Source of the DNA: an uncultured Methanomicrobiales archaeon
GTDB lineage: Archaea; Halobacteriota; Methanomicrobia; Methanomicrobiales; Methanospirillaceae
DNA: 64,000 nt
Assembly: GCA_963758915.1 (NCBI GenBank)
Contig: CAVWXH010000009.1
Location: 224,001 to 288,000, forward strand
Direction: 5' to 3'
Shown here: positions 1 through 64,000 of the stretch, in pieces
Layout: every line of letters starts with the position of its first letter
Numbering within the stretch: position 1 is the stretch's first letter
Notes under the pieces: model-generated
Database searches by the model: none
The model's input: only the letters and a program-made list of their open reading frames with translations
Told to the model about the DNA's origin: nothing
Translations under genes and position numbers: made by a program

Positions 1-41
1 CTGGGTTTTGTCGTATCCATCCTAATCACATCCTCCGGTTT

Positions 42-1260
42 TTAGAAAAATATCGTCCTCACAGGGCGGGAATTATTTGCATGACCCGTGACTCCGAGCA
101 AGGCTCCAAGCCCGGTACTGTCAATCATTTCGATCGATGACAGGCACTCTGCCCTTTCCAGTCCCCGTTCCGCGAGGGAAGGGGAGTATACATAATAGTG
201 CAGTCCGGTGATATCGGAGGTCGCTTCAACCATCTCCTGTACATTAAAAACCCGGTCATCCGGGGTTACTTCGTGATTCCCGCATAGCGAATAAACTCCC
301 TGCTCGATGAATATTACCCTGGTCTCGATCCCACCCATCGCGGCTGCAACTGCCATGGAAAGTCCACCAAAAGTCCATTCAGATACATATGGGGTATTGG
401 TGATCATGACGGTGAGGATTGGATTTGCCGTGTCCGTTCCGGGTTGTTCTTTTATCCGGGATACGGATGTGCCTCCGCAGGAATGCGCCAGTATCGGGTG
501 ATGCCCGATGAACCGGTCGAGGATCTCTTTCAGGGGCCTTATAGTAATGGCATCGATGCAGGATACCGGCACACAACCTCCTGTTTCCGTGTTTTTAACA
601 TAATACCCGCGGGCTGTTGCACAACGCGAACATGCACCAAACCATGGGTCTTCACCCGATCCACCCGCGACTGTTGAAAGGGCTGCTATACCCTCCCCGA
701 TATTTTCAAATTCCGAGGGCCTCTGGTACATGTGGGCAGCATGTACACCATCCAGGTAACTATACAGCTCGGGGGTCAGGCCGGCCTCAACAGCACTTTT
801 TAAAAACCTGAGCATATACACCGGAATGCGGCTCATGTAGGGAGAATAGCAGAGGAGAAATGCCACCTTGTCACTCCCCGTCCAGTTCTCCTGGATATGA
901 TTCACCAGTGACTGCCAGAAGGTTATTTCGTCGGCGGATCTGCGATCACCAGTGACATTTACATCCGGATAACGGGTAACCACTTCATCGCGAATTCCAT
1001 GCAACCGTCAGCTCGTCCCCGTCGGCAATAACACTCACTGTGGAATCCGAAAAAAGGGAACCCCATTTTTTCTCAAGCCTGGCATCTACGAGGCTCATGA
1101 GTGCATCTCCAGTGAGATACAGGTTACAGCTATTATTTGTATCCGTTATCTTTGCAGGTCCACTACTCCCGGGACTCTCCTTTTCGGGAAAACATCCTTT
1201 GATCCATTGGAGCCGTTCGGGAGATACTTCCCCGCAGAACAGGAAGTAAGAGGTTATCAT
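42..1260 (-). CDS. DsrE/DsrF/DsrH (TusD/C/B)-like sulfur-relay fusion protein, split by one indel near 1005
   Basis: ORFs 985-1269 and 42-1004 join in reading (..DGDEL/RLHGIR..). The middle part has a DsrE-like pattern (YLDGVH...ACSRCATARG). The C-terminal part is DsrF-like (TNTPY..., VIFIEQGVY, SLAERGL). The N-terminal LYLTGDAL...ADGDEL segment resembles DsrH. Confidence 0.65.
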
Positions 1261-1305
1261 CGGCAACAATCCTCGTCTTCTGGCAAAAAATTCAATATAT
1301 ACATC

Positions 1306-1833
1306 TCATACCCCGAACCCTATTAATTTCATGAGAACTACGACGGCTCCCGATACCCACGCGGCAAAAATAATTGAGCCAATACACATCCCGACGAAAA
1401 ACCAGGCCGCTTTGTAATTTCCTTCCGATGCCATTACGGTCTGCCTGATAGGGCAACCCCCAAGGTACACACAGATCAACCCGATGAAAAAACCCGGGAT
1501 TATTGCAAACAGGAAATATGCAGCGGGACTTAAGCCCCCCGGGGCACCGGGTATTGCTGTGAACAGGCCGTTTGTGTTCGCCCATAAAAATCCCTCCATG
1601 GCACTCGGGATGATGAACCAGAAGAGGAGGTACCCGGCAAACGATGCGAGAATCAGGGTTATATACCCTGACAGGAGTCGTGTGTGCCGGAAAAGGTAAT
1701 AGTCACGGAACCCGCCAATCGAACAATACCCGGACCTCTGGGCTAAATATCCAATGAGGAGCCCGAGCATGAGTGTTACTACGGGGACCGCATAGATGGC
1801 GATATCCCTGGGGAGAATTCCTATCGCTACCAT
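1306..1833 (-). CDS. YeeE/YedE family sulfur-compound (thiosulfate) transporter, C-terminal-half-like
   Basis: Hydrophobic protein with QRSGYCSIGGFRD and LGGCPIRQ motifs typical of YeeE/YedE. Confidence 0.8.
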   Translation of the reverse strand: MVAIGILPRDIAIYAVPVVTLMLGLLIGYLAQRSGYCSIGGFRDYYLFRHTRLLSGYITLILASFAGYLLFWFIIPSAMEGFLWANTNGLFTAIPGAPGGLSPAAYFLFAIIPGFFIGLICVYLGGCPIRQTVMASEGNYKAAWFFVGMCIGSIIFAAWVSGAVVVLMKLIGFGV

Positions 1834-2378
1834 TATGCTTCCTCCCGTTCTGCCCATTTTAACATGATATATGCTCCTGCAATTACACCTGCGGCCATAG
1901 AAATAATGAAGACAAGAGCACTCAGGTCACCATACCCGGTCCGTAATGCAGCCCGGTACGGGCACCCGCCAAAGATCATGGCAAGTTGTAAGACAATTAC
2001 CCCGGCAAGAAAATAGATGGCATAATCCCAGGTTGTCCCTTTCCGGATTTTATGTTCCTTTGATTTTTTTGCTGCAACATAACCCCCGATAAGAACACCG
2101 ACAATACTCATCACTGGCAGGACCGCATTTGCGGAAATGGGGGCAAGGGCAAGGTGCGTACCTGCAACAATATTGGTAAGCCCGTTCACGAGGTCACGGG
2201 TATGACAGGCAACACAAAATCCATAGGCGACGGGTCCACCGGCGCTGATAAGGAGGGCCTGGGTAAAAGCAGCGAGAATACCGATAAGGGCACCAAGAAA
2301 CGCGGGGTGTCTCATCCAGTCCCGATGAGACTGCCCTGTATGCTCACTTCCAGATTGATCTGACATGTGAGTATACAT
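1833..2378 (-). CDS. YeeE/YedE family membrane protein, N-terminal-half-like
   Basis: GFCVACHTRD and GGCPYRAALR motifs; stop overlaps the start of the next gene. Confidence 0.8.
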   Translation of the reverse strand: MYTHMSDQSGSEHTGQSHRDWMRHPAFLGALIGILAAFTQALLISAGGPVAYGFCVACHTRDLVNGLTNIVAGTHLALAPISANAVLPVMSIVGVLIGGYVAAKKSKEHKIRKGTTWDYAIYFLAGVIVLQLAMIFGGCPYRAALRTGYGDLSALVFIISMAAGVIAGAYIMLKWAEREEA

Positions 2379-2539
2379 TCATCCCTTATTGTTATAACTT
2401 TTTTTGAAATGTTTTCCATATTGGATTTTCATCATTTTGACGCTGCAAAGGTTTTAACCCAAATTTTCTACCGGAGAAATACTAAGAAATATCGGGATTT
2501 ACAGTGATCTTTACCGTAATGGACAGGTACAAGGGGTTG

Positions 2540-2698
2540 TTATTCCCACACGCATCCGCACCCGCTGCGATGAGGTAAAGCACGAATCCGGTCTTTTTCC
2601 TTGACAAGGCATACATCACAAAGGAGGACAACGCCCAGTTCCTGGTGATTCACCCTGGTAAAAGATATGCCGGATTCACCACAAACTGCACACTTCAT
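2540..2698 (-). CDS. 52-aa Cys-rich zinc-finger-like microprotein (not in the ORF track)
   Basis: Translated by hand: MKCAVCGESGISFTRVNHQELGVVLLCDVCLVKEKDRIRALPHRSGCGCVWE. Its ATG overlaps the TGA of the upstream gene (ATGA coupling). Contains CxxC...CxxC and a GCGC tail. Confidence 0.75.
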   Translation of the reverse strand: MKCAVCGESGISFTRVNHQELGVVLLCDVCLVKEKDRIRALPHRSGCGCVWE

Positions 2699-3063
2699 TT
2701 GCGGACCGCCTTCCGGACTGCCGCAACCAGTATCTCGATCTCATCGAACCTCGGGTCCGCCATCCCGTTCTTTTCAATCCCTTCTTCGGTCGCGATTATA
2801 TGGATATGAGGGGTTATGCACAGGCTTTTCAGTTTCTTCGCTGCACAATGGTCCTTACAGCCGTCAAGGACCAGCACCTTCCCACCGTTGATAACGTTCT
2901 CCATGTCATGCGTGGACTGTTTTGCATTCAGGTGCCCTTCGAACAAATCCGGTTCCCGCTGCACAAGAACTGCTGCTACCTGAGCAGTAAGTTTTCCGGT
3001 ATTGGAGATCCCCGAACAGGTAACGAGGACCAATGAATCGTTGTCATCAGGAATTAGTCTCAC
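2695..3063 (-). CDS. DGC-domain putative zinc-binding protein
   Basis: TCSGISNTGKLT and LDGCKDHCAAK motifs of the DGC family. Confidence 0.8.
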   Translation of the reverse strand: MRLIPDDNDSLVLVTCSGISNTGKLTAQVAAVLVQREPDLFEGHLNAKQSTHDMENVINGGKVLVLDGCKDHCAAKKLKSLCITPHIHIIATEEGIEKNGMADPRFDEIEILVAAVRKAVRK

Positions 3064-3112
3064 CCTGTGTCATGGTGTTACCCTGGTCAACATTTACATT
3101 CCAACTCGGATT

Positions 3113-3910
3113 TCAAGTGGATGACCGTTTTACGGCCCTTACTTTCACGCTTCGTATTGATCCCTCAATCTTCGGGAACAGCGGATCGGTAGCGGAAAGG
3201 TCGAATGGGACTCGTACCTCCTCAAGTACTGCCACATCGGTTAAATTAGCTTTTCTTATCAGGTCAAGATACGCATCCTTCATTATCGCACCCGCGACAC
3301 AGCTCGTATAGGCTTCAACCGAAGTTCGTACTGACTCAGGGAGTGGTTGGTCGAGGACAATATCGGAGACCATGAGCAGTCCTCCTGGCTTTAGTACGCG
3401 GTATGCCTCCCGGAAGACTCTCGCCTTATCAGGAGAGAGATTGATAACGCAATTCGAGATTATGAGATCGACGGAGTTATCAGCAACCGGAAGTGCTTCA
3501 ATCTCTCCGAGCCGGAACTCGACATTGGTTACCCCGGCTTTCTTTGCATTTTCCCGTGCCTTTGCGAGCATCCCGGGGGTCATATCGACCCCGATAACCA
3601 ATCCGGTCTTTCCGACCTTGCGGGCCGCAAGGAAACAATCAAACCCGGCACCGGACCCCAGGTCAAGTACGGTGTCCCCTTCGTGAATCGCAGCATGGGC
3701 AAGCGGGTTCCCACAACCAAGTCCGAGATTTGCGCCAGCCGGGACCGCATTCATTTCTTCTGCCGAATACCCTGCTTTCCCGCTCATCTCTTCTGCGGTT
3801 GTTGTGCTGCCGCAGCAGGAGGATGATGGGCCACAGCAACCGCAGCCCTGCTCCGCCACCTTTGCGTAGCCCTTTCGTACATTTTTCCGTATTTCATGTT
3901 CGTCAGTCAT
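3113..3910 (-). CDS. arsM: Arsenite S-adenosylmethionine methyltransferase
   Basis: LGLGCGNP, VLDLGSGAGFD, IISNCVINL and a downstream Cys (SCVAGA); Cys-rich N-terminus GCGCCGPSSSCCG. Confidence 0.93.
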   Translation of the reverse strand: MTDEHEIRKNVRKGYAKVAEQGCGCCGPSSSCCGSTTTAEEMSGKAGYSAEEMNAVPAGANLGLGCGNPLAHAAIHEGDTVLDLGSGAGFDCFLAARKVGKTGLVIGVDMTPGMLAKARENAKKAGVTNVEFRLGEIEALPVADNSVDLIISNCVINLSPDKARVFREAYRVLKPGGLLMVSDIVLDQPLPESVRTSVEAYTSCVAGAIMKDAYLDLIRKANLTDVAVLEEVRVPFDLSATDPLFPKIEGSIRSVKVRAVKRSST

Positions 3911-3962
3911 GATTTCACCTGGTATGTACTCGTTATTATTTCGTCAGTTATTGTCATATTGT

Positions 3963-4673
3963 TCAATCCATCCTCGTTTTCTTCTCTTCCGCTGCCTTTG
4001 CGGCACTTCGTGCCTTCAGCTTCTCGATCATGTCGAGTGCTCGTTGTTTCGCGGCCCGTTCCTTGTCATCCTGTGGTTCAGACCACGGCTGTACGACCTT
4101 CCAGGTAATCTTCCCGCTCAACGGCGGTTCCGGCCATGCCCCGGGATCGCAGAGAACCTGGCCTTTGAAATCAACCGGTTTCTCCTGGTAACAGGACCAC
4201 ACGGCCTTCCTAATTACTTCTTCTGTCTGGAACTGGCAGTCAACAAGTGTCAGCTGGTCACGGAACCTCTGGATGAATTCCATCGGGACATTATACAGGA
4301 CTGCGGTAAGTCCTGTAGTCCCGATAATACGTTTCTTTTCATCGACCCCGTTCCGGAACAATGCCTTGATTGCATCTCCTGTCTTGTGTCCTTCGGATTC
4401 GGGGCCTCCAAGGATGAGGAATCTGATGTTCGGGTTCGCAACGATATTGCAGATAACCTTCTCGATGCCGATATTTGCCGTCTGCAACGTCCCTGATAGT
4501 GCAGCCCCGCTCTCCACGCCTGTCCGTACAAGGCGTTCAATCTCGGGTGGGATCTCTTCGGCATCGGTAGTCAGGATGATAATTACTGCGACAGGGGAGT
4601 AGTCGTTGCCTCTCAGGTAACGCCCCTCTTCGGGCGGATAGGCCTCATGAGGGGCCACTTTAAGCATGACCAT
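3963..4673 (-). CDS. Soluble MtrA/MtxA-like corrinoid protein (H4MPT S-methyltransferase subunit A family)
   Basis: YPPEEGRY..GN..SPVAV, GTLQTANIGIEKVICNIVANPNIRFLIL.G.E..GH.TG (cobalt-ligand His position kept). Charged C-terminus with no membrane anchor. Confidence 0.85.
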   Translation of the reverse strand: MVMLKVAPHEAYPPEEGRYLRGNDYSPVAVIIILTTDAEEIPPEIERLVRTGVESGAALSGTLQTANIGIEKVICNIVANPNIRFLILGGPESEGHKTGDAIKALFRNGVDEKKRIIGTTGLTAVLYNVPMEFIQRFRDQLTLVDCQFQTEEVIRKAVWSCYQEKPVDFKGQVLCDPGAWPEPPLSGKITWKVVQPWSEPQDDKERAAKQRALDMIEKLKARSAAKAAEEKKTRMD

Positions 4674-5370
4674 TCACACCGTTCCTGCCTGTTTTTTCCG
4701 GAACTCTTTTCAGTATCTGGTCCATCTCATCACTGAATTTTTCAAGTCCCGCAGCAGCCAGCGCTTCTTTTGGAATACTATGGAGCAGCTGCCGGACATG
4801 CAGGGCCCCGGATACTTCTTTGTCACAGGTCTTCCCAAACCGGGGTGCAACACAGTGGTGGCAGATCCGGAGACCGAAATGCCTGAGCGTTTCGGTGTTG
4901 AGTTGCATATTAACGCATTCAGCAGCAGCTCCCCGTGTCGAACCGCATGGGGCTTCCCTTACAATTTCAATCCCGGTGATCGTTCCGTTTTCCACGGTGG
5001 TCACAAAACCGGGAAGTCCGAACTTCTCCGCGTATAAGTCGATCTCTTTGCACCCGGTCGTTGGTTCAAGGGAGCACATGGTCGGGGCCGAGGCAACATG
5101 GGGGTTGATCTCTATCGCCTGGCGGACGAGACCGGGACCGGGGGTGATACCGAGCACTACCGGTATTCCCTGTTCGACAATGGCAAGGATAACATCCGGG
5201 TGCCGGGCATAGGAGATACAGAGGTCACATGGTGGCAGGTCTATCTCGACATCCTCCATGATCGGGGATCCTGAGTATGGAACCGTGACCCACCGGCAGG
5301 TGAACTGCCGGCAGATATTCTCAAATGCCCGCTTCCCGAATAACCCGTCGCTGATGATGTTTATCTGCAT
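4660..5370 (-). CDS. DUF166 family Cys-containing protein
   Basis: G.FG.RA N-terminus, HPD, P.MCSL, FG.P, R.APCGST and HHCVAP motifs recalled for DUF166; overlaps the mtrA-like start. Confidence 0.7.
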   Translation of the reverse strand: MQINIISDGLFGKRAFENICRQFTCRWVTVPYSGSPIMEDVEIDLPPCDLCISYARHPDVILAIVEQGIPVVLGITPGPGLVRQAIEINPHVASAPTMCSLEPTTGCKEIDLYAEKFGLPGFVTTVENGTITGIEIVREAPCGSTRGAAAECVNMQLNTETLRHFGLRICHHCVAPRFGKTCDKEVSGALHVRQLLHSIPKEALAAAGLEKFSDEMDQILKRVPEKTGRNGVNGHA

Positions 5371-5389
5371 AGGCTCTCCTTTACCACCT

Positions 5390-6439
5390 TCATACCGGAG
5401 ACCCCGCCGTTTTTTCAAACTCTTTAATCCGGCGTCTCCTTCTCAATGACAACCATACAATTCCCAGCATGACGGGTATTTCAATCAATGGACCGACAAC
5501 CGTGGAGACCGCGACCATCGGCATCGCTGCAAATGCTGTCAGTGCGATGGCAATCGCCAGCTCGAAGTTCCTGCCGGTACAGTGGAAACCCATCGTTGCC
5601 GAATCTTCGTAATTGTACCCCATACGCCTCGTCGTATAGTAGACAATATGGAACAGCAGGAAGAAGAACAGGACAATGGGGACCGCCATCTGCCAGATTA
5701 AGCTCGGGTTATCGATTATCACCTCGCCTTTCAGGGCGAACATGACAACCATGGTGAACAGTAATGCGAGCAGCTGGAGGACATTGAAGCGTGGTATGAG
5801 TTTGGTGTTCAGCCATTCCACGCCTTTCCGTTTGATTACCTCCCTGCGTGTAATAACCCCTAAAAGCAAGGGCAGACCGAGATAGAGAAGGACACTCTGG
5901 GCAATAAGGACGAAATCTATGGCAATGTACGTGCCTACCAGGAGAGCGATGAAGAAAGGTGTTGTAAAAATCTGGATAATGGAATTCCATGCCATGAGTA
6001 CGATCCCGAGGGGGCCGTTACCTTTGGCAAGGTCCGTCCACACCAGCACCATCGCAATGCACGGTGCGACACCGAGCAGGATAAGGCCGGTCCACAGGGA
6101 ACTGGCGGTTTCAGCCGTGATCCAACCCATGCCCAGCAGTATCTGCTCAAAGAATACCCATCCGATGAAATAGAGCAGGAAGGGATTGACAACGTAATTG
6201 AAAAAAACAATGATGGCGACCTGTTTCTTACTCTTGAAGGCATCTTTAAGTTCTCCCAGTTCGATCTTCGTCATCGCCGGGTAGATCATCAAAAATAATC
6301 CAATCGGGATACCAATTGCGAGATGCTGGCTGAATTCAGGGAAGTATTTCCCGATTGCTAACCCGGTTACAATACAGAGAAATATCCAGAGGGCCAGGAG
6401 TTTTTCAACCCAGCCCAGTCCTCCTGTACTTTCTGTCAT
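5390..6439 (-). CDS. acr3: Acr3 arsenite efflux transporter
   Basis: About 10 TM segments; IYPAMTKI, GVAPCIAMVLVW, GRNFELAIAIA and GPLIEIPVM motifs. Confidence 0.93.
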   Translation of the reverse strand: MTESTGGLGWVEKLLALWIFLCIVTGLAIGKYFPEFSQHLAIGIPIGLFLMIYPAMTKIELGELKDAFKSKKQVAIIVFFNYVVNPFLLYFIGWVFFEQILLGMGWITAETASSLWTGLILLGVAPCIAMVLVWTDLAKGNGPLGIVLMAWNSIIQIFTTPFFIALLVGTYIAIDFVLIAQSVLLYLGLPLLLGVITRREVIKRKGVEWLNTKLIPRFNVLQLLALLFTMVVMFALKGEVIIDNPSLIWQMAVPIVLFFFLLFHIVYYTTRRMGYNYEDSATMGFHCTGRNFELAIAIALTAFAAMPMVAVSTVVGPLIEIPVMLGIVWLSLRRRRRIKEFEKTAGSPV

Positions 6440-6530
6440 TGCGATGCGCTTTCCCTGCAAAATGGCCTGTGACCCTCAGGAAATGAGGGTTTTCTGACCT
6501 GGTCCATCGTGTCCATCAAAATTCACACCA

Positions 6531-6965
6531 TCAGAGGATTTTTTCAAGAATTGCTACGGCACCGGCAACCAGTTCAGGGCATTTCGTGACGAAGAGTCTG
6601 CTTTCACGTGCCCGTTCATATTCATCCGGGTTGCTGAGGTTATACCCGAGCAGTTCCGTGCAGTTGACCGAACCATACCGGGCGGTAAATTCCTGCATGA
6701 ATTCCCTGACCAAAGCCCGCAACTTTTCGGTTGCCGCATTATCCCCCTGTATTGTCTTCCCGTATTTCAGGCCAATCACCATAATCGCCCCTGATACGGC
6801 ACCGCAGATGTTCCCTGTTTTCGAGATACCTGCACCAAAACCGCAGCCTATTTTCTTTGCCATATCCGGGTCCAGTCCGAGCTCCCCGGCAAATGTGGAG
6901 AACACTACTGACGAGCAGGTAAACCCGCTCTGGAAACTCGCAAGTGCATCATCGGATTTTGTCAT
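6531..6965 (-). CDS. C_GCAxxG_C_C family putative redox protein
   Basis: GFTCS...GFGAG...ICGAVSGA...SVNCTELLG...KC pattern. Confidence 0.85.
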   Translation of the reverse strand: MTKSDDALASFQSGFTCSSVVFSTFAGELGLDPDMAKKIGCGFGAGISKTGNICGAVSGAIMVIGLKYGKTIQGDNAATEKLRALVREFMQEFTARYGSVNCTELLGYNLSNPDEYERARESRLFVTKCPELVAGAVAILEKIL

Positions 6966-6974
6966 TGCCCACCT

Positions 6975-7439
6975 TCAGCAGCTTCCTCCGCAACGGTCCC
7001 CGCAGCCGCAGCCTCCTGGTCCCGGTTTCTTATCGTTTTGTTCCGGGACTTCTGTTCTTCCGGCTCCTTCCCAGGCTGCTGATACGACTGTTTCAATATC
7101 GGCATCTGTGTAGTCCCTTGACCCGGACTTCACAATACCCAGTTCAGTTACGATGATATGCTGTCCGGGGATGATTCCCTGCTCTGCTGCTATCTTTTTC
7201 GCACACAGCATCGGGCAGCCATCAAGGATGACCACTTCGTCAGCCTTCTTTGCATTGGCGACAAGCCCTTCGGCACCGATTGCAAGCAGAGCTACACAGG
7301 CGATATTCCCGTATCCTTCCTCGGTTAACTGGATTGCTGCTAGGTTGGTGAGCTGCCCGGTGTTTGCCTGCCCGGCACAGGGAAAGATGATCCGTTTAGG
7401 TTCGTCCTGTCCGCATGAACAGGTAGGTGTTTCTGCCAT
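6975..7439 (-). CDS. DGC-domain zinc-binding protein with Cys-rich tail
   Basis: PCAGQANTGQL, ACVA, LDGCPMLCAKK; tail GGCGCGDRCGGSC. Confidence 0.85.
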   Translation of the reverse strand: MAETPTCSCGQDEPKRIIFPCAGQANTGQLTNLAAIQLTEEGYGNIACVALLAIGAEGLVANAKKADEVVILDGCPMLCAKKIAAEQGIIPGQHIIVTELGIVKSGSRDYTDADIETVVSAAWEGAGRTEVPEQNDKKPGPGGCGCGDRCGGSC

Positions 7440-7681
7440 CACGCACCTCCACCCAGGAACTTTTTGATTTCCGGGACATCGGCGACCCTGCCTGAGATTT
7501 TCAGGTCTCCGTCCACAATAACCGCCGGCAGCATCATCACGCCCCGTTCCATGATCTGGGCGATATCATCCACTTTTACGATCTCTGCGGTGATACCAAG
7601 TTGTTTGACCGCTGCTTCGACATTGCTCATCTGCCGCTTGCAGTTTGCGCAACCGGTCCCGAGTACTTCAATGGTTACCAT
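7439..7681 (-). CDS. Small redox-active disulfide protein (MTH895/thioredoxin-like)
   Basis: IEVLGTGCANC...GVMMLPAVIVDG, 80 aa. Confidence 0.88.
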   Translation of the reverse strand: MVTIEVLGTGCANCKRQMSNVEAAVKQLGITAEIVKVDDIAQIMERGVMMLPAVIVDGDLKISGRVADVPEIKKFLGGGA

Positions 7682-7703
7682 GATTCTGACCTTGGAACAT
7701 TGT

Positions 7704-7768
7704 TTCTAATTTATTTGAAATATCAGGGATACTACCAGATAAAGATATCTATTTCATATTAAATTGAA
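7704..7768. promoter_or_regulatory. Paired ArsR-type operators upstream of the trx-DGC-acr3-arsM operon
   Basis: TTCTA-N6-TTGAA at 7704-7719 and TTCAT-N6-TTGAA at 7753-7768; the same motif occurs twice at the arsR promoter. Confidence 0.6.
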
Positions 7769-7805
7769 CCTGACAACCGGGTGTGGGAGGGACTGACCCC
7801 TGTCA

Positions 7806-8768
7806 CTACCCTAGTATCACGTTAAAGAGCAGCCCGGTAATGGTTATCGCTGCAAACATAATTCCTGCAAAGACCGCGATGAGTTTTATTTTTATTACTT
7901 TCCGGAGGATAATCATCTCCGGGAGTGATAACCCGATCACCGACATCATAAACGCGAGGGCAGTCCCGAAAGCCATACCCTTTGAGGTCAGGACATCCAA
8001 AATCGGGATCATCCCGGCTGCATTAGAATACAGGGGTATACCAATGAGCACTGCGATTGGGACTGCAAGAGGGTTATCAGGGCCTGCAATATTCACGAGG
8101 AAATCAGCCGGTGCATACCCATGAATTATCGCCCCGATTGCGATACCTATGAGGATGTATGGCAGGACCTTCAGGGTGATGCTCTTTGATTCACCTATTG
8201 CAAAGTCGGTCCGGTCCCGCCAGGTCATGACCTTGTCCGGCTGGTCATGTAACTTGCATTTATAGACGAACTCTTCGACCTGGTTTTCGAGGTGGAGCCT
8301 CCCGATAATAATTCCTGCAACGATGGCGATGATCAGGCCTGATACGATGTAGAGTGCTGCAATCTGCCACCCGAATAATGCAAAAAGCATCGCGATGGCA
8401 ACTTCATTGATCAACGGCGAAGCGATGAGGAAAGAGAACGTGATCCCCAGTGGCACACCCGACTCGACAAACCCTATAAAGAGCGGGACTGCCGAACACG
8501 AGCAGAACGGAGTAGGAATACCAAGAAGGGCCGCAAATACATTCCCCACTCCTTCGGTCCTCCCGCCTACCCATTTCTTCACTTTCTGCGGGGTAACGAA
8601 AGTCCGTATTATACCGACAAAGAATACGATGACCGCGAGAAGAGCGGTCACCTTGATCGAATCGTAGATAAAGAAATTGACCGAGGAGGCAAGCGGGGTC
8701 CCTGCTACTAATCCTAAAACCGTATACGTGACCCAGTCCGCAAACATCTGTAAATAGTCAGGAATCAT
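7806..8768 (-). CDS. arsP: ArsP-like (DUF318) permease
   Basis: TPFCSCSAVPLF, FLIASPLINE, IPLYSNAAG and SLPEMIIL motifs. Confidence 0.85.
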   Translation of the reverse strand: MIPDYLQMFADWVTYTVLGLVAGTPLASSVNFFIYDSIKVTALLAVIVFFVGIIRTFVTPQKVKKWVGGRTEGVGNVFAALLGIPTPFCSCSAVPLFIGFVESGVPLGITFSFLIASPLINEVAIAMLFALFGWQIAALYIVSGLIIAIVAGIIIGRLHLENQVEEFVYKCKLHDQPDKVMTWRDRTDFAIGESKSITLKVLPYILIGIAIGAIIHGYAPADFLVNIAGPDNPLAVPIAVLIGIPLYSNAAGMIPILDVLTSKGMAFGTALAFMMSVIGLSLPEMIILRKVIKIKLIAVFAGIMFAAITITGLLFNVILG

Positions 8769-8897
8769 CACGTGCTCCCCCCTCACATTCATAAATGTTC
8801 CATTCAGTCATCGGCGGTCCCTCGTGTGCCATCGTCGGTATTCAGAATTATATCAATAACCATTCTACCAGAATTCCCATGAACCAGCAGTTAGAGA

Positions 8898-8966
8898 TTC
8901 AAATTATCTTGAAATTATATTGTCAGTGGAAGACATATATACCTTACCATTTCATATTAATTTGAA
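8898..8966. promoter_or_regulatory. Paired ArsR-type operators in the divergent arsP/arsR promoter
   Basis: TTCAA-N6-TTGAA at 8898-8913 and TTCAT-N6-TTGAA at 8951-8966, flanking a TATA-like ATATATA. Confidence 0.65.
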
Positions 8967-8972
8967 TCTTTT

Positions 8973-9371
8973 ATGCCACAGACAAAAACACGTTCACGCC
9001 CGGCCAAATGCTGCGATGTTACAAGGGATATCCCGGATCCAGTCCGGGACGAACTTAATAAAAGAGGCGGAATGGACGGACTACTTGCCCGGATCCCGGA
9101 CCCGGCTTCACGGTATACGAGCAGCCGTCTTGCCCAGGCACTGGCCGATCCGATCCGCCTTACTGTCATGTACGCGCTTCATTCCCAGCCGCTCTGCGTC
9201 TGCGTGATCAAGGCAGTCGTCCAGATTGCAGACTCAAAGCTCTCCTACCATCTCACGATCCTAAAAGAACAGGAATTTATTGTCGGTGAACAGCAGGGCA
9301 ACTGGATTATCTACTCAATTACAGACCGTGGCCGGCAGGCACTGAAGTGTATTGAAAAAATGGGAGTCTGA
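8973..9371 (+). CDS. arsR: ArsR/SmtB family transcriptional repressor
   Basis: ALADPIRL...LCVCVI...SKLSYHL.IL...G.WI.YS winged HTH; additional N-terminal CC. Confidence 0.9.
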   Translation: MPQTKTRSRPAKCCDVTRDIPDPVRDELNKRGGMDGLLARIPDPASRYTSSRLAQALADPIRLTVMYALHSQPLCVCVIKAVVQIADSKLSYHLTILKEQEFIVGEQQGNWIIYSITDRGRQALKCIEKMGV

Positions 9372-9375
9372 ACAG

Positions 9376-9867
9376 ATGGACCCCTGGAAACCAAAATTAA
9401 TAATTCCCCTGGTCCTTGCCTGCATGATGATATCCCTGCTTTTTGTTGCAGGATGCTCATCTCTCACGGCAAATGAGGGTAAAGGTGCGATTTCTCCATC
9501 GACCGCGAACATTACCCGAAGTACTGTCGAACGTGTAGAGGTAATGCATTTCCACCCGGCCCAGCAATGTTATTCCTGCAGGACGCTTGGGGAATATGCA
9601 AATGAGACACTGAACATCTTCTTTGCTCCTGAACTCGAATCCGGAAAACTGGTATACCAGGAAGTGAATATCAACCTCCCGGAGAACGCCGATCTCGTGA
9701 AGAAATACGAGGTGACCGGGTCATCGCTGTGGATCGGTGTGTATGACACGAACGGGTTCCACAAGGAACAGAATGTCAACGTGTGGTATAAAATCAATAA
9801 TAAAGCAGAATTTGCGCAGTATCTCCAGCCGATAATCAGGGACAGGCTTAATGGAGTCATTACCTGA
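9376..9867 (+). CDS. ArsF-family thioredoxin-fold lipoprotein
   Basis: Lipobox-like VAGC; VEVMHFH...QCYSCR motif; precedes the ArsG-like gene. Confidence 0.7.
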   Translation: MDPWKPKLIIPLVLACMMISLLFVAGCSSLTANEGKGAISPSTANITRSTVERVEVMHFHPAQQCYSCRTLGEYANETLNIFFAPELESGKLVYQEVNINLPENADLVKKYEVTGSSLWIGVYDTNGFHKEQNVNVWYKINNKAEFAQYLQPIIRDRLNGVIT

Positions 9868-10611
9868 TGGATTTTATGCAGGTAATGGAGACGATGGGTA
9901 CCAGCGGTATCCCGGTCGTCGCCGCTTTTTTTATCGGTCTTATGACCGCCTTCAGTCCTTGTACGCTCGCGACCAACATCACCGCGATTGCGTTTATATC
10001 CAAAAAAATTGACAACAATCGTCACACGCTCCTGGCCGGTTGTGTCTATACGCTCGGAAGGGTGGTCGCGTATGTCGCCGTGGCATCAGTCATTGTTTTC
10101 TTCGGGATGAACATCCAGTTTATTGCCCTGGGACTACAGCATTACGGTGAACTTCTGCTCGGGCCGTTCCTTATTGCGTGTGGGATTTACCTCCTCGATA
10201 TCATCCCTTTCAGCAGTCTGCCAGGATCATGCAGGATCGCAACCTTTTCTTCAGGGGTTACTGCAAGCCTCGCAGAGAGAGGTTATCTCGGCGCATTCCT
10301 GCTCGGTGTTATCTTTGCCATGAGTTTCTGCCCGTTCAGTGTCGTCCTCTTCTTTGCCATGCTGATCCCGCTCGCTCTTGGGTGCGGGCGACCCGGTACT
10401 CATTCCTGCGGTGTTCGCCATCGCAACCGGTTTACCAGTAATTGTGATCTCGTACTTCCTCGTGACGGGTGTAGGGAAGTGCAGTGGAATTGTTAAGAAA
10501 GTGGGGGAGATCGGGCCCTGGATCCAGAGAGCGGTCGCAGCGGTGTTTATCGTGGTCGGGTTGTACTATATTGCAATTATCCCCGGAATTGCAGGTAGTA
10601 TCTCTTTTTAG
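9867..10611 (+). CDS. ArsG/CcdA-like membrane protein (aromatic arsenical efflux family), frameshift near 10380
   Basis: GLMTAFSPCTLATN, YTLGR and FAMSFCPFS motifs; the C-terminus continues in ORF 10378-10611 (ATGLPV). Confidence 0.75.
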
Positions 10612-11201
10612 TTAGCAGGAAAATGAGAAAATTCATTTTTTCCTGTTAAAAATGATTGAAACGATACCCGTAATTGGGACCACTGACACCAATTTCCGAC
10701 AGTCAGAACGCACCATTGTCCCCGATATGTGAAATCCCCGGTTCGTTCATCGCGGTCTGTTCCATCCGGTACCCTATCAGCATGAACGGACAGAGGTAAC
10801 CGTGTAAGTCCCAAACCATTGTGGAATTTCAACTTTTTCTGAAGTTCTCATGGGTAATACCCCATCTATTCTTACATTAATAATTTGCCAGGGGATGCAG
10901 TATCAAATCCGGTTTATTCTGATAACCATAAAAGGATCCCTGCTTTAATGAAAACATCTAAAAATACCCTAAATCCCCCCGAATTAACTTGAAGCCCTGT
11001 AAAATTAGGTAGTCGCGGGGGGATACTGACTATGTATCTCCTTAAATAAAAAAAATCATCTTTCACCCATTTCAGGCGGCTCCCGGTTCATACCCCGGTT
11101 TCATAGAATAAACCATCAATTGAATCGAAATACGGATTATTCGGAGTTTTTTAAACAACTATAAATACCAATGTGGTCACCCCTGATCAGGTAATCCAGT
11201 T

Positions 11202-12652
11202 ATGAGTGACAGCAGCACCCGTCAGAAAATGACCCCCAGAGAACTGATGATCGTCCTGGTAATATCCCTCGGATCGTTCATGGCCGGGCTCGATGGTACC
11301 ATCGTGAACATCGCCCTGCCAACAATCGGCAAGGCATTTGACGTCTCGACGGTGACGGTCTCCTGGGTGCTGAATGCATACCTGATTGTCCTTGTCAGCC
11401 TGCTCCTCTTTGCCTCCCGTCTCGGGGATATCAAGGGGTTTCGGAAACTATTCCTTGTGGGATTCGCAATTTTTACCCTTGGTTCTGCTATGTGCGGCCT
11501 TGCCCCGTCACTCGACATCCTCATCATCTCCCGCATGCTCCAGGCAGTAGGAGGGGCGTTTATCGCTGCTCTCGGGGCAGTGATGGTCACCACGTACCTA
11601 TCCCCGTCCCTCCGGGGACAGGCGCTTGGGATGGTGGCGATGTTCACCATGCTGGGTGCCGCTCTCGGTCCGGTACTCGGGGGTTTCCTCACCAGCGCCC
11701 TTTCCTGGCAGTTCATCTTTTTCGTGAACCTGCCGGTCGGGATCCTTGCAATTCTGCTCGGAATATATTATCCTTCCCCGAACTGACCCGGTGACCCCGA
11801 ATGCATCGATGGACCTCCCTGGAGTCATCATCATATTTCGCCGCCCTCGGTACACTGATACTCGGCCTGAACATGCTCACCAGCCCGACTCCCGTGAATG
11901 GCATTGCAGCACTGGTTGTATCTGCGATATTCTGGGGACTATTCTATATCCGCGAACGGAAGACTGCTGAACCGCTGATCAACCTGAAATTGTTCAAGAA
12001 CAGGGCCTTTACACTGCAGAACGTGAACGTCACGCTCACCCAGATTGGCCTGGCAGGGGTGATGATCCTGATGCCATTCTATCTCGAAATGGTCAAATTA
12101 GTCCCGACCGACAATGCCGGGACAATCCTCCTGGCCCTCCCGATCGGGATGATCCTTACCTCACCCATCGCCGGAAGGATCTCGGATGTGATCGGGACGA
12201 AAAAACCGATTATACTCGGTTTTATTGTAAGTGCAATCGCCTTATTCCTGCTTTCCACCCTGGGTTCCCATTCGAGTATCGGGCACGTGGAAATCTACCT
12301 CTTTCTGCTTGGTGCCGGTACCGGGTTTGCCTATGCCCCGCTGAACAGTGCCGTAATGGGTGAAGCCCCGGTGAAGGACAGGGGGTCAACATCCGGCCTG
12401 ATCAAGATGATGTCCAACCTGGGTTCATCACTGGGGGTCGCACTCGTCATGCTTGTCACCACGGTCGCAGCCGGGTCCAGGATGGCCCAGGAAGCAACCC
12501 ACCATCTGCTTCCTGCAGAAATGGCCAGCGCTTTTGATACCGGGTTCTTCTTCCTGATGTGCATCGAAATCCTTGGGATTGTTTTAATGCTCCTTGTTAA
12601 GGAGCACGATACCGGTTACAGCACTGAGGGAGAACCGGTTGCAGCGTATTGA
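11202..12652 (+). CDS. MFS DHA2 (EmrB/QacA) drug/metabolite transporter, frameshifted around 11770-11840
   Basis: LDGTIVNIALP, GPVLGG..., WQFIFFVNLPVG and EPLINLKLF motifs across two ORFs. Confidence 0.85.
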
Positions 12653-12796
12653 AAATTGGAGACTGGAGGGTTCGATTTTTTTTAGGATATGGAAATTCAC
12701 AGAGGCATTTGAAAAGAGGGACATAACCCTCCAAATAGAAAACGATTGTACCATTTCAGATGCAGTTAAAAAATAGTGTACCGAATCAATACGCAA

Positions 12797-13643
12797 TTAC
12801 AATCCTTTTCTTACGTAATAGAATATTATTACTCCCCCAATCAACCCAACCACAATAACAATTTCAGCAATCATGATCCAAGGGGAGGATGAATTATTTC
12901 CAGTTTTAATCGGTTGAGTTGATACCGGATTCACCACATTTTGAGGAGTTGCGGTCTCTTTCGGTGCTTCTTGGGTCGCTTTTTGATTGACAATGTTCTG
13001 AGTCACTACGGGTGTGACTACTGAGGTTTGAACCATTTGAGTAGATGTCGTAGTTGCAATGGTAGTTGTACCGCTGCCGGTAAATGAATAGCCTGAATAA
13101 CCTCCTCCTCCACCCCCTCCTGAATAACCTCCGCTGCTGCTGGTAGAGGTTGGTATTACGGTCCCACCTCCCTGGACTAATGAGCTGGGCATCGGTCACC
13201 GTTGGAACAACTACCCCCCCACCATCTGCATTCATCCGGATTGAATTAATTGAAATACCTGTTGTGCCTTGTGATACGCCACGAACAGTAATCGTCCCAA
13301 GAAGGATTTCGTTTGCACCAGGTTGAACCATTTTTGCAATATCAACACCACTTGTTCGAACCACTCCTTCTGACAAGTACGTGGTGTTATTCAGGGATTC
13401 CCAAGTGGGATATACAACCCCTGTAATCTCTGCAACACCCGGATTTGAAAGAATGAGGTTCAGGTTATATCCTGCAATTCCATCAGGTGCTGAATCGAGT
13501 ATTAATTTAAATTCTGTAGTCGTTCCCTGTGAAATTGTTCCCTGTGATGGCTCAATCATAATTGTTGCTGCAAATGCTGTTGATACAGTAATTATGGATA
13601 CTATCATCAGAGCCAGTAATGAGGTGTGAATTCTTTTTTTCAT
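12797..13643 (-). CDS. Membrane-anchored single-cohesin protein (signal peptide, cohesin, Gly/Ser/Thr linker, C-terminal TM), frameshift near 13170
   Basis: LDSAPDGIAGYNLNL.LSNP.VAEI.GV.YP.W...GTITVRG resembles the cohesin in the upstream giant protein; ends PWIMIAEIVIVVGLIGGVIIFYYVRKGL. Confidence 0.7.
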
Positions 13644-13749
13644 TATCTGCACCATGTGGAGCTTGATATTCCTATGAATAAATTTGGTTATCTTTTTTAT
13701 CGTTTCTCGGGAGAATTAATCAATCGAAAAAAAATCATTTGGATATTTC

Positions 13750-16700
13750 TCATCCAAGCACTATCCAATACAGCAGGACCAGATCATCGTAGTCGATATA
13801 GCCATTGTGGTTGTAGTCGTAGGGTGCAACACCCACATCGTATTGAGCTGAAATCCAGTCCATGTTCTGGTAATAAACGACAACATCATCGTAGTCGATA
13901 TAGCCATTTCCGTTGATATCCTCAATGAGGTAATCGCCGTTTGTATCGGTTGGTAAATTCGTGTAGCCTGGGAAAGGCTTCACAAGCGGCGTTACGTTGA
14001 TATAATTCTGCTTGGTGCTTGTTGCCTGTGTGTAGGCATTGCTAACTGTTAGATTCACGGTATAATGACCGGGCCCATGATACCTAGCCACCGGGTTAAC
14101 CTGCGTTGAAGAGACGCCATTACCAAAGGTCCACTGCCACGATGAGGGCACGGGATTACCAGTCGAGAGATCTGTAAAAGAAATATCTAGTGATACATTG
14201 GTAGAGGCCATTCCAGAAGTCCTGTTTGCGTTGAAGTCAGCAATGATAGGACTATAGACATTTATCTGCCCATTCATTATTGCCGGATTAACGATACCGC
14301 CACCATCTGCATCCATCGCGAACTGAACTGAGGGTAATCGGACTTGTTCCCGGTACATCCCCACGCACTGTCACAGATGCTATTACTGTGTTTAGAGAAC
14401 CGGCCTGAACCAGATGTTGAGATCGACAGCACTGATTTTTACAGAACTAGCGGGTAAGGCACTAGTATTTGAGAGCCCCACCCATGACGGATAGGTAACG
14501 TTCACAATCTTTCCAATATTTGGATCAGTCAGGGTAATTACCAAGTCATAGCCTGCGATACCATTGGGTAAGGAATTCATTACAAGTTGGTACTGTGCAT
14601 TTCCTGCCCGATGGGGATGTTGTCCAGCCACCGGGACCAGTGACAATGTTGGGGAAGAGGGTTGTGTACTAATTGGAGTCAGGGTGATTGATGCGACCTT
14701 TTTCACAACTTTGCCCCCTGTAACATTCTGCCCGACTAACCGGAGTGGCCAGCTGTCGCCGGTCTCCGCAAGAAGGGTTCCGTTAAGTGAATTGGCAATA
14801 ATGTAATTGTTGCTGCGGATTGTGTTCCTGCTGTTAACGGTAACAGAATACCCGTCTGTGGCAGTAATAGTGACGTTATACCCTGCCTGGGCCTTTGTTT
14901 CGTTGTAGGAGTTGCTTGAATGCTGGTCGGCATCGTCAACAAATCCGCAGAGGAACCAGAGTGGCATACCAGACCAGACACGGCTGCTGCTATCGGTGTA
15001 ATTGACCTCGTGGTTTGATCCGAACTGGCATGCAAGTGCCTGTTCAAAGTAGACCTTGCCGATGGTAGAGTTGAGTCCGCCGATATCACGCCCGTCAAGC
15101 ATGAGGTTCCAGTCTGATGCAGGTGACGAATAGATCTTCACCGTTGTGACCAGTTTTGCCGAAGTCCCGGCACAGGACGGGTAGTTGACCCCATTCTGCG
15201 TGTTATAGTGCCAGTATGCCGAGGGGAGTGACTCATGCATGTCCCACTGACCGTATACGTGGTCGTCGGGCATGAAGAAGAGCCGCATCCCGTCCTGGTA
15301 ACCCGGGACATACTGACCGTCCGCATACCAGGCGAGGATTGCATCTCCCTGGCGTGCCTGGACTGCCGGGTTTGTGTATATGGAGGAATAGGGCAGGGTC
15401 GTTTCGTACCCGTCACTCGCGATGAACTTGATATCGGTTCCTGATCCCATGCCACCGACGAGGTTACACAGGTCCATAACCCTGCTTCCCTTCACGGCAT
15501 TGGAAATCTTGTATCCGCCGGGGTATGTCTCCTCAGGGTCCCAGAGGTTGGTCGGGACCAGCGTGAGCCCTTCGTATTTGTACAGGGTTGTGCCATCTCC
15601 CACAACCGCGAGGTTCTGCTCCATCCACTCCCGGGTTACGGTTGTCTCGTTGACAATGGTAACGCCATCTGCTGCATATTTAATGATATGGAGCGGTGCT
15701 GCAGTCGTCGGAGTCTGGAACTCGGTAAGTTCAATCTCCACGACATTTCCGACACTGTTTCCACCGGTCGCACCTGATCCGACAAGCCTGAGTGGCCAGG
15801 GGGGATGACTGCCGGTGGTAGGTAATGCTGCACCATTCATCACATTGGCGAGAATGTAATTGTCATTCTTGCCGATCGCAGCGCTGGTAAACTCCTTGGA
15901 GTATCCATCCCCGGCTTTTACAATTACTTTGTAACCAGCTGATGCAGCGGAATCATTGAAACCGTTTGAACCATGCGGGATCCGGTCATCAACCCATCCC
16001 ATCAGGCGCCAAAGGGGAATACCCGTATACACATTGCTGCTGTCATCTGTATAGGTTGACTGGTGGTGGGCGATCCATTCTTCCAGTTCGGGTTGTGTGA
16101 TCACATCGCTTATCCGACCCTTAAGTGTCAGGCTGTACGCTCCGGCCGGGTAGGACGGGAGTCCTTCGAGGCGGATTGTGGTAATATTGCCGACACGCTG
16201 GCCATTCGATGTGGTTGCCGGACCGACAAGTTTGAGGTGGCCGTTCGATCCTGATAATGCGCTCCCATTTAACGTGTTGGCCACGATAAAGCCGTCGTTA
16301 TGGCTCACAACCTGGCTGGTGAAGGTCCTGTTGTAAGTCGCCAGCCATCACCCTGACGGTATATCCTCCTGTGGCACGGGTATCGTTAAACGTCCAGTGA
16401 CTCGATGGTCTCAATATCATCAACACTGCCGACCAGGTCCCAGAGGGGACACCAGTCCAGACTGATCCACCGGCATCAGTATAGGTCACATTATGGTGGC
16501 AGACAATTGCCTGTTCGAAATACTGCTGCGTGATAACGTCAGTTACATCCCCTTCCATGGTCAGGGTCCAGCCTGCTGCCGGTTGTGGTAGGCCGACGAG
16601 TTCAATTTCATTGATTCCACCGACCTGCTGTCCACCGAACACGCTCGATCCCTTGAGCATCAGGGGCCAGCAGGGTTTGCCACCAGGCGTAGTTGTCGGG

Positions 16701-19112
16701 AGGGCCGTGCCATTCAGGGTATTGACTACGAGATAACCGCCATCCCGGGCAATATCTGCGCTGGCGAGGCTCGTGTCCCAGTCAGCAGCTTTTACTTTTA
16801 CCGTGTACCCCTGGGTAGCGAGTGCGTCATTGAATGTGTAGTGACCACTGCTTTCCTCGTCATCAATCATGCCAACAAGGACCCAGAGCGGAATTCCTCC
16901 CCAGACACTGCCATTCGTATCTGTCCAGGTCACGTTATGGCCAGACGGGACACAGGCGAGTGCTTCCTCGAACTGGGCCTTGGTAATAATCCTGTTTACT
17001 TTGCCCTTCATTGAGAGGGAATAGTCGGTTGAAGGTTCACCACCGGTTGAGACCGTTATCAGTGCTGCAGCGATTGCATTTTGCGGGGTGACAGGTTTCA
17101 CACCGTAATAGAAATTGACATGATCGCCATTGGCAACGGTTTTTATGTTGAGCCCATCAGTGGAGGGGAATCCGTAATCATCCAGGGTAACCCCGTTTAC
17201 CTGGCAAATCCAGGTCTTTCCTGCTGTTTTATTATAGTCGTAACTCCCGATACCATCGAGCAGGAAGTACCCTTGAGTCCCGAAGTTCTTGTCCGAAATT
17301 TTGAAGGATAATCCCGCACCATTCAGCGCCCCGAGTGGGGTGGTTGTGTTGATATCATAGGATGCACCTGAATTGTATGCCACTTTATTGAAGGTTCCTG
17401 TGCTAAGGGAGACGGTGCCGCTATAGATTGTGTCCACTACCGGTCCCGCAGATGTGACATTAATATAGTTACTTTTCAGCGTTGAATTCGAGCCTGCGGC
17501 ATTGCTTACCGAGAAGTTCACCGAATACACGCCTGCAGCGGAATACGTGTATACCGGGCTTTGGATTGTACTGTCGATAGTCCCATCGTTATTGAAGTCC
17601 CATGACCAGGTGGACGGGGACCCTGATGATGCATCAGTGAACTGGACCTGTAGTGGCGCAGCCCCCATTGTCATATTTGCGGCGAAGTCAGCGACAGGTG
17701 CGATCGGGGCTGCAGGGAGCCCAATCAGTCGGATTTCGGTGATATTTCCCACGCTGTTGCCACCAGTCGGACCGGAACCAACCAGTTTCAATGCCCACCA
17801 GATTTTTGAAGGGTTTGTCGGATCTGTAAAAGGAATTACTGTGCCGTTAAGCGTGTTTGCTACGATATAATTGTTATTGCTGGCAATGGTGGAACTTGTA
17901 AAGGTCTTGTTGAACCCATCCGCAGCCCTAACCTGGACTGAGTAACCCATAGAAGCCCGCGTGGTGTTGAAATTGTATCCGATTATCAGCGTCATCAACT
18001 GCTCCGACAAGATACCACAGCGGAATACCCTGCCAGGTGCGCTGATTAGTGCTATCTGTCCAGCTGGCACTCGGGCCACTTGTAACGATTGCTTCAATTT
18101 GTGCTTTTGTGAGAGTAACTGAATGATCGCCGGTTAACAGGAGAGAGTATTCAGGGGAGACTGGAGAATTAACAACAATATAACCGGTTTTGATCTCGCT
18201 GTCGGTCCCCTGCACATTTGTTACCGTTAGATTTACGGTGTAAGTCCCCGCGGTAGTGTACGTGTAAGCCGGGTTCTGGATCGTGCTGTCAACTGTCCCG
18301 TCATTGGTGAAGTCCCAGGCATATGATAGTGTGGATGTTCCGGTTGATGCATCGGTGAACTGGACAGTAAGAGGAACAGTTCCACTAACCGTGTCCGCAG
18401 AAAAAGCTGCCACCGGTGCGACAGGGGCGGGATCATTGCTGTAAATAAGTATCCTATTGGTGTTCTGCACCGAAAGGCCTGTTGCACTTGGTTGTCCAGG
18501 CTGGTAGTAATACCAGAATGCTTCAGGATAGGTTTCGTGCATATCCCAGAGCCCGAATACATTGAGTCCCCAGGGGTTGGTGGTAGTATCAGCAAAATTG
18601 ACATTGCGCATACCCTCGTTATATGAACTGTCCACATAACCCAGATCAGCTCTGTACCATGTCAGAACAATTGGTCCTGCACGGGCAGGTGGTGAGTAAA
18701 CGCTGGAATATGCAAAAAATTTGGAGAAACCGTCAGATCCCATGAGTGTGACATTGTAATCGCCAGAATCCATACCCCCAACGAGATCACAGAGATCCTT
18801 TACATTCGTGCCTTTGGCAGCACCAAAATCTTTTGTCAATATGGCCGGATCGTTCTCTTCCGGATTCCATTTATTGGTGATACTTGCGTTAAATACAGGT
18901 CCCTGCACATAATAATGAGTGAAACCGTCCCCATATACAGGTAGGTTAGTCTCCATCCAATGGAAGTCAACCGTTGTCTGGTTCAGGATTGTTGTCCCGT
19001 CATTTGCATATTTAATGATCTGTACTGAAGTGGTCCCCGCTGCACTCGCTTGGGCGACAAATAACGTCATTACCACAATTAAAATGATAATTGGTGTCCA
19101 TTTTCCTTTCAT
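13750..19112 (-). CDS. Giant (~1790 aa) secreted multidomain protein: 7 molybdopterin-oxidoreductase-like repeats, 3 PKD, a DUF4430-like domain, a cohesin and a C-terminal dockerin; several indels
   Basis: ORFs 17928-19133, 16298-18097, 14392-16308 and 13750-14364 join across indels. PKD motifs FTDAS..WDF..DG. Repeated GIPLW.L.G.VDD...ADGY...ILAN..NG...WPLRLVG units. Duplicated D.NGNG.IDYDD / DYNHNGYIDYDD dockerin Ca-binding loops. Confidence 0.75.
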
Positions 19113-19277
19113 TTTTTGATAAACCCCCACCATGAGATCGTGGATTTATGGAAATTGTATCAATACGAGTGACTAAAAATATTGTGTTTTATTTTTTAAC
19201 TATGTTAAATTAGTTAATTATACTAGAATAATTTGAAATAACAAATTACTAATAAATATAGATAAAAATCTGTTAAA

Positions 19278-20369
19278 TTGTTGAAAATACCAACAGGAGA
19301 TAGATTGAAACATAGAGTTGCTTTTATTGTGTTAATTATTTGTTTATTACTCGGTAGTGCCTTAAGCGACCGACCGGCAAACGCGACAAACGAAGTCCAG
19401 GGAATTATCACGAGCACGAACATGGAATGCCTGGGAATAACAACTGAAACAGATCTCATTTCTTGGTCCGTGGAAGCCCCGGCGCGCCCGAAAGACTATG
19501 CAACAATAAAATTCGGGATAGTCGGCCTTCCACCAAACCTCTATTCTGCAATTCGCCGGGTTTCAGATGGAACAATCGTAGCGAAAACAAGTGGTAGCGG
19601 GACAATAGCATCAACTCTTAACGGAGACCTCTACCAGTTCGGGTATACCAATGGAATCATATTCTGGCCTGTAGAAAGTGGAACTACGTTATCCGACGGA
19701 TCTGCTTACAACGCACAGTATGATCTTACCCATGGATTCGGCATCGGTAATTCGTTAATGGACCCTGAAATGGTGTATTATTCGGCAGGTTACAATGAAC
19801 AGACCGTTGCAGTGTCAGGAAAAACTACCTACATTAAGTCTATGGCGTTATCAACCGCCAATAAAAATTCTGGCGAGAGCAATATCAAGTCCACAAAAAG
19901 TATCCAGTTTGTCGGGACCAATTCAGGAAGGATAACTTCATCCGAAGACCTCCTTGTTGACGGATCAGGTACCTGGTCACGAACCGGAGACAGTAATCTC
20001 TGTCCCGTTTGGCTCGCAGGATTCGGAATTTATTCCAGCCTTTTGTAATATTGCACAGGCAGGAAGTTCTATTGATATGAATCTCGTGTCCATGACAACC
20101 GATATAGATAGCAGGTTTATAGCAGCCAATTCCGCTGATTCCAGTGGTACTTAATTATGATATCAGTGCAGGGGGTTTAACACGGTAATGGGTATTCTCC
20201 TGCAACCGGGTCAGTTTCTGCATTTATTAAGGTCCATACGCAGGAAGCGAGGGGTAATATCTCCAAAAAGTCAGAGGATCTTTCATATTCTGAAATATCT
20301 TCAGCGAACGGACTCATCAAACAATTTACCAAGAAAATGAATTATCAGTCAGGGACCAGACTGAATTAA
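19278..20369 (+). CDS. Secreted beta-rich Methanomicrobiales protein, possibly sheath-protein (MspA)-like; frameshifted after 20000
   Basis: Signal peptide followed by D.P..AT.E.QGI.TST...G..TETD.ISW; later LCPF...IPAFCNI.Q.GSS; reading continues across indels to ...NYQSGTRLN stop at 20369. Confidence 0.55.
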
Positions 20370-20427
20370 CATCCTTTTTTATACCCTTTTACCGTTTTAC
20401 TGTGACTGCGGTAGATCTGGATATTTT

Positions 20428-21795
20428 TCAGACAAAAATTCGGACTTGTTTTCCAAAAACCGGAGTTGGTCTCTTAATAAAATGACAAAGATTTATTTCC
20501 TGCGATGGCGGGATCTTTGTTATCAGCACCCTTTCTCCCACCATCCCTTCCGGTAACACAACAATCTGTTTATCTTTCACCTCTGCGACCGGGACAAACT
20601 CAAGCAAAACCTGTTGGGAATTCACAGTTACCCTCATGTAACCGAGTGTGTTCTCCCGGCTGTTGACGTAACCGGGGGGTTTGTCCGCGGAAAGTGCGTA
20701 GGAAGGCGCACCACCGGTCGCGACCGTGAAATAATGGACCCCGTTCACCTGGAAATGCTCATACGCATGGACATGGGCAGAAAAGACAGCATCGACCCCC
20801 CCAGCGTTGAATACTGGCCCCCATTTTTCCTGTATATCAGCATAACCACCCCAGTGATTGACCTCGGAGGTATAGAGCGGATGGTGAAGAAAAACGAAAT
20901 TCCATGTTACTTTATTGTCAAGTGTGGCATTCAGCCATGAGTCCTGTGAAGATGCCACAACCGGCGAAACAGCATTACTATTGAGGGCGGTAAAGCGGGC
21001 ATCACTGCACATGAACGAATACCATGGGAGGCATGCCAAATCGTTCCTGATATACGGATAAGATTCCCTTCATGGTTCCCGGGAACCGGGTAAAAGGTCG
21101 TATTGGCAAGCATGGGACCGGCAGCCTCAAAAAAACGCCCCCATTCACCCTCATCGGCAGGGTCATTGACGAGATCCCCGGTATGCACCACAAAAAGACA
21201 ATCCGGTTCCTTCGCAATCCGTTGCTGCAACTAATGCATGGTGGGTCGACTGGTTCCACCTGGGCAGTTGTTCCCGTGTGTCACCATAGACGATAAACGT
21301 GAACGGACCATCGAGGGACAGAGTCCGGAACGAATAATTCCCCGGGTTGTTCCCGATCCAGTACGAATAGCGCTGACCTGGCTCGAGGTTATTCAGTTGT
21401 ACATGGTGAAGTATCGATGGGTTTTCCTCTGATACACTCTGGTCGGATATTCCAGGTGTTTTGATACCTGAATGGGCAAAACCAACACGGCCGATTGAAG
21501 GTTCCAAAGTCTTCCAATGGAGGATGGTGGAATTGTGAGTAGTGTTTGTAATGTAAGGTCCCCATACTATCACTTCATCCCCTTGGGACATCCCTTCAAA
21601 GTTGCCTATCACCGGATCTGCATATGCAACAACTGGAAAAAGGATTGTAAGAAGAATCAGGGAAATTAGCATTCCCCTCCATTGGTATGCATACCAGCGC
21701 CCGTTGTAATTCATAGAGAGAGAATTGTATTTTTTACCACACTTTTGATCTGCGGGTAAATTATCCGGAACTGGAAGGTCGGTATTCATACCCAT
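20428..21795 (-). CDS. Secreted purple-acid-phosphatase-like metallophosphoesterase with FN3-like N-domain; 2 indels
   Basis: YGDTR, HTGDLV, PGNHE, HHPLY and SAHVHAYE motifs across ORFs 21163-21795, 20931-21230 and 20428-21039. Confidence 0.85.
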
Positions 21796-21804
21796 CCCCT
21801 CACT

Positions 21805-24800
21805 TCAGGCCACACTCCCTTTTTCCTTAAACATCACGACCTCGCGGTGGCTCTCACCGGGTTTTACATTGACTTCGATCGTCCGGGTTTCACCATTACG
21901 ACGCACAGTTACCTGGTGTATACCGAGTGAAAGGTGTTTGAAGGTATACGGTGTGATTTCTCCTGTCACAATCCCGTCAATCAGGATATCGGCCGCAGGG
22001 GGCAGCTTTCAAGGGTAACCGGGCCGCTGGCATACGTATCCAGGATAAATGATACAGGTTTGCGGACAACTGGACTATCGGTGATCGGTATCTCCGTGAT
22101 GGTTTCTCCGGGAATATATCCCGGCAGGGTGACAATTATCCGGTGCAGCCCTGTTGAAAGGTTCGGAATAACCGCAGGGGTAGTATACCCCGACCACAGG
22201 CCATCAACAAATATTTCACCACCGGGCGGTGAAGATTCTACCGGTAATTTGTAGAGGGGGGGGCTTGAAACCGGAACCGCAATACTGTTTTCGTCCGAGG
22301 TAATAGCAAACGGCCTGTATGAAAGGTACGCCCCTTCACGAATAACCGTAAAGAAATCATCAGGTCCGGTACATTCAATTTCAGCCGGGGTCTTCCTGAT
22401 CGGATAATACCCGTTTACCGTGAATGAATACGAGGTATTATCAGGGGAATTAATCCGGATTTTTCTCGGAATATTGCCCGAGATCAGGTTAAAATCAGCA
22501 GTAGTGACCGCATCAGCATATACCCAGACCCGGAGGGATCGTGATACAGTGGTCTTGTCCATCTCTGATGTCTGTCTCACTTCGACAATGTGAATGCCTT
22601 CTTTCAGCCCGTACACTACGGCAGGAAGGACCGCCTCAATTTTTTTCGTATCCACCCTGAGCTCTGCATCGGCCGGGTACGAGGTGATGTAAATACCCCC
22701 GCTGTGTGAGGCTGGTTTGCGTTGCAATGTTGTTCCGGGGTTATTTACCACATTTGGCTCCTTTTTTACTGCAATCACCGGGGATTCTGTTGGGTACCCT
22801 GTTACCGGAACCGGAGTTATTAACGCAGAATTTTCCACCGGGAAAGAATCATCGCCCGTGGGAAATTCTCCTCGTAATGGATCTGCATGAGGGATCGATT
22901 CCGTTGAGTTATCGGAGTGGGCGTCTTCAATAATTACATCATTAACTGAATTCCGGTCAAGGGGAACCATGTCGCCAACAAGGGAGAATAGAAACACGAA
23001 TACCCGGTCGAGCGTATCAAAACCCCACGAAGAAAATTCCTTCGAGGTGGGTCCAGGTATTTTTTTCACCGGAACCGGCCCCGGGGTATTCCGGACAGGA
23101 GTAGTGCTTACAACAGGGTTTGTTTTTCCTTGAGAACTGCTCACGTTTTCAGACTTCCCCGGTACCGTAGTATTGACTGAAGTCTGGGCCGGTACAGGTT
23201 TTTTCACCTGTCCATTCATAGTAAAAATCGCTATCCGGGTCTCACCATAGAGTACTGATGATTCATTGAGTATTGCCTGGATTGATGTATGCACTTGTGA
23301 TCCTGCCTGGGGAGCAGGAAATGATATGGCAGCGGTCCGGACAGGACTTTTCGGGTCTGTAAATGTTCCGGGAAATGTCTCACCATTTATTGCTGCAAGG
23401 TAACGGGACTGGGTATCATACACCATACTGGTACTGATAAATTGGAGGTCTGCGTGAGAAAATGCGGATCCTGATGGTTCAAGGTAGAATTCAGCGGTCG
23501 TCTCCGCATCGTTGTTTTCCCTGCCGGGCGGTGCAGAAATCACATCTGCCCCTTCGTGGAGCCAGTACGAGATAGTGGGTCCATTTTCATTTCGGGAAAC
23601 TACAACAAGCGCCGCACCTTCAAGTATACATGAAGTTCCAGGTGAGTTGTCCATGATAAGTTTTATTGTCTGCCCCGGTTTGGTAGAATTCGGCAGGATA
23701 AAGCAACTCGTTGTTACTAAACCGGATGTTGCATTCAGGCCATGGTCCCTGTATACACGGTCTGGGTTGATCGACGTTGTTCCCTGCACCACGATGAAAG
23801 ATGGATCGGCTCCTGCTGCCCGGGTTATATCATAACCCGCTGATGAAAATACATAGAGCCGGATACATGTGATGTCCCCGGTCGTTGCCAGTAACGGGAG
23901 GGAAAATGTCTGTTCACCCCCACCTTTTACCGGTCCTTCCAATACCTTAACAGGCATTATCGAGATATTGCCACGGATATTCTCATGCCTGTAAAGGTCA
24001 AGTGTGGACCCCTCTGTGCCATATACGGTATTCTTATCTGATCCTAAACCATCAGATCCAGCTTCAGCTCCGCTTGCAGGGCCGGGAGACGTCTTTTGCA
24101 ATGTAAAATCTGCAACGGATACCTGGTTAACAATCACATCAACCACCAGCGATTCTGGGATCTCGTATTCCTGTTTTTGTACATTCACAACATGTGGACC
24201 CAAAGAAACACCCGTAATCTCCGCGGGAGTGAGCTTGCCGGTGTCCTCGTCATCAACGAGTATCGTTGCGCCAGCCGGCTCTGATGTAACACGGATCGTT
24301 CCCGATGGTTCTTCCTGGCTGAAAATTAAGAATTTCTCCCAAAGACTGGACGGAGACCCCGGTGGTGGTGGGATATTTTTCATTCCCGTTATAATAGTAA
24401 TACCAGTATTTTTCGGCAGCACTTTCATGCCAGTCCCAGGCCCCCATCGCATGAATCCCCCACGGGTTGACCGAAGTATCGGCAAGGAAGACGAGGCGCA
24501 TCCCGTCATTGTACGAAGGAACATATCCCTTATCTGCCCGATACCATGCGATGACCATCGGTCCCTGCCGTGAAGGGGGCTCATACACATTTTCGTAGGC
24601 AAAAGTTTTAGAAAACCCATCTGTTGCTGTCAGTTTCAGTTCATCACCCGAAACCATACCCCCGACAAGGTTGCAGAGATCCCTGACATCGGTACCTTTT
24701 ATTGCACCCATGTCCTTCTCCTGGACATTGGTATCTTCCGCTATGTTCCACCGGTCTTCAGGCCTATCCACAAATACCGGCCCCTGGAGATAGTAATGAG

Positions 24801-24996
24801 TTATCCCATCACCTTTCACAGGCAGGTTTTGCTCCATCCAGCGGTAATCAATCCTTGTCTCGTTGAGGACCGTTGACCCGTCAACCGCATATTTTACGAT
24901 ATGGAGCTCCGTAGACGCGCCGGAAACGGTAATAGTCCCAAATGACAGCAGGAAAAGACATGTGAACGAAAGAAAAAACCACTGGTTGTGCTTCAT
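21805..24996 (-). CDS. Secreted protein: N-terminal Mo-pterin-fold-like 'X' domain, PEGA, DUF3344-like domain and further PEGA repeats; indels near 24340 and 22000
   Basis: The N-terminus (LHIVKYAVDG..WMEQNLPVKGDGITHYYLQGP) matches the giant-protein X domains. PEGA motifs VTSEPAGATILVD, ITSYPADAELRVD and VESSPPGGEIFVDG. Final PEGA read by hand to TGA at 21805. Confidence 0.7.
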
Positions 24997-25097
24997 GACA
25001 TGGACCCAAACCTGCGGGATCAGAGAATGATCCCGATACCTGCTAGGTACTCAGGGATTGCAATAAAAGAATATTATCTTTTAATGTCGTAAGTTAA

Positions 25098-26192
25098 TCA
25101 CATTAATTTAATTTCATTATCCGGAGCCGGTGCAACTGGCAGTACGAGCACGTGGTCTCTGGAGAATGACAACCGGACCGCATCGCCATTCTGAAATACA
25201 GGTTGCTCCTTGGTTTTTCTTGGAATCGTAACGCTCATTGGCAGAGGTCCTTCGACAGAGAGAGTACAGGTATAATCAGTGATTATCTGCGAGGCAACGG
25301 TCCCCTCAATAATATTATCCTGGTCTTCCGGGACCCGGCCATTTTTATGGATAGCAATATCCCCGGCCCGGATGCAAACCACCACCCTGCTACCAGGGGG
25401 AAATATTTCCTCTGCGGTAATGGTTACCCCATGGACTTCGATAGAACTCATTCCAACGGTCTTTGCGTGGACAATTCCCTCAAAAATATTTTCAGTCCCG
25501 GCAATCACCGCGGCTCTCAGTGTTTTGGGATGTGAAAAAACATCAGTGGGACGACCGGTCTGAACGATAGAACCGTTGTCGATGAGTGCCACTTCATCTG
25601 CCAGGGAGTATACTTCATCCCGTGAATGGCTTACCTGGAGGATCGTAAGACCCTGGTCACGATGAAGGTCCCTCAGTCCCTGCATGCACTCCTCGCGGGA
25701 AACAGGGTCCAGGGCCGCAAAGGGCTCATCCAGGAGCAGTACAGTCGGATCTATTGCCAGGGCCCTGGCAAGGGCCACCCGTTGTTTTTCACCGCCACTT
25801 AACGTCGTGGGGAACCGGTCAGCCAGGTGGGATATCCCGAACTGTTGCAGCAACCCGCAGACTTTTTTATCCTGATCAGAGGGAGATTTTCCCTGCATTT
25901 TCATACCAAATGCGACATTCTTAGTAACCGTGTAGTGGGGAAACAGGGAATAGTCCTGGTAGACAAACCCGATGTTTCGTTCTTCCGCACGGGCACCGGT
26001 GATATCACTACCATCCAGGAGTACCCGCCCTGAACCAGGGACCTTCAGGCCTGCAATAATCTCGAGGATAAGGGTTTTTCCCGCACCGGACGGCCCCATC
26101 AGGAAATAATACCTGCCTGATGTAACATCGAGGTTGATGTCATTGAGACTGAATACACCCCTTTGTAACGAGATATGTTCAAGCCCGATCAT
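25098..26192 (-). CDS. wtpC: Tungstate/molybdate ABC transporter ATPase with TOBE domain
   Basis: GPSGAGKT, LSGGEKQRVALARAL and LLLDEPF motifs; C-terminal TOBE-like region. Confidence 0.85.
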   Translation of the reverse strand: MIGLEHISLQRGVFSLNDINLDVTSGRYYFLMGPSGAGKTLILEIIAGLKVPGSGRVLLDGSDITGARAEERNIGFVYQDYSLFPHYTVTKNVAFGMKMQGKSPSDQDKKVCGLLQQFGISHLADRFPTTLSGGEKQRVALARALAIDPTVLLLDEPFAALDPVSREECMQGLRDLHRDQGLTILQVSHSRDEVYSLADEVALIDNGSIVQTGRPTDVFSHPKTLRAAVIAGTENIFEGIVHAKTVGMSSIEVHGVTITAEEIFPPGSRVVVCIRAGDIAIHKNGRVPEDQDNIIEGTVASQIITDYTCTLSVEGPLPMSVTIPRKTKEQPVFQNGDAVRLSFSRDHVLVLPVAPAPDNEIKLM

Positions 26193-27006
26193 CAACATCC
26201 CCCTTTTTCTTCAGCAGTACCCTGAACAGGACGAATATTATCCCGCATATCACAATCATTACCAGTGCAACGCTCATGGCCTCCGAAAGCCCTCCGGAAG
26301 CGAACCGGTAATAAATCAACGTCGATATTACCATCGGGAAGTAGGCAATCATGATGACAGCGGCAAATTCCCCGATCGCCCTTCCCCACGCGAGCAACGC
26401 CCCGTAAGAGATATGGCGGGTGGACAGCGGGAGGACTATATGCCAGAATGCACGGAACCGTGAGGCACCAAGCGTTCTTGCGACATTCTCCAGCCGGACC
26501 GGGACCGTTTCAAATCCCTCGCGGACGGTGTTGACATAATAGGGAATTGCGACAAATACCATCGCGACCACTATTCCGGGATAGGCATCTTCGAATACGA
26601 TTCCTACGTTACCAAGCGGTGCTCCTATTATTCCCTGCGACATGAAGAGAAGATAGACCATGAGGCCTGCGACGGTATGCGGGAGGATCAGCGGTAAATC
26701 GATGATACTTTCAACCAGACCTTTACCCGGGAATGTACTTCTTGAGAGTGCGTAGGCGAGAGGGGTCCCGAACAGGATTAGAATTACCACGGCATTCAAC
26801 CCTGCAACCATAGTAATCCCCAGGGTGAGAAGAACAGAGGGATCGGTTACAACCCCTGCAAGATGAGCAGGGTTTGATAATTCAGGGATTGCAATGGAGA
26901 GGATGGCGAGGACAATGAACAGTACAAGGAGCCCGCCGATTAACCAGAAACCAAGGATACTCCTGTCAAAGACACCTCGTTTCACGTTCAGGGGTGCTTT
27001 CTGCAT
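26179..27006 (-). CDS. wtpB: Tungstate/molybdate ABC transporter permease
   Basis: IDLPLILPHTVAG, ENVARTLGAS and WGRAIGEF motifs. Confidence 0.88.
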   Translation of the reverse strand: MQKAPLNVKRGVFDRSILGFWLIGGLLVLFIVLAILSIAIPELSNPAHLAGVVTDPSVLLTLGITMVAGLNAVVILILFGTPLAYALSRSTFPGKGLVESIIDLPLILPHTVAGLMVYLLFMSQGIIGAPLGNVGIVFEDAYPGIVVAMVFVAIPYYVNTVREGFETVPVRLENVARTLGASRFRAFWHIVLPLSTRHISYGALLAWGRAIGEFAAVIMIAYFPMVISTLIYYRFASGGLSEAMSVALVMIVICGIIFVLFRVLLKKKGDVDDRA

Positions 27007-27010
27007 GGGG

Positions 27011-28039
27011 CTACTCCCGGATGATTTCTGTCTTGTTTAACGGGGCTGGCCATCCCGGTCTCCCCTTCCGGGCTTCACTCGCGATGTAGTCCACAAATTC
27101 CTTCGCAATTTCCGGGTGGGAAGCACTATAGGGTATCGTGACTGCGTAGACAATCGGTACTCCTACCCGCTCGGTTCCAATCGAGCTGAACCGCTGGAAC
27201 CCGAGAATAACAGTTACATTGCGATAGTTTCTGGCATACTCAGGTGATCCAAGATGGATGGATGACGGAAGACGTATCCACCGGAGGTTCTTCCCTTCCG
27301 CCACGCTGCGGTATTCGAAGGCATAATCGATACCTCCAGTCTCCAGAAGAGAAAGGAGGAAGATACTCCCGTCCCGGACAACCACGTGATCATCCGAAGG
27401 TTTCACAATCTCGGGGAGTATAATTGTCGTAACCTGGCCAACGGTCGTGACCGGTAGCGGTGGATCAAAATGGTCACCGATAAGAGTCCCGAATAGTTTA
27501 CTGGTGTGGTATTCGTTTTCTGCCAGCTTTGCGACCATCAATGCGCGATACCCGGCGGCGTCAAGCATCGGGTTTGATAGTCCCACCTTCACATCAGGCC
27601 GTGAGAGGACCACGTACCAGTTTTCCTCCGTAATTTCACTTGCATACCTGCTCTTGTTGGTGAAGGCGATGACCATCTCGTTTCCACCAAACGGCAGGTA
27701 CCAGTCGGTGTAGTTGCGTCCGTCCCCCCCGGCTTTCCTGTACATCAGGTCCGGTATCAGGGACTCATCCGCTACGGCAATCACGTCCCCTGGGCGGTGC
27801 AGGTCCGTAACCTGCCGGATGACCTGGATACTCCCATGCGGTTCCAGCTGGACATCGACATCGGGGTGAAGGGCTTCAAATTCTTTCTCGGCCTCCCCGA
27901 ACGGGATGACAAGGCTCCCGGCACAATAGACTTTCAGGGGGACCTTCTCCTTCGCCGTCCCGGTACACCCTGCCGTCCATGTAACAAGAACGACGATAAT
28001 TGCGAGGATAAGGATCCAGGACATGGATAACGCCTTCAT
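27011..28039 (-). CDS. wtpA: WtpA-family tungstate/molybdate-binding lipoprotein
   Basis: AGC lipobox; CAGSL, HGSIQVIRQVT, DVIAVAD, NPMLDAAGYRA and IDYAFEYRSVA motifs. Confidence 0.85.
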   Translation of the reverse strand: MKALSMSWILILAIIVVLVTWTAGCTGTAKEKVPLKVYCAGSLVIPFGEAEKEFEALHPDVDVQLEPHGSIQVIRQVTDLHRPGDVIAVADESLIPDLMYRKAGGDGRNYTDWYLPFGGNEMVIAFTNKSRYASEITEENWYVVLSRPDVKVGLSNPMLDAAGYRALMVAKLAENEYHTSKLFGTLIGDHFDPPLPVTTVGQVTTIILPEIVKPSDDHVVVRDGSIFLLSLLETGGIDYAFEYRSVAEGKNLRWIRLPSSIHLGSPEYARNYRNVTVILGFQRFSSIGTERVGVPIVYAVTIPYSASHPEIAKEFVDYIASEARKGRPGWPAPLNKTEIIRE

Positions 28040-28623
28040 TTCCGGTGGACTTCGATTCGGTCTACCCATTTGACCCAGGCACTTCCTTCTGTGACGATCC
28101 CAGGCGAGTCCGAAACGATTGCGACCCTCGCCGGCCCCCCGTCGTTGTATGTGACGGGTTTTCCATCCTGCTCGTACATGAGGATGACCTTCAGCGGCGG
28201 GGACGGGACTTCACGGAGTGACTCGTTGAACGTAACAAACCCTTTTCCGTTGAGTTGTCCCGCATCGAAGACCCAGAGGTACCCATCTGGTGCATACACC
28301 CATACCTGGTCTTTTTCACCGATCCCGCCAACAAGTGCCGCAAGATCACGGAGGTCCACACCTTTACAGGTATAGGGTCCGAACCGGATCCCGGTTGTGG
28401 AGACGGCGTACCCATTGGCCGTGACTGCTGGGAGTGCCTGAAGATCTGAAAGTGTCAGCACTTTTTCAGTCGTGCCATTGAGGGTGAGATGCCAGTTGCT
28501 GATTGAGGGATCTTCTGCCGGTATGGATTTGCCGATAGCGTTTCCGGTACACCCTGACGTAAGGACAAGGCCCATGCAAAGGCAGGCGATCACGAGGAAA
28601 CCCAGGATCTTCTGTCCGGGCAT
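28036..28623 (-). CDS. Lipoprotein with a sulfite-oxidase/MsrP-type molybdopterin-binding fold, lacking the catalytic Cys
   Basis: WHLTLNG...LTLSDL.ALP, KGV.LRDL, APDGY, ILMYEQDG.P, GGP.RV and WVKWVDRIEV; translationally coupled to wtpA. Confidence 0.7.
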   Translation of the reverse strand: MPGQKILGFLVIACLCMGLVLTSGCTGNAIGKSIPAEDPSISNWHLTLNGTTEKVLTLSDLQALPAVTANGYAVSTTGIRFGPYTCKGVDLRDLAALVGGIGEKDQVWVYAPDGYLWVFDAGQLNGKGFVTFNESLREVPSPPLKVILMYEQDGKPVTYNDGGPARVAIVSDSPGIVTEGSAWVKWVDRIEVHRK

Positions 28624-29543
28624 CAGAATCTCCTCCTCATGAACAGGATGCCGGTAATAATGAGAGCCGACGGGACGAGCAGGAGGGAGGAGGGGCTTTT
28701 ATTCGTTGGGGGGGCAGGATATGTTTCGTCCATTTTCGAACTAAACGATTTTGGCAGGAGATCTGTTGAACCTTGATAACCCCCTTTGTATACCCGGACT
28801 TCATCCACCCACTTGACGGTATACCCGCTTGTCGAAGGATAGAGATTTTCGAACAGGTGAATTGATTCGGGCGGCATTACTGCACGCATGTCCTGGTTGC
28901 CGAACACATGTTTCCTGCCCGGGTTTGTTGAATTATCGGCAAAGAACACGAGTCGCATCCCTACATAATAGTCTGGAGGGTACCCGGTTCCCTGCCGTTC
29001 CCCTATCGTCGATTCATTACCGTTGAACCAGGTGACGGTGACAGGACCCTGCCGGGGTTCCGGTTGGTAAATGTTTTGGTAATCAAGTTCCACATGGTAA
29101 CCGTCACCGGATTTTATCATAACCTGGTCTCCGGGGGCCATTCCCCCGACCAGGTCACAGAGGTCTTTTACCGCTGTCCCTTTGACTGCCCCCATATCCT
29201 TGAAATTCGTAGTCTCGTTGGTATCCCATTGTGCTTCCTTTGATTCTACAAAGACCGGGCCCTGGTGATAGTAATGGGTGACCCCGTCACCCTGCACAGG
29301 GAGGTGGGACTCCATCCACCGGGTACTGACCGTCGTCTCATTGACGACCATCGTCCCGTTATCCGCCATTTTTATTACATGGAGCGAAGAGGTCGGTTCA
29401 CCCGCAACCGGGAATACGAGGATTGCGATTCCAGCGAGGAGAATCAGCAATAGGAGGACCCCGGTCCCATTACATCTCCCATGCAGGGAAATCGAACGAT
29501 TCCGGACGATATTTGCAGGTAATTGTAGTGATCTATGAGGCAT
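28623..29543 (-). CDS. Surface protein with a single 'X' domain and a C-terminal KSP-TM-basic sorting signal
   Basis: WMESHLPVQGDGVTHYYHQGP, DMGAVKGTAVKDLCDLVGGM and TVKWVDEVRV; tail KSPSSLLLVPSALIITGILFMRRRF. Confidence 0.7.
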   Translation of the reverse strand: MPHRSLQLPANIVRNRSISLHGRCNGTGVLLLLILLAGIAILVFPVAGEPTSSLHVIKMADNGTMVVNETTVSTRWMESHLPVQGDGVTHYYHQGPVFVESKEAQWDTNETTNFKDMGAVKGTAVKDLCDLVGGMAPGDQVMIKSGDGYHVELDYQNIYQPEPRQGPVTVTWFNGNESTIGERQGTGYPPDYYVGMRLVFFADNSTNPGRKHVFGNQDMRAVMPPESIHLFENLYPSTSGYTVKWVDEVRVYKGGYQGSTDLLPKSFSSKMDETYPAPPTNKSPSSLLLVPSALIITGILFMRRRF

Positions 29544-29544
29544 G

Positions 29545-30414
29545 TTATCGTCTCCCCGATGCGAAAAACAGGGTAATCCCAAGTGCGGCCAGGACGAGAG
29601 GCAATCCAAAACCGGGAGCCTTTCCCGGTGTACCATGACTTGTCGCGGCTGGTTGTGAGGGTTGCCCCGCCTGGTAAATCGTTACCTCTGAAATAGACTG
29701 TACTGAAAGACCGGTTGTGGTCGGGTACTGCTCATTTCCCTGTGTGTAATAGTACCAGTATTCCGGGGAAGCAGAATCATGCCAGTCCTGGTTCCCAAAA
29801 GCGTGAAGTCCCCATGGATTGGTGGAAGTGTCAGCCAAAAAAACGAGACGCATTCCGGTGGTATAGTTTGGTACATATCCTTCGTCTGACCGGTACCAGG
29901 TAAGGACCATCGGGCCCTGTGATGATGAGTAATTATAGACATTCTCATAGGCAAATGTACGAGAAAACCCATCAGATGCTTTTAGCCGCAGGGTATCCCC
30001 CTGGCCCATTCCCCCGATGAGCTCGCAGAGGTCCCTGATATCGGTCCCTTTTACTGCACCCATATCCTTTTCTTTGACGTTTTTATTCTCTTCGGGGTTC
30101 CAGCGCAGGACTTCCTCAACAGCAGGGTCTGCATTATCAACGAACACCGGCCCCTGGTGATAATAGTGGACGACACCATCTCCCTGTACGGGCAGGTTCT
30201 GTTCCATCCAGAGGTAATCCAGGTTTTTTTCGGCAAGGACGGTCTTTCCATCAGCTCCTATTTTCTGGAGATGGAGGCTTGTGGTTGAAGCGGACACCCC
30301 TTGTGTGATCAGTAAAAATACGACGAGAAAGACCAGGGCGTGAGTATAGTTCCTACCGGACCTTACTATGAAAAAATTATCGTTTTGAGAAGATTTTGTA
30401 ATTTGGACTAGCAC
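29545..30414 (-). CDS. Surface protein with a single 'X' domain and a PGF-CTERM sorting signal
   Basis: Same X-domain motifs; tail KAPGFGLPLVLAALGITLFFASGRR is a PGF-CTERM (archaeosortase) signal. Confidence 0.75.
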   Translation of the reverse strand: MLVQITKSSQNDNFFIVRSGRNYTHALVFLVVFLLITQGVSASTTSLHLQKIGADGKTVLAEKNLDYLWMEQNLPVQGDGVVHYYHQGPVFVDNADPAVEEVLRWNPEENKNVKEKDMGAVKGTDIRDLCELIGGMGQGDTLRLKASDGFSRTFAYENVYNYSSSQGPMVLTWYRSDEGYVPNYTTGMRLVFLADTSTNPWGLHAFGNQDWHDSASPEYWYYYTQGNEQYPTTTGLSVQSISEVTIYQAGQPSQPAATSHGTPGKAPGFGLPLVLAALGITLFFASGRR

Positions 30415-30689
30415 AGTATTATTAGACCTCCATGGATTGAGTGGAAGGGTATGTGCTGTACGATCTCACAGGTACTTTGAAAAATATTGCTATTTTATTT
30501 TATTATTTAATCAGATTAAGTTAATTTAGTTAATTTCAACTAATTCCACTCACCTGGGTATTTCAGTCAACCCTTAAGGTGGTCATGGACTTTGGGTGGA
30601 CGGAAAAGACTGACTGACGGGGATGAAGTCAGTGAGACTAGGGGCCTGAACGAAGGGAATCTGCCAGCAACCGCCTTGTCTCTAGTTCA

Positions 30690-32132
30690 TCACCACCCGA
30701 GGAACAGGGTCTTTGTCCTGGTGTACCCCTCTAATGCCCTGTAACCATTTTCCCGTCCGGTCCCGCTTTCCTTTGTCCCTCCAAATGGAATTTCCGGCGG
30801 TACCGTCAGATGGCGGTTTACCCAGACAATACCGGCGTGCACATCCTGGAAGACCTTCCTTACGGTTGCAAGGTCACTTGTCCACACCGAGGCCCCAAGC
30901 CCATAGGGGCTGCGGTTCGCCTGTGAAATGGCAGTATCGAGGTCAGAAAACACCACGACAGGGAGGACAGGGCCAAATATCTCCCCGGTTAACAGGGACG
31001 AGTCCTCTGCAACGTCCCCAACCAGGGTTGGTTCAAAGAAATACCCGTTATCATACCCCGCACCCGTTAGCGGACTTCCACCGGTGAGAATAGTACCTTC
31101 CGCGTTCTCCTTTACAGATTTCATAATCCCTGACAGGGTATCATACTGCTGCCGGTTGTTCAGGGGACCCATTTCCACCTGGGGATCAAGCCCGTTCCCC
31201 ACATGAAGCGATTCAACACGCCCTTTTAACTGGCGGATAAATGATTCGGCAATATCCCTGTGCACGAAAAGACGTTTTACCGCGGTGCATACCTGTCCTG
31301 CATTGTAGAAACGTCCCCGTAATGCACCCTCAACCGCTTTCGGCACATTGGCATCATTCATGACGATCATCGGGTCAGATCCGCCAAGTTCCAGGAGCAG
31401 GTCTTTGTTATGTGACCCTGCAAGTTCCCTGATGCGGCACCCGGTCGCACAACTGCCGGTGAACGAGACTTTTTGTATCGATGGATGGGTAATGATCGCT
31501 TCACCGGCAGAACCACCACTTCCTGTCACTATATTCAATACCCCGGGTGGGAGTCCTGCTTCCTCAAGGATTTTAGAGAGTGCGAGGACTGTCAGGGGGG
31601 CCGTAGAGGAAGGTTTCATGACCATGGTATTTCCGGCGAGTAATGCCGGAGCAGTCTTCCAGCCCATAATGAGGACGGGCATGTTCCAGGGGATGACAGC
31701 CCCGCAAACCCCAAGGGGCTCATTCATTACCATGCAGTCGCCCTGGCTGCCCAGGCGTACTGCCTCTCCCGCAGGCTGCGATGAGAGCCCGGCGTAAAAT
31801 TCAAGGATATTACAAAAGCCCCTGACCTCATCGGTGGCCTCACGGAGAGGTTTTCCCTGTTCCATGGTAAGAAGTCGTGCGAAGCGCTTATGATCATCCC
31901 TGACCATTGTTGCTGCGCGGAAAAGAAGGGCTCCACGTTCCCGCATGGTTTTTTCTGACCATTTCAGAAAGGCTGATTCTGCAGAATCAACTGCCACATT
32001 TACATCTTCAGATGTTCCATCCGGGATGGTATCGATTACCTCACCAGTCGCCGGATTTAACACATCCCGCCATTTATCGCTGGCTGAAGGGACTTCCGCT
32101 CCATTTATGTGCATGTACATTTTCAGAGACAC
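30690..32132 (-). CDS. NAD(P)-dependent aldehyde dehydrogenase
   Basis: PWN.P, FTGS, LELGGSDP, NAGQVC, EIFGP and PFGG.KESG motifs. Confidence 0.93.
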   Translation of the reverse strand: MSLKMYMHINGAEVPSASDKWRDVLNPATGEVIDTIPDGTSEDVNVAVDSAESAFLKWSEKTMRERGALLFRAATMVRDDHKRFARLLTMEQGKPLREATDEVRGFCNILEFYAGLSSQPAGEAVRLGSQGDCMVMNEPLGVCGAVIPWNMPVLIMGWKTAPALLAGNTMVMKPSSTAPLTVLALSKILEEAGLPPGVLNIVTGSGGSAGEAIITHPSIQKVSFTGSCATGCRIRELAGSHNKDLLLELGGSDPMIVMNDANVPKAVEGALRGRFYNAGQVCTAVKRLFVHRDIAESFIRQLKGRVESLHVGNGLDPQVEMGPLNNRQQYDTLSGIMKSVKENAEGTILTGGSPLTGAGYDNGYFFEPTLVGDVAEDSSLLTGEIFGPVLPVVVFSDLDTAISQANRSPYGLGASVWTSDLATVRKVFQDVHAGIVWVNRHLTVPPEIPFGGTKESGTGRENGYRALEGYTRTKTLFLGW

Positions 32133-32408
32133 CCCTGGTGTTGATTTGATTGTTGGTGACTATAATTACAATCGTGAACTACTGATCAGGCAGAGAATTA
32201 CTGCTCATATGAAACGCTATGCTGATAGATAAGCACCCAATGGTAAGAAGTCGTTGTTATACCATAATACCGCCCTTTGCCCTGGACGAATATCAGAACT
32301 CCTGATTACCGGGCGTAGAAAATAAAAATGGCAAGATGCCCGGGATAGGACTATTTTCACGGATAAACGACAAGCATTGAGGTCTTATGAATACCCGGGG
32401 AAGAGGGG

Positions 32409-33279
32409 TTAATCAATACCCTGCAGGACTAGCCCAAGGGGTGTAACGAACTCCTTCAATTCCCGGAATACCTGGGAGATAGCAACAATTCCCGGCCTGT
32501 AACCGGAGGATATTGCAGTTATGTAAATCTCCTCCGGACCTGGGGGGATCAACCGGTTCCGCACCGATACCGAAGTAAGAACATTAGCACCGGCAATAGT
32601 CCGTTCCCTGTGAATGGCGCCGGTAATTGCAACAAGTTTTTCATACCACCCTTCGCACGGTTCATCATTGAAACTGATTCCTGCAGTTAACGACACAATA
32701 ACCCCACGATTATCGCCGGCAATGCCAGGAAGTTTCTCCGATCTCCCGGTTTTCAATTTGTTCCCCTGGCAGGTGTTATAATCTTTAGTACAGTGTGCAC
32801 ATTCCGGAGGGACTGAATTCTTTTCCATCCATTGAGCCCGGATCTTCTTTTCCTGGCCCATTTTTAGTTTGTATCTCCGGGAAAACAGAAAGGCCATTGA
32901 TGACCTGGTCGACAGAGGGGTCCGCCATCAGTGCATTTGGAGCCGGAAGGTCACCGAACACGATACAGGGGATTTCTACTGATTTGAAACCCTCAATAAT
33001 TACGAAGTCCATGCCAAGGTCTGCCAGGCGACCAAGTGCGTGAAACAGGTCAGGGTCCCGGAGAAGGATGACAGATTTTTCGCTATCAATACCTTCGGAA
33101 ATATTCACACCGGATTCAAAGAACAGCGTGGTATCCTTTCCTTCCGGAAGAGCGTAGGTATGGTGCCCGAGGTGCTTGATGGTCGCAACAGTCCCCATTT
33201 TTCGCAATTCAACAACCAGCCGGGTAATGAATGTTGTTTTACCCGAACCAGAATGTCCGACAATATGAAGCACTTTCAA
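32409..33279 (-). CDS. mobB: MobB (molybdopterin-guanine dinucleotide biosynthesis) with a possibly degenerate MoaE-like C-terminal extension; indel near 32860
   Basis: IVGHSGSGKTT, ATIKH, GKDT and IIEGFK motifs; C-terminal part lies in ORF 32409-32897 and is only weakly MoaE-like. Confidence 0.7.
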
Positions 33280-33573
33280 CAGGGATCCGCTCCTACCATA
33301 TTCTTTACTAATAATACATTTGAAGAGTAAAAAACCCACATGACGCAAACAGGGTAGAATCAATTACCCGCCTTCTGGAATTGCGAAATAATAGTGAAAT
33401 TATGGTAGCCTGACATCCGGTATCTACGAATTGTTGTCCTGAAGGCACCGTGTATTGCCTTACCAACTGATACCTCAACTGATACTCCAATTGGTATACA
33501 ACTGGTTTACATTTTCATAATGTTAAATGAAAACATTCATATCACGTCATCGGTAAGTTTTACTGATCGTACT

Positions 33574-35545
33574 ATGACCAAAAATTCACACTATGTACTC
33601 ATCGTTGCACTGATGGTGTTGCTCGTAGCCGGTGCAGGCTTTGCCGGTTGTACCGGTACTACTCCCCAGCAGACAACCCCTGTTGCAACCGTGACCACCA
33701 CCCAGCCGGTAAGCACACCTGCCGCCACGCCGGTAACCGTGGTCGCCACACCCGTAAAACCAGCAGGTACTCCACAGACCCTGCTGGTCGCCACAACAAC
33801 AAGCCTGTATGATACAGGGCTCCTCGACTATCTCCAGCCGATGTTTGAAAAGCAGTACCGGAACGAAGCTGAAGATCACTTCGCAGGGGACCGGAAAAGC
33901 CATTGAACTTGCAAAACGTGGCGATGCTGACATCCTTCTCGTCCATGACCCGGCAAGCGAAATGGCATTCATGGAGAACGGTACCGGGTTGAACCGCCGG
34001 AGCTTTGCCGACAATTACTTCCAGATAGTCGGACCTGCCAGTGATCCCGCCGGTATCAAGGGCATGACTCCTGAAGATGCATTCAAGAAGATCATGGCTG
34101 AGGGCAAGAAGGGGACACCGGGAGTTGCGTTCATCTCAAGAGGTGACGGTTCCGGAACTCATTCCGCCGAAAAGAGGATCTGGTCAAATGCGAAGTACAA
34201 CTACGCAAAGGACGTCCAGAACTCAGGGAAATGGTATGTAGAGGCTGGAAAGGGCATGGGAGAGACGCTCCAGATGGCCAGCGAGAAAGGGGCCTATACC
34301 CTCACCGATGAAGGGACCTACCTTGCCTACAAGGGAAAACTCAACCTTGAACCGGTTGTCGCATCGGGAGATTCCCTCTTAAATGTCTACAGCGTCATGT
34401 CGGTATACAACGCAAAACAGCCTGTTGAAAAGATCAAGGCGTCTAACGACTTCGTCAATTTCCTGATTGCACCTGATACCCAGGCAGCAATTGCAGCCTA
34501 TGGGAAAGACAAGTACGGCAAGGGCCTCTTTACACCGATGTCCGCAGGAGTGCCAAAAGGCATACCCGCAGGTATCCCGGTTGATTATACAACACCTGCC
34601 GTTGCGACAAAACCACTGATCGTCTTCAATGCAGGAAGCCTCACAAACTCGTTCACCAAACTTGCAGTTGTCTATGTGAAGGCGCACCCTGACACCGATG
34701 TCCTGATCTATTCCGGCGCGAGCAGCGCCATGATCGACAAGATCACAAAGAACGGGGAGAAGGCAGACATCCTTGCCAGCGCTGACGGCGTACTGATTGA
34801 AAAACAGATGTTCCCGAAATATGCGGATTACTATGTCAAGTTTGCAAAGAACTCAATGGTCCTGATGTATACGAACAAGAGTGATTATGCAGGTGAGATC
34901 ACTTCAGACAACTGGTACAAGATTCTCGGGGCTGACGGAGTTACACTTGTTACCAGCGACCCGAATACAGATCCCGGCGGATACCGTGCATACCAGACCA
35001 TTAAGCTTTCAGAGCGGTATTATGGTCTTGATAACATCTTCAGCACTATCGTAGGATCACACAGCAAGATCACATCATCGGCTGTAGATGGGGCATATGT
35101 AATCGACGTAACAAATCCTGCCCCGGATGGCAAAGGCCTGATCATTGCAGTAACCGGACCGAAACCCATTGACATTCTGAAAGCGGGGAATGCGGATTAC
35201 TACCTCGGCTACATGAACACTGCCGTGGAGAACAAGGTATCATATATCACCCTGCCTCCAGAGATGGACCTGTCTGACCCGAAGATGGCAGACAAGTATG
35301 CCACGGTGAAGGTAAAACGGAACCTCGGCACTGGCACAACCACTGAAGCGGGAATACCGATTGAGTACGGTATTACGGTCCCAACCGTTGCAGTCAACCC
35401 ATCTGCCGGTATCCAGTGGATCCAGTTGCTCCTCGATAGTGAAGGCAAGGCAATCCTGAATGGAAACGGCCTGCCACCCATTGTCCCACCAAAAGGAATT
35501 GGAGCAGTCCCGTCATCCCTCATGCCACCCGTGGTAAAGAGCTGA
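33574..35545 (+). CDS. tupA: TupA-WtpA/ModA tandem fusion oxyanion-binding lipoprotein; indel near 33860
   Basis: AGC lipobox and Thr/Pro linker. TupA motifs ATTTSLYDTGLL and SRGDGSGTH. Second domain has NAGSL, DILASAD and DPNTDPGGYRA. Confidence 0.85.
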
Positions 35546-35749
35546 TAGGGCAATCTTTTTTTTTTATTTCGTATGCTCCTCGCGCGCGACTGATCAGGTA
35601 CCCTGAAATGGCATTTCCGATTCGTATACAGGAGAACGACCAGGGGGTCCCCTGCAAGGCCCGGGTAATGATGCTAGGTATAATATGGCTTAAAAAGGAA
35701 CCTCTTAAACAGGAAAATAACTCTTCCGAACCTGGAGGTGAAGTGACCC

Positions 35750-36844
35750 ATGGAAATATCTGAACCTGTCATTGGAATGTCGGAAACTGGCTCGTCTTGT
35801 GAAATAACGAACGGCTCCAGTTTTTGCGTAACGCTGAAGCCGGGAGGGCTGACTGAAAAAATTGTCAACCGGTCTCCCAAACACTACCTTAGTGCGGTTG
35901 TTGACGCATCTGTTGCCTGGGTCGACTTTACCACGAAGGAACTGGAAGTTGAGATAGAGATTATCGGCCCTGCAATGGGGTTCCAGAAAATTGACTACCA
36001 GAAAATTTTTTCAGGTTTTTATTCCTCGTACGAGGACTACGATGACGAGCTCGGAATTATGCTCCCGGCAGTCGCCATGACCGACGATGACATTCTGGTG
36101 CGCCCGATTATCATCCTTATCCGAGGGAATACAATCGTCACCGTGCATAACGAGGACATCAACCGGCTCCTTCAGTTCTCCCGTTATGCCCAGCCTTTCC
36201 TGAAAAAACTGAATGCGGACAATACGCCGGATAGTATCACGCTTGTGCTTGAACGGATTATTGATGAAAACAATGACCGTAATTTTGAATTCCTCCGTGG
36301 GATTGAGGCACACGGGGACAGCATCAGTAAGGCATTAATCGAGGAAAAGATGGGCAGGCAAAAGATTGCCCGTGATATCTATAATATGAAGCATATCCTG
36401 ATCGATTACCTGAATGTCCTCTGGGCAACGAAGGACGTGACAGAATCGCTCCGTTATGGGGATTCGGACCTCATCACCGACGACGAACACCTCCTTGGGA
36501 GGATTGGGATACTGTCGAATAACATCGACCGTCACATCGAACTGTCCGAGCAGATGTCAACAGTGCTCGCATCCGGCCTTGAAGTGATGCAGAGTATCTA
36601 CAATAACCAGTTGCAGAGCCTGAACAACCGGTTTGCCCTGGTAACAGCCTACCTGACGGTGCTCGGCACGGCATTCCTTGTCCCGAATACTATCGCGACT
36701 ATTGCCGGCAGCGGGGTGATGGAAGGTACGATGGCGGCGCAGTGGTGGTATATACCACTGCTTGTTCTCTCAACAATCGTGGCAACACTGGCTTCGTTCC
36801 TCTGGGTGCTCTATGTCTGGAAACGCCGGAAAGACGATGTATAA
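35750..36844 (+). CDS. CorA-family divalent cation transporter
   Basis: Large soluble domain followed by QSIYNNQLQSLNNR and two C-terminal TM helices; the canonical GMN motif is not seen. Confidence 0.75.
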   Translation: MEISEPVIGMSETGSSCEITNGSSFCVTLKPGGLTEKIVNRSPKHYLSAVVDASVAWVDFTTKELEVEIEIIGPAMGFQKIDYQKIFSGFYSSYEDYDDELGIMLPAVAMTDDDILVRPIIILIRGNTIVTVHNEDINRLLQFSRYAQPFLKKLNADNTPDSITLVLERIIDENNDRNFEFLRGIEAHGDSISKALIEEKMGRQKIARDIYNMKHILIDYLNVLWATKDVTESLRYGDSDLITDDEHLLGRIGILSNNIDRHIELSEQMSTVLASGLEVMQSIYNNQLQSLNNRFALVTAYLTVLGTAFLVPNTIATIAGSGVMEGTMAAQWWYIPLLVLSTIVATLASFLWVLYVWKRRKDDV

Positions 36845-36905
36845 AGATTTGAGAGACTTTTCGTGAGGGGGGGAAAGTTTGTTTCCCATCCACAATTTTA
36901 ATATT

Positions 36906-37136
36906 TTAAGTAGTTTGGGATTTTCCTATTTTAGTTGCCACTTTTTCCCGTAGGTGCGGGTGGAGGTCCGGAAACCGGTAGAGCATTTGCAATGCGGTAA
37001 CCGCCTCTTCATTTCCTTTCTTCGCATAGTCACCGAGGAAGTCAACGGCCTCGCGCTGGACGTCATTAATCATTGGCGCATCGGTAGTCTTCGCAATAAT
37101 GTAGAGGTTGAATACGTTTTCATCCTTGAAGATCAC
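36906..37136 (-). CDS. Small hypothetical protein (76 aa)
   Basis: Compact ORF with normal composition and a GGTGA SD-like sequence upstream. Confidence 0.5.
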   Translation of the reverse strand: MIFKDENVFNLYIIAKTTDAPMINDVQREAVDFLGDYAKKGNEEAVTALQMLYRFPDLHPHLREKVATKIGKSQTT

Positions 37137-37301
37137 GGTGGATCACCAGACCATGATTATATATTATATATTAATATAATACTTATGTTAGCTATTACTA
37201 GTTTACAGAAAAAGCATCACTGCAATACCCGTATATTTCCAAGTTTAAATAGTAAACAATAAGGTAATGTAAAACGGGTTTTAAAAAAACACGGATACAC
37301 C

Positions 37302-38441
37302 ATGCAGGAACAGCAGGCACCCGGAATACAATTCAACCTGTCTGAATTAGCGGGTGCGTTCGGGGACTTCGGGATAATAGTCCCCCTGATGTTTGCGGTT
37401 GCAGTGGTCTGTAAGCTTAACCTCGGTATCATTCTTCTTTTCTTTGGGATCTGGTTTGTCGTTACAGGAGTTTTCTACCGGTTGCCGGTTCCGGTTGAAC
37501 CAATGAAGGTGATTGCAGTTGTTGCGATATCCGGGGCTCTTGCGGGACCTGAACTTGCCGCAGCAGGAATCCTACTTGGGGTCCTCTTCTTTTTCCTCGG
37601 ATTCGGCCGGTGGATGCAGGTTATTGAGCGCTATGTACCACCTGCAGTTATCAGGGGCATTCAGCTAGGTCTTGCACTCCTACTCCTTAAGGCAGCAGGG
37701 GACTTTTTACTTAAAGACCCCGGTTTCTTTGTATTTGGTGTGGGTGTCATACTTCTTGTTTTCGTTATCTCGTACGTGCGGAAATTTCCAGACCTTTCCG
37801 CACTCATCCTTATGATTATCGCAGGAGCAATGGGGGTGTTTCTTTACGGGGTGCCAGAGATATACCTGATCGGGATGCCTACCCTAATGATCCCGGGTAT
37901 ATCGGATTTTATCAGTTCAATCCCAGAACTCGTGCTTCCGCAGGCGCTGATTACTATCACGAATGCCATCCTTGCGACCTCCCTTCTTTCAAAAGACCTG
38001 TTCGACCGCGAAATCCCCCCTGAGAAACTTTCAAGGACAATCGGGGTCATGAATATCATTTCAGCCCCTTTTGGAGGGTTCCCGATGTGCCATGGTGCAG
38101 GTGGCATGGCCGCACAGTACCGCTTTGGAGCGAGGACTGGCGGTTCGAATATTTTTGCCGGAATCATCCTTCTTATCATCGCAATATTTTTTGCAGGGCC
38201 TGGATTTCAGCAGCTGATTTCACCCGGAATATATGGAGCCCTGCTCCTCTTTGTCGCTATCGAGATGGGAAAGCACGGGTTAAAAACAGACTCCCTGCCA
38301 GTCACCATCGTTACCGGCGTCCTTGCATTACTCTCTGTCGTAGGTGGATTCATTGCCGGGATGGTCCTCGCGTACCTGATGAAATGGAACGGGGAGAGAA
38401 AACAAAAGGGGAAAGATATCACACCACCCCAGACCCCATAA
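37302..38441 (+). CDS. MOT1-family putative molybdate/sulfate transporter
   Basis: ELAGAFGDFG, P.PVEPMK and FGGFPMCHGAGGMAAQYRFGARTG motifs. Confidence 0.88.
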   Translation: MQEQQAPGIQFNLSELAGAFGDFGIIVPLMFAVAVVCKLNLGIILLFFGIWFVVTGVFYRLPVPVEPMKVIAVVAISGALAGPELAAAGILLGVLFFFLGFGRWMQVIERYVPPAVIRGIQLGLALLLLKAAGDFLLKDPGFFVFGVGVILLVFVISYVRKFPDLSALILMIIAGAMGVFLYGVPEIYLIGMPTLMIPGISDFISSIPELVLPQALITITNAILATSLLSKDLFDREIPPEKLSRTIGVMNIISAPFGGFPMCHGAGGMAAQYRFGARTGGSNIFAGIILLIIAIFFAGPGFQQLISPGIYGALLLFVAIEMGKHGLKTDSLPVTIVTGVLALLSVVGGFIAGMVLAYLMKWNGERKQKGKDITPPQTP

Positions 38442-38510
38442 CAAAAACTGTTCGCTTAACATTTTTATCTGGTTAAGTAGTAGTATAGAGGAAGAACCGG
38501 ACGTGACCAT

Positions 38511-39386
38511 ATGGATAATGAACGACCAATCCAATCATCCAGTGACCAGTGTTTTGATACTATCGACTGGATTAACGTCTGGAAGGAGAGGAAACTCCGG
38601 CAGCTCGCAACACCGCACTACCAGAATAGTATCGATTTCTGGTCTGACGAAGAGAATGTCAGGCGCCTGTATCTCTACGACAAGAAAGGGAGAGCAACGC
38701 TTGTCATGGAGCAACTGGGTGGCATAAAGATCTACCCGGGTGCAAAGGTCCTTGATATCGGTGCCGGGCCGGGCACTCTTGCAGTACCTCTCGCTCGAAG
38801 GGGCTGTAAGGTCACCGTAGTTGAGCCTTCACCGATGATGGTGTCCGCACTCAGAGAGTACCAGGCTTCAGAGCAGGTGGAGGATATCCGCATTATTGAG
38901 AAGAGATGGGAAGATGTGACGATCGAAGAGCTGGGGGGGCCGTTTGATATTGTCATTGCATCATATTCGCTCTCGATGGTGGACATTGGAGAGGCAGTCC
39001 GGAAAATGGATACCGTCTGTTCAGGTACGGTCTACCTGTTCTGGTTCTTAAAGCCGTCACCATCTTCGGAGATCCTCCATCATCTCTGGCCAAAAGTCCA
39101 TGGAGTCCCATACTATTACGAGCCGAAGGCGGACTGTCTTTTTATGGCCCTTCTCCAGATGGGGATTTATCCGAATTTTGAAGTCTTGAAATCTGATCAC
39201 AGGCACCGCTATCCCACGATTGGGGACGCAACTGCAGATTTTCACCGGCGCATGGACTGCACTGACGAACACCAGGACAAAATTATCCGGGATTATCTCC
39301 GCACAAAGTTATCCATGATCGGGACAGAGTTCCAGCTCAGGGGTTCATCCTACGGGGCAAAAATCTGGTGGACAAAGGACCATTAA
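38511..39386 (+). CDS. Class I SAM-dependent methyltransferase
   Basis: VLDIGAGPGTLA, VEPSPMM and FDIVIASYSL motifs. Confidence 0.85.
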   Translation: MDNERPIQSSSDQCFDTIDWINVWKERKLRQLATPHYQNSIDFWSDEENVRRLYLYDKKGRATLVMEQLGGIKIYPGAKVLDIGAGPGTLAVPLARRGCKVTVVEPSPMMVSALREYQASEQVEDIRIIEKRWEDVTIEELGGPFDIVIASYSLSMVDIGEAVRKMDTVCSGTVYLFWFLKPSPSSEILHHLWPKVHGVPYYYEPKADCLFMALLQMGIYPNFEVLKSDHRHRYPTIGDATADFHRRMDCTDEHQDKIIRDYLRTKLSMIGTEFQLRGSSYGAKIWWTKDH

Positions 39387-39534
39387 TCACCGGGGATCCC
39401 TGGATCCAGGTCAGGAGACGGGAACGATCTTTCAATAGGAATTCCACACGTGAAACCCAACTTTCAGGTGGCTAAAAACCCACCGAATCATCTCATCCAG
39501 GGTTGGAATTATATGTAACACGTGATTTTTCTGT

Positions 39535-40038
39535 ATGACCATGAAACAAACTGTGAAACCAGAATCACTCACTATTATCGGCACAATCAGTTCACCATGG
39601 AAATCAGCTGAAGGTATGCCTATTCAACCCACAGGAGCGATGGGCGTTAAGGGACGTATTGATATCTACGAGGAATACCGCCCAGGGCTCTTGGACCTTG
39701 CAGGGTTCTCACGCATCATTCTGATCTACCTGTTCCACCAGTCAACCGGGTACGACCTGACGGTAACCCCGTTTCTTGATACCAGGCTCCACGGGGTATT
39801 TGCAACACGGGCTCCGAGACGTCCCAGCCAGATCGGGTTATCCGTGGTCAGGCTGCTCAGTGTTAATGAATCCGGGGTAGAGATCGCAGACATCGACATC
39901 CTGGACGGTACTCCCATCCTGGACATAAAGCCATATATCCCGGAAATTGATTCATACCCTGGTGAAAAAACAGGCTGGCTTCAGGAAGCAGGGAGTATGG
40001 CTACGTCCCGGGCAGATCGCAGGTTTGCGGACCGTTGA
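39535..40038 (+). CDS. TsaA/TrmO-family SAM-binding protein (tRNA t6A37 N6-methyltransferase-like)
   Basis: IGTISSPW, GVFATRAPRRP and DILDGTPILDIKPY motifs. Confidence 0.88.
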   Translation: MTMKQTVKPESLTIIGTISSPWKSAEGMPIQPTGAMGVKGRIDIYEEYRPGLLDLAGFSRIILIYLFHQSTGYDLTVTPFLDTRLHGVFATRAPRRPSQIGLSVVRLLSVNESGVEIADIDILDGTPILDIKPYIPEIDSYPGEKTGWLQEAGSMATSRADRRFADR

Positions 40039-40160
40039 TAAAAAGGATGCAATTGTTCTGCCAAATCTGATGGAGACCTGTCAGGGAACCAGGGTTTCAT
40101 CTTTCGGTATAGTTGTTCGGAACCTTCCTAAACGTAATCAAAATGTAACAATTCCTTTGT

Positions 40161-40322
40161 AAAAGGTTATGCCGGAAAAATCCATGCGGATTTCTCCCGG
40201 AAACCTATGAAGAGCTGGAGCGGGGATTACGATGATCGCTTTGGCCCTGGCTGTAGTGTCTGCCGGACCATAGGGATACAGATTAGATTACCCTGTGCCG
40301 CAAAAACCCCCAATGCGGCATA
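40161..40322 (-). ncRNA. Candidate multi-hairpin small RNA
   Basis: Five consecutive hairpins whose G-U pairs favour the minus strand; final long hairpin followed by TTTT; AT-rich TATA-like element about 25 nt upstream. Confidence 0.4.
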
Positions 40323-40412
40323 GTAGTGTTATGAAAGGTCCAATAAAAATATGTTGTTTTTAGATGATGTTAAATACAAATAGTTAATAGGGGTTTATAA
40401 TCCTTCAATGGA

Positions 40413-41232
40413 TTATTCAGCACGTATCACGGTCCCTACTTTTTCACCCTTCAGGAGTTTCGGAAGATTTCCCGGGACATGTCCGTTGATGATATGCACT
40501 TCCCTGACATTCCTTGCATCAGGAAGAAGACTTACGATCATGGGTTCGAGGACCATGTCATCAAGGTCCATGGCGAGGAGTTCTTTTGCAGTAATATCGG
40601 CAATGAATTCAGCATCCGGGATTTTTATGCGGGTTTTCTGAATAAAGCCCGTTCACATTCTTCAGTAAGATGCATCGTTTCGCTCCAACAACTTCAGCCG
40701 CGAGGAACGCACCAGTATCAGTCCGGTGAGGGGGAATGGCCCCGTGTTCACCCGGGTGCTCGTATAACCCGTACGGCGGGGTGCCGTGCATCACGGGTAA
40801 TGCACCCAGGAAGAGTTGTGTTGGCAGTTCGAGGAGGTCTGCGGTATGGATACGGACACCATGCCAGGGGGCCAGCAGGATCGAGACCATGATCGCGTTC
40901 TGTTCGGATATTTTTCCCGCAAGTTCGGCGAGCACCCCGGTAGGCATCCCGAGGTCAAGCCCGATATCCAGGATATGACGCGCCCTGACACCCCCGCCGG
41001 TAACAACCAGCATCTGGTTATCTTTCGAAAGCCCCCCGATCTCATTTACCAGGGGAAGGAGGACCTCCCGGCCGTAGTCTATGATGCCGTGCCCGCCAAT
41101 TTTAACGACATTCAGTTCAGGCATTAACCTGAGCCTCGGTCGATTACGGTATGCGGCAAGAAGGCTTCTTCGTGAAAGGGTCTCCCCTTCTAATTTATTG
41201 ACCAACTCAAATCTTCGGTGCACAGAAATCAA
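40413..41232 (-). CDS. Molybdenum storage protein (MosB-like, amino-acid-kinase fold); indel near 40615
   Basis: VVKIGGHGIIDYG, GGGVRARH, LGMPTGVLA and PPY...IPPHRTDTGAFL motifs; C-terminus read by hand to ..KVGTVIRAE stop at 40413. Confidence 0.8.
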
Positions 41233-41303
41233 GATATGTTTATATGCCTGAATAGTTAATAGTGTAAGTGATAAACCAGTTGGTATATCAGCAGGTGCAG
41301 AAC

Positions 41304-41516
41304 ATGTTAAAAATATATGTACGGGAACGCCAGAAGGTTGGCGAAGGTGTAAAGCAGCCTAAATACCGGATTGTCGCGGTTACAGGCGGACAACTACAGA
41401 TAGAGGCGACCCACTTCCGAAAGGTCGAGATCGAGCAGATTGCGAAGGATATGGGGGCCCAGGTCGTTTACATGGAACCGGTACCCGAAGAAGAGAAGCA
41501 CAAATTCCAACACTAA
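41304..41516 (+). CDS. Small hypothetical protein (70 aa)
   Basis: MLKIYVRER...HFRKVEIEQIAKDMGAQVVYM; AGGTG SD-like sequence upstream; divergent from the mos gene. Confidence 0.6.
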   Translation: MLKIYVRERQKVGEGVKQPKYRIVAVTGGQLQIEATHFRKVEIEQIAKDMGAQVVYMEPVPEEEKHKFQH

Positions 41517-41687
41517 TAATCTTTTTTTCATCACCGGTACGGCAAATGGCGCAGAACAGTGCCTGGTGAAGTACTGGTATAATCCATCGCCCGGCACCTC
41601 TCGACCATTGCGTCATGGAGGTTCATGAGTCGCATCCGGGTATGCAAGTCTTAATGGCAGTTAATCAGAATATATAATCACACTATC

Positions 41688-42050
41688 ATGGCACAGGCGC
41701 TTTCTATCGATATCCTTTTTGACGCGGCCATTCGGATACAGGTCCTGCAAGACCGGAATATTTCGGTCTCGTTCTCGGAACGACAAATCCAGGTAAAGTT
41801 TCCGACAACGCGGAGACTGGCAGAGTTTCTTGATGTGCCACATTACTATGTCTTACCATATTTTGCCATGATGGAACAGGAAGAGCTGGTCACACGGGCA
41901 GAACGGGTAGGTATTCTCACTACCATGAAAGGGACAAAAATTCTCGTGGGTTTGATGAAAACACATTACCGGCCGGAAGCAGAGAAAATCCTCGGACCTG
42001 AATTGTTCAATGATATTATCAGTGCAATATCCCGCTACGGGGATCCATAG
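41688..42050 (+). CDS. GntR-like winged-helix protein
   Basis: FPTTRRLAEFLDVPHYYV...MEQEELV.R..RVG resembles the GntR LPS.R.LA..L.V HTH. Confidence 0.6.
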   Translation: MAQALSIDILFDAAIRIQVLQDRNISVSFSERQIQVKFPTTRRLAEFLDVPHYYVLPYFAMMEQEELVTRAERVGILTTMKGTKILVGLMKTHYRPEAEKILGPELFNDIISAISRYGDP

Positions 42051-42219
42051 ATACCCAGGCTCTGCAACGCCCAATGTCAATACAGTTTAATGTACATCAC
42101 CGGAATTTACCAGAGTATTCATTACTTTCCAGAACAAATGCCAGATAGCGGGAATTGAGTATTGTTACTATTCCGGGTAATTCTCAAACAGCAAGCCCGG
42201 ACCAGGAGGGGTATGTTGC

Positions 42220-42915
42220 ATGAACGATATTATTGAGGGTTTCGCCCAGGCAATCCAGTTGATCGTCACGCTGAACCCCGAGGTGATGGAGATTGCGATG
42301 AGGACCCTCATGATATCCCTCACCGCCACGCTCCTCGCATCACTGGTGGCCATCCCGCTCGGGTGGTGGATCCATTTTCATGAATTTTCCGGCAAGCGCG
42401 TGGTCATTAACATCATCCAGACCCTGTATGCGGTTCCCACCGTGCTTGTAGGCCTTTTTGTCTACATGCTTATCTCAAGTTCCGGCCCCCTCGGTATGCT
42501 CGGACTCCTCTTCACGCCGGCAGGTATGATATTGGCCCAGATGCTCCTTGTTATCCCGATGATGATCGGCCTTACCATTACCGCATTTTCCGGTGTCGAC
42601 CGGACCGTCGTAGACACCATCACCTCACTTGGCGCAACCGGGTACCAGTCTATGATTGCGATTATTAAGGAGGTCAGGTTTGCGGTGTTTGCAGCAATTA
42701 TCCTCGGGTTCGGACGGGCAATATCCGAAGTCGGGGCAGCAATGATGATTGGTGGCAACATCAGGGGATACACCCGGGTGCTTACGACCAGCATCGCCCT
42801 TGAGACCTCGATGGGGAACCTCCCGCTCTCAATCGCACTTGGCCTGATCCTTCTCGCCATCGCCCTCGTTATTACGGTTATGCTAAATATCGTCCAGGAG
42901 CGGCACAAGTCATGA
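42220..42915 (+). CDS. tupB: Tungstate ABC transporter permease
   Basis: PTVLVGL, GPLG.LGLLFTP and FGRAISEVGAAMMIGGNIRGYTRVLTT motifs. Confidence 0.9.
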   Translation: MNDIIEGFAQAIQLIVTLNPEVMEIAMRTLMISLTATLLASLVAIPLGWWIHFHEFSGKRVVINIIQTLYAVPTVLVGLFVYMLISSSGPLGMLGLLFTPAGMILAQMLLVIPMMIGLTITAFSGVDRTVVDTITSLGATGYQSMIAIIKEVRFAVFAAIILGFGRAISEVGAAMMIGGNIRGYTRVLTTSIALETSMGNLPLSIALGLILLAIALVITVMLNIVQERHKS

Positions 42916-43994
42916 TAGAAATCTCCGGACTTTGCAGGAAGGTTGGGGACCGGGTACTGGTAAAGAATATCAATGTCACTATCCCTGATGGGATGATATT
43001 CGGGATCATCGGGCCGAGCGGGTCCGGGAAGACCACGCTGATGAGGATGATCGACCTCCTGGACAATCCTACCAGGGGCACCATCGAAATCAACGGTACC
43101 CGGGCAACAAAGGATAAGAAACAACAGCTTGAACTCCGGCGGAAAATGGGGATGGTCTTCCAGAAACCGATAGTCCTCTCTACCACAGTATTTGAGAATG
43201 TTTCGTACGGGCTCCGGTTCCGGGGCGTAAAAGGGGATGAGCTGAAGTCAAGGGTATTGGAAGCGATTGACCTTGTCGGGTTGTCCGGTTACGAGGACCG
43301 TTATGCCCCCACACTCTCCGGCGGGGAGATGCAACGGGTCGCAATTGCACGGTCAATGGTAACCCGCCCGGAGGTGCTCCTCCTTGACGAACCGACTGCA
43401 AATCTAGACCCGGCATCGACCGAAAAGATCGAGGAACTTATCAGGGCAATCAATTCCCGGTTTGGGACCACGATCATCATCTCGACCCATGACCTTGACC
43501 AGGGCCAGCATATTGCCCACCGGATTGCTGTGGTAATCGGTGGCAGGATCAGCCAGGCAGGGACCCCGGAAGAGGTCTTTCACAAGCCGGTAAACAGCGA
43601 GATCGCCCGGTTTGTGGGGCTTGAAAATATTATCGGGGGGACAGTAACAAAATCAGAAGAGGACCTGGTAACAATTTCCACGTATGGAAAAGAAGTCGAG
43701 GCGATCTCGAATGACGAAGTTGGAAGCCAGGTGTTTTTCAGCATACATCCCGATGATATCACACTTCACAGCGGAGTTGATTTTGAGAAGAATACGACCA
43801 GCGCAAGGAACTGTATTGTTGGAACCGTCACAGTTACCACGCTGAGCGGGCCTTTTGTCCTTGTTACCCTGGACTGCGGATTCCCGCTGAAGGTCATCGT
43901 TACCAGGAGATCGGTAGAAGACCTGGGGATTCAGCCCGGGAAGGAGATGCAGGCCTGTTTCAAGGCATCAGTCGTGCATGTAATGAAGAGGTAA
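42912..43994 (+). CDS. tupC: Tungstate ABC transporter ATPase with TOBE domains
   Basis: GPSGSGKTT, LSGGEMQRVAIAR and LLDEPTANLDP motifs; C-terminal SARN...TRRSVEDLG...FKAS. Confidence 0.88.
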   Translation: MIEISGLCRKVGDRVLVKNINVTIPDGMIFGIIGPSGSGKTTLMRMIDLLDNPTRGTIEINGTRATKDKKQQLELRRKMGMVFQKPIVLSTTVFENVSYGLRFRGVKGDELKSRVLEAIDLVGLSGYEDRYAPTLSGGEMQRVAIARSMVTRPEVLLLDEPTANLDPASTEKIEELIRAINSRFGTTIIISTHDLDQGQHIAHRIAVVIGGRISQAGTPEEVFHKPVNSEIARFVGLENIIGGTVTKSEEDLVTISTYGKEVEAISNDEVGSQVFFSIHPDDITLHSGVDFEKNTTSARNCIVGTVTVTTLSGPFVLVTLDCGFPLKVIVTRRSVEDLGIQPGKEMQACFKASVVHVMKR

Positions 43995-44124
43995 TGCAGA
44001 CCACTCTGTGGAAACTCTCCGTAATAAAAAATAAATCAGTGTTATAGAGACACGAAGTGGATTTCACCCCATTCCAGTTCCAATCATATCCTATTAATGG
44101 GGCTGGCAACGAAGATTATCCAGT

Positions 44125-44913
44125 ATGCGGTGTATCACTCTCGCGAGCGGCAGCAAGGGTAATTGTACGTACATCGAAGGTGAGAGCGGCGCCATCCTCA
44201 TCGATGCAGGGCTGTCAATCAAAGAGACGCTCCGGAGGCTCACGGAAGCCGGTGGGAGCCAGGATATGATCAGGGCAATCCTCGTCACCCACGAACATGG
44301 TGACCATATGAAGGGGCTTGCACCGCTTGCAAGGAGACTGGATGTCCCGGTGTATGCTACTGAAGGTACGCTCTATTCGTTCCTGACGAGAAAAATCCCG
44401 GAGAGAAAACCGGTGCATTATACCACGCTCCGTTATCATGAACCGTTTACCCTGGATGAATTTACCGTCGAGGCATTCCCGACATCCCATGATGCACGGG
44501 AGCCGTGCGGTTTCCTGGTCGCTTCCGGCGATACAAGGCTCGGGTACTGCACCGATACCGGGATCGTTACCGAACGGATGATGGTATACCTGAAACGGTC
44601 GGATGCGATCGTTCTCGAGAGCAACCACTGCCCTGAAATGCTCCGCACCGGTCCCTACCCGGAAATGCTGAAACGGAGGATCCGGTCGAAAAACGGCCAC
44701 CTTTCGAATACCCAGGCATCAGAATGTATCAGGACACTTGGCCAGGACGTAACACATATCCGGCTTGCCCATTTAAGCGAGGTAAATAATACACCGGATA
44801 TTGCCTTAAAAAACGGGCAAACGGGCCTCGGATTATTCATCAGCGATACCAGGCTCACCGTGGCATCAGAGGTAGGGCCTTCCCCCTGCTGGTCAGATGA
44901 AATTAAGCTCTGA
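44125..44913 (+). CDS. MBL-fold metallohydrolase (YycJ/WalJ-like)
   Basis: LASGSKGN, THEHGDH, SHDA, TDTG, ESNH, GHLSN and AHLSEVNN motifs. Confidence 0.9.
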   Translation: MRCITLASGSKGNCTYIEGESGAILIDAGLSIKETLRRLTEAGGSQDMIRAILVTHEHGDHMKGLAPLARRLDVPVYATEGTLYSFLTRKIPERKPVHYTTLRYHEPFTLDEFTVEAFPTSHDAREPCGFLVASGDTRLGYCTDTGIVTERMMVYLKRSDAIVLESNHCPEMLRTGPYPEMLKRRIRSKNGHLSNTQASECIRTLGQDVTHIRLAHLSEVNNTPDIALKNGQTGLGLFISDTRLTVASEVGPSPCWSDEIKL

Positions 44914-44965
44914 TGACCTATACCGGAAGCACTGGCAAAAGAACACGCTGATTATACAGGAATTT

Positions 44966-46162
44966 TCAGTCCGTCTTCATCTTCAGAATTTTCATGCAGT
45001 AGAGGTCAAGAGAATCAAGGAGAGCTTTTTTTGCCGCCTTTGCACGTTTTTCCTCGCCTGAAAAGGCATCTTCCGTGGCATATTCTATCAGGACAAGGTA
45101 ATGACTTTTCGGAAGGGCCCGGTTCCTGATCTCCTCAAGGCAGGCATAGGCCTCGGTCTTTTTTCCGGCCACGAGTTCGAATTCAAAATCAAGAAGAGCG
45201 AGGACGTTAGAGGGCATCTTTTTTCCGGCAGCGATCTTCCGGAAACTGCTGTATGCGGAGGTCTGTGATGAGATTATCGAGAGCTGCATCCCATAATAGA
45301 CGGGTTCCAGTTCATCCGGGTGCTGCTGCATCATCTGCCTGACTACGGCCGTGGCCCCGCTTGCATCACGGATCTCAATTTTATAGTGGTAGAGGTCCCG
45401 GAGGAAGAACATATCACTGAAGTACCGTTCTGACGCAATTTTCAGGAGTTCCCCCCTCATATCCCTGTTACCATCTTTCCTGGCCTTTTCAAGGCCGATT
45501 TTCAGGAACTCCACTTCAGTGGGGAACCAGTCTACTGAAAGCCGGAGCATGTACCAGAAAATTTTGTTGATCTTCAACTCCTGGAGTACATGAGGAAATT
45601 TCAGCCGGTTCACCGGGGGACGAAGGCGTACAAGCTCAATCATCTGTTCCCTTGCTGCCAGCGCTTTTTCACTCGGCCTCCGGTTGTGGGCAGGCACTCC
45701 GTTTTCTTTTAGGTGCTCTTCTGAAAGGGCATAATAACAATAGGAGATCGCAGTACAGATGATCGCATCGGTGGTCCGGTATTTGGTAAGGACCTCGGCA
45801 GCCTGGTTATATTTCCCGAGGTCTATTAGTTTGAAACCAAGGATGACATCAAAAATCATCTTCCCTGTCTGCCGTTTCCTCATCCGGACTGCATGGGAAA
45901 AAAGGCGTTCAACATACTCGATATCCCCGGAGCGCTTGCTCACTTCCAGCACTTTCATCGTTACATCATCGATCAGGCGGTCATGTGCCTCATCGCTGAT
46001 ACCCCGAAAGGAGTTCTCTATGATGGACATGACATGCCCGTAAAAAACCGGGAGGTTGGTATCTATCTTATCAGCATTCTTCTCGACGTATTCCGATAAT
46101 TCTTTCCTTACCTGGGCAATTCTGATGTCGAGAACCGCATCAGGCTGCCACTCTTCTTCCAT
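44966..46162 (-). CDS. Hypothetical helical (TPR-like) protein
   Basis: Long ORF with helical, charged composition; no clear motif. Confidence 0.6.
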   Translation of the reverse strand: MEEEWQPDAVLDIRIAQVRKELSEYVEKNADKIDTNLPVFYGHVMSIIENSFRGISDEAHDRLIDDVTMKVLEVSKRSGDIEYVERLFSHAVRMRKRQTGKMIFDVILGFKLIDLGKYNQAAEVLTKYRTTDAIICTAISYCYYALSEEHLKENGVPAHNRRPSEKALAAREQMIELVRLRPPVNRLKFPHVLQELKINKIFWYMLRLSVDWFPTEVEFLKIGLEKARKDGNRDMRGELLKIASERYFSDMFFLRDLYHYKIEIRDASGATAVVRQMMQQHPDELEPVYYGMQLSIISSQTSAYSSFRKIAAGKKMPSNVLALLDFEFELVAGKKTEAYACLEEIRNRALPKSHYLVLIEYATEDAFSGEEKRAKAAKKALLDSLDLYCMKILKMKTD

Positions 46163-46317
46163 AGGGTACCTTTGACTTTTCAGACTATAATAATTTTTAG
46201 AAGATGGCCGGGATTTAGCAAACAGGCAGAGATTCCACCATATTATTTTCTCCGTGACCTGGTGGGAACTCTTATCCGGGACAAGCGACAATTATTTGTC
46301 AGACTAAAGGTATTTCA

Positions 46318-47952
46318 ATGCTCTTCCGGGAATTTTCCGCCATTTGTGAACAACTTGAGGCAATTTCAGGCCGTCTCGAGATGATCGACCTCGTAAGCCG
46401 GCGGCTCCCGTCTCTTTCCGACGAGGAACTGCCGGTCTTCGTGCGGTTCATCATGGGCCGCATATTCCCGGACTGGAGCCCGCTGAAACTTGGGATTGGC
46501 CCGAACCTCCTCTATGAAGGGGTTGCATACGTCGTTGGGACAAAGAAGGAATCGGTCATTGAGACCATCAACAGGACAGGCGAAGTAGGAAAGGCCGTTG
46601 AATTCCTCCTTGCGGGGAAAGAGCAGACTTCCTTTTTTTCCGAAGAACTCGACCTTGTCATGGTATACCATGAGTTCGAAAAGATCGCGGATACCGGGGG
46701 TAAGAAATCACAACGGGAAAAACTGCTGGGCGTCCGGAAGCTCCTTGCAAATGCCACGCCCCTTGAAGGGCGTTACCTCGCCAGGATCATGCTGGAAGAC
46801 CTGCGGATCGGCATAGGGGAGGGAAATATCAGGGAGGCTGTTGCCAGGGCATTCGGGATTGATCCCGCCATTGTTGAACATGCCGTGCAGGCCTTAAACG
46901 ACCTCGGGTATGTTGCACAACTTGCAAAAGCCGGTGAGTCCGCCCTCAGGGACGTCCACATATCCCCCTTCCGCCCGGTAAAGATGATGCTCGCCCAGCA
47001 GGGGTCAATCGTATCAGCAATCGGGGAAAACGGGACAATCGCTGCCGAATACAAATATGACGGGAGCAGGTTCCAGTTTCATCGGCAGGGCGGGCTTTCA
47101 CGCCTGTATTCCCGGAAACTTGAGGACGTGACAAATGCCCTCCCGGATGTAATTGCCATCCTCAACGGGTCAACGACCCATGATATCATCCTCGACGGGG
47201 AGGTAATTGCGATTAAGGAGGGAAAACCTCTCCCTTTCCAGGCAGTCCTCCGCAGGTTCCGCAGGAAACACGGGATTTCTGAAATGCAGGAGGAGGTAAA
47301 CCTGGTCCCGAATATATTCGATATCCTCTACCTCGACGGGGAGACCCTGATCGACCTCCCGTTATCAGAAAGGAGGAAGCGCCTTGAAATGGCTGTCAGC
47401 AACCATGTCGCACCGCAGCTCGTAAGCGATGACCCGGCGGTTGTTGAAGAGTTCTACCATGCTTCCCTTGGTGCGGGTCACGAGGGGATTATGATCAAGG
47501 CACCGGGATCTCCCTATACACCCGGGATGAGGGGGAAAAACTGGCTGAAAGTCAAGCCGGAAGTGGACACCCTGGACCTTGCCGTTGTCGGTGCCGAATG
47601 GGGGGAGGGAAAACGGGCCCATTATTTTGGTTCCTTTCTCCTTGCATGCCAGGAGAATGGTGAGCTCATCACCCTCTCAAAAGTAGCTACCGGGTTTTCT
47701 GACGAGCAGCTTGCAGAGGTATATGACCTCCTCCATGACCGGATCATCTCGCAGGCGGGAAAAGAGGTGCGTTTTGAACCTGAACTTGTCTTCGAGGTCG
47801 GTTACGCGGAACTACAGGTAAGCCCGAACTACCCGGCAGGATTTGCATTGCGTTTCCCCCGGTTCGTCCGGATCAGGGACGACAAGGACACAACCGAGAT
47901 TGAAACACTCGGCAGCATAAGGGAACGGTACCAGCGGCAGCCAAATAGTTAG
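46318..47952 (+). CDS. lig: ATP-dependent DNA ligase
   Basis: [24 protein letters not shown] and LRFPRF motifs. Confidence 0.95.
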
Positions 47953-47958
47953 GGGAAC

Positions 47959-48218
47959 GGCTTTGTTGAAACCCTCTCAAATCGATCTTGCGGATTCCGG
48001 TTATTCGAATAGTTAGTCACGTTCCCGGGGCTCGTGGCCCGCCGCTGTGGCGACCCTGGTTGGAATAGAGACTATTCCCCAATACTCTGAATTTAATGAG
48101 CCTTCGATAAACCCTGCCCGAAGAATATCTTAATGGGGGTGGGGCAGGGAGGGGGTGAAACCCCCTCCTGTCAACGTATTCCCTCTTTTTTTAACTATGC
48201 AGGGTTTTTAACAAAGCC
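47959..48218. mobile_element. MITE-like element (~260 bp) with IS5-family (IS903-like) terminal inverted repeats
   Basis: Left GGCTTTGTTGAAACCCT; right AGGGTTTTTAACAAAGCC (reverse complement GGCTTTGTTAAAAACCCT). Internal GC hairpin CAGGGAGGGGG-TGAAA-CCCCCTCCTG. No ORF. Confidence 0.6.
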
Positions 48219-48277
48219 AAAAGAACGTTTTTAATATCTGGCAGGGCACGGAACTTCCGTGGGTAAAGAACCTCTTT

Positions 48278-49426
48278 TCAGGTCCCAAAATCAAACAGTG
48301 TCCTCTGGTTACGTATTTCGGGAAGGAGCGTGCTGTAACCTTCCCAGCCGGGGAACCCCGATGCAATACCAGCCTTCATTACCGCCTCACCAACGGTCTC
48401 ACAGGGGATGCCTGGCTGCTTCATGGCTCCCCTCGTTGCCTCCCTGATCACCCAGGTCCCAAGTGGAGCCCAGTACTCAGCTGAAACACTCCTGATTACG
48501 ATAACTCTCGCACACTGCCTGGTTGCTTCCAGGTATTCGGCTACGGCGAGCCTTGCAGAATAATAGGCACCGCTTATCGGGGAATACCCCCTCTTCTTCA
48601 GTCCCTCACGGTCAACCGTGATACTGTCCGACTCCCCTGACCAGAGGCTCTGTCGTTCCCACCGTTCAATCATCTCGTAACGCCAGTCACCCGGCAGTAA
48701 CATCACGACGATCCGGTTGGCATAGAGGTGATTCGAGAACACCCGGATTTGATCAACCGGCGTGTAACGCACAATTTTTTGTTTCAGGGAAGACGAGACA
48801 GCGTCATCAACAGCCGTAATCGACCACCGTGTCGGAACGACCTTCCGTCGCCTGCCAATTAGTCCGCCGGACATCAGGTGGCTGATCTGGTACACATCAA
48901 TACCGGACCGGTGGAGCTCGGAGCAGGCACCCATCGCACCCAGGTCGGTATCCGATGTGACCCGGTCAACGGAAGGGTCGACTTTCGGGTTATCGATCAC
49001 CTTCATCTTCTCAAGACTGCCGGACAGCCCGACAGGGGTAACCGTGCCGTCAAACGTCAGGTCAAAGGAAACCGGACGGGTGAACCTGACTTCAACATCA
49101 AGCGGGACACTGGAAATCGCCAGTTCCTGGAGAGCCGGAAGGTATGAGGCAACAGGGGATATTCCCCTGATTGTCCGGGCCCTGATATCCACGATATCAT
49201 CAATCCCCAGCCCTGACGCGACCCATGAAGGAGGGTCGTCCGCATCGTTAATCATGAGAGGTCCCCCGGTAACCCTCGGGTACCCGCACGAACCGATAAA
49301 AAGTGAAGGGGAAGCCCCCATGAACTCCTGCCTGGGAACAGTCCTGGCCTGGGCATGGAACCGTTTCATCACCGGACATTGGGGGAGTCCGCACATTCCC
49401 TTTCCTTTACAGGTCGCGCACATCAT
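48278..49426 (-). CDS. nreA: Nre family DNA repair protein
   Basis: N-terminal CATCKG..CG..CP, VPTRWSITAVD, YYSARLAV and PLGTWVIRE; C-terminal PIP box QRTLFDF. Confidence 0.9.
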   Translation of the reverse strand: MMCATCKGKGMCGLPQCPVMKRFHAQARTVPRQEFMGASPSLFIGSCGYPRVTGGPLMINDADDPPSWVASGLGIDDIVDIRARTIRGISPVASYLPALQELAISSVPLDVEVRFTRPVSFDLTFDGTVTPVGLSGSLEKMKVIDNPKVDPSVDRVTSDTDLGAMGACSELHRSGIDVYQISHLMSGGLIGRRRKVVPTRWSITAVDDAVSSSLKQKIVRYTPVDQIRVFSNHLYANRIVVMLLPGDWRYEMIERWERQSLWSGESDSITVDREGLKKRGYSPISGAYYSARLAVAEYLEATRQCARVIVIRSVSAEYWAPLGTWVIREATRGAMKQPGIPCETVGEAVMKAGIASGFPGWEGYSTLLPEIRNQRTLFDFGT

Positions 49427-50472
49427 AGGGGGTATTCCTCAGGGTAGATAACACACCCCCGCTCTCCAATAGCAGATATTTGCTCATTGACCCATGTATC
49501 CCATTCTACAGGTCCGTTTGGTATATTTTTGGCAATTTCATGCCCAAGATCATCATCCCGCCCGGACTTCACCAGGACCACGACTGAACCAGGCGCATAC
49601 TTCGGTGCTATTACCCCGTCTGCATCACCATCGACAATACCAAACACCGGGACACCCCGGTGCGCACAGATATGCCCGCAGACCGAGGTGGTGTCGTCAC
49701 CAATGGCGAGCACTCCCGCGACATCGTCACCGAGCTGTTGATACAGTCCATGACCGCAATGGTCTATTCCAATCACGCGACCTTTCGCCACGCCTCCTTT
49801 TATCTCAAACCCGCTGCCCGGATTCCGGCGCCTGACAACCCCGCTCTTACACCATGCCCTGGCAGGTGACACCGGCCCGAGACGGGCAAGTTTCTCAAAT
49901 CCATGGGGTTTTGGGCGCAACCCTGATACGGGTTCGATCACTCCTTCCCTCCCCCGGATTACAACAGTAGCAGCGGTGGCGGTTCCGATTACAAGCCCGT
50001 TCACAAAGACCGGTTCCCCGGGGATGCACCCGCGAATTTCCCTCATACCTTCCACTTCCACGTCCGGAAGGGCACTACACTCTTCAACCGGAAAACCGGT
50101 TGCACGGGATAAAAAAAACACAAGATCCGGGTCTGCGTCGTTCCAGGCATAGATCGTCCGGTCACTACACTCAAGATGGACAAGTCCCGCCGGAAGCAGT
50201 CTCCCGGCAATAATCCGGCCAAAAATTCTTCCCGATTCCCCGGTCTTGCCACAGTTTGCGAGAAATGCAGGGTTTGCCAGGTCACGGAGGACATATGAAG
50301 GCGGCTGCCCGGCGAACTCAAGGGGGAGACCGGATTCCTCGGCGGCGGTGCGGGCCATGATCCCGGAAACAATCGTCCTTCCAGGCCGGATATTCTCTAT
50401 CAGCCACCGGACGAAGCCGAGGTCAAAGATATCGGGGCCGTGGACGACCATTACAGGGGGATTTTTCAGCAC
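49423..50472 (-). CDS. DUF2117 family methanogen protein
   Basis: VVHGPDIFD.G, MARTAAEE, PGEPVFVNG.VIG, IGDDTT and GIVDGDAD motifs. Confidence 0.75.
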   Translation of the reverse strand: MLKNPPVMVVHGPDIFDLGFVRWLIENIRPGRTIVSGIMARTAAEESGLPLEFAGQPPSYVLRDLANPAFLANCGKTGESGRIFGRIIAGRLLPAGLVHLECSDRTIYAWNDADPDLVFFLSRATGFPVEECSALPDVEVEGMREIRGCIPGEPVFVNGLVIGTATAATVVIRGREGVIEPVSGLRPKPHGFEKLARLGPVSPARAWCKSGVVRRRNPGSGFEIKGGVAKGRVIGIDHCGHGLYQQLGDDVAGVLAIGDDTTSVCGHICAHRGVPVFGIVDGDADGVIAPKYAPGSVVVLVKSGRDDDLGHEIAKNIPNGPVEWDTWVNEQISAIGERGCVIYPEEYPL

Positions 50473-50637
50473 CGCGGTTCACCAACAGCGATCATTGTAC
50501 AGGTATCTGTTGCCGTGTATCTTTACCCTCCCGGATCACCCAAGCCAGGTCAGTGGGAAGTAATACCCCCAGCAACAAAAGCAATAATCACATGCAGGTC
50601 AACCTATACTAGTAATTTATTGCCTGTTTGCGAGACT

Positions 50638-51870
50638 ATGATGACAGAATGGAACGATCGAAGGGTACTGATTACCGGTGCGGGGGGGTTTGCGGGTCCG
50701 TACCTCGCCCGCTACCTTCTCGACCAGGGTGCCCTTGTCCATGGTCTGGTGAGAAAACCCATTAAAGAGGACCTCCGCCAGAATACAGCAGGGTCGCGGG
50801 CTGCATCAGGGATGATACAGGTCATTGGGGATCTTGATAGTCCTGCGAGTCTGGAAGATGCGATTGAAGCAGCGGACCCGGAAATTGTCTTTCACCTTGC
50901 TGCACAATCATCTGTAGCGAAGTCATTTACCGATCCGCTTGGGACGATGCAGACTAATTGTATCGGGACTAATAACCTCCTTGAAGCGGTAAGGAACGGG
51001 GAATGCGACCCGGTCGTGGTATTCGCAGGCTCTTCTGATGAATATGGGCTGGTGGTGAGTTCCCCGCAACAATATGAGCAACTGAAGAAGCACTATGGAA
51101 TAATCTTCCCGGAACCAATAATTCCTGAAGTACCAATCTCTGAAACAAACCCGCTCAGGCCAATGTCCCCCTACGCGGTAAGCAAGGTCTTCGGGGACCA
51201 CCTGACAAGGAACTATTTTCACAGTTATGGGGTAAAAACGGTTGTTTCACGTACATTCAACCACGAAGGTGCAGGGCGCGGGGTTATGTTTGTGACCGCA
51301 GTTATCGCGCGACAGGTAGCACAGCTGGTTGCAGGTGAAACCGGTTCCCTCTCGATTGGCAATGTCAACGCGTTCCGGGACTGGTCCCATATCGACGACG
51401 TGATCAGGGGTTACTGTATTCTTGCCACAAAGGGAGTCCATGGTGATGTATATAACCTCGGTACAATGCGGACCACCTCGGTATTGTCGTACCTTCTCAT
51501 GACTCTCGAGACTGCAGGATATCCGGTGCAGCAGGTGGAAGCATCTAATGGCGGAAAGGTCATTAAAGACCCGACGGCAACCGATACCACAGCCATGTTT
51601 GGTATCACGTTCCACAAGACAAAACTTGACAGGATGCTCCTTACCGGGGAGGTGGAATACCTGTTTGAAGATGGTGGGATCACAATCCGGACAGCGCAGG
51701 GGACCATTCCGGTTGTTTTCGATCCGGCGAAGTTCCGGCCTGCAGAGGTACCGATCCTGCTCGCGGATACCCGGAAAATTAAAAAAATAGGGTTCCGGGT
51801 GTCATGCAGCGTCGAAGATATTATCCGTGACCAGCTCGCATTTTTTTCAGACCCTGTCCACGGCGGATAA
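50638..51870 (+). CDS. gmd: GDP-mannose 4,6-dehydratase-like NDP-sugar dehydratase
   Basis: LITGAGGFAG, FHLAAQS, SPYAVSK, FNHEG, RDWSH and FRPAEVP.L motifs. Confidence 0.85.
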   Translation: MMTEWNDRRVLITGAGGFAGPYLARYLLDQGALVHGLVRKPIKEDLRQNTAGSRAASGMIQVIGDLDSPASLEDAIEAADPEIVFHLAAQSSVAKSFTDPLGTMQTNCIGTNNLLEAVRNGECDPVVVFAGSSDEYGLVVSSPQQYEQLKKHYGIIFPEPIIPEVPISETNPLRPMSPYAVSKVFGDHLTRNYFHSYGVKTVVSRTFNHEGAGRGVMFVTAVIARQVAQLVAGETGSLSIGNVNAFRDWSHIDDVIRGYCILATKGVHGDVYNLGTMRTTSVLSYLLMTLETAGYPVQQVEASNGGKVIKDPTATDTTAMFGITFHKTKLDRMLLTGEVEYLFEDGGITIRTAQGTIPVVFDPAKFRPAEVPILLADTRKIKKIGFRVSCSVEDIIRDQLAFFSDPVHGG

Positions 51871-51872
51871 CG

Positions 51873-53228
51873 TCATGACCGCATGTAGCGGTCATTGAAA
51901 CGGATGATATCGTCTTCCTCAAGGTACTCACCGATCTGGACTTCGATCACCTCGAGGGGGATCTTCCCTGAATTACCTAACCGGTGTTTCGTTCCTTCAG
52001 GGACATACGTGCTCTCCCCACGTTTGAACTGGTATTCCTTCCCATCAAGGTGGACATCAGCCATCCCGCTCACGACAATCCAGTGCTCGCTCCGGTGGAG
52101 ATGTTTCTGGAGGGATAGTTGTTCACCGGGCTTCACGGTAAGCCGTTTGATCCGGAAAAACTGAGACCGTTCAAGCTCGATATATGAACCCCATGGCCGT
52201 TGTACCTGCAGGGGATAATCGACCACCGGGTCACCTTTATCCTTGAGACGCCTGACCATCTCATTGACCCTGCCACTCTGAACCGTGTCCGCAACGAGCA
52301 GGGCATCCCCCGTATCCACTACCACGAGGTCCTTCACCCCGATAAGTGCAACTTTCCTTCCCGGTGCAGAGACAAAATTGCCGGTTGCATCAAGGTATTC
52401 AGCTTCACCGGTATTTCCGGCGGAATCATGATCGCGGTACTCGTACCATGCCTGGAACGTGCCCAAGTCCGTCCATGGAGCCTTAAGTGGTACTACCGCA
52501 ACCTGGCCGGATTTTTCAAGAAGGCCGTAATCAATTGACAGCGATGGAAGTTCCTGGTAATCAGGGATACTATTTTCAAATGCCTTTAGAAATTCCGGCT
52601 GATACCGCGCAAGCTCCAGAAAAAACATTTTCGTCGAAAAAAGGAACATCCCGCTATTCCAGAGGTACCCGGATGCCAGGTACTGTTCCGCAGTAGGCAG
52701 GTCGGGTTTTTCCTTGAACTCCAATACCCGGTAACCTGATGCAAGCGGGGTGCCCTGGGCAATATACCCGTACCCGGTATTCGGGTGTGTGGGTGGTATG
52801 CCAAAGAGGACCAGGTAGTCGCCGGCGATGCCTGCCGCCTCTTTTATCTCATCCGTCGCAGACTCCCCGAGTTTATGGTCACTTGGAAAAATGACCACAT
52901 CTGACTCGCCAAACCGCTTCCGTATCTCGGACATCGCCCAGGTAATCGCAGGAAGGGTATTTTTACCAACCGGTTCCATGAGGACCTGATATTCCGAAAG
53001 GACATACCCAATCTCTTCGATCTGGTTCCTGACGAGGTACTGGTGGACCTCATTGGTAACGATTATAATATCGGATGGCACACACAAGCGGAGGGCACGG
53101 AGAAATGTCTCCTGGAACAGGGAATGCCCTTCAATTTTAAGGAATTGTTTTGGCTGGTACGTCCGCGAAAGAGGCCACAGCCTTGTACCGACACCTCCTG
53201 CAAGGATCACGGATTTGAGAGAACTCAT
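51873..53228 (-). CDS. manC: Mannose-1-phosphate guanylyltransferase / mannose-6-phosphate isomerase
   Basis: ILAGG.GTRLWPLSR..PKQF, EKP, WNSGMF and SIDY; C-terminal cupin RPWG...LSLQKH.HRSEHW. Confidence 0.93.
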   Translation of the reverse strand: MSSLKSVILAGGVGTRLWPLSRTYQPKQFLKIEGHSLFQETFLRALRLCVPSDIIIVTNEVHQYLVRNQIEEIGYVLSEYQVLMEPVGKNTLPAITWAMSEIRKRFGESDVVIFPSDHKLGESATDEIKEAAGIAGDYLVLFGIPPTHPNTGYGYIAQGTPLASGYRVLEFKEKPDLPTAEQYLASGYLWNSGMFLFSTKMFFLELARYQPEFLKAFENSIPDYQELPSLSIDYGLLEKSGQVAVVPLKAPWTDLGTFQAWYEYRDHDSAGNTGEAEYLDATGNFVSAPGRKVALIGVKDLVVVDTGDALLVADTVQSGRVNEMVRRLKDKGDPVVDYPLQVQRPWGSYIELERSQFFRIKRLTVKPGEQLSLQKHLHRSEHWIVVSGMADVHLDGKEYQFKRGESTYVPEGTKHRLGNSGKIPLEVIEVQIGEYLEEDDIIRFNDRYMRS

Positions 53229-53373
53229 CGTTATTCATGCCAGTGTTAGAGATTATTCTCTCTTATCTGTTCCTGTCCATTTCTGCTGATGAAAAGAGAC
53301 CTGAAAACAGGCACCCGGGTGATACCCCGGGTAGCGATAACTACCATGAGGGGGTTATGCACTGCCCTGGTGA

Positions 53374-55801
53374 TCAGTGGGAGTCATCTGTCTGTACCAC
53401 TTTTAAGGTAAATATCATGGCGGCACCTTGTGAAGGGTCATTTGCCACACGATCGTTCACCTTTATCTTTCCACCGTAGCGGTCAAGGAGCATCTTTACA
53501 ATATACAGGCCCAATCCCTTTGTATTTCCCCGTGTGGAACCTTTAGACGAATTGATAAATAATTTCGGTTTTAATTGGTCCGGGATCCCCGGACCATTAT
53601 CAGCAACCGTTACCGTCACCATTTCCCCTGTTTGTTTTGCCTGGACCCATATCGTGACAAACGGGCCCCCGAATATCACCGAATTGCTGATAAGGTTGGC
53701 AAAGATTTCCGAAAGCAGGTCATCTGCCATGACCAGGATACCTGTTTTTTCATAACAGAGGGCAACACCCCTGTTTCTGAGCGTTTCAGTCCTTATTATG
53801 GCATCAAGGTCGACAGGGGCAAGTTTAGTCGTTTTTTCCCTGATACGCCTGATCAGTGTTACCTTGCGGATTATCTCGATACTCTCTTCTATCCCCTTCC
53901 TGGTAGTAATCGCGTATTCTTTTAGTTTCCCATTGAGCATCTCGGTAAGGATGTCAATATACCCGAACGAGCGGGTGTTTGCATCGTTGATATCATGGAC
54001 AAGGATGTCGAGGTACAGGTTTGCTTCTTCATGGAGCCGTTTTAGTTCCGCGTGGAGTGTTGCCTCTTCAATTACCCTTCCGATTTTTTCCCCGAGCGCT
54101 TCAAGGATTGCTTTATCGGTTTCATCGAAGGTATTGCTGTGCATCCGCCCTACAAAAATGATGCCTGTAACCTTTGAATCTGTCCTGATCGGCACAGCAG
54201 CCGCAGATTTCAACCCGGTATCAACCAGGTCACTGAGCATGCCGGGCCCTTCAAAATAGAGCGCACGACGATGGAGCAACAGGGGTGCGAAATCTTCGTT
54301 ATCTATCCTGATCGAATGGAATTTTGTGGAAAGCAATTCACAAATGGGTTTACCGGTATTATACTGGCATTCAAATTCCCTCCTGTGGGAATCATACACG
54401 AATACCGCAGCGAGATCGAACCCAAGATGGTTCGAAAGGCGGTCCATGCTCTTCCGGAAAATGGTCTGGAATGGTTGTGTGGGCGAAATGATTGTAACGA
54501 TATCATTAATGACCGCATGCTGGTGTGCTTGTTGTTTAATCTCAGATTCGCGCAGTTTTCGTTCGGTAGTATCGATAATAAACCCCTCAAGTGCGAGAAG
54601 GTTATCTTCACTATCAAAAACACCACAACCCTGCTCCCATACCCACTTTTCGGTACCATCGGCGCATAGTAATACGGTAGGTGAGTGTAAAGGGCCGTTT
54701 TTGCTCGATTGCCTTCTGAACGCTGCTCCAGACTTTTTCGCGGTCTTCCAGGTGAATGAGGCCTCCATAGAGACAGTTCCCTCCCGATAGATCCTCCGGG
54801 TTATATCCTGTCAGCAGGAAACAGCCATCGCTGACAAAATCCATCGGCCAGTCCGGCCGGTTCTGGCACCGGTATGCCATTCCAGGAAGATTAGATAGAA
54901 GGGTGGCGAGCATTCTGCGGCTCTCCTCGAGTGCCTTCTCGGTTCTTTTCCGCTCGGAAATTTCTTCCTGGAGGTTCCTGGTGCGTTCGTCTACACGGTC
55001 TTCCAGTTCCTCGTTAAGGCGCTTTAATGCCTCTTCTGCCCGCTTTCTGATGGTAATGTCACGGGTAATCGAGAGGACTGCCGGCTGACCCTCATACTGG
55101 ATAAGGCGGCTGGATAACTCAATCGGAATGAACGACCCGTCCCTGCGGATATGGACCCCCTCAAAAAAGAGGTGTTTTTCAATAAGAAGTTCCTTGATTT
55201 TTCCTTTCACCATTGCCGCGTAGTCCGGGGATTCTATATCCATAAGGGACATCTGCAGCAGTTCATCACGTGAATACCCGAGCCGCTCAGTGGTAACCCG
55301 GTTTACTTCAAGAATCCGGGCATCAAGGTCGTGGATGATGATCCCATCGCTTGCGTTGTCAAAAAGTGTCCTGAATTTTTCTTCAGATAGTATCAGGGAG
55401 GCCTCTGTCTGTCGTTTTTCTTCCCTCAGCCGCTTTTCTTCGATTGCGTGGGCAACTGCAATGCCAAGACGGGCCATCCGGTCTTTCAGGAGGTAATCAG
55501 AGGCACCCTGCTTCATACACTCAATCGCAATTTCATCACCAATAGCCCCTGTAATTACGATAAACGGGATATCAAACCCTTTCTCCTGGAGAAGGCCCAG
55601 CGCAAGGAGCGCATCGAACTGGGGCATCGAGTAATCAGCCAGGATTACCTCAAGTGATGGATCCAGATGTGCAAGGAAATCCTCTCTCGTCTCCACGCGC
55701 CGAAAGATCGGGTCATAACCCACCTTTTTCAGCTCATGAAGCATCAGTTCGGCATCGGATGGCCGGTCTTCGAGGATCAGCATTCTCAGAGGGATTGACA
55801 T
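53374..55801 (-). CDS. Hybrid REC-PAS-PAS-GAF histidine kinase; indel near 54665
   Basis: REC domain (LILED..D, LADYSMP, ASDYLLK), PAS domains, GAF, H-box HDINDAN and HATPase (DNGPGI, GLGLYIV). Confidence 0.85.
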
Positions 55802-55960
55802 GGCAGTGTACCTGGTATGGAGATGGTGTATGGGCTGGTGGAATTCGGGATGACATGACGTGCAGTGCAGCATAACGGTCTGCGGCAGCCAGCCACTGTT
55901 TTACGTATGTGCCCCATCGGGGGCCTTTCCCTTGTGCGGGTCATTGTACCACATTCGGGA

Positions 55961-58765
55961 TCAGAGAGACCATGTTTCGTCACCGGTACCTCCGTCTATT
56001 GTAAAGAAAAATGTTGCGCCCTTATCAGTTTCTGCCTCTGCCCATACATCCCCTCCATGACGGTGAATAATCCGCTGGACAATGGCAAGACCAAGACCAG
56101 TGCCTTCGTATTCTTTAACTGGGTGAAGGCGCTGGAATACCACGAATAATTTTGGACGGTACCGCATATCAAACCCGATACCATTGTCCCGTACAAAGTA
56201 AATGTTATGGCCGTCTTTTCTAAAGGAGCCAACTTCTATCCGGGTTTCCTGGCATTTACGGGTAAATTTCAGGGCATTGGAGATAAGATTGATATAGACC
56301 AGCTTCAGCATATCCGGATCTGCCCTGCAGGGGGGGAGATCTTCAATCGCAATATCAACCACCCTTCCCGCCTTCTCACCCCGGAGTTCATCGAAGGCCT
56401 CGCGTGCAATATCAGCCGGATGTACTGTAACAATATTTAGCGATTTCCGGCTCATATGGGAGAAATTGAGCAGGTTGTCAATAAGTGCCCTCATATGGGT
56501 TACATTTTCCCTGACAAGAATGAGATAGCGTTTTCCTTCATCGTGGAGTTCTCCGCTATAATCATCAAGCACGATACGCGAAAACCCGTCGATTGCACGA
56601 AGCGGAGCCCGAAGGTCATGTGACACCATATAACTGAATGATTCTAACTCTTTGTTTATTGCCTCAAGCTGGAATGTCCGGCTGGATACCCGGGCTTCCA
56701 GCTCCTCATTGAGTTGCTGGAGCTCTTCTTCAATCTGTTTCCGGACGGTAATATCACTGTGAATTCCGATGAGACCGATGATGTTCCCTTTATCGTCTGT
56801 GATTGCATCTGCACGCAATTCAACCGGGAAGCGGCGCCCGTTTTTGGCAACCATGGTTACTTCCCCCTTCCATGAATCCCCACTCATAATTGTTGTAAAG
56901 ACATCATGTCCGATACCCGAATCTGCATACAGAATGGTGGGGCCCAACGCTGAATGCAGTTCTTCAACCTGGTACCCGAATAAGTCAGAAAATGCACGGT
57001 TCTGATAAATATGATACCCGGCAGGGTTAGAAATCCCGATTGCATCGCTGGCGCTTTCTACCGCCTTAAGGATTCGGAATAGTTCATCCTCAGTTTGTTT
57101 ACGGCCTGTGATGTCCTGGCCGGCAGCATAGAAACGGACCAGTCTTCCTTCTTTTTCATCCCATTCCGGCTGAGTCCTGTGGTTAACCCAATGGATCTCG
57201 CCATTTCTGCTGATCACCCGGAATTCACTTTCATGGCTCTCGTTTGAAAATAATTTCCGGCGGTGCTCATCGAGAATTCCCCGGTCTTCCGGGTGAACGA
57301 AAGAACTCCACCCCCCTGCTTTGAGAATTTCCTCTCTCGAAATTCCAATAATACTCCGGAACGCCCCGGTGGCCCATTCCGCAACAAACTTACCAGATGG
57401 TTCAACCCTCATCGCATAGGCATAATCAGATATCAGGTCGGAAGTCATCCTGTAACGTTCTTCACTTATCTTAAGTGCTGATTCGACCTCATTTTGCTTC
57501 CTGATTGTCTCTTTCAGTGTTGTTACCATCTCATTAATGCTTTTTTCCAGCCTTTGGAACTCCTTTCCGGTTGAGCTGCGTATCTTGTGGTCTAACTCAC
57601 CCTGTGCGATCCTGTCAACATCCTCAACGATTTCCCTGATTGGCCTGGTGAGATAGTTCGAGATCAGGAGCGCAGCTCCGAGACCTATCAGGAGCGCTGT
57701 GAGGGCAATTACCAGTCTCGTCAGGAGGAGACGGTTCAATGCATCCTGGACCAGCTTATTGTTGTAGGTTAATTCAACAACCAGGCTTGGATCAGACCCG
57801 TAATCCGGATCTTTCAGGTCGATAAAAAGATATCTGATAGTATAGCCGGTCGAAGTATTGACATTTTTTATATCTTTGCGATTCTGTATAATTTTCTGGA
57901 ATAAAACGGCCTCTTCAGGGTTTGAAATACCCGTGTAATTTCCTATCTGCTGTCCCTTTGAATTAAAGATCCTGATATTTTCAATGTACGGATTGTTCTC
58001 GGCAATCCTGTTGATAGCATCCCGGTATTGAAGACTGCCACGTTCCTTATCAAGTTCTTCCCCGGTCAATCCCAGTTCAAGGATATAGCGGTGGTCAGGG
58101 GTGGGTACATATGCAAATTTTCTTAATTTCCCCGTAGCAGTTTCGCGCACTACACGATCGGGAAAGAAGCCCTCTGAAAGCCTGATCTTGCTGAGGTACT
58201 GAAAAAAGTATGGAGCCGTCCCGAAATCAAGACCGATTTCCGGTTTATAGGTTGAATACTGGATGACCCCTGACTCATTGATAATATAAAGGTCTGTATT
58301 TTCGCCTATCTCCCGTTTGACCTTTTCGAGGTCCATTTTTTCAGGGTCCATTCCCGATCGGTTGTATTCCTCAAGAAATATCCTGAAATCTTCCTTCATC
58401 TGGCGGTTCAGGGTATTATCATAGAGCTTGAACCCCGAGTCGACCAGATAAAGGGACTCTTTGAGGTCCGCCTCTGTCTGGAACTGGACAATATTCGAAT
58501 TTTGTTCAAACGCGGTCTGTTCATTGAGATAATCAATGACGGTTATGCTGGTGACTATACTGATAATGAGAATAACCATGACAACCAGCAGGTAACGTGA
58601 GAAAGACCTTGTTTTAAGGAATTCACGAATTCTTGGCAGCACCTTTACGGACCCCCTGTTAGCACTGATGGTTATAATGCAGCGGTTATGTATTGAATCT
58701 GGGGCGGCACCCCTGAAAATTTTTGTTATATCGATTTCCAATGAAAATCCCATCGACAATTTCAT
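55961..58765 (-). CDS. Membrane sensor histidine kinase (extracytoplasmic sensor, HAMP, 2 PAS, HisKA, HATPase)
   Basis: Two TM segments, HAMP (TRPIREI), SHDLRAPL, NALKF, DNGIGF and GTGLGLAIV; true start may lie further downstream. Confidence 0.9.
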   Translation of the reverse strand: MKLSMGFSLEIDITKIFRGAAPDSIHNRCIITISANRGSVKVLPRIREFLKTRSFSRYLLVVMVILIISIVTSITVIDYLNEQTAFEQNSNIVQFQTEADLKESLYLVDSGFKLYDNTLNRQMKEDFRIFLEEYNRSGMDPEKMDLEKVKREIGENTDLYIINESGVIQYSTYKPEIGLDFGTAPYFFQYLSKIRLSEGFFPDRVVRETATGKLRKFAYVPTPDHRYILELGLTGEELDKERGSLQYRDAINRIAENNPYIENIRIFNSKGQQIGNYTGISNPEEAVLFQKIIQNRKDIKNVNTSTGYTIRYLFIDLKDPDYGSDPSLVVELTYNNKLVQDALNRLLLTRLVIALTALLIGLGAALLISNYLTRPIREIVEDVDRIAQGELDHKIRSSTGKEFQRLEKSINEMVTTLKETIRKQNEVESALKISEERYRMTSDLISDYAYAMRVEPSGKFVAEWATGAFRSIIGISREEILKAGGWSSFVHPEDRGILDEHRRKLFSNESHESEFRVISRNGEIHWVNHRTQPEWDEKEGRLVRFYAAGQDITGRKQTEDELFRILKAVESASDAIGISNPAGYHIYQNRAFSDLFGYQVEELHSALGPTILYADSGIGHDVFTTIMSGDSWKGEVTMVAKNGRRFPVELRADAITDDKGNIIGLIGIHSDITVRKQIEEELQQLNEELEARVSSRTFQLEAINKELESFSYMVSHDLRAPLRAIDGFSRIVLDDYSGELHDEGKRYLILVRENVTHMRALIDNLLNFSHMSRKSLNIVTVHPADIAREAFDELRGEKAGRVVDIAIEDLPPCRADPDMLKLVYINLISNALKFTRKCQETRIEVGSFRKDGHNIYFVRDNGIGFDMRYRPKLFVVFQRLHPVKEYEGTGLGLAIVQRIIHRHGGDVWAEAETDKGATFFFTIDGGTGDETWSL

Positions 58766-59020
58766 TGTTTATGCCCGACAGCGGGGCGGTCATAGGCGGT
58801 TGTCATGAAAACGGGCATGATGCCGGAAGACCACACGCATATACAGGATGAAAATTGAATACCCCCCCGGGGGTCATTTTTATATTAAATTTTGAATCCA
58901 ACAACGCGACGGGTGTGAAAAGTAGGCCTTTCAAATTTTAATCTCTTTGGTGCGAGGCCCTTCTGCTTTATGAGGGTTTTTAAGAGAAAAACCAGTGTGA
59001 GGATCCGGGGAGAGGAATAT

Positions 59021-59931
59021 TCATTCTTCCTTACGCCTTCTGAAGAGTATTGACCCTGACCCTGCAATCGCTATTGCAACAAGCAGTAATGGAAATTGCA
59101 ATGGAGATTTCGTTGTACCCGGAACCCGTGACCCGGGTGGGATCGTCGTAGTCAGGTCTGTTCCGGGTAAAATCCCCCGAGGAATATCCTGGCCTGAATT
59201 CAATCCTGCAGTCTCATTCTGGTAAGCGACAGATTGATTTGCCCTGACTGCCCCACTGGCGAGTCTGTTTAGCAATCGACCGGTTTAACTGGATATCAGA
59301 CCGCTTTGGGTTGATTGCAATTGCCCGGTCATAGCTTGCAATCGCTTCCGGGTATTTACCGGCATTCATCAACGCATCCCCCCTCTGTGCTGCTGCAGAT
59401 TCATCTGACGGGTCAAGGAGGAGCACCTGGGTATACGCGATTACTGCCTCATCATAGCGTCCCATTGCGGACAAAACCTTCCCCCTGGTCATCCATGCCC
59501 GGACAGAGTACGGGTCAATGGACAGGGACTTGTTCAGCATGCTCAGCGATTGGTTCATATCACCTTCGCGGAAATAGTCAGAACCCTTTACGGCAAGCAA
59601 CAGAGCAGAATCTGATGAACTTTCTGAACCGCTTACACCTCCGGTGGAACTGCCACCTGATGACCCGGAGTCGGATGCTGAATTCCCTGTTCCAGAGCTG
59701 CCACCTGATTCGGAATGCTCTGCGCCCGCGCCATCCGGTGTTGACCCCCCATTGGAGCTGGCAGGGGTATCGGGCCCGCTAAACCCCGGACTGTTCCATC
59801 CATAATCAGGGGGACTTGTATCAAAACCACCGCATCCACAATCGTCACCATTACAGATTCCAATAAGGAAAAGACACACTATCATCCCGGTTACAACAGC
59901 AATACCTGCCCCCTGAAAATTGATACTTCAT
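59021..59931 (-). CDS. Secreted TPR-repeat protein with Ser/Gly linker and KSP-TM-basic C-terminal anchor; indels
   Basis: TPR repeats (AWMTRGKVL..GRYDEA, YPEAIASYDRAI); tail TKSPLQFPLLLVAIAIAG...RRRKEE; GGAGG SD before ATG at 59931. Confidence 0.7.
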
Positions 59932-60243
59932 TCCTCCTGCAATAATACGGTGTTCTTCTACCCGCATATAGATATTCAGACATTGGACACCAGGGTGCCC
60001 GGCTTATTACATATCGGGGTAGGAACGCTCGTTGTAAACCAATATGCAATCGGGAACAGAAACACCATTGGTTGACTTTATTGTGGCAGGAGAGGGCGGA
60101 TTTTAGTTTGATCGCGGAATAAGCTGATAAATTCGTGTATTTTATAATTTTACCTGATGAAAACCTGACATTTATCAGACCCATGTCGTACATGTGTCAG
60201 ATAAAATGCGATACCTTTTTAACAAGAATGTGATATCACAATT

Positions 60244-60358
60244 AGGTGTACCGATCAACCGCCCCCGCAATAGGTTGCCTGTGATATCGTCTCTATTGAC
60301 GCCACCTTGATCTTTAGGCGATATTCAGGCAGGCGTCGCCTGCGGAACCGGTGCACCT
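60244..60358 (+). ncRNA. Candidate structured small RNA (four-way junction)
   Basis: Closing stem AGGTGTACCG/CGGTGCACCT encloses three hairpins. Three G-U pairs favour the + strand. TATA-like TTTTTAA about 25 nt upstream and a T-tract directly downstream. Confidence 0.55.
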
Positions 60359-60723
60359 TAGTTTTTTGTTAAATCTCCTTGTATATAAAGTATATTGGTC
60401 ATGGGCGTATAATTCATCCCGCATTTTCAATTTCATATGAAGTCTTACCTTTATTTTCGAAAATAGTCCCCACAATGATGGGAATTACATATATGACCAA
60501 TACGGGATTATTTTACAAATTAAATCGTTAATTATGCTTATATTCAAGGTTCGTGCCTTCTGCAAAGTCTGTCGTGGAAGATCCGTGCGAATCTATCTCT
60601 CTGATACAAATCCGTTAGGAGCGCATCAGCAAACGGAAAAGTAGACCGAAAACATACGACCCGCCGCAGTCTGAAAAATGAGAGACTCGTACCTCTTCTT
60701 CGAAGAAACACCGAATATGAAAA

Positions 60724-60797
60724 TGGGCTCGAGGAGATTCGAACTCCTGACCTCCGCCATGTCAAGGCGACGTCATAGCCAGCTAGACCACGAGCCC
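60724..60797 (-). tRNA. tRNA-Val(GAC)
   Basis: GGGCTCG acceptor stem, D-arm, anticodon stem CGCC-TTGACAT-GGCG, T-loop GTTCGAATC; 74 nt, CCA not encoded. Confidence 0.96.
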
Positions 60798-60959
60798 TCA
60801 AAAATTGGCAAATGCTTCTTTAATTTGGATCATCCTAATATTAAAAAATTGGCTTTTTAATGCAGTTTCTTCCATTGGCGGTATACACATTGTATCCTGA
60901 AACGGTTTATTTTCCGGATAATCCCGGGGCTGATTGCCGGTTTTTTCAAAAAATATAAA

Positions 60960-62579
60960 TTATATCCAGTTATCAGACAATTTCGCAAAGCGGCCTGTAA
61001 AAATCCCGACCTTCGCACGGATCTCGTCCATGATTTCGGGAGGTACCTCGCTGTCAACATTCAAAACCATGATAGCCTCCTGGCCAGGGTTGATACGTCC
61101 CACCTGCATACCCGCAATATTGATATTCGCCTGCCCAAGTATGGTGGATGCCCTTCCGATAACACCGGGCTTGTCAAGGTGACGCGATACGATGACATAT
61201 CCTTCAGGGATCATATCCATGGTGTAACCTCCAATCGCTACGATCCTGCTCCGCCCCTTGAAGAAAACGGTCCCGCTGACCGATTCCTCACCCTTGTCGG
61301 TAAGGACCCGGATAGTAATCAGGTTTTTAAACCCTTGTGCATCCGCAGTTATAGTCTCACTTACCTTTATACCTCGTTCACTTGCGATATACTCGGCATT
61401 GACCATGTTGACCGGGACCTGCAGGATCGGGTCAAGCAGACCCTTGAGCGCCACCCTCGTGATGAATTTTGTATTATAGGTGCTCTGGGAGAGCTCCCCG
61501 CCGTAGATTATCTCCACCTTTTCAAGTCTTCCTTCAACGAGCTGGATTAAAAACCGGCCAATTCTCTCGGCAAGACGGGCGAACGGTTCAACAACATCCT
61601 GCTGGTCGGCCGGTACGAGGGGAGCATTGACCACATATTTTGCTGAGCCCCCCTCAAGGACAGAAATACATTGCTTCGCAATTGAAACTGCGACGTTTGT
61701 CTGTGCTTCAACTGTGCTCGCCCCGAGGTGTGGTGTAACAATTACCTGGTCAAGCTCGAGAAGGGGTGATTGAAAAGGCGGCTCTTCTTCAAACACATCA
61801 AGAGCCGCACCAGCGACCTTTCCTGACTTGATCGCATCATACAGTGCTTTTTCATCAATAATACCACCGCGGGCACAATTGATGATCCTTACCCCGTCCT
61901 TCATGGTGGCGATGCTCTTTGCATTGATGAGGTGCCGGGTCTCTTTTATCAGCGGGGTGTGGACTGTGATCACATCGGATACCCGGAAGAGCTCTTCAAC
62001 CGACATAGAATCTACACCAAACTGGGCAGCTTTCTCCTTGCCGATGAACGGGTCATAACCAACAATATGCATACCAAGTGCGGTCGCTCTTTTTGTGACT
62101 TCGCGACCGATCCTCCCTAGTCCCAGGATCCCAAGGGTTTTTTCATTCAGTTCGACCCCCATGAACCTGGAGCGTTTCCATTCCTTTTTTTTCAGCGACG
62201 CGGTCGCCTGTGGAATATTTCTGGCAAGGGAAAGCATCATGGCCATGGTGTGTTCTGTTGCTGCCAGCGTATTGCCTTCAGGGGCATTTGCAACAATAAT
62301 TCCCTTCCGGGTAGCAGCATCCATATCGATATTGTCGACCCCGGCTCCCGCACGCCCGATAAACCGTAAGTTTTTCCCGGCTTCGATAACTTTTGCGGTG
62401 ACTTCAGTCCCGCTTCTGACGAGAAGGGCATCGTAATTCCCGATAATTGAAATAAGCTGATCTTCTTTCAGATCGGTCTTTTCATCCACCTCAAATTGTG
62501 TTCTGAGTATGGCGAGACCCTCTTCTGCAAGTGGATCGCTGACGAGTACTTTATAGCTCAATTTTAAAACCCATATCAT
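60960..62579 (-). CDS. serA: D-3-phosphoglycerate dehydrogenase
   Basis: RAGAGVDNID, GLGRIG, NCARGG and TPHLGAST motifs; C-terminal ACT domain DKPGVIG. Confidence 0.95.
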   Translation of the reverse strand: MIWVLKLSYKVLVSDPLAEEGLAILRTQFEVDEKTDLKEDQLISIIGNYDALLVRSGTEVTAKVIEAGKNLRFIGRAGAGVDNIDMDAATRKGIIVANAPEGNTLAATEHTMAMMLSLARNIPQATASLKKKEWKRSRFMGVELNEKTLGILGLGRIGREVTKRATALGMHIVGYDPFIGKEKAAQFGVDSMSVEELFRVSDVITVHTPLIKETRHLINAKSIATMKDGVRIINCARGGIIDEKALYDAIKSGKVAGAALDVFEEEPPFQSPLLELDQVIVTPHLGASTVEAQTNVAVSIAKQCISVLEGGSAKYVVNAPLVPADQQDVVEPFARLAERIGRFLIQLVEGRLEKVEIIYGGELSQSTYNTKFITRVALKGLLDPILQVPVNMVNAEYIASERGIKVSETITADAQGFKNLITIRVLTDKGEESVSGTVFFKGRSRIVAIGGYTMDMIPEGYVIVSRHLDKPGVIGRASTILGQANINIAGMQVGRINPGQEAIMVLNVDSEVPPEIMDEIRAKVGIFTGRFAKLSDNWI

Positions 62580-62712
62580 ATCAGCACTGTACTATTCAAT
62601 GGTTTTCAAATCAGGAGCAGTGGTACTCAAGGTTAATCCGAAAAAAAAACCCGGGTTATTCGGGATGCACAATTATTTACTGGAGGAACAACGAGACTAT
62701 AGTGGTGCGTGC

Positions 62713-64000
62713 ATGAAGGAATTACCGGATATTCTATGGCTTGAAGAGATCAGGAAGGAGGATATTGCCGCTGTGGGCGGTAAGGGGGCCTCACTCGGAG
62801 AGATGGCAGTAATCGGGCTGCCGGTCCCGCGGGCGTTCGTAGTAACGAGCCATGCATTCCGCAGGTTCCTCGTCGAGACAGGGCTTGAAAAAACAATTTT
62901 TAAGAATTTCGAGAACCTGGATGTCGAGAATAATGCTGCCCTTGAAAAGGCTGCGGAAAAAGCGAAAGAGGAGGTCCTCAGGGCACCTATGCCCCAGTCC
63001 ATGATCCAGCATATCATGGAGGCCTACCAGAAGATGGACGCCGGAGAGATGATCGTGGCTGTCCGTTCAAGTGCCACGGCAGAGGACCTGCCTGATGCCA
63101 GTTTCGCAGGTCAACAGGAGACCTACCTGAATATCAAGGGAAACCAAAACCTCCTCAAGGCAGTTCAGATGTGCTGGGCTTCGCTCTACGGAGCCAGGGC
63201 AATTTATTACCGTGCAAAACAGGGGTTCGACGATAATTCTGTGAATATTGCAGTCGTCGTCCAGCAGCTCATTAATTCTGAGAAGGCCGGTGTAATGTTC
63301 ACAACCCACCCGGTAACAGGGGAGCCGCTGAGCATCATTGAAGGTTCATGGGGTCTTGGCGAGTCAGTCGTTTCGGGATCGGTATCCCCGGATAAGTACA
63401 TATTTGACCAGCGTTCTGAGAAGGTTGTTGACCGCCTGATTGCGAATAAGAAGATCGAGATAATCGCTGAGGGGACACATGGCACGAAGGTGGTGCCGGT
63501 AACTCCGGACAGGCAGGACGCGCAGGTCCTCTCCGACGAGGAAGTCGCCAGACTCGCTTTGTTTGGAAAAATTGCCGAAAACCATTACGGTATCCCCCAG
63601 GACATTGAATGGGCAATAGTCAGGAGTACCTTTTATATCCTCCAGTCCCGCCCGATTACCACGATAAAACCTAAGGGTACGCCTTCCGCAGCCGGCAGGA
63701 CAGAGTCAGGTAGTACAATAATTCTTAAGGGCCAGGGGGCCTCACCCGGGATCGCATCCGGGAAAGTGGTTATCGTACGCGATGCAAAGGATACCAGTGC
63801 AGTCCGGGAAGGGGATATCATGGTCACAAAGATGACCAATCCTGATATGGTACCGGCAATGAAAAAAGTGGCCGCCATTGTCACCGATGAAGGTGGTATG
63901 ACCTGCCATGCGGCAATCGTAAGCCGGGAACTTGGGACACCTGCAATTGTCGGTACTAAAAACGGGACCCTGACACTGAAACCCGGACAGATGGTTACCG
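62713..64000 (+). CDS. ppsA: Phosphoenolpyruvate synthase (runs off the window end)
   Basis: Read by hand: VGGKGASLGEM, AVRSSATAEDLPDASFAGQQET, QDIEWA, LQSRPIT and GGMTCHAAIVSRELG. Confidence 0.93.
   Translation, partial: MKELPDILWLEEIRKEDIAAVGGKGASLGEMAVIGLPVPRAFVVTSHAFRRFLVETGLEKTIFKNFENLDVENNAALEKAAEKAKEEVLRAPMPQSMIQHIMEAYQKMDAGEMIVAVRSSATAEDLPDASFAGQQETYLNIKGNQNLLKAVQMCWASLYGARAIYYRAKQGFDDNSVNIAVVVQQLINSEKAGVMFTTHPVTGEPLSIIEGSWGLGESVVSGSVSPDKYIFDQRSEKVVDRLIANKKIEIIAEGTHGTKVVPVTPDRQDAQVLSDEEVARLALFGKIAENHYGIPQDIEWAIVRSTFYILQSRPITTIKPKGTPSAAGRTESGSTIILKGQGASPGIASGKVVIVRDAKDTSAVREGDIMVTKMTNPDMVPAMKKVAAIVTDEGGMTCHAAIVSRELGTPAIVGTKNGTLTLKPGQMVT

Follow-up and report, generated by a model that had tools for sequence, protein, structure and literature searches.

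The window, the whole 64-kb stretch of DNA considered here, carries a compact cluster of arsenic (ars) genes in which the gene for a soluble relative of the methanogenesis protein MtrA lies next to arsM. From arsR to the small reading frame beyond arsM, its features are:

8973-9371, plus strand: arsR, ArsR/SmtB metalloregulator, divergent from arsP (NF033788, 70.9 bits against a cut-off of 55; Pfam HTH_5)
8895-8969, unstranded: inverted pair of a 21-nt operator-like motif in the arsR/arsP intergenic region (repeat I6; 21-nt arms, 86% complementary)
7806-8792, minus strand: arsP-type permease (Pfam ArsP_1, 254.4 bits)
7751-7771, unstranded: third copy of the operator-like motif, an exact match about 70 nt upstream of the thioredoxin-like gene
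7439-7681, minus strand: thioredoxin-like protein of the MTH895/ArsE family, heading the gene string (TIGR00412, 99.4 bits against a cut-off of 62)
6975-7442, minus strand: DGC-domain Cys-rich protein (Pfam DGC, 114 bits)
6531-6965, minus strand: C_GCAxxG_C_C putative redox protein (Pfam, 111.5 bits)
5390-6460, minus strand: acr3-type arsenite efflux carrier (Pfam SBF, 144.5 bits)
4660-5373 (open reading frame to 5418), minus strand: DUF166 protein (Pfam DUF166, 99.9 bits against a cut-off of 24.4)
3963-4673, minus strand: soluble MtrA-like protein of 236 aa, predicted to bind cobamide (Pfam MtrA, 128 bits against 25)
3113-3910, minus strand: arsM, SAM-dependent arsenite methyltransferase (NCBIfam NF008823, 352.6 bits against a cut-off of 263)
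2695-3063, minus strand: second DGC-domain protein (Pfam DGC, 75.8 bits), its synteny kept in relatives
2540-2698, minus strand: 52-aa Cys-rich open reading frame, overlapping the end of the second DGC gene and matching no Pfam family

An initial annotation had described acr3, the DUF166 gene, the MtrA-like gene and arsM as tightly packed on one strand, and its coordinates hold: all four lie on the minus strand, the DUF166 and MtrA-like genes overlap by 8-14 nt, and 52 nt separate the MtrA-like gene from arsM. The true start of the MtrA-like protein is probably Met3 (at 4667), because its homologues begin at MLKV, and DUF166 homologues begin at the ATG at 5373, giving 237 aa. The acr3 product scores 277.3 bits against TIGR00832, slightly below the cut-off of 282.8. 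The 52-aa reading frame is kept behind the second DGC gene in relatives and is found near arsR in other methanogen loci. Matches of the ars type occur at only three places in the 2.38-Mb host genome.

The same annotation had placed ArsR-type operators upstream, and a repeated 21-nt motif that may serve as such does lie beside arsR and ahead of the gene string ending in arsM. It occurs three times in the 64-kb window and not once in 100 shuffles, and its 16-nt core recurs at equivalent places in close relatives. Only short RNA-library contigs were found, and they lie on acr3, on the DUF166 gene and on the MtrA-like gene at its 5' end. The MtrA-like gene is a regular member of the ars cluster, probably one controlled by ArsR.

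Predicted cofactor site of the MtrA-like protein

Residues 4-171 of the MtrA-like protein match solved MtrA structures, a PDB sequence search giving E = 5.7e-33 for 5LAA and 8.1e-32 for 8Q3V. The His of the E..GH.TG motif, which the initial annotation had reported as kept, is indeed present in ESEGHKTG; this His96 aligns with His84 of solved MtrA, the position of the cobalt ligand, and is invariant in the 84 sequences of the long clade described below. The cobamide-pocket residues Tyr18, Thr53, Asn55, Gly57, Val61 and Asn64 of solved MtrA correspond to Tyr19, Thr65, Asn67, Gly69, Val73 and Asn76, the roles of the nucleotide-tail and ring contacts being those set out for solved MtrA (PMC4915002). 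Asp17 and Lys52 of solved MtrA, which make backbone contacts, are Arg and Gln here. Glu54 of the His-Glu-Ile hydrogen-bond relay is replaced by Ala66; at this position 34 of 37 Methanoregulaceae-type sequences have Ala, and 14 of the 47 others have Pro. The meander consensus of MtrA, GAIPF(Y/F)xEN, is lost, the window protein reading GLTAVLYNV. Because Glu54 has been replaced and the meander motif has diverged, the behaviour of the cofactor may differ from that in MtrA.

The protein has no membrane anchor, again as first described: its most hydrophobic 19-residue stretch has a Kyte-Doolittle mean of 1.22, whereas the C-termini of the genome's two canonical MtrA proteins reach 2.29 and 2.85. 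It has a conserved C-terminal extension of 60 residues. Pfam assigns it PF04208 alone, without the B12-binding domain PF02310, so it is not a classical corrinoid protein; nor is it a subunit of the Mtr complex, since it lacks the transmembrane anchor and its gene lies outside the mtr operon.

A distinct clade with bacterial relatives

The MtrA-like protein belongs to a distinct clade of about 230 aa (the long clade), separated from canonical MtrA by a branch of length 0.82 with an SH-aLRT support of 99. Its nearest relatives outside the Methanoregulaceae are bacterial, at 62-71% identity, and include proteins of complete bacterial chromosomes, whereas its identity to the MtrA of its own genome is 33-39%, too low for a recent copy. 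Signs of inter-domain transfer are visible in the long clade, whose bacterial carriers, judged by taxonomy, should be without H4MPT and Mtr. No other mtr genes lie in the window, in agreement with the initial annotation; the complete mtr operon of the host is elsewhere, the canonical mtrA pair and the sole mtrH being on contig C3 and the window on contig C9.

Linkage to ars genes

An ars-linked clade of soluble MtrA-like proteins, which a phylogeny was expected to reveal or refute, does exist, and the linkage extends well beyond this genome. When an ars gene within 5 kb of the locus is taken as linkage, the long clade is ars-linked at 31 of 34 archaeal loci and at 9 of 46 bacterial loci (Actinomycetota 5/10, Thermodesulfobacteriota 0/12). 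At the remaining 37 bacterial loci no ars gene lies within 5 kb, and many of these are single genes with unrelated neighbours; the general role of the family need not concern arsenic. A second, separate clade of short soluble MtrA proteins, sampled from two other families of methanogens, has ars linkage at 10 of its 20 loci; the canonical mtrA control has it at none of 20. Orthologues at 63-98% identity are present in 12 of 41 related genomes, and all 12 sit among arsR, arsP, acr3, DGC, thioredoxin-like, C_GCAxxG or LMW-phosphatase arsC genes. Within the Methanoregulaceae the linkage survives many rearrangements of gene order, and it recurs in Actinomycetota and Spirochaetota.

No partner able to re-methylate or de-methylate the cobamide is encoded nearby. 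Pterin-binding, MtrH and URO-D families are absent among the 25 listed of the 62 families matched by 64 operon neighbours (loci L130-L177 without L138).

DUF166 and arsM as neighbours

In an alignment of 42 DUF166 sequences Cys143 and Cys183 are invariant, while Cys100, Cys171 and Cys174 are at least 90% conserved; the AlphaFold2 model of the protein has a pLDDT of 91. Assignment of this PF02593 protein to the DfsP selenoprotein subfamily was rejected at 56 bits against a cut-off of 200. A DUF166 paralogue in the same genome lies behind, and overlaps, the gene for a PF02310 B12-binding protein at the end of cdhABCDE (CODH/ACS), by RACo. In Methanococcus, DUF166 is needed for autotrophy and is co-fit with CODH/ACS, according to a preprint (bioRxiv 10.1101/2024.03.05.583561). 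We propose that DUF166 is a partner of corrinoid proteins, recurrently placed beside them in unrelated systems. The earlier suggestion that it partners the MtrA-like protein thus gains from independent links to corrinoid systems, but loses from the fact that DUF166 is an optional neighbour, found at 13 of the 34 archaeal loci of the long clade (absent from 21) and at none of the 46 bacterial ones.

The expected co-occurrence with arsM is confined to few loci, so that arsM too is an optional neighbour. Bona fide ArsM, scoring above the NF008823 cut-off, adjoins MtrA-like genes in the window, at two Actinomycetota loci and at two loci of the short clade; none of five relatives carrying the ars-linked gene has an ArsM above that cut-off, two of these genomes being 98-99% complete.

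Discussion

The idea of a corrinoid protein in an arsenic setting is partly supported, by the ars-linked clades and by the conserved His and pocket; the protein is not an offshoot of methanogenesis, and the Glu54-to-Ala replacement weakens the idea. We tentatively favour, as plausible though short of probable, the reading that the MtrA-like protein is a soluble, arsenic-regulated cobamide carrier of the MtrA fold that acts on arsenicals, moving methyl groups to or from arsenic. It would hold the cobamide in the base-off/His-on state and cycle it between Co(I) and methyl-Co(III), and the bound cobamide would react directly with trivalent arsenicals, giving a SAM-independent conversion of arsenic species whose products the ArsP and Acr3 carriers of the cluster could export. 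Transfer of methyl to As(III) or MAs(III) may be slightly favoured over demethylation, because bona fide arsM adjoins such genes in three lineages, where a demethylase would create a futile cycle. Where present, DUF166 might be an accessory factor maintaining the activity of the cobamide protein, by reduction, loading or methyl loading, and the small Cys-rich redox proteins (thioredoxin-like, DGC, C_GCAxxG) may provide reducing power.

Free methylcobalamin and cob(I)alamin have been reported to react with trivalent arsenicals, and such chemistry has also been reported as a side reaction of methanogens. As(III) is methylated by methylcobalamin without an enzyme, and methanogens methylate arsenic via methylcobalamin, according to two reviews (PMC6950371, PMC13262295). 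Anaerobic demethylation is attributed to methylotrophic methanogens in another publication (PMC10579292); Methanoregula is a hydrogenotroph, and this attribution counts against the proposed role.

A wider reading, possible but rather doubtful, is that soluble MtrA-type cobamide proteins are the missing SAM- and O2-independent As-C bond enzymes of anaerobes, recruited to ars operons at least twice, with DUF166 as a general activator or loader of corrinoid proteins that also serves CODH/ACS. As(III) and MAs(III) would then be methylated, or methylarsenicals stripped of methyl, directly at cobalt, and the methylcobalamin-dependent methylation of arsenic that has long been observed in extracts of methanogens would gain a molecular basis.

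Alternatively, the protein may perform no arsenic chemistry and instead hold, protect or deliver cobamide for Mtr, CODH/ACS and methionine synthesis under arsenic stress. Most bacterial members stand by themselves, with neither methyltransferase nor ars genes as neighbours, 37 of 46 having no ars gene within 5 kb; this would fit a general function in cobamide handling, recruited to ars clusters only in corrinoid-dependent lineages, and both the conserved cofactor pocket and the DUF166 paralogues accompanying other corrinoid proteins agree with it. We nevertheless judge it unlikely: it leaves unexplained why such genes repeatedly sit right beside arsM in three lineages and why a second MtrA clade was independently drawn into ars clusters, and to our knowledge such a role has no precedent among ars genes.

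The cysteines of the clade raise another alternative, in which they would act as a redox pair or as ligands of As(III) or MAs(III), with the protein serving the exporters as chaperone or sensor and its cobamide dispensable or structural. Cys75 and Cys161 each occur in 83 of 84 long-clade sequences, at positions where canonical MtrA mostly has Ala and Leu, and Cys146 occurs in all 37 Methanoregulaceae-type sequences, whereas the 47 others all carry Leu, Ile or Val there. Proteins of ars systems usually bind As(III) through two or three cysteines, and the cluster is rich in small Cys proteins. However, the strict conservation of His96 together with the whole cobamide pocket would be hard to explain if the cofactor were unimportant, and this makes a thiol function quite unlikely.

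It is very unlikely that the gene, with some unrelated function, merely travels with a mobile ars island and has no part in arsenic handling. Although ars clusters are often mobile, the long clade bears signs of inter-domain transfer and most bacterial copies are not ars-linked, the linkage persists through the rearrangements in Methanoregulaceae, recurs in Actinomycetota and Spirochaetota and arose again in a different MtrA clade, and the gene overlaps its upstream neighbour within an operator-bearing gene string. As for the initial annotation's methanogen-specific shuttle fed from methyl-H4MPT, or decoy shielding the Mtr complex, it has in its favour that the host, a methanogen, possesses a complete mtr operon elsewhere and that the MtrH of methanogens might in principle transfer methyl to a soluble protein of the MtrA type, but either role is highly improbable given the bacterial nearest relatives, the low identity to the host's own MtrA, the long supported branch to canonical MtrA and the loss of the meander motif and Glu54, and neither can be the general role of the family because its close relatives are bacteria expected to be without H4MPT and Mtr.

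A cobamide carrier acting on arsenicals would resemble several known systems in part. With MtrA (PF04208; 5LAA, 5L8X, 8Q3V) the window protein has in common the domain family, the His ligand and the nucleotide-tail pocket residues; it differs in lacking the juxtamembrane/transmembrane segment, in its place outside the mtr operon, in the Glu54-to-Ala change and diverged meander, in its C-terminal extension and clade-specific cysteines, and in forming a clade of its own. Short cytoplasmic MtrA homologues of methanogens are likewise soluble and anchor-less with a His-containing MtrA domain, and are given as 170-180 aa long and 60-97% identical to membrane MtrA in the structural report (Wagner et al. 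2016, PMC4915002), from which the stem "arsen" is absent. The window protein is not such a homologue, having 236 aa, 33-39% identity to its own MtrA and a different clade; it scores 43-72 bits against sampled short forms and about 100 bits against canonical MtrA.

HgcA is a corrinoid protein of mercury methylation with a membrane domain. The likeness to HgcA/HgcB is one of concept alone, that of a toxic element methylated by its own corrinoid protein, which is paired with a Cys-rich or Fe-S protein; there is no homology (Pfam finds MtrA only), and the window protein lacks a membrane domain. Three-component systems of the MtaABC type similarly have a corrinoid protein able to accept a methyl group from a methylated substrate, and methylotrophic corrinoid methyltransferase systems are named as the present candidates for DMAs demethylation in two sources (PMC10579292; bioRxiv 10.64898/2026.08.27.747368). 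In contrast to these, the MtrA-like protein has another B12-binding fold, no MT1 or MT2 nearby, and a place in ars clusters instead of methylotrophy operons. With ArsM and ArsI it has the ars-cluster setting in common, ArsM being its direct neighbour here. ArsM uses SAM and ArsI requires O2 (the latter according to the same two sources), whereas a cobamide route would depend on neither.

We found no published account of an ars-linked soluble MtrA-like protein in the literature. In rice paddies, peat and sediments the speciation of arsenic is governed by its anaerobic methylation and demethylation. An MtrA-related soluble protein is conserved in ars clusters of some anaerobic bacteria and of several lineages of methanogens, which suggests that anaerobes handle arsenic with the help of a B12-dependent step not described so far. 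Anaerobic demethylation lacks an assigned enzyme, and a putative cobamide protein of ars operons is a concrete gene to test. If the proposed role is true, surveys of arsenic genes that count only arsM and arsI miss a whole route, and a physiological role would follow both for soluble MtrA homologues, which have lacked one since their structure was solved, and for DUF166. The carriers of the putative ars-linked cobamide protein include abundant wetland methanogens and several anaerobic bacterial phyla.

Results

Gene string and operator-like motif

The MtrA-like gene stands in a tight string of genes, with arsP and a divergent arsR upstream of it.

Genes of the string and upstream genes (positions in the window, strand, product)
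2540-2698, minus: 52-aa Cys-rich ORF
2695-3063, minus: second DGC protein
3113-3910, minus: arsM
3963-4673, minus: MtrA-like protein
4660-5373, minus: DUF166
5390-6460, minus: acr3
6531-6965, minus: C_GCAxxG_C_C protein
6975-7442, minus: DGC-domain protein
7439-7681, minus: thioredoxin-like protein (MTH895/ArsE family), first gene of the string
7806-8792, minus: arsP
8973-9371, plus: arsR, divergent

The initial annotation had described acr3, DUF166, the MtrA-like gene and arsM as packed on one strand behind operator-like sites, with an MtrA-like protein that lacks the membrane anchor and no further mtr genes in the window. This observation is upheld, because all four genes are on the minus strand, the DUF166 and MtrA-like genes overlap by 8-14 nt, and a 21-nt operator-like motif occurs in three copies in the 64-kb window and in none of 100 shuffles. 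Two copies form an inverted pair between arsR and arsP, the third precedes the string's first gene by about 70 nt, and the 16-nt core is kept at equivalent relative positions in close relatives. Moreover, the C-terminus of the MtrA-like protein is not hydrophobic, in contrast to those of both canonical MtrA proteins of the genome, and the canonical mtrA pair and the sole mtrH are on a different contig (C3, 209303-211986, two mtrA in tandem and then mtrH). This tandem duplication of canonical mtrA is also seen in most relatives searched. Four runs from a search for RNA data (three RNA libraries and a fourth that was submitted as RNA but is probably DNA) gave small contigs over parts of the stretch only, in which DNA carry-over is possible and outside of which the stretch is uninformative.

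A soluble protein with a conserved cofactor site

The MtrA-like protein scores 128 bits against Pfam MtrA and matches solved MtrA structures over residues 4-171 (E 6e-33), with 33-39% identity to the MtrA of its own genome. Read against the published cobalamin site (PMC4915002), the alignment places the cobalt ligand His84 of MtrA at His96 of the window protein, and its residues for holding the tail nucleotide and the ring (Tyr18, Thr53, Asn55, Gly57, Val61 and Asn64) all have their match. Glu54, the hydrogen-bond partner of the ligand His in MtrA, is replaced by Ala, and the meander motif has diverged. We regard the fold, the conserved cofactor site and the soluble state as settled.

In a search against 1.84 billion cluster representatives, the protein fell into a subfamily whose members are about 230 residues long (the long clade), share a conserved extension at the C-terminus and are occasionally fused to TusA, ferredoxin or thymidylate-synthase domains; the family counts about 760 members. 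The NCBIfam model NF002126 was rejected as a marker of the soluble subfamily: its cut-off is exceeded in 242 of 401 genomes and therefore has no power to separate canonical MtrA, and tree clades were used instead. Within the long clade, the cofactor ligand is invariant and two cysteines are nearly so, while a third distinguishes the Methanoregulaceae-type sequences.

Residues at selected positions in 37 Methanoregulaceae-type long-clade sequences, 47 other long-clade sequences (loci L130-L177 without L138; 45 labelled bacterial, 2 Methanosarcina/Methanosarcinales) and 43 canonical MtrA
His ligand: Methanoregulaceae-type, His 37/37; other, His 47/47; canonical, His 43/43
Glu54 position: Methanoregulaceae-type, Ala 34, Glu 2, Pro 1; other, Glu 33, Pro 14; canonical, Glu 43
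Cys75: Methanoregulaceae-type, Cys 36/37; other, Cys 47/47; canonical, mostly Ala
Cys146: Methanoregulaceae-type, Cys 37/37; other, Leu, Ile or Val; canonical, Ile or Met
Cys161: Methanoregulaceae-type, Cys 36/37; other, Cys 47/47; canonical, mostly Leu

Fusions with thymidylate synthase (PF00303) are found at the base of the long clade (proteins P0273, P0279, P0292, P0294 and P0302), and a DUF166 relative, P0154, carries the source name 'Thymidylate synthase'; together these suggest a link of MtrA-like domains to pterin-dependent C1 enzymes. One protein, P0261, was considered as a true fusion of an LMW-phosphatase (ArsC-type) with an MtrA-like domain. It has an Arg-rich linker, its MtrA-like part lacks the initial 40 residues, and it is probably a frameshift or run-on of two adjoining genes, evidence of adjacency only.

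Linkage to arsenic genes

An orthologue at 63-98% identity is present in 12 of 41 related genomes, which are non-independent samples. Its surroundings are ars-type genes in each of the 12, and an LMW-phosphatase arsC (Pfam LMWPc) is often its direct neighbour. The window's own genome (2.38 Mb) has ars-type matches at three places only. The linkage extends well beyond these relatives and is absent from the canonical mtrA genes used as a control.

Loci with an ars gene (acr3, arsP, arsM or arsC, fixed thresholds) within 5 kb
Long clade, archaeal: 31/34 (8 of the 34 duplicate earlier loci and were scored from the earlier neighbourhood analysis)
Long clade, bacterial: at least 9/46
Actinomycetota, subset of bacterial: 5/10
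Thermodesulfobacteriota, subset of bacterial: 0/12
Short soluble clade: 10/20 (one locus unscorable with the query used)
Canonical mtrA, same flanks: 0/20

For bacteria the count is a minimum, since ars genes at distant loci were called by tblastn with the window's proteins, which misses arsB, arsA, arsD, glutaredoxin-type arsC and arsH. The arrangement is thus not unique to this genome; uniqueness was an outcome that the initial annotation had named as counting against its proposal. The same annotation had looked to an ars-linked clade that co-occurs with DUF166 and arsM; the clade exists, but its two expected companions are not general. DUF166 lies within 5 kb of the MtrA-like gene at 13 of the 34 archaeal and none of the 46 bacterial loci. 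A bona fide ArsM, over the NF008823 family cut-off, adjoins MtrA-like genes in the window, at two Actinomycetota loci (at one of them arsM shares 4 nt with the MtrA-like gene) and at two short-clade loci. However, none of five relatives with an ars-linked MtrA-like gene, two of them 98-99% complete, encodes an ArsM over this cut-off, and support of ArsM in the SAM cycle is rejected on this ground as the general role of the gene. The linkage counts and these five relatives indicate that the MtrA-like gene, judged by its neighbourhoods, is associated with arsenic clusters at large and not with ArsM. We consider both the ars linkage of soluble MtrA-like proteins in two clades and their independence from ArsM settled.

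No common partner gene emerged at the bacterial loci, either from neighbour clustering or from a count of Pfam families among 64 operon neighbours (best 25 of 62 families), in which ArsR and alpha/beta-hydrolase, with three members each, led among the families listed. The absence of MT1/MT2-type partners is likewise settled among the matches listed. In several genomes of other methanogen families (loci L078, L080, L089 and L093), the short soluble MtrA-like gene has a DGC-domain gene as its direct neighbour. DGC proteins may accompany ars-linked MtrA-like proteins more constantly than DUF166 does.

Phylogeny and distribution

A tree of 118 rows (IQ-TREE quick mode, SH-aLRT support only) divided the sequences into three groups, namely canonical membrane MtrA, a soluble clade of short proteins that come from two further families of methanogens, and the long clade, set off by a supported branch (99 SH-aLRT, length 0.82). 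Bacteria and Methanoregulaceae are intermixed in a tight 55-row set (support 98) of the long clade. The window protein falls in a set of 20 rows (support 98), all archaeal except for L124, a bacterial-labelled 2-kb contig that is probably mis-binned. The tree is unrooted, and therefore we claim no direction of transfer. A scan of species-representative genomes gave 80 long-clade loci, 34 labelled archaeal and 46 labelled bacterial. The latter, at 62-71% identity to the window protein, include two complete chromosomes and come from Thermodesulfobacteriota, Anaerolineae, Actinomycetota, Spirochaetota, Nitrospinota and Planctomycetota, among others. As far as sequence comparison can tell, the window protein is clearly no methanogenesis-specific offshoot.

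DUF166 as a putative accessory factor

DUF166 occurs in two variants, one directly upstream of the MtrA-like gene, as in the window, and another, about 50% identical, next to the gene for the second DGC protein. Five cysteines are conserved in the subfamily alignment. Its AlphaFold2 model (pLDDT 91) gave no Foldseek match in the PDB at E <= 0.001, and a PDB sequence search returned nothing below E 0.9. VIA-align wide matched residues 1-120 at Z ~8 to CheY-like receivers, KTN domains and the MetH cobalamin domain, with the C-terminal Cys-rich half barely covered; these matches reflect a common alpha/beta arrangement and decide no function. Complex prediction for the MtrA-like protein with DUF166 scored 0.00, which carries no weight for or against binding.

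Genomic context is more telling. The only other DUF166 gene of the genome (319 aa) is at the 3' end of cdhABCDE (contig C15, 89500-101000; loci L179 and L180), where it overlaps a classical PF02310 B12-binding protein by 31 nt and neighbours a divergent RACo-type activase (Fer2 and ASKHA domain) and a CooC-like ATPase. In Methanococcus maripaludis, a DUF166 gene adjoining the CODH/ACS operon is described in a preprint as required for autotrophic growth and co-fit with the operon (10.1101/2024.03.05.583561). Since DUF166 stands beside a corrinoid system in three unrelated settings, we infer that it serves corrinoid proteins in general as an accessory factor.

Discussion

Methanogen extracts supplied with methylcobalamin methylate arsenic, as known from work of the 1970s. 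According to the reviews PMC6950371 and PMC13262295, methylcobalamin methylates As(III) non-enzymatically under reducing conditions, methanogens use methylcobalamin to methylate arsenic as a side reaction, and the ratio of methyl-Co(III) to Co(I) sets methylation against hydride formation. Anaerobic arsenic demethylation is methanogen-dependent, with no enzyme assigned to it in PMC10579292 and bioRxiv 10.64898/2026.08.27.747368. A protein-bound cobamide under arsenic control could serve either methylation or demethylation. Any function proposed for the MtrA-like protein comes from sequence and context, and we lean slightly to methyl donation to arsenic over demethylation because adjacency to arsM recurs.

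In the literature searched, mostly outside subscription journals, we found no paper with both MtrA and DUF166, none with the full MtrA subunit name and arsenic, and, in the text available, no report of MtrA homologues linked to ars operons. In the search for MtrA and ars, PMC11362671 mentions both genes and draws no link between them; the 2016 MtrA structure paper (PMC4915002) notes bacterial and soluble homologues, and the stem 'arsen' is absent from its text. What we describe is a fold already known to bind a cofactor, placed in a conserved genomic context, probably also a functional one, that is new.

Directly downstream of the ars string (window 42-2378, minus) are a split YeeE/YedE-type sulphur-transport pair (1306-1857 and 1833-2378, minus), a 94-aa ORF and a 320-aa DsrE-domain protein, all syntenic in close relatives. 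After arsR (window 9352-10496, plus) come a 171-aa protein without a Pfam family and a DsbD_2-type membrane protein, a pair also found beside ars genes in Methanoregulaceae, another methanogen family and two Actinomycetota loci. Some MtrA-like copies are incomplete or split. The genome G023 has a 103-aa remnant beside arsP with N- and C-terminal parts only (L046, 6958-7269) and a second copy split into two frames (L043, 7050-7747), which may represent decay or assembly errors. In G006, another relative (L037/L112), the MtrA-like, DUF166, arsP and Trx-like genes are each in two frames; as frameshifts are numerous in this one assembly, these look like sequencing error rather than pseudogenes. 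At this locus, a P-type ATPase and an LMW-phosphatase arsC take the place of arsM.

Follow-up and report, generated by a model that had tools for sequence, protein, structure and literature searches.

A dockerin-bearing giant surface protein with repeated sulfite-oxidase-like modules, encoded near a tungstate transporter in a Methanomicrobiales archaeon, as a candidate scaffold for tungsten or molybdenum capture

Described systems closest to the locus

Gram-positive bacteria possess an Isd-type relay, in which surface receptors with NEAT domains hand haem to a membrane transporter. The WtpABC system, as it is known, needs no binding protein other than WtpA. No accessory surface proteins for WtpABC, TupABC or ECF transporters were found in the literature searched. 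Cohesin-dockerin pairing builds the cellulosome, in which the dockerin lies on the cargo and the cohesin on a membrane-anchored protein encoded alongside, and the same arrangement of dockerin on the cargo and an anchored cohesin encoded alongside is found in the non-cellulosomal assemblies of Archaeoglobus and ANME. ANME dockerins are described as commonly located on ABC-transporter binding proteins (PMC9012536). As for the repeated modules, the nearest structures belong to PruR (Agrobacterium, Vibrio, Klebsiella; 7kos, 7kom, 7rkb), described as a secreted protein that binds pterin without molybdenum and whose Moco cleft is truncated; in its shortened form, this cleft is said not to fit Moco. 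In that description, a Tyr stacks on the pterin, and Asn, Tyr and Trp form a sandwich, with a PW motif (PMC11194511).

Here, we analysed a window (the whole stretch of DNA examined) of 64,000 nt from an uncultured Methanomicrobiales archaeon (GCA_963758915.1 CAVWXH010000009.1:224001-288000), in which a giant surface-protein gene is found near a tungstate transporter.

Modules of the giant protein and its anchor

The giant gene lies at 13750..19133 (alternative start 19112) on the minus strand, as do all features whose coordinates are given below, and comprises ~1790 codons once its frames are bridged. Six stop-to-stop pieces span 12797-19145, namely A (17928-19145), B (16298-18133), C (14392-16347), D (13750-14370), E (12906-13715) and F (12797-13195). 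The order of modules is signal-X-PKD-Y-PKD-DUF4430-like-Y-Y-Y-X-Y-cohesin-PKD-dockerin, with seven modules of the sulfite oxidase (SUOX) fold, two X and five Y; our own HMMs place X1, Y1-Y5 and X2 in exactly the sequence that an earlier note on this DNA had proposed.

A Sec-type signal peptide (MVGVYQKMKGKWTPIIILIVVMTLFVAQASA, 19041..19133), read from the translation, is followed by X1 (18426..19025, ~195 aa; own HMM iE 1.1e-85), which matches no Pfam family and whose predicted SUOX fold is taken from the family model m689fac2aa755. Pfam recognizes three PKD domains in the window's pieces. The first (18177..18425; PKD_4, E 1e-14) separates X1 from Y1 (17717..18149), which is split by a break near 17985 and matched as two halves (iE 3.2e-13 and 1.6e-23), and the second (17456..17713; PKD_4, E 9.8e-13) precedes a DUF4430-like module (17018..17452). 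The identity of the latter is a lead only: the Atlas match at rank 2 is a DUF4430 cluster (0.89), the window copy has no Pfam match, and two orthologues reach 24.2 bits (G032) and 23.3 bits (G036) for PF14478, whose cut-off is 23.8. Next come Y2 (16589..17023; iE 2.3e-51), Y3 (16159..16570; matched as halves, broken by a compensated pair at ~16408-16445 and again at ~16335), Y4 (15718..16137; iE 6.4e-53), X2 (15115..15693; iE 2.8e-76) and Y5 (14671..15111; iE 1.4e-54), among which Y4 and X2 were modelled with AF2 (pLDDT 92.3 and 93.0, respectively). The C-terminal part consists of an internal cohesin-like module (14260..14646; A3 profile match with stops inside), broken at 14415 and 14318 and possibly at 14622, the third PKD domain (13993..14226; PKD_4, E 2.3e-13) and a dockerin-like module with two DxNxNGYIDYDD loop-helix repeats (13753..13977; called from sequence and alignment, with EF-hand matches).

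The next gene (12797..13655) had been described as encoding a signal, a cohesin, a flexible linker and a TM anchor, and its translation bears this out, with the putative cohesin at 13176-13568, a G/S/T-rich linker and a C-terminal TM segment at ~12812-12880; orthologous anchors in relatives have the same layout. The cohesin and dockerin calls themselves stand in part. Pfam finds no cohesin in the window's own copies even at E<=10, a cohesin profile search of the PDB gave no match, and the window's dockerin reaches 11.2 bits for Dockerin_1 (PF00404), under the cut-off of 22.9. The calls are instead based on Pfam matches of relatives, Atlas features and loops read directly. PF00963 matches 3 of 14 related cohesin modules (best E 9e-4) and is precomputed on the homologues P0027, P0029 and P0051, and for the anchor cohesin all 30 of 30 Atlas matches fall in cohesin clusters (top score 0.95). 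Similarly, Dockerin_1 matches six of six related modules at E<=10 (best E 2.9e-6), although EF-hand models outscore it; two tandem Ca-binding loop-helix segments, DINGNGYIDYDDVVVYY and DYNHNGYIDYDDLVLLY, carry duplicated DxNxNGxIDYDD loops, and 26 columns are invariant in an alignment of 6 dockerin sequences.

All five dockerin-bearing giants (window, G022, G030, G040 and G014) are followed by an anchor gene, and two giants with their own C-terminal TM (G036 and G031) come from loci without a cohesin module. Judging from this gene co-occurrence, the C-terminal dockerin probably holds the giant protein on the anchored cohesin encoded by its neighbour, while the internal cohesin of the giant could bind another protein that carries a dockerin; the whole genome encodes 8 cohesin-like and 5 dockerin-like modules. 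A cellulosome was considered and rejected, since each protein carries one cohesin and no glycoside hydrolase family is among the Pfam matches of the locus. In contrast to the cellulosome, there is no multi-cohesin scaffoldin, the giant carrying a single cohesin, and unlike in the described cohesin-dockerin assemblies the cargo is a predicted ligand-binding fold tied to tungsten or molybdenum.

Fold of the repeats and the genes around them

The AF2 model of Y4 has 42 PDB matches at E<=0.001 in Foldseek, headed by PruR 7kom, 7kos and 7rkb (E 2e-6 to 2e-5, TMq 0.68) and followed by sulfite oxidases/dehydrogenases and YedY. The model of X2 has 20 matches at the same threshold, with PruR 7rkb and sulfite oxidase 3hbg at the top. 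For these predicted models, every PDB match of X and Y down to rank ~40 is PruR or a SUOX-family protein. Sequence identity to PruR is 12-20%. At the sequence level, PF00174 scores 45.5 bits on piece C (cut-off 24) and 43.8 bits on Z, a lone SUOX-fold protein described below; in the whole-genome scan single Y copies score 20-23 bits, below the cut-off, and the X-only proteins match neither PF00174 nor any other Pfam or NCBIfam family. The motifs common to the modules and the PF00174 enzymes lie around DGY and NG..L....PLRL.

With position equivalence judged from alignments, no invariant or near-invariant Cys is found in Y (43 sequences), X (46) or Z (14). A Cys is partly conserved at one Y column, and Y4 of the window is without it; in Z, the only invariant residues besides the start Met are G, D, Y, L, P and V, which leaves no invariant Cys. 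The residue after the conserved DG is Y, W or F in most Y copies and an invariant Y in Z, and a Trp close to the C-terminus of Z is nearly invariant. The modules are also short, ~140 aa for Y and ~190-195 aa for X, compared with ~260-460 aa for the enzymes matched, and the signal peptides, as read from the translations, have no twin arginine. The earlier note had likened the repeats to the sulfite-oxidase/MsrP fold. Given their truncation, the closeness to PruR and the absence of an invariant Cys, "resembles the fold" is the right wording: the predicted models of X and Y match the SUOX Moco-domain fold, but ordinary Moco domains are rejected, as the modules are truncated, are nearest to molybdenum-free PruR and have neither an invariant Cys nor a twin-arginine signal. 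Compared with sulfite oxidase, SorA and YedY (MsrP), which have the same fold, the modules have a shortened hairpin region and are without dimerisation domains, haem domains and redox partners.

PruR shares with the modules a secreted, ~140-aa degenerate SUOX fold without the molybdenum-ligating Cys. However, PruR acts in Proteobacteria as the signalling partner of a GGDEF/EAL enzyme and consists of one domain, whereas here a giant surface protein contains up to seven copies of the fold, which also occurs fused to an ECF S component or next to WtpA; the bacterial homologues are under riboswitches of the Moco/Tuco class. No DcpA-type GGDEF/EAL partner is present among the neighbours, which are WtpABC, ECF, phosphatase and surface proteins. 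The fold match alone does not show which ligand binds.

Near the giant gene in the window is a purple-acid-phosphatase-like metallophosphoesterase gene (20428..21795; Pfam Pur_ac_phosph_N and Metallophos in separate ORFs), which is fragmented in this assembly and whole in relatives. An X-PEGA-DUF3344 surface protein (21981..24996) is split by a frameshift into an X-bearing ORF (24253-24996) and a remainder (21981-24620), and its orthologues are intact at 1005-1127 aa. The tungstate ABC transporter is encoded by wtpC (25098-26198), wtpB (26179-27006) and wtpA (27011-28069); WtpA scores 322.1 bits for TIGR03730 (cut-off 242.75), and WtpB and WtpC are best NCBIfam matches at 260.9 and 309.6 bits, under the equivalog cut-offs of 340 and 440. 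Directly upstream of wtpA lies the lipoprotein-like Z (28036..28623; PF00174 E 2.7e-11, profile positions 8-162 of 169), in which a lipobox-like LTSGC is read, and then two X-only secreted proteins (28623..30414; X at 28773-29384 and 29659-30276, own HMM iE 5.3e-87 and 9.3e-92), so that X, X, Z, WtpA, WtpB and WtpC are all on one strand. The neighbours scanned include no haem, cytochrome or Fe-S partner. The link to metal transport goes beyond the nearby WtpABC of the earlier note, as MobB, a MOT1 transporter, a ModBC-like pair and a second WtpA, fused or joined to a PBP_like_2 domain, are encoded elsewhere in the window. To our knowledge, no described system needs Z, X or the giant protein.

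Homologues are present in 32 of 41 related genomes (the window's own counted), and the order X, X, Z, WtpA(BC), phosphatase, PEGA/DUF3344, giant recurs in G022, G036, G031, G027, G032 and G028, which extends the proposed molybdenum/tungsten link to relatives across Methanomicrobiales. A search with the Y4-X2-Y5 triad returned 75 loci, 18 archaeal and 57 bacterial by title; all were found by similarity to a single query and many are related to one another, which makes the counts non-independent. The cluster also occurs, with 51-63% identity of the Y-X-Y core, in Syntrophomonas, Pelotomaculum, Desulfotomaculaceae and Dehalococcoidia. Among the 75 loci, a phosphatase homologue occurs in 53, WtpA in 17, WtpB in 18, Z in 17 and a TupA-like SBP in 3, and L055 carries TupA-TupB-ATPase together with MoeA. 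The flanks examined contain neither a WtpA/TupA-like binding protein nor an ECF S component in 46 of the 75, a figure in which WtpB/C alone is uncounted and many loci end at contig ends.

In bacteria, an ECF S component (PF09819) carries a C-terminal, extracellular PF00174 domain by fusion and adjoins recognisable ECF A-A' and T genes. Of the 75 loci, 14 carry this fusion at full length and 3 more have the S component beside a separate SUOX gene. The fusion family has 444 matches at E<=1e-3 among 8000 candidates scored; public records name it only generically, as an ECF S component. The bacterial giant gene is, in addition, often preceded by RF01055, the riboswitch of the Moco/Tuco class, with 26 matches in 18 of 29 bacterial loci scanned and none in the other 11 (the scan covered 29 of the 57, 22 of them picked for transporter matches). 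RF01055 heads the giant gene or its operon in 16 loci, lying directly upstream of it in 10 (L040, L041, L042, L043, L045, L051, which is Syntrophomonas wolfei subsp. methylbutyratica, L052, L053, L056 and L107) and before an operon running into it in 5 (L039, in tandem, L044, L055, L066 and L068); in L061 it is upstream of phosphatase, X/Y, Z, S-SUOX and ECF genes. Both the fusion and the riboswitches strengthen the molybdenum/tungsten link that the earlier note had drawn from the nearby WtpABC. No such riboswitch is found in the window or in 3 archaeal loci scanned. The P3 stem is absent from all four RF01055 copies aligned, and the variant without P3 has been tied to the tungsten cofactor (Regulski et al. 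2008, PMC2408646). Moco-class riboswitches are reported there to precede genes of Moco-using enzymes too, so riboswitch control alone does not mean acquisition. Some loci also have c-di-GMP riboswitches, and in L044 one lies just ahead of the Moco-class riboswitch.

Competing explanations

Metal-free pterin binding is an unlikely explanation, although it has the structural matches on its side. Excreted small pterins (or compounds of the methanopterin/folate type) would be sensed or scavenged as by PruR, and the tungsten and molybdenum genes would adjoin for some other reason. In Foldseek, Y and X alike match PruR structures best, none of X, Y and Z has an invariant Cys, the S component is called thiamin/HMP-type in source names, and ECF importers usually carry vitamins or cofactor precursors. 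By alignment only, the aromatic residue after DG, mostly kept in Y and an invariant Y in Z, recalls the pterin-stacking Tyr described for PruR (PMC11194511). However, the neighbours are transporters and include no DcpA-type partner, the riboswitch class is Moco/Tuco rather than folate or another pterin, with aligned copies lacking P3, and WtpA, TupA-like proteins and MoeA recur alongside.

Control by a cofactor riboswitch and the fusion of the SUOX fold to an importer S component would both be left unexplained if the giants were structural or adhesive proteins, associated with the S-layer or with cell-cell contact in syntrophic consortia, in which SUOX-like modules serve as mere building blocks; moreover, the Y-X-Y core is 51-63% identical between archaea and bacteria, a high value for an adhesin. 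We consider this quite unlikely, even though family members carry PKD, PEGA, cohesin, dockerin, SLH and PGF-CTERM modules, the family is common to methanogens and syntrophic Bacillota/Dehalococcoidia, and some loci have c-di-GMP riboswitches. Surface assemblies mediated by dockerin/cohesin proteins have likewise been proposed for ANME (PMC9012536).

It is decidedly improbable that the window's copy is a cluster of decaying pseudogenes and not a live locus that was mis-assembled, but real breaks would mean a dead locus in this genome. The giant gene is interrupted by at least seven indels; junction reading places frame breaks at ~17985 (A/B), ~16335 (B/C) and, as a pair, near 14415 and 14318 (C/D), the E/F break at ~13181 is the one frame break of the anchor gene, and piece B hides a compensated frameshift pair in which SGTWSAVLMILRP replaces the Y motif. 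The MFS, phosphatase and X-PEGA genes are broken too, and a long homopolymer is absent from every junction read. On the other hand, when Logan contigs from four metagenome runs were aligned over 12700-19200, close-strain contigs carried frame-restoring indels at 7 break sites: 13181 (-1), 14318 (-1), 14415 (+A), 14622 (-1), 16335 (+GC) or 16337 (-1), and 16408/16410 (-1) with 16445 (+C). None of the four runs has a contig bridging the A/B junction at ~17985, and the best run contains just 0.43 of sampled words, so no run is clearly the same strain. Two breaks are compensated pairs 40-100 nt apart, typical of consensus errors, and wtpABC, Z and the X-only genes are whole. Uninterrupted giant frames of 1649-2462 aa are present in G002, G022, G030, G040, G036, G031, G027 and G032; the low-contig relatives G006 and G014 are broken as in the window, whereas many-contig assemblies are intact. 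The breaks in the giant gene are not ancestral, and the frame-restoring indels of close strains together with the intact frames of relatives agree with the earlier note that this is one giant secreted protein and not separate genes.

Surface oxidoreductases of the sulfite-oxidase/MsrP type, whose repeats would hold Moco/Tuco, are very improbable: piece C and Z both score above the PF00174 gathering threshold, "YedYZ catalytic subunit" appears among the source names and Moco-class riboswitches precede Moco-using enzymes too (PMC2408646), but 43 Y, 46 X and 14 Z sequences have no invariant Cys, the modules are 140-195 aa against ~260-460 aa, and twin-arginine signals and haem, cytochrome or Fe-S partners are missing from the proteins and neighbours scanned.

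A candidate route for tungsten or molybdenum

With moderate confidence, we favour the reading that the locus encodes a surface capture-and-relay scaffold for tungsten, molybdenum or their pterin cofactor. The Sec-exported giant would display seven degenerate, PruR-like ligand-binding modules, spaced by PKD domains, plus one DUF4430-like module. We infer that these modules bind tungsten or molybdenum species, whether as the oxyanion, as a thio-form or as the metal-pterin cofactor, whole or in part. Located beside WtpA, the X-only proteins and the lipoprotein Z would then hand the ligand or the released metal to WtpABC, and the conserved purple-acid-phosphatase-like enzyme may assist this relay. 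In Bacillota, the last step would be built into the importer itself, through the fusion of the fold to an ECF S component. Read in this manner, the scaffold is similar to the Isd relay, in that one binding fold would be used in wall-distal large proteins, in membrane-proximal small ones and at the transporter, but the fold, ligand, anchoring and regulation differ, and the relay proposed here is itself inferred.

A more specific form of the scaffold reading is possible, though we regard it as doubtful: the SUOX-derived modules may be extracellular receptors of a new class, which recognize the tungsten (or molybdenum) cofactor or products of its breakdown; the giant would then harvest, the phosphatase trim, and X and Z relay. 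The giant scaffold would collect metal-pterin from neighbouring or dead cells; the metal would enter via WtpABC, or the pterin compound via the SUOX-fused ECF importer, and the tungsten-cofactor riboswitch would turn the route off in a replete cell. Such a route would have crossed on at least one occasion between methanogens and bacteria, the latter including many named as syntrophs.

In general, the locus suggests that anaerobes may gather tungsten or molybdenum in a manner not yet described, and if the salvage of cofactor is true, it would be the first tungsten/molybdenum cofactor-salvage route in prokaryotes.

Reading frames and modules of the giant gene

The interval 12797-19145 (minus strand) is divided into six long stop-to-stop pieces, A to F, with the frame changing between pieces. 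Reading of the sequence placed frame junctions near 17985 (piece A to piece B), near 16335, over a 75-nt out-of-frame stretch from about 14415 to about 14318, and, in the second (anchor) gene, near 13181. Piece B hides a compensated indel pair, where the Y motif 'PLW.L.G.VDD' reads 'SGTWSAVLMILRP'. At least seven indels are located in the giant gene (13750-19133) and one in the small gene (12797-13655). Logan contigs from four metagenome runs, which contain 0.20-0.43 of the sampled words of the stretch, were compared with 12700-19200. They carry frame-restoring indels of 1-2 bases at 13181, 14318, 14415, 16335/16337, 16408/16410 and 16445, as well as a one-base difference at 14622; the A/B junction near 17985 lies outside their coverage, and no contig bridges it. 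Homologues are present in 32 of 41 related genomes (the window's own counted). Among these relatives, single open frames of 1649-2462 aa are found in many-contig assemblies and in complete genomes, and two low-contig relatives, G006 and G014, are stop-riddled, as is the window copy.

The intact orthologues and the frame-restoring indels rule out a set of separate genes, and they bear out the claim of the earlier note that the pieces form one giant protein. The breaks are very probably consensus errors of the assembly rather than signs of decay; in either case, the functional form is one giant gene. Three neighbouring genes are also frame-broken in the window assembly: an MFS transporter gene (11202-12652, two ORFs), the purple-acid-phosphatase-like gene (20428-21795, at least three pieces) and the X-PEGA-DUF3344 gene (21981-24996, two ORFs).

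Modules were placed with HMMs, seeded with the window copies and extended iteratively to relatives, together with Pfam, and the module order given in the earlier note was reproduced. The two repeated module types, X and Y, were each located by their own HMMs. On the minus strand, the N-terminal signal peptide is followed by X1 (18426-19025), a PKD domain, Y1 (17717-18149), a second PKD domain, and a 145-aa module (17018-17452) for which a DUF4430-like identity is a lead only. Then come Y2 (16589-17023), Y3 (16159-16570), Y4 (15718-16137), X2 (15115-15693), Y5 (14671-15111), a cohesin-like module (14260-14646), a third PKD domain and the C-terminal dockerin-like module (13753-13977). In the product of the next gene (12797-13655, minus strand), a signal peptide is followed by a cohesin-like module (13176-13568), a linker rich in G/S/T and a TM helix at the C-terminus, which is the signal, cohesin, linker and anchor layout proposed earlier.

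Cohesin-like and dockerin-like modules and proposed surface anchoring

Pfam makes no cohesin or dockerin call in the window's own copies. Support for the two calls comes from elsewhere: Pfam matches are found in related modules (cohesin in 3 of 14, dockerin in 6 of 6), homologues carry precomputed PF00963/PF00404 annotations, all 30 Atlas matches of the anchor cohesin-like module fall in cohesin clusters (top 0.95), and the dockerin-like module contains duplicated DxNxNGxIDYDD segments. The earlier assignments are thus putative, supported through relatives, Atlas features and loop motifs and not by Pfam in the window copies. All five dockerin-bearing giants (window, G022, G030, G040 and G014) are followed by a signal-cohesin-linker-TM gene. 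The giants of G036 and G031 have their own C-terminal TM helix, preceded by a T/P-rich linker, and no cohesin was found in either locus. Complex prediction for the anchor-gene cohesin with the giant's dockerin returned a score of 0.02 (mark 0.32), which was counted neither way.

The window's genome holds eight cohesin-like and five dockerin-like modules. Two further clusters of such modules were observed in it, at 351000-358100 of contig C3 and 43700-45000 of contig C12. One 1587-aa frame among them carries two cohesins together with a dockerin, and the clusters may supply other partners for the giant's dockerin. Anchoring differs among archaeal orthologues, as seen at the C-terminus of L029:4941-9878 and in the giants of loci L030 and L031. 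The G027 giant has at its C-terminus a dockerin-like pair of another, more canonical type (DFNRNGYVD... DFNDNGEVD...), and those of G032 and G028 end in a C-terminal domain without family assignment.

Fold of the repeats and their gene neighbourhood

AlphaFold2 models were of high confidence for both module types (Y, pLDDT 92.3 and pTM 0.88 from a 43-module alignment; X, pLDDT 93.0 and pTM 0.89 from a 46-module alignment). In Foldseek searches against the PDB, PruR pterin-binding proteins ranked top for both, followed by sulfite oxidases/dehydrogenases, nitrate reductase and YedY. PruR is described in PMC11194511 as a secreted degenerate sulfite oxidase (SUOX) fold without the molybdenum-ligating cysteine, whose cleft for the molybdenum cofactor (Moco) is shortened and in which a small pterin is sandwiched between Tyr and Trp. 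The modules appear to share with PruR a degenerate SUOX fold without an invariant cysteine: no invariant or near-invariant cysteine occurs in the alignments of Y, X or the lone SUOX-fold protein Z. A DG-aromatic motif is conserved in the SUOX-fold modules. In sequence comparisons with the PDB, the Y profile matched plant sulfite oxidase at E 0.015 over its last 50 residues only, the X profile gave a single chance-level match, Z matched sulfite oxidase at E 0.044, and the cohesin profile had no match; hhalign of X against Y gave 67% probability over 32 columns only. A common fold for X and Y is therefore predicted from the models.

The N-termini that were read contain no twin arginine. An ordinary Moco enzyme was rejected, given that no cysteine is invariant, that the signal peptides have no twin arginine and that no redox partner was found among the neighbours scanned. 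Hence, of the 'molybdopterin-fold repeats' proposed earlier, the fold is supported by the models and Foldseek, but the modules are not ordinary Moco enzyme domains. The X-module family is compact and comprises 655 cluster representatives (E<=0.001, among 1.84 billion), mostly directly after a signal peptide, and X has no Pfam or NCBIfam family.

The strand of the giant gene carries, upstream of it and in this order, two genes for X-only secreted proteins, the gene for Z (a 195-aa lipoprotein-like SUOX domain) and those for WtpA (TIGR03730 at 322 bits, cut-off 242.75), WtpB and WtpC, then those for the X-PEGA-DUF3344 protein and the purple-acid-phosphatase-like enzyme. This gene set and its order recur in relatives from several families of Methanomicrobiales, so the suspected linkage to Mo/W transport holds, with WtpABC, across the order.

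Several other features of the window were observed. A Mo/W island (32785-43994) adjoins the cluster and contains MobB (32785-33363, minus strand), CorA, a MOT1-type molybdate MFS transporter (37302-38441), a TrmO_N protein (39535-40038) and a ModBC-like pair of ABC permease and TOBE ATPase (42220-43994). A single 578-aa ORF in the island (33809-35545) joins PBP_like_2, a TupA-type family, to a second WtpA-type domain over the TIGR03730 cut-off, either as a true fusion or as indel-joined genes. Besides the window copy in this island, TrmO/TsaA-like genes lie near W transport genes at L026:2974-3498 and L070:15250-16032; their sites include the wtpA-wtpB gap in G030 and a position beside the S-SUOX gene in L070. 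Between the phosphatase gene and the giant gene, the opposite strand carries an ORF of 256 aa (19278-20048, plus strand) that is hydrophobic at its N-terminus and belongs to no Pfam or NCBIfam family. Around it, 19000-19499 is the most AT-rich part of the region (GC 0.36) and probably the promoter region of the giant gene. The only Rfam match in the window at gathering threshold is a tRNA gene (60724-60797, minus strand).

Bacterial loci, importer fusions and proposed role

Among 7999 candidates scored in a word-indexed search with piece C (14392-16347), 261 were long homologues (E<=1e-3), and each of the best 120 has at least 50% identity across 71% or more of the query. Named sources are Methanolinea mesophila, Methanoregulaceae, Methanosarcinales, Ca. 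Argoarchaeum and ANME-1 on the archaeal side, and Dehalococcoidales, Pelotomaculum, Syntrophomonadaceae, Desulfotomaculaceae and Thermacetogenium on the bacterial side. Some archaeal-named homologues carry cohesin or dockerin modules or PGF-CTERM, and several Bacillota-named ones carry SLH. A scan for the Y4-X2-Y5 triad in one genome per species yielded 75 loci, whose titles mark 18 as archaeal and 57 as bacterial. A quick ML tree of 73 triads, with loci whose best contiguous match was <430/489 residues left out, needs one change of domain label (SH-aLRT 94); midpoint rooting places the bacteria beside one archaeal subgroup and gives no direction of transfer.

Homologues of WtpA were found in 17 of the 75 loci (11 bacterial), of WtpB in 18, of Z in 17 and of the phosphatase in 53; the DUF3344 count (74 of 75) was discarded, since the seed itself has an X domain. 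TupA-like binding proteins occur in three loci, and in L055 a TupA-TupB-ATPase set adjoins MoeA. The other ABC ATPase matches are parts of ECF transporters, in which the A-A' ATPase is fused and a T component is present. Their S component (PF09819) has one additional TM helix and, at its C-terminus, a PF00174 domain; a lone SUOX protein lies ahead. This S-SUOX fusion is full-length in 14 loci, and in three more the S component and SUOX domain are encoded by neighbouring genes. The fusion family gave 444 matches (E<=1e-3, among 8000 candidates scored), for which the source names go no further than 'ECF transporter S component', 'thiamin/HMP permease' and 'molybdopterin-dependent oxidoreductase'. 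The SUOX-type fold may thus serve uptake, because it is fused to the substrate-capture subunit of an importer, and this is the strongest sign of such a role. TupA-like gene pairs are located directly ahead of the S-SUOX-ECF operon at L045:1065-2920 and L056:491-2287, and no adjacent gene encodes a TupB/TupC permease or ATPase; if such binding proteins work with an ECF importer, the pairing would be unusual. A DUF364 gene ('putative heavy-metal chelation') lies at L052:1158-1916, just upstream of a riboswitch and S-SUOX-ECF operon.

At Rfam gathering thresholds, the Moco/Tuco (Mo/W cofactor) riboswitch RF01055 gave 26 matches in 18 of the 29 bacterial loci scanned (out of 57), 22 of the 29 having been picked for their transporter matches; none was found in the window or three archaeal loci at these thresholds. 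In 10 loci it lies directly upstream of the giant X/Y gene; these include a locus of Syntrophomonas wolfei subsp. methylbutyratica, a cultured organism, in which the next downstream gene is on the other strand. In five loci (with a tandem arrangement in L039) it precedes an X-protein gene that leads into the giant gene, and in L061 it precedes phosphatase, X/Y, Z, S-SUOX and ECF genes. Additional copies lie upstream of TupA-like genes and the S-SUOX-ECF operon. The P3 stem is absent in all four alignments printed, and the other matches ahead of giants measure 115-121 nt, compared with 145 nt in L047, the sole P3-keeper by length. According to Regulski et al. (PMC2408646), P3-less variants are associated with tungsten-cofactor metabolism, Moco RNAs number at least 15 in S. 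wolfei, with tandem copies among them, and the class also lies upstream of genes for Moco-using enzymes. Matches to c-di-GMP riboswitches were observed in the bacterial loci at L044:3162-3432, L058:331-410 and L094:20786-20871. In L044, a c-di-GMP-II aptamer is followed, after 66 nt, by the Moco-class aptamer upstream of the X-protein/giant operon, a pairing that suggests dual control by surface lifestyle and cofactor status.

In general, an exported giant protein with seven modules of predicted PruR-like SUOX fold is encoded beside an anchored cohesin; linkage to tungstate transporters and the phosphatase is conserved, the fold is fused to an ECF S component, and in bacteria the genes are under riboswitch control. 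In the proposed mechanism, the X and Y modules would bind W/Mo species or a metal-pterin, and gene co-occurrence suggests that the giant protein may be kept at the surface through dockerin-cohesin pairing. The ligand could be handed via the X and Z proteins to WtpA or the ECF S component, with the phosphatase perhaps processing a phosphorylated or dinucleotide form of it. The Isd haem relay is a Gram-positive system; the relay logic proposed here would be similar, and the giant system is not an Isd member. No membership in Isd or any transporter-accessory family was found, and public names for the parts are generic. The literature search found no description of the system, and the supplementary gene lists of PMC2408646 may already include these genes as hypothetical. 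We rate it as a putative new kind of W/Mo-linked surface apparatus with a predicted biochemical function.

In methanogenic and syntrophic communities, electron flow runs through enzymes containing W or Mo, such as formate dehydrogenase and formylmethanofuran dehydrogenase. To our knowledge, acquisition of trace W/Mo in sulfidic habitats is known only as far as ABC transporters. Cultured organisms (Syntrophomonas wolfei subsp. methylbutyratica, Sporotomaculum syntrophicum, Thermovorax subterraneus and Methanolinea mesophila) allow testing. The system may give a function to some of the Moco-class riboswitches in Syntrophomonas. If the proposal is true, archaeal cohesin-dockerin modules would gain a concrete cargo, the PruR branch of the SUOX fold would be widened from signalling to uptake, and an extracellular capture layer would be added to W/Mo homeostasis.
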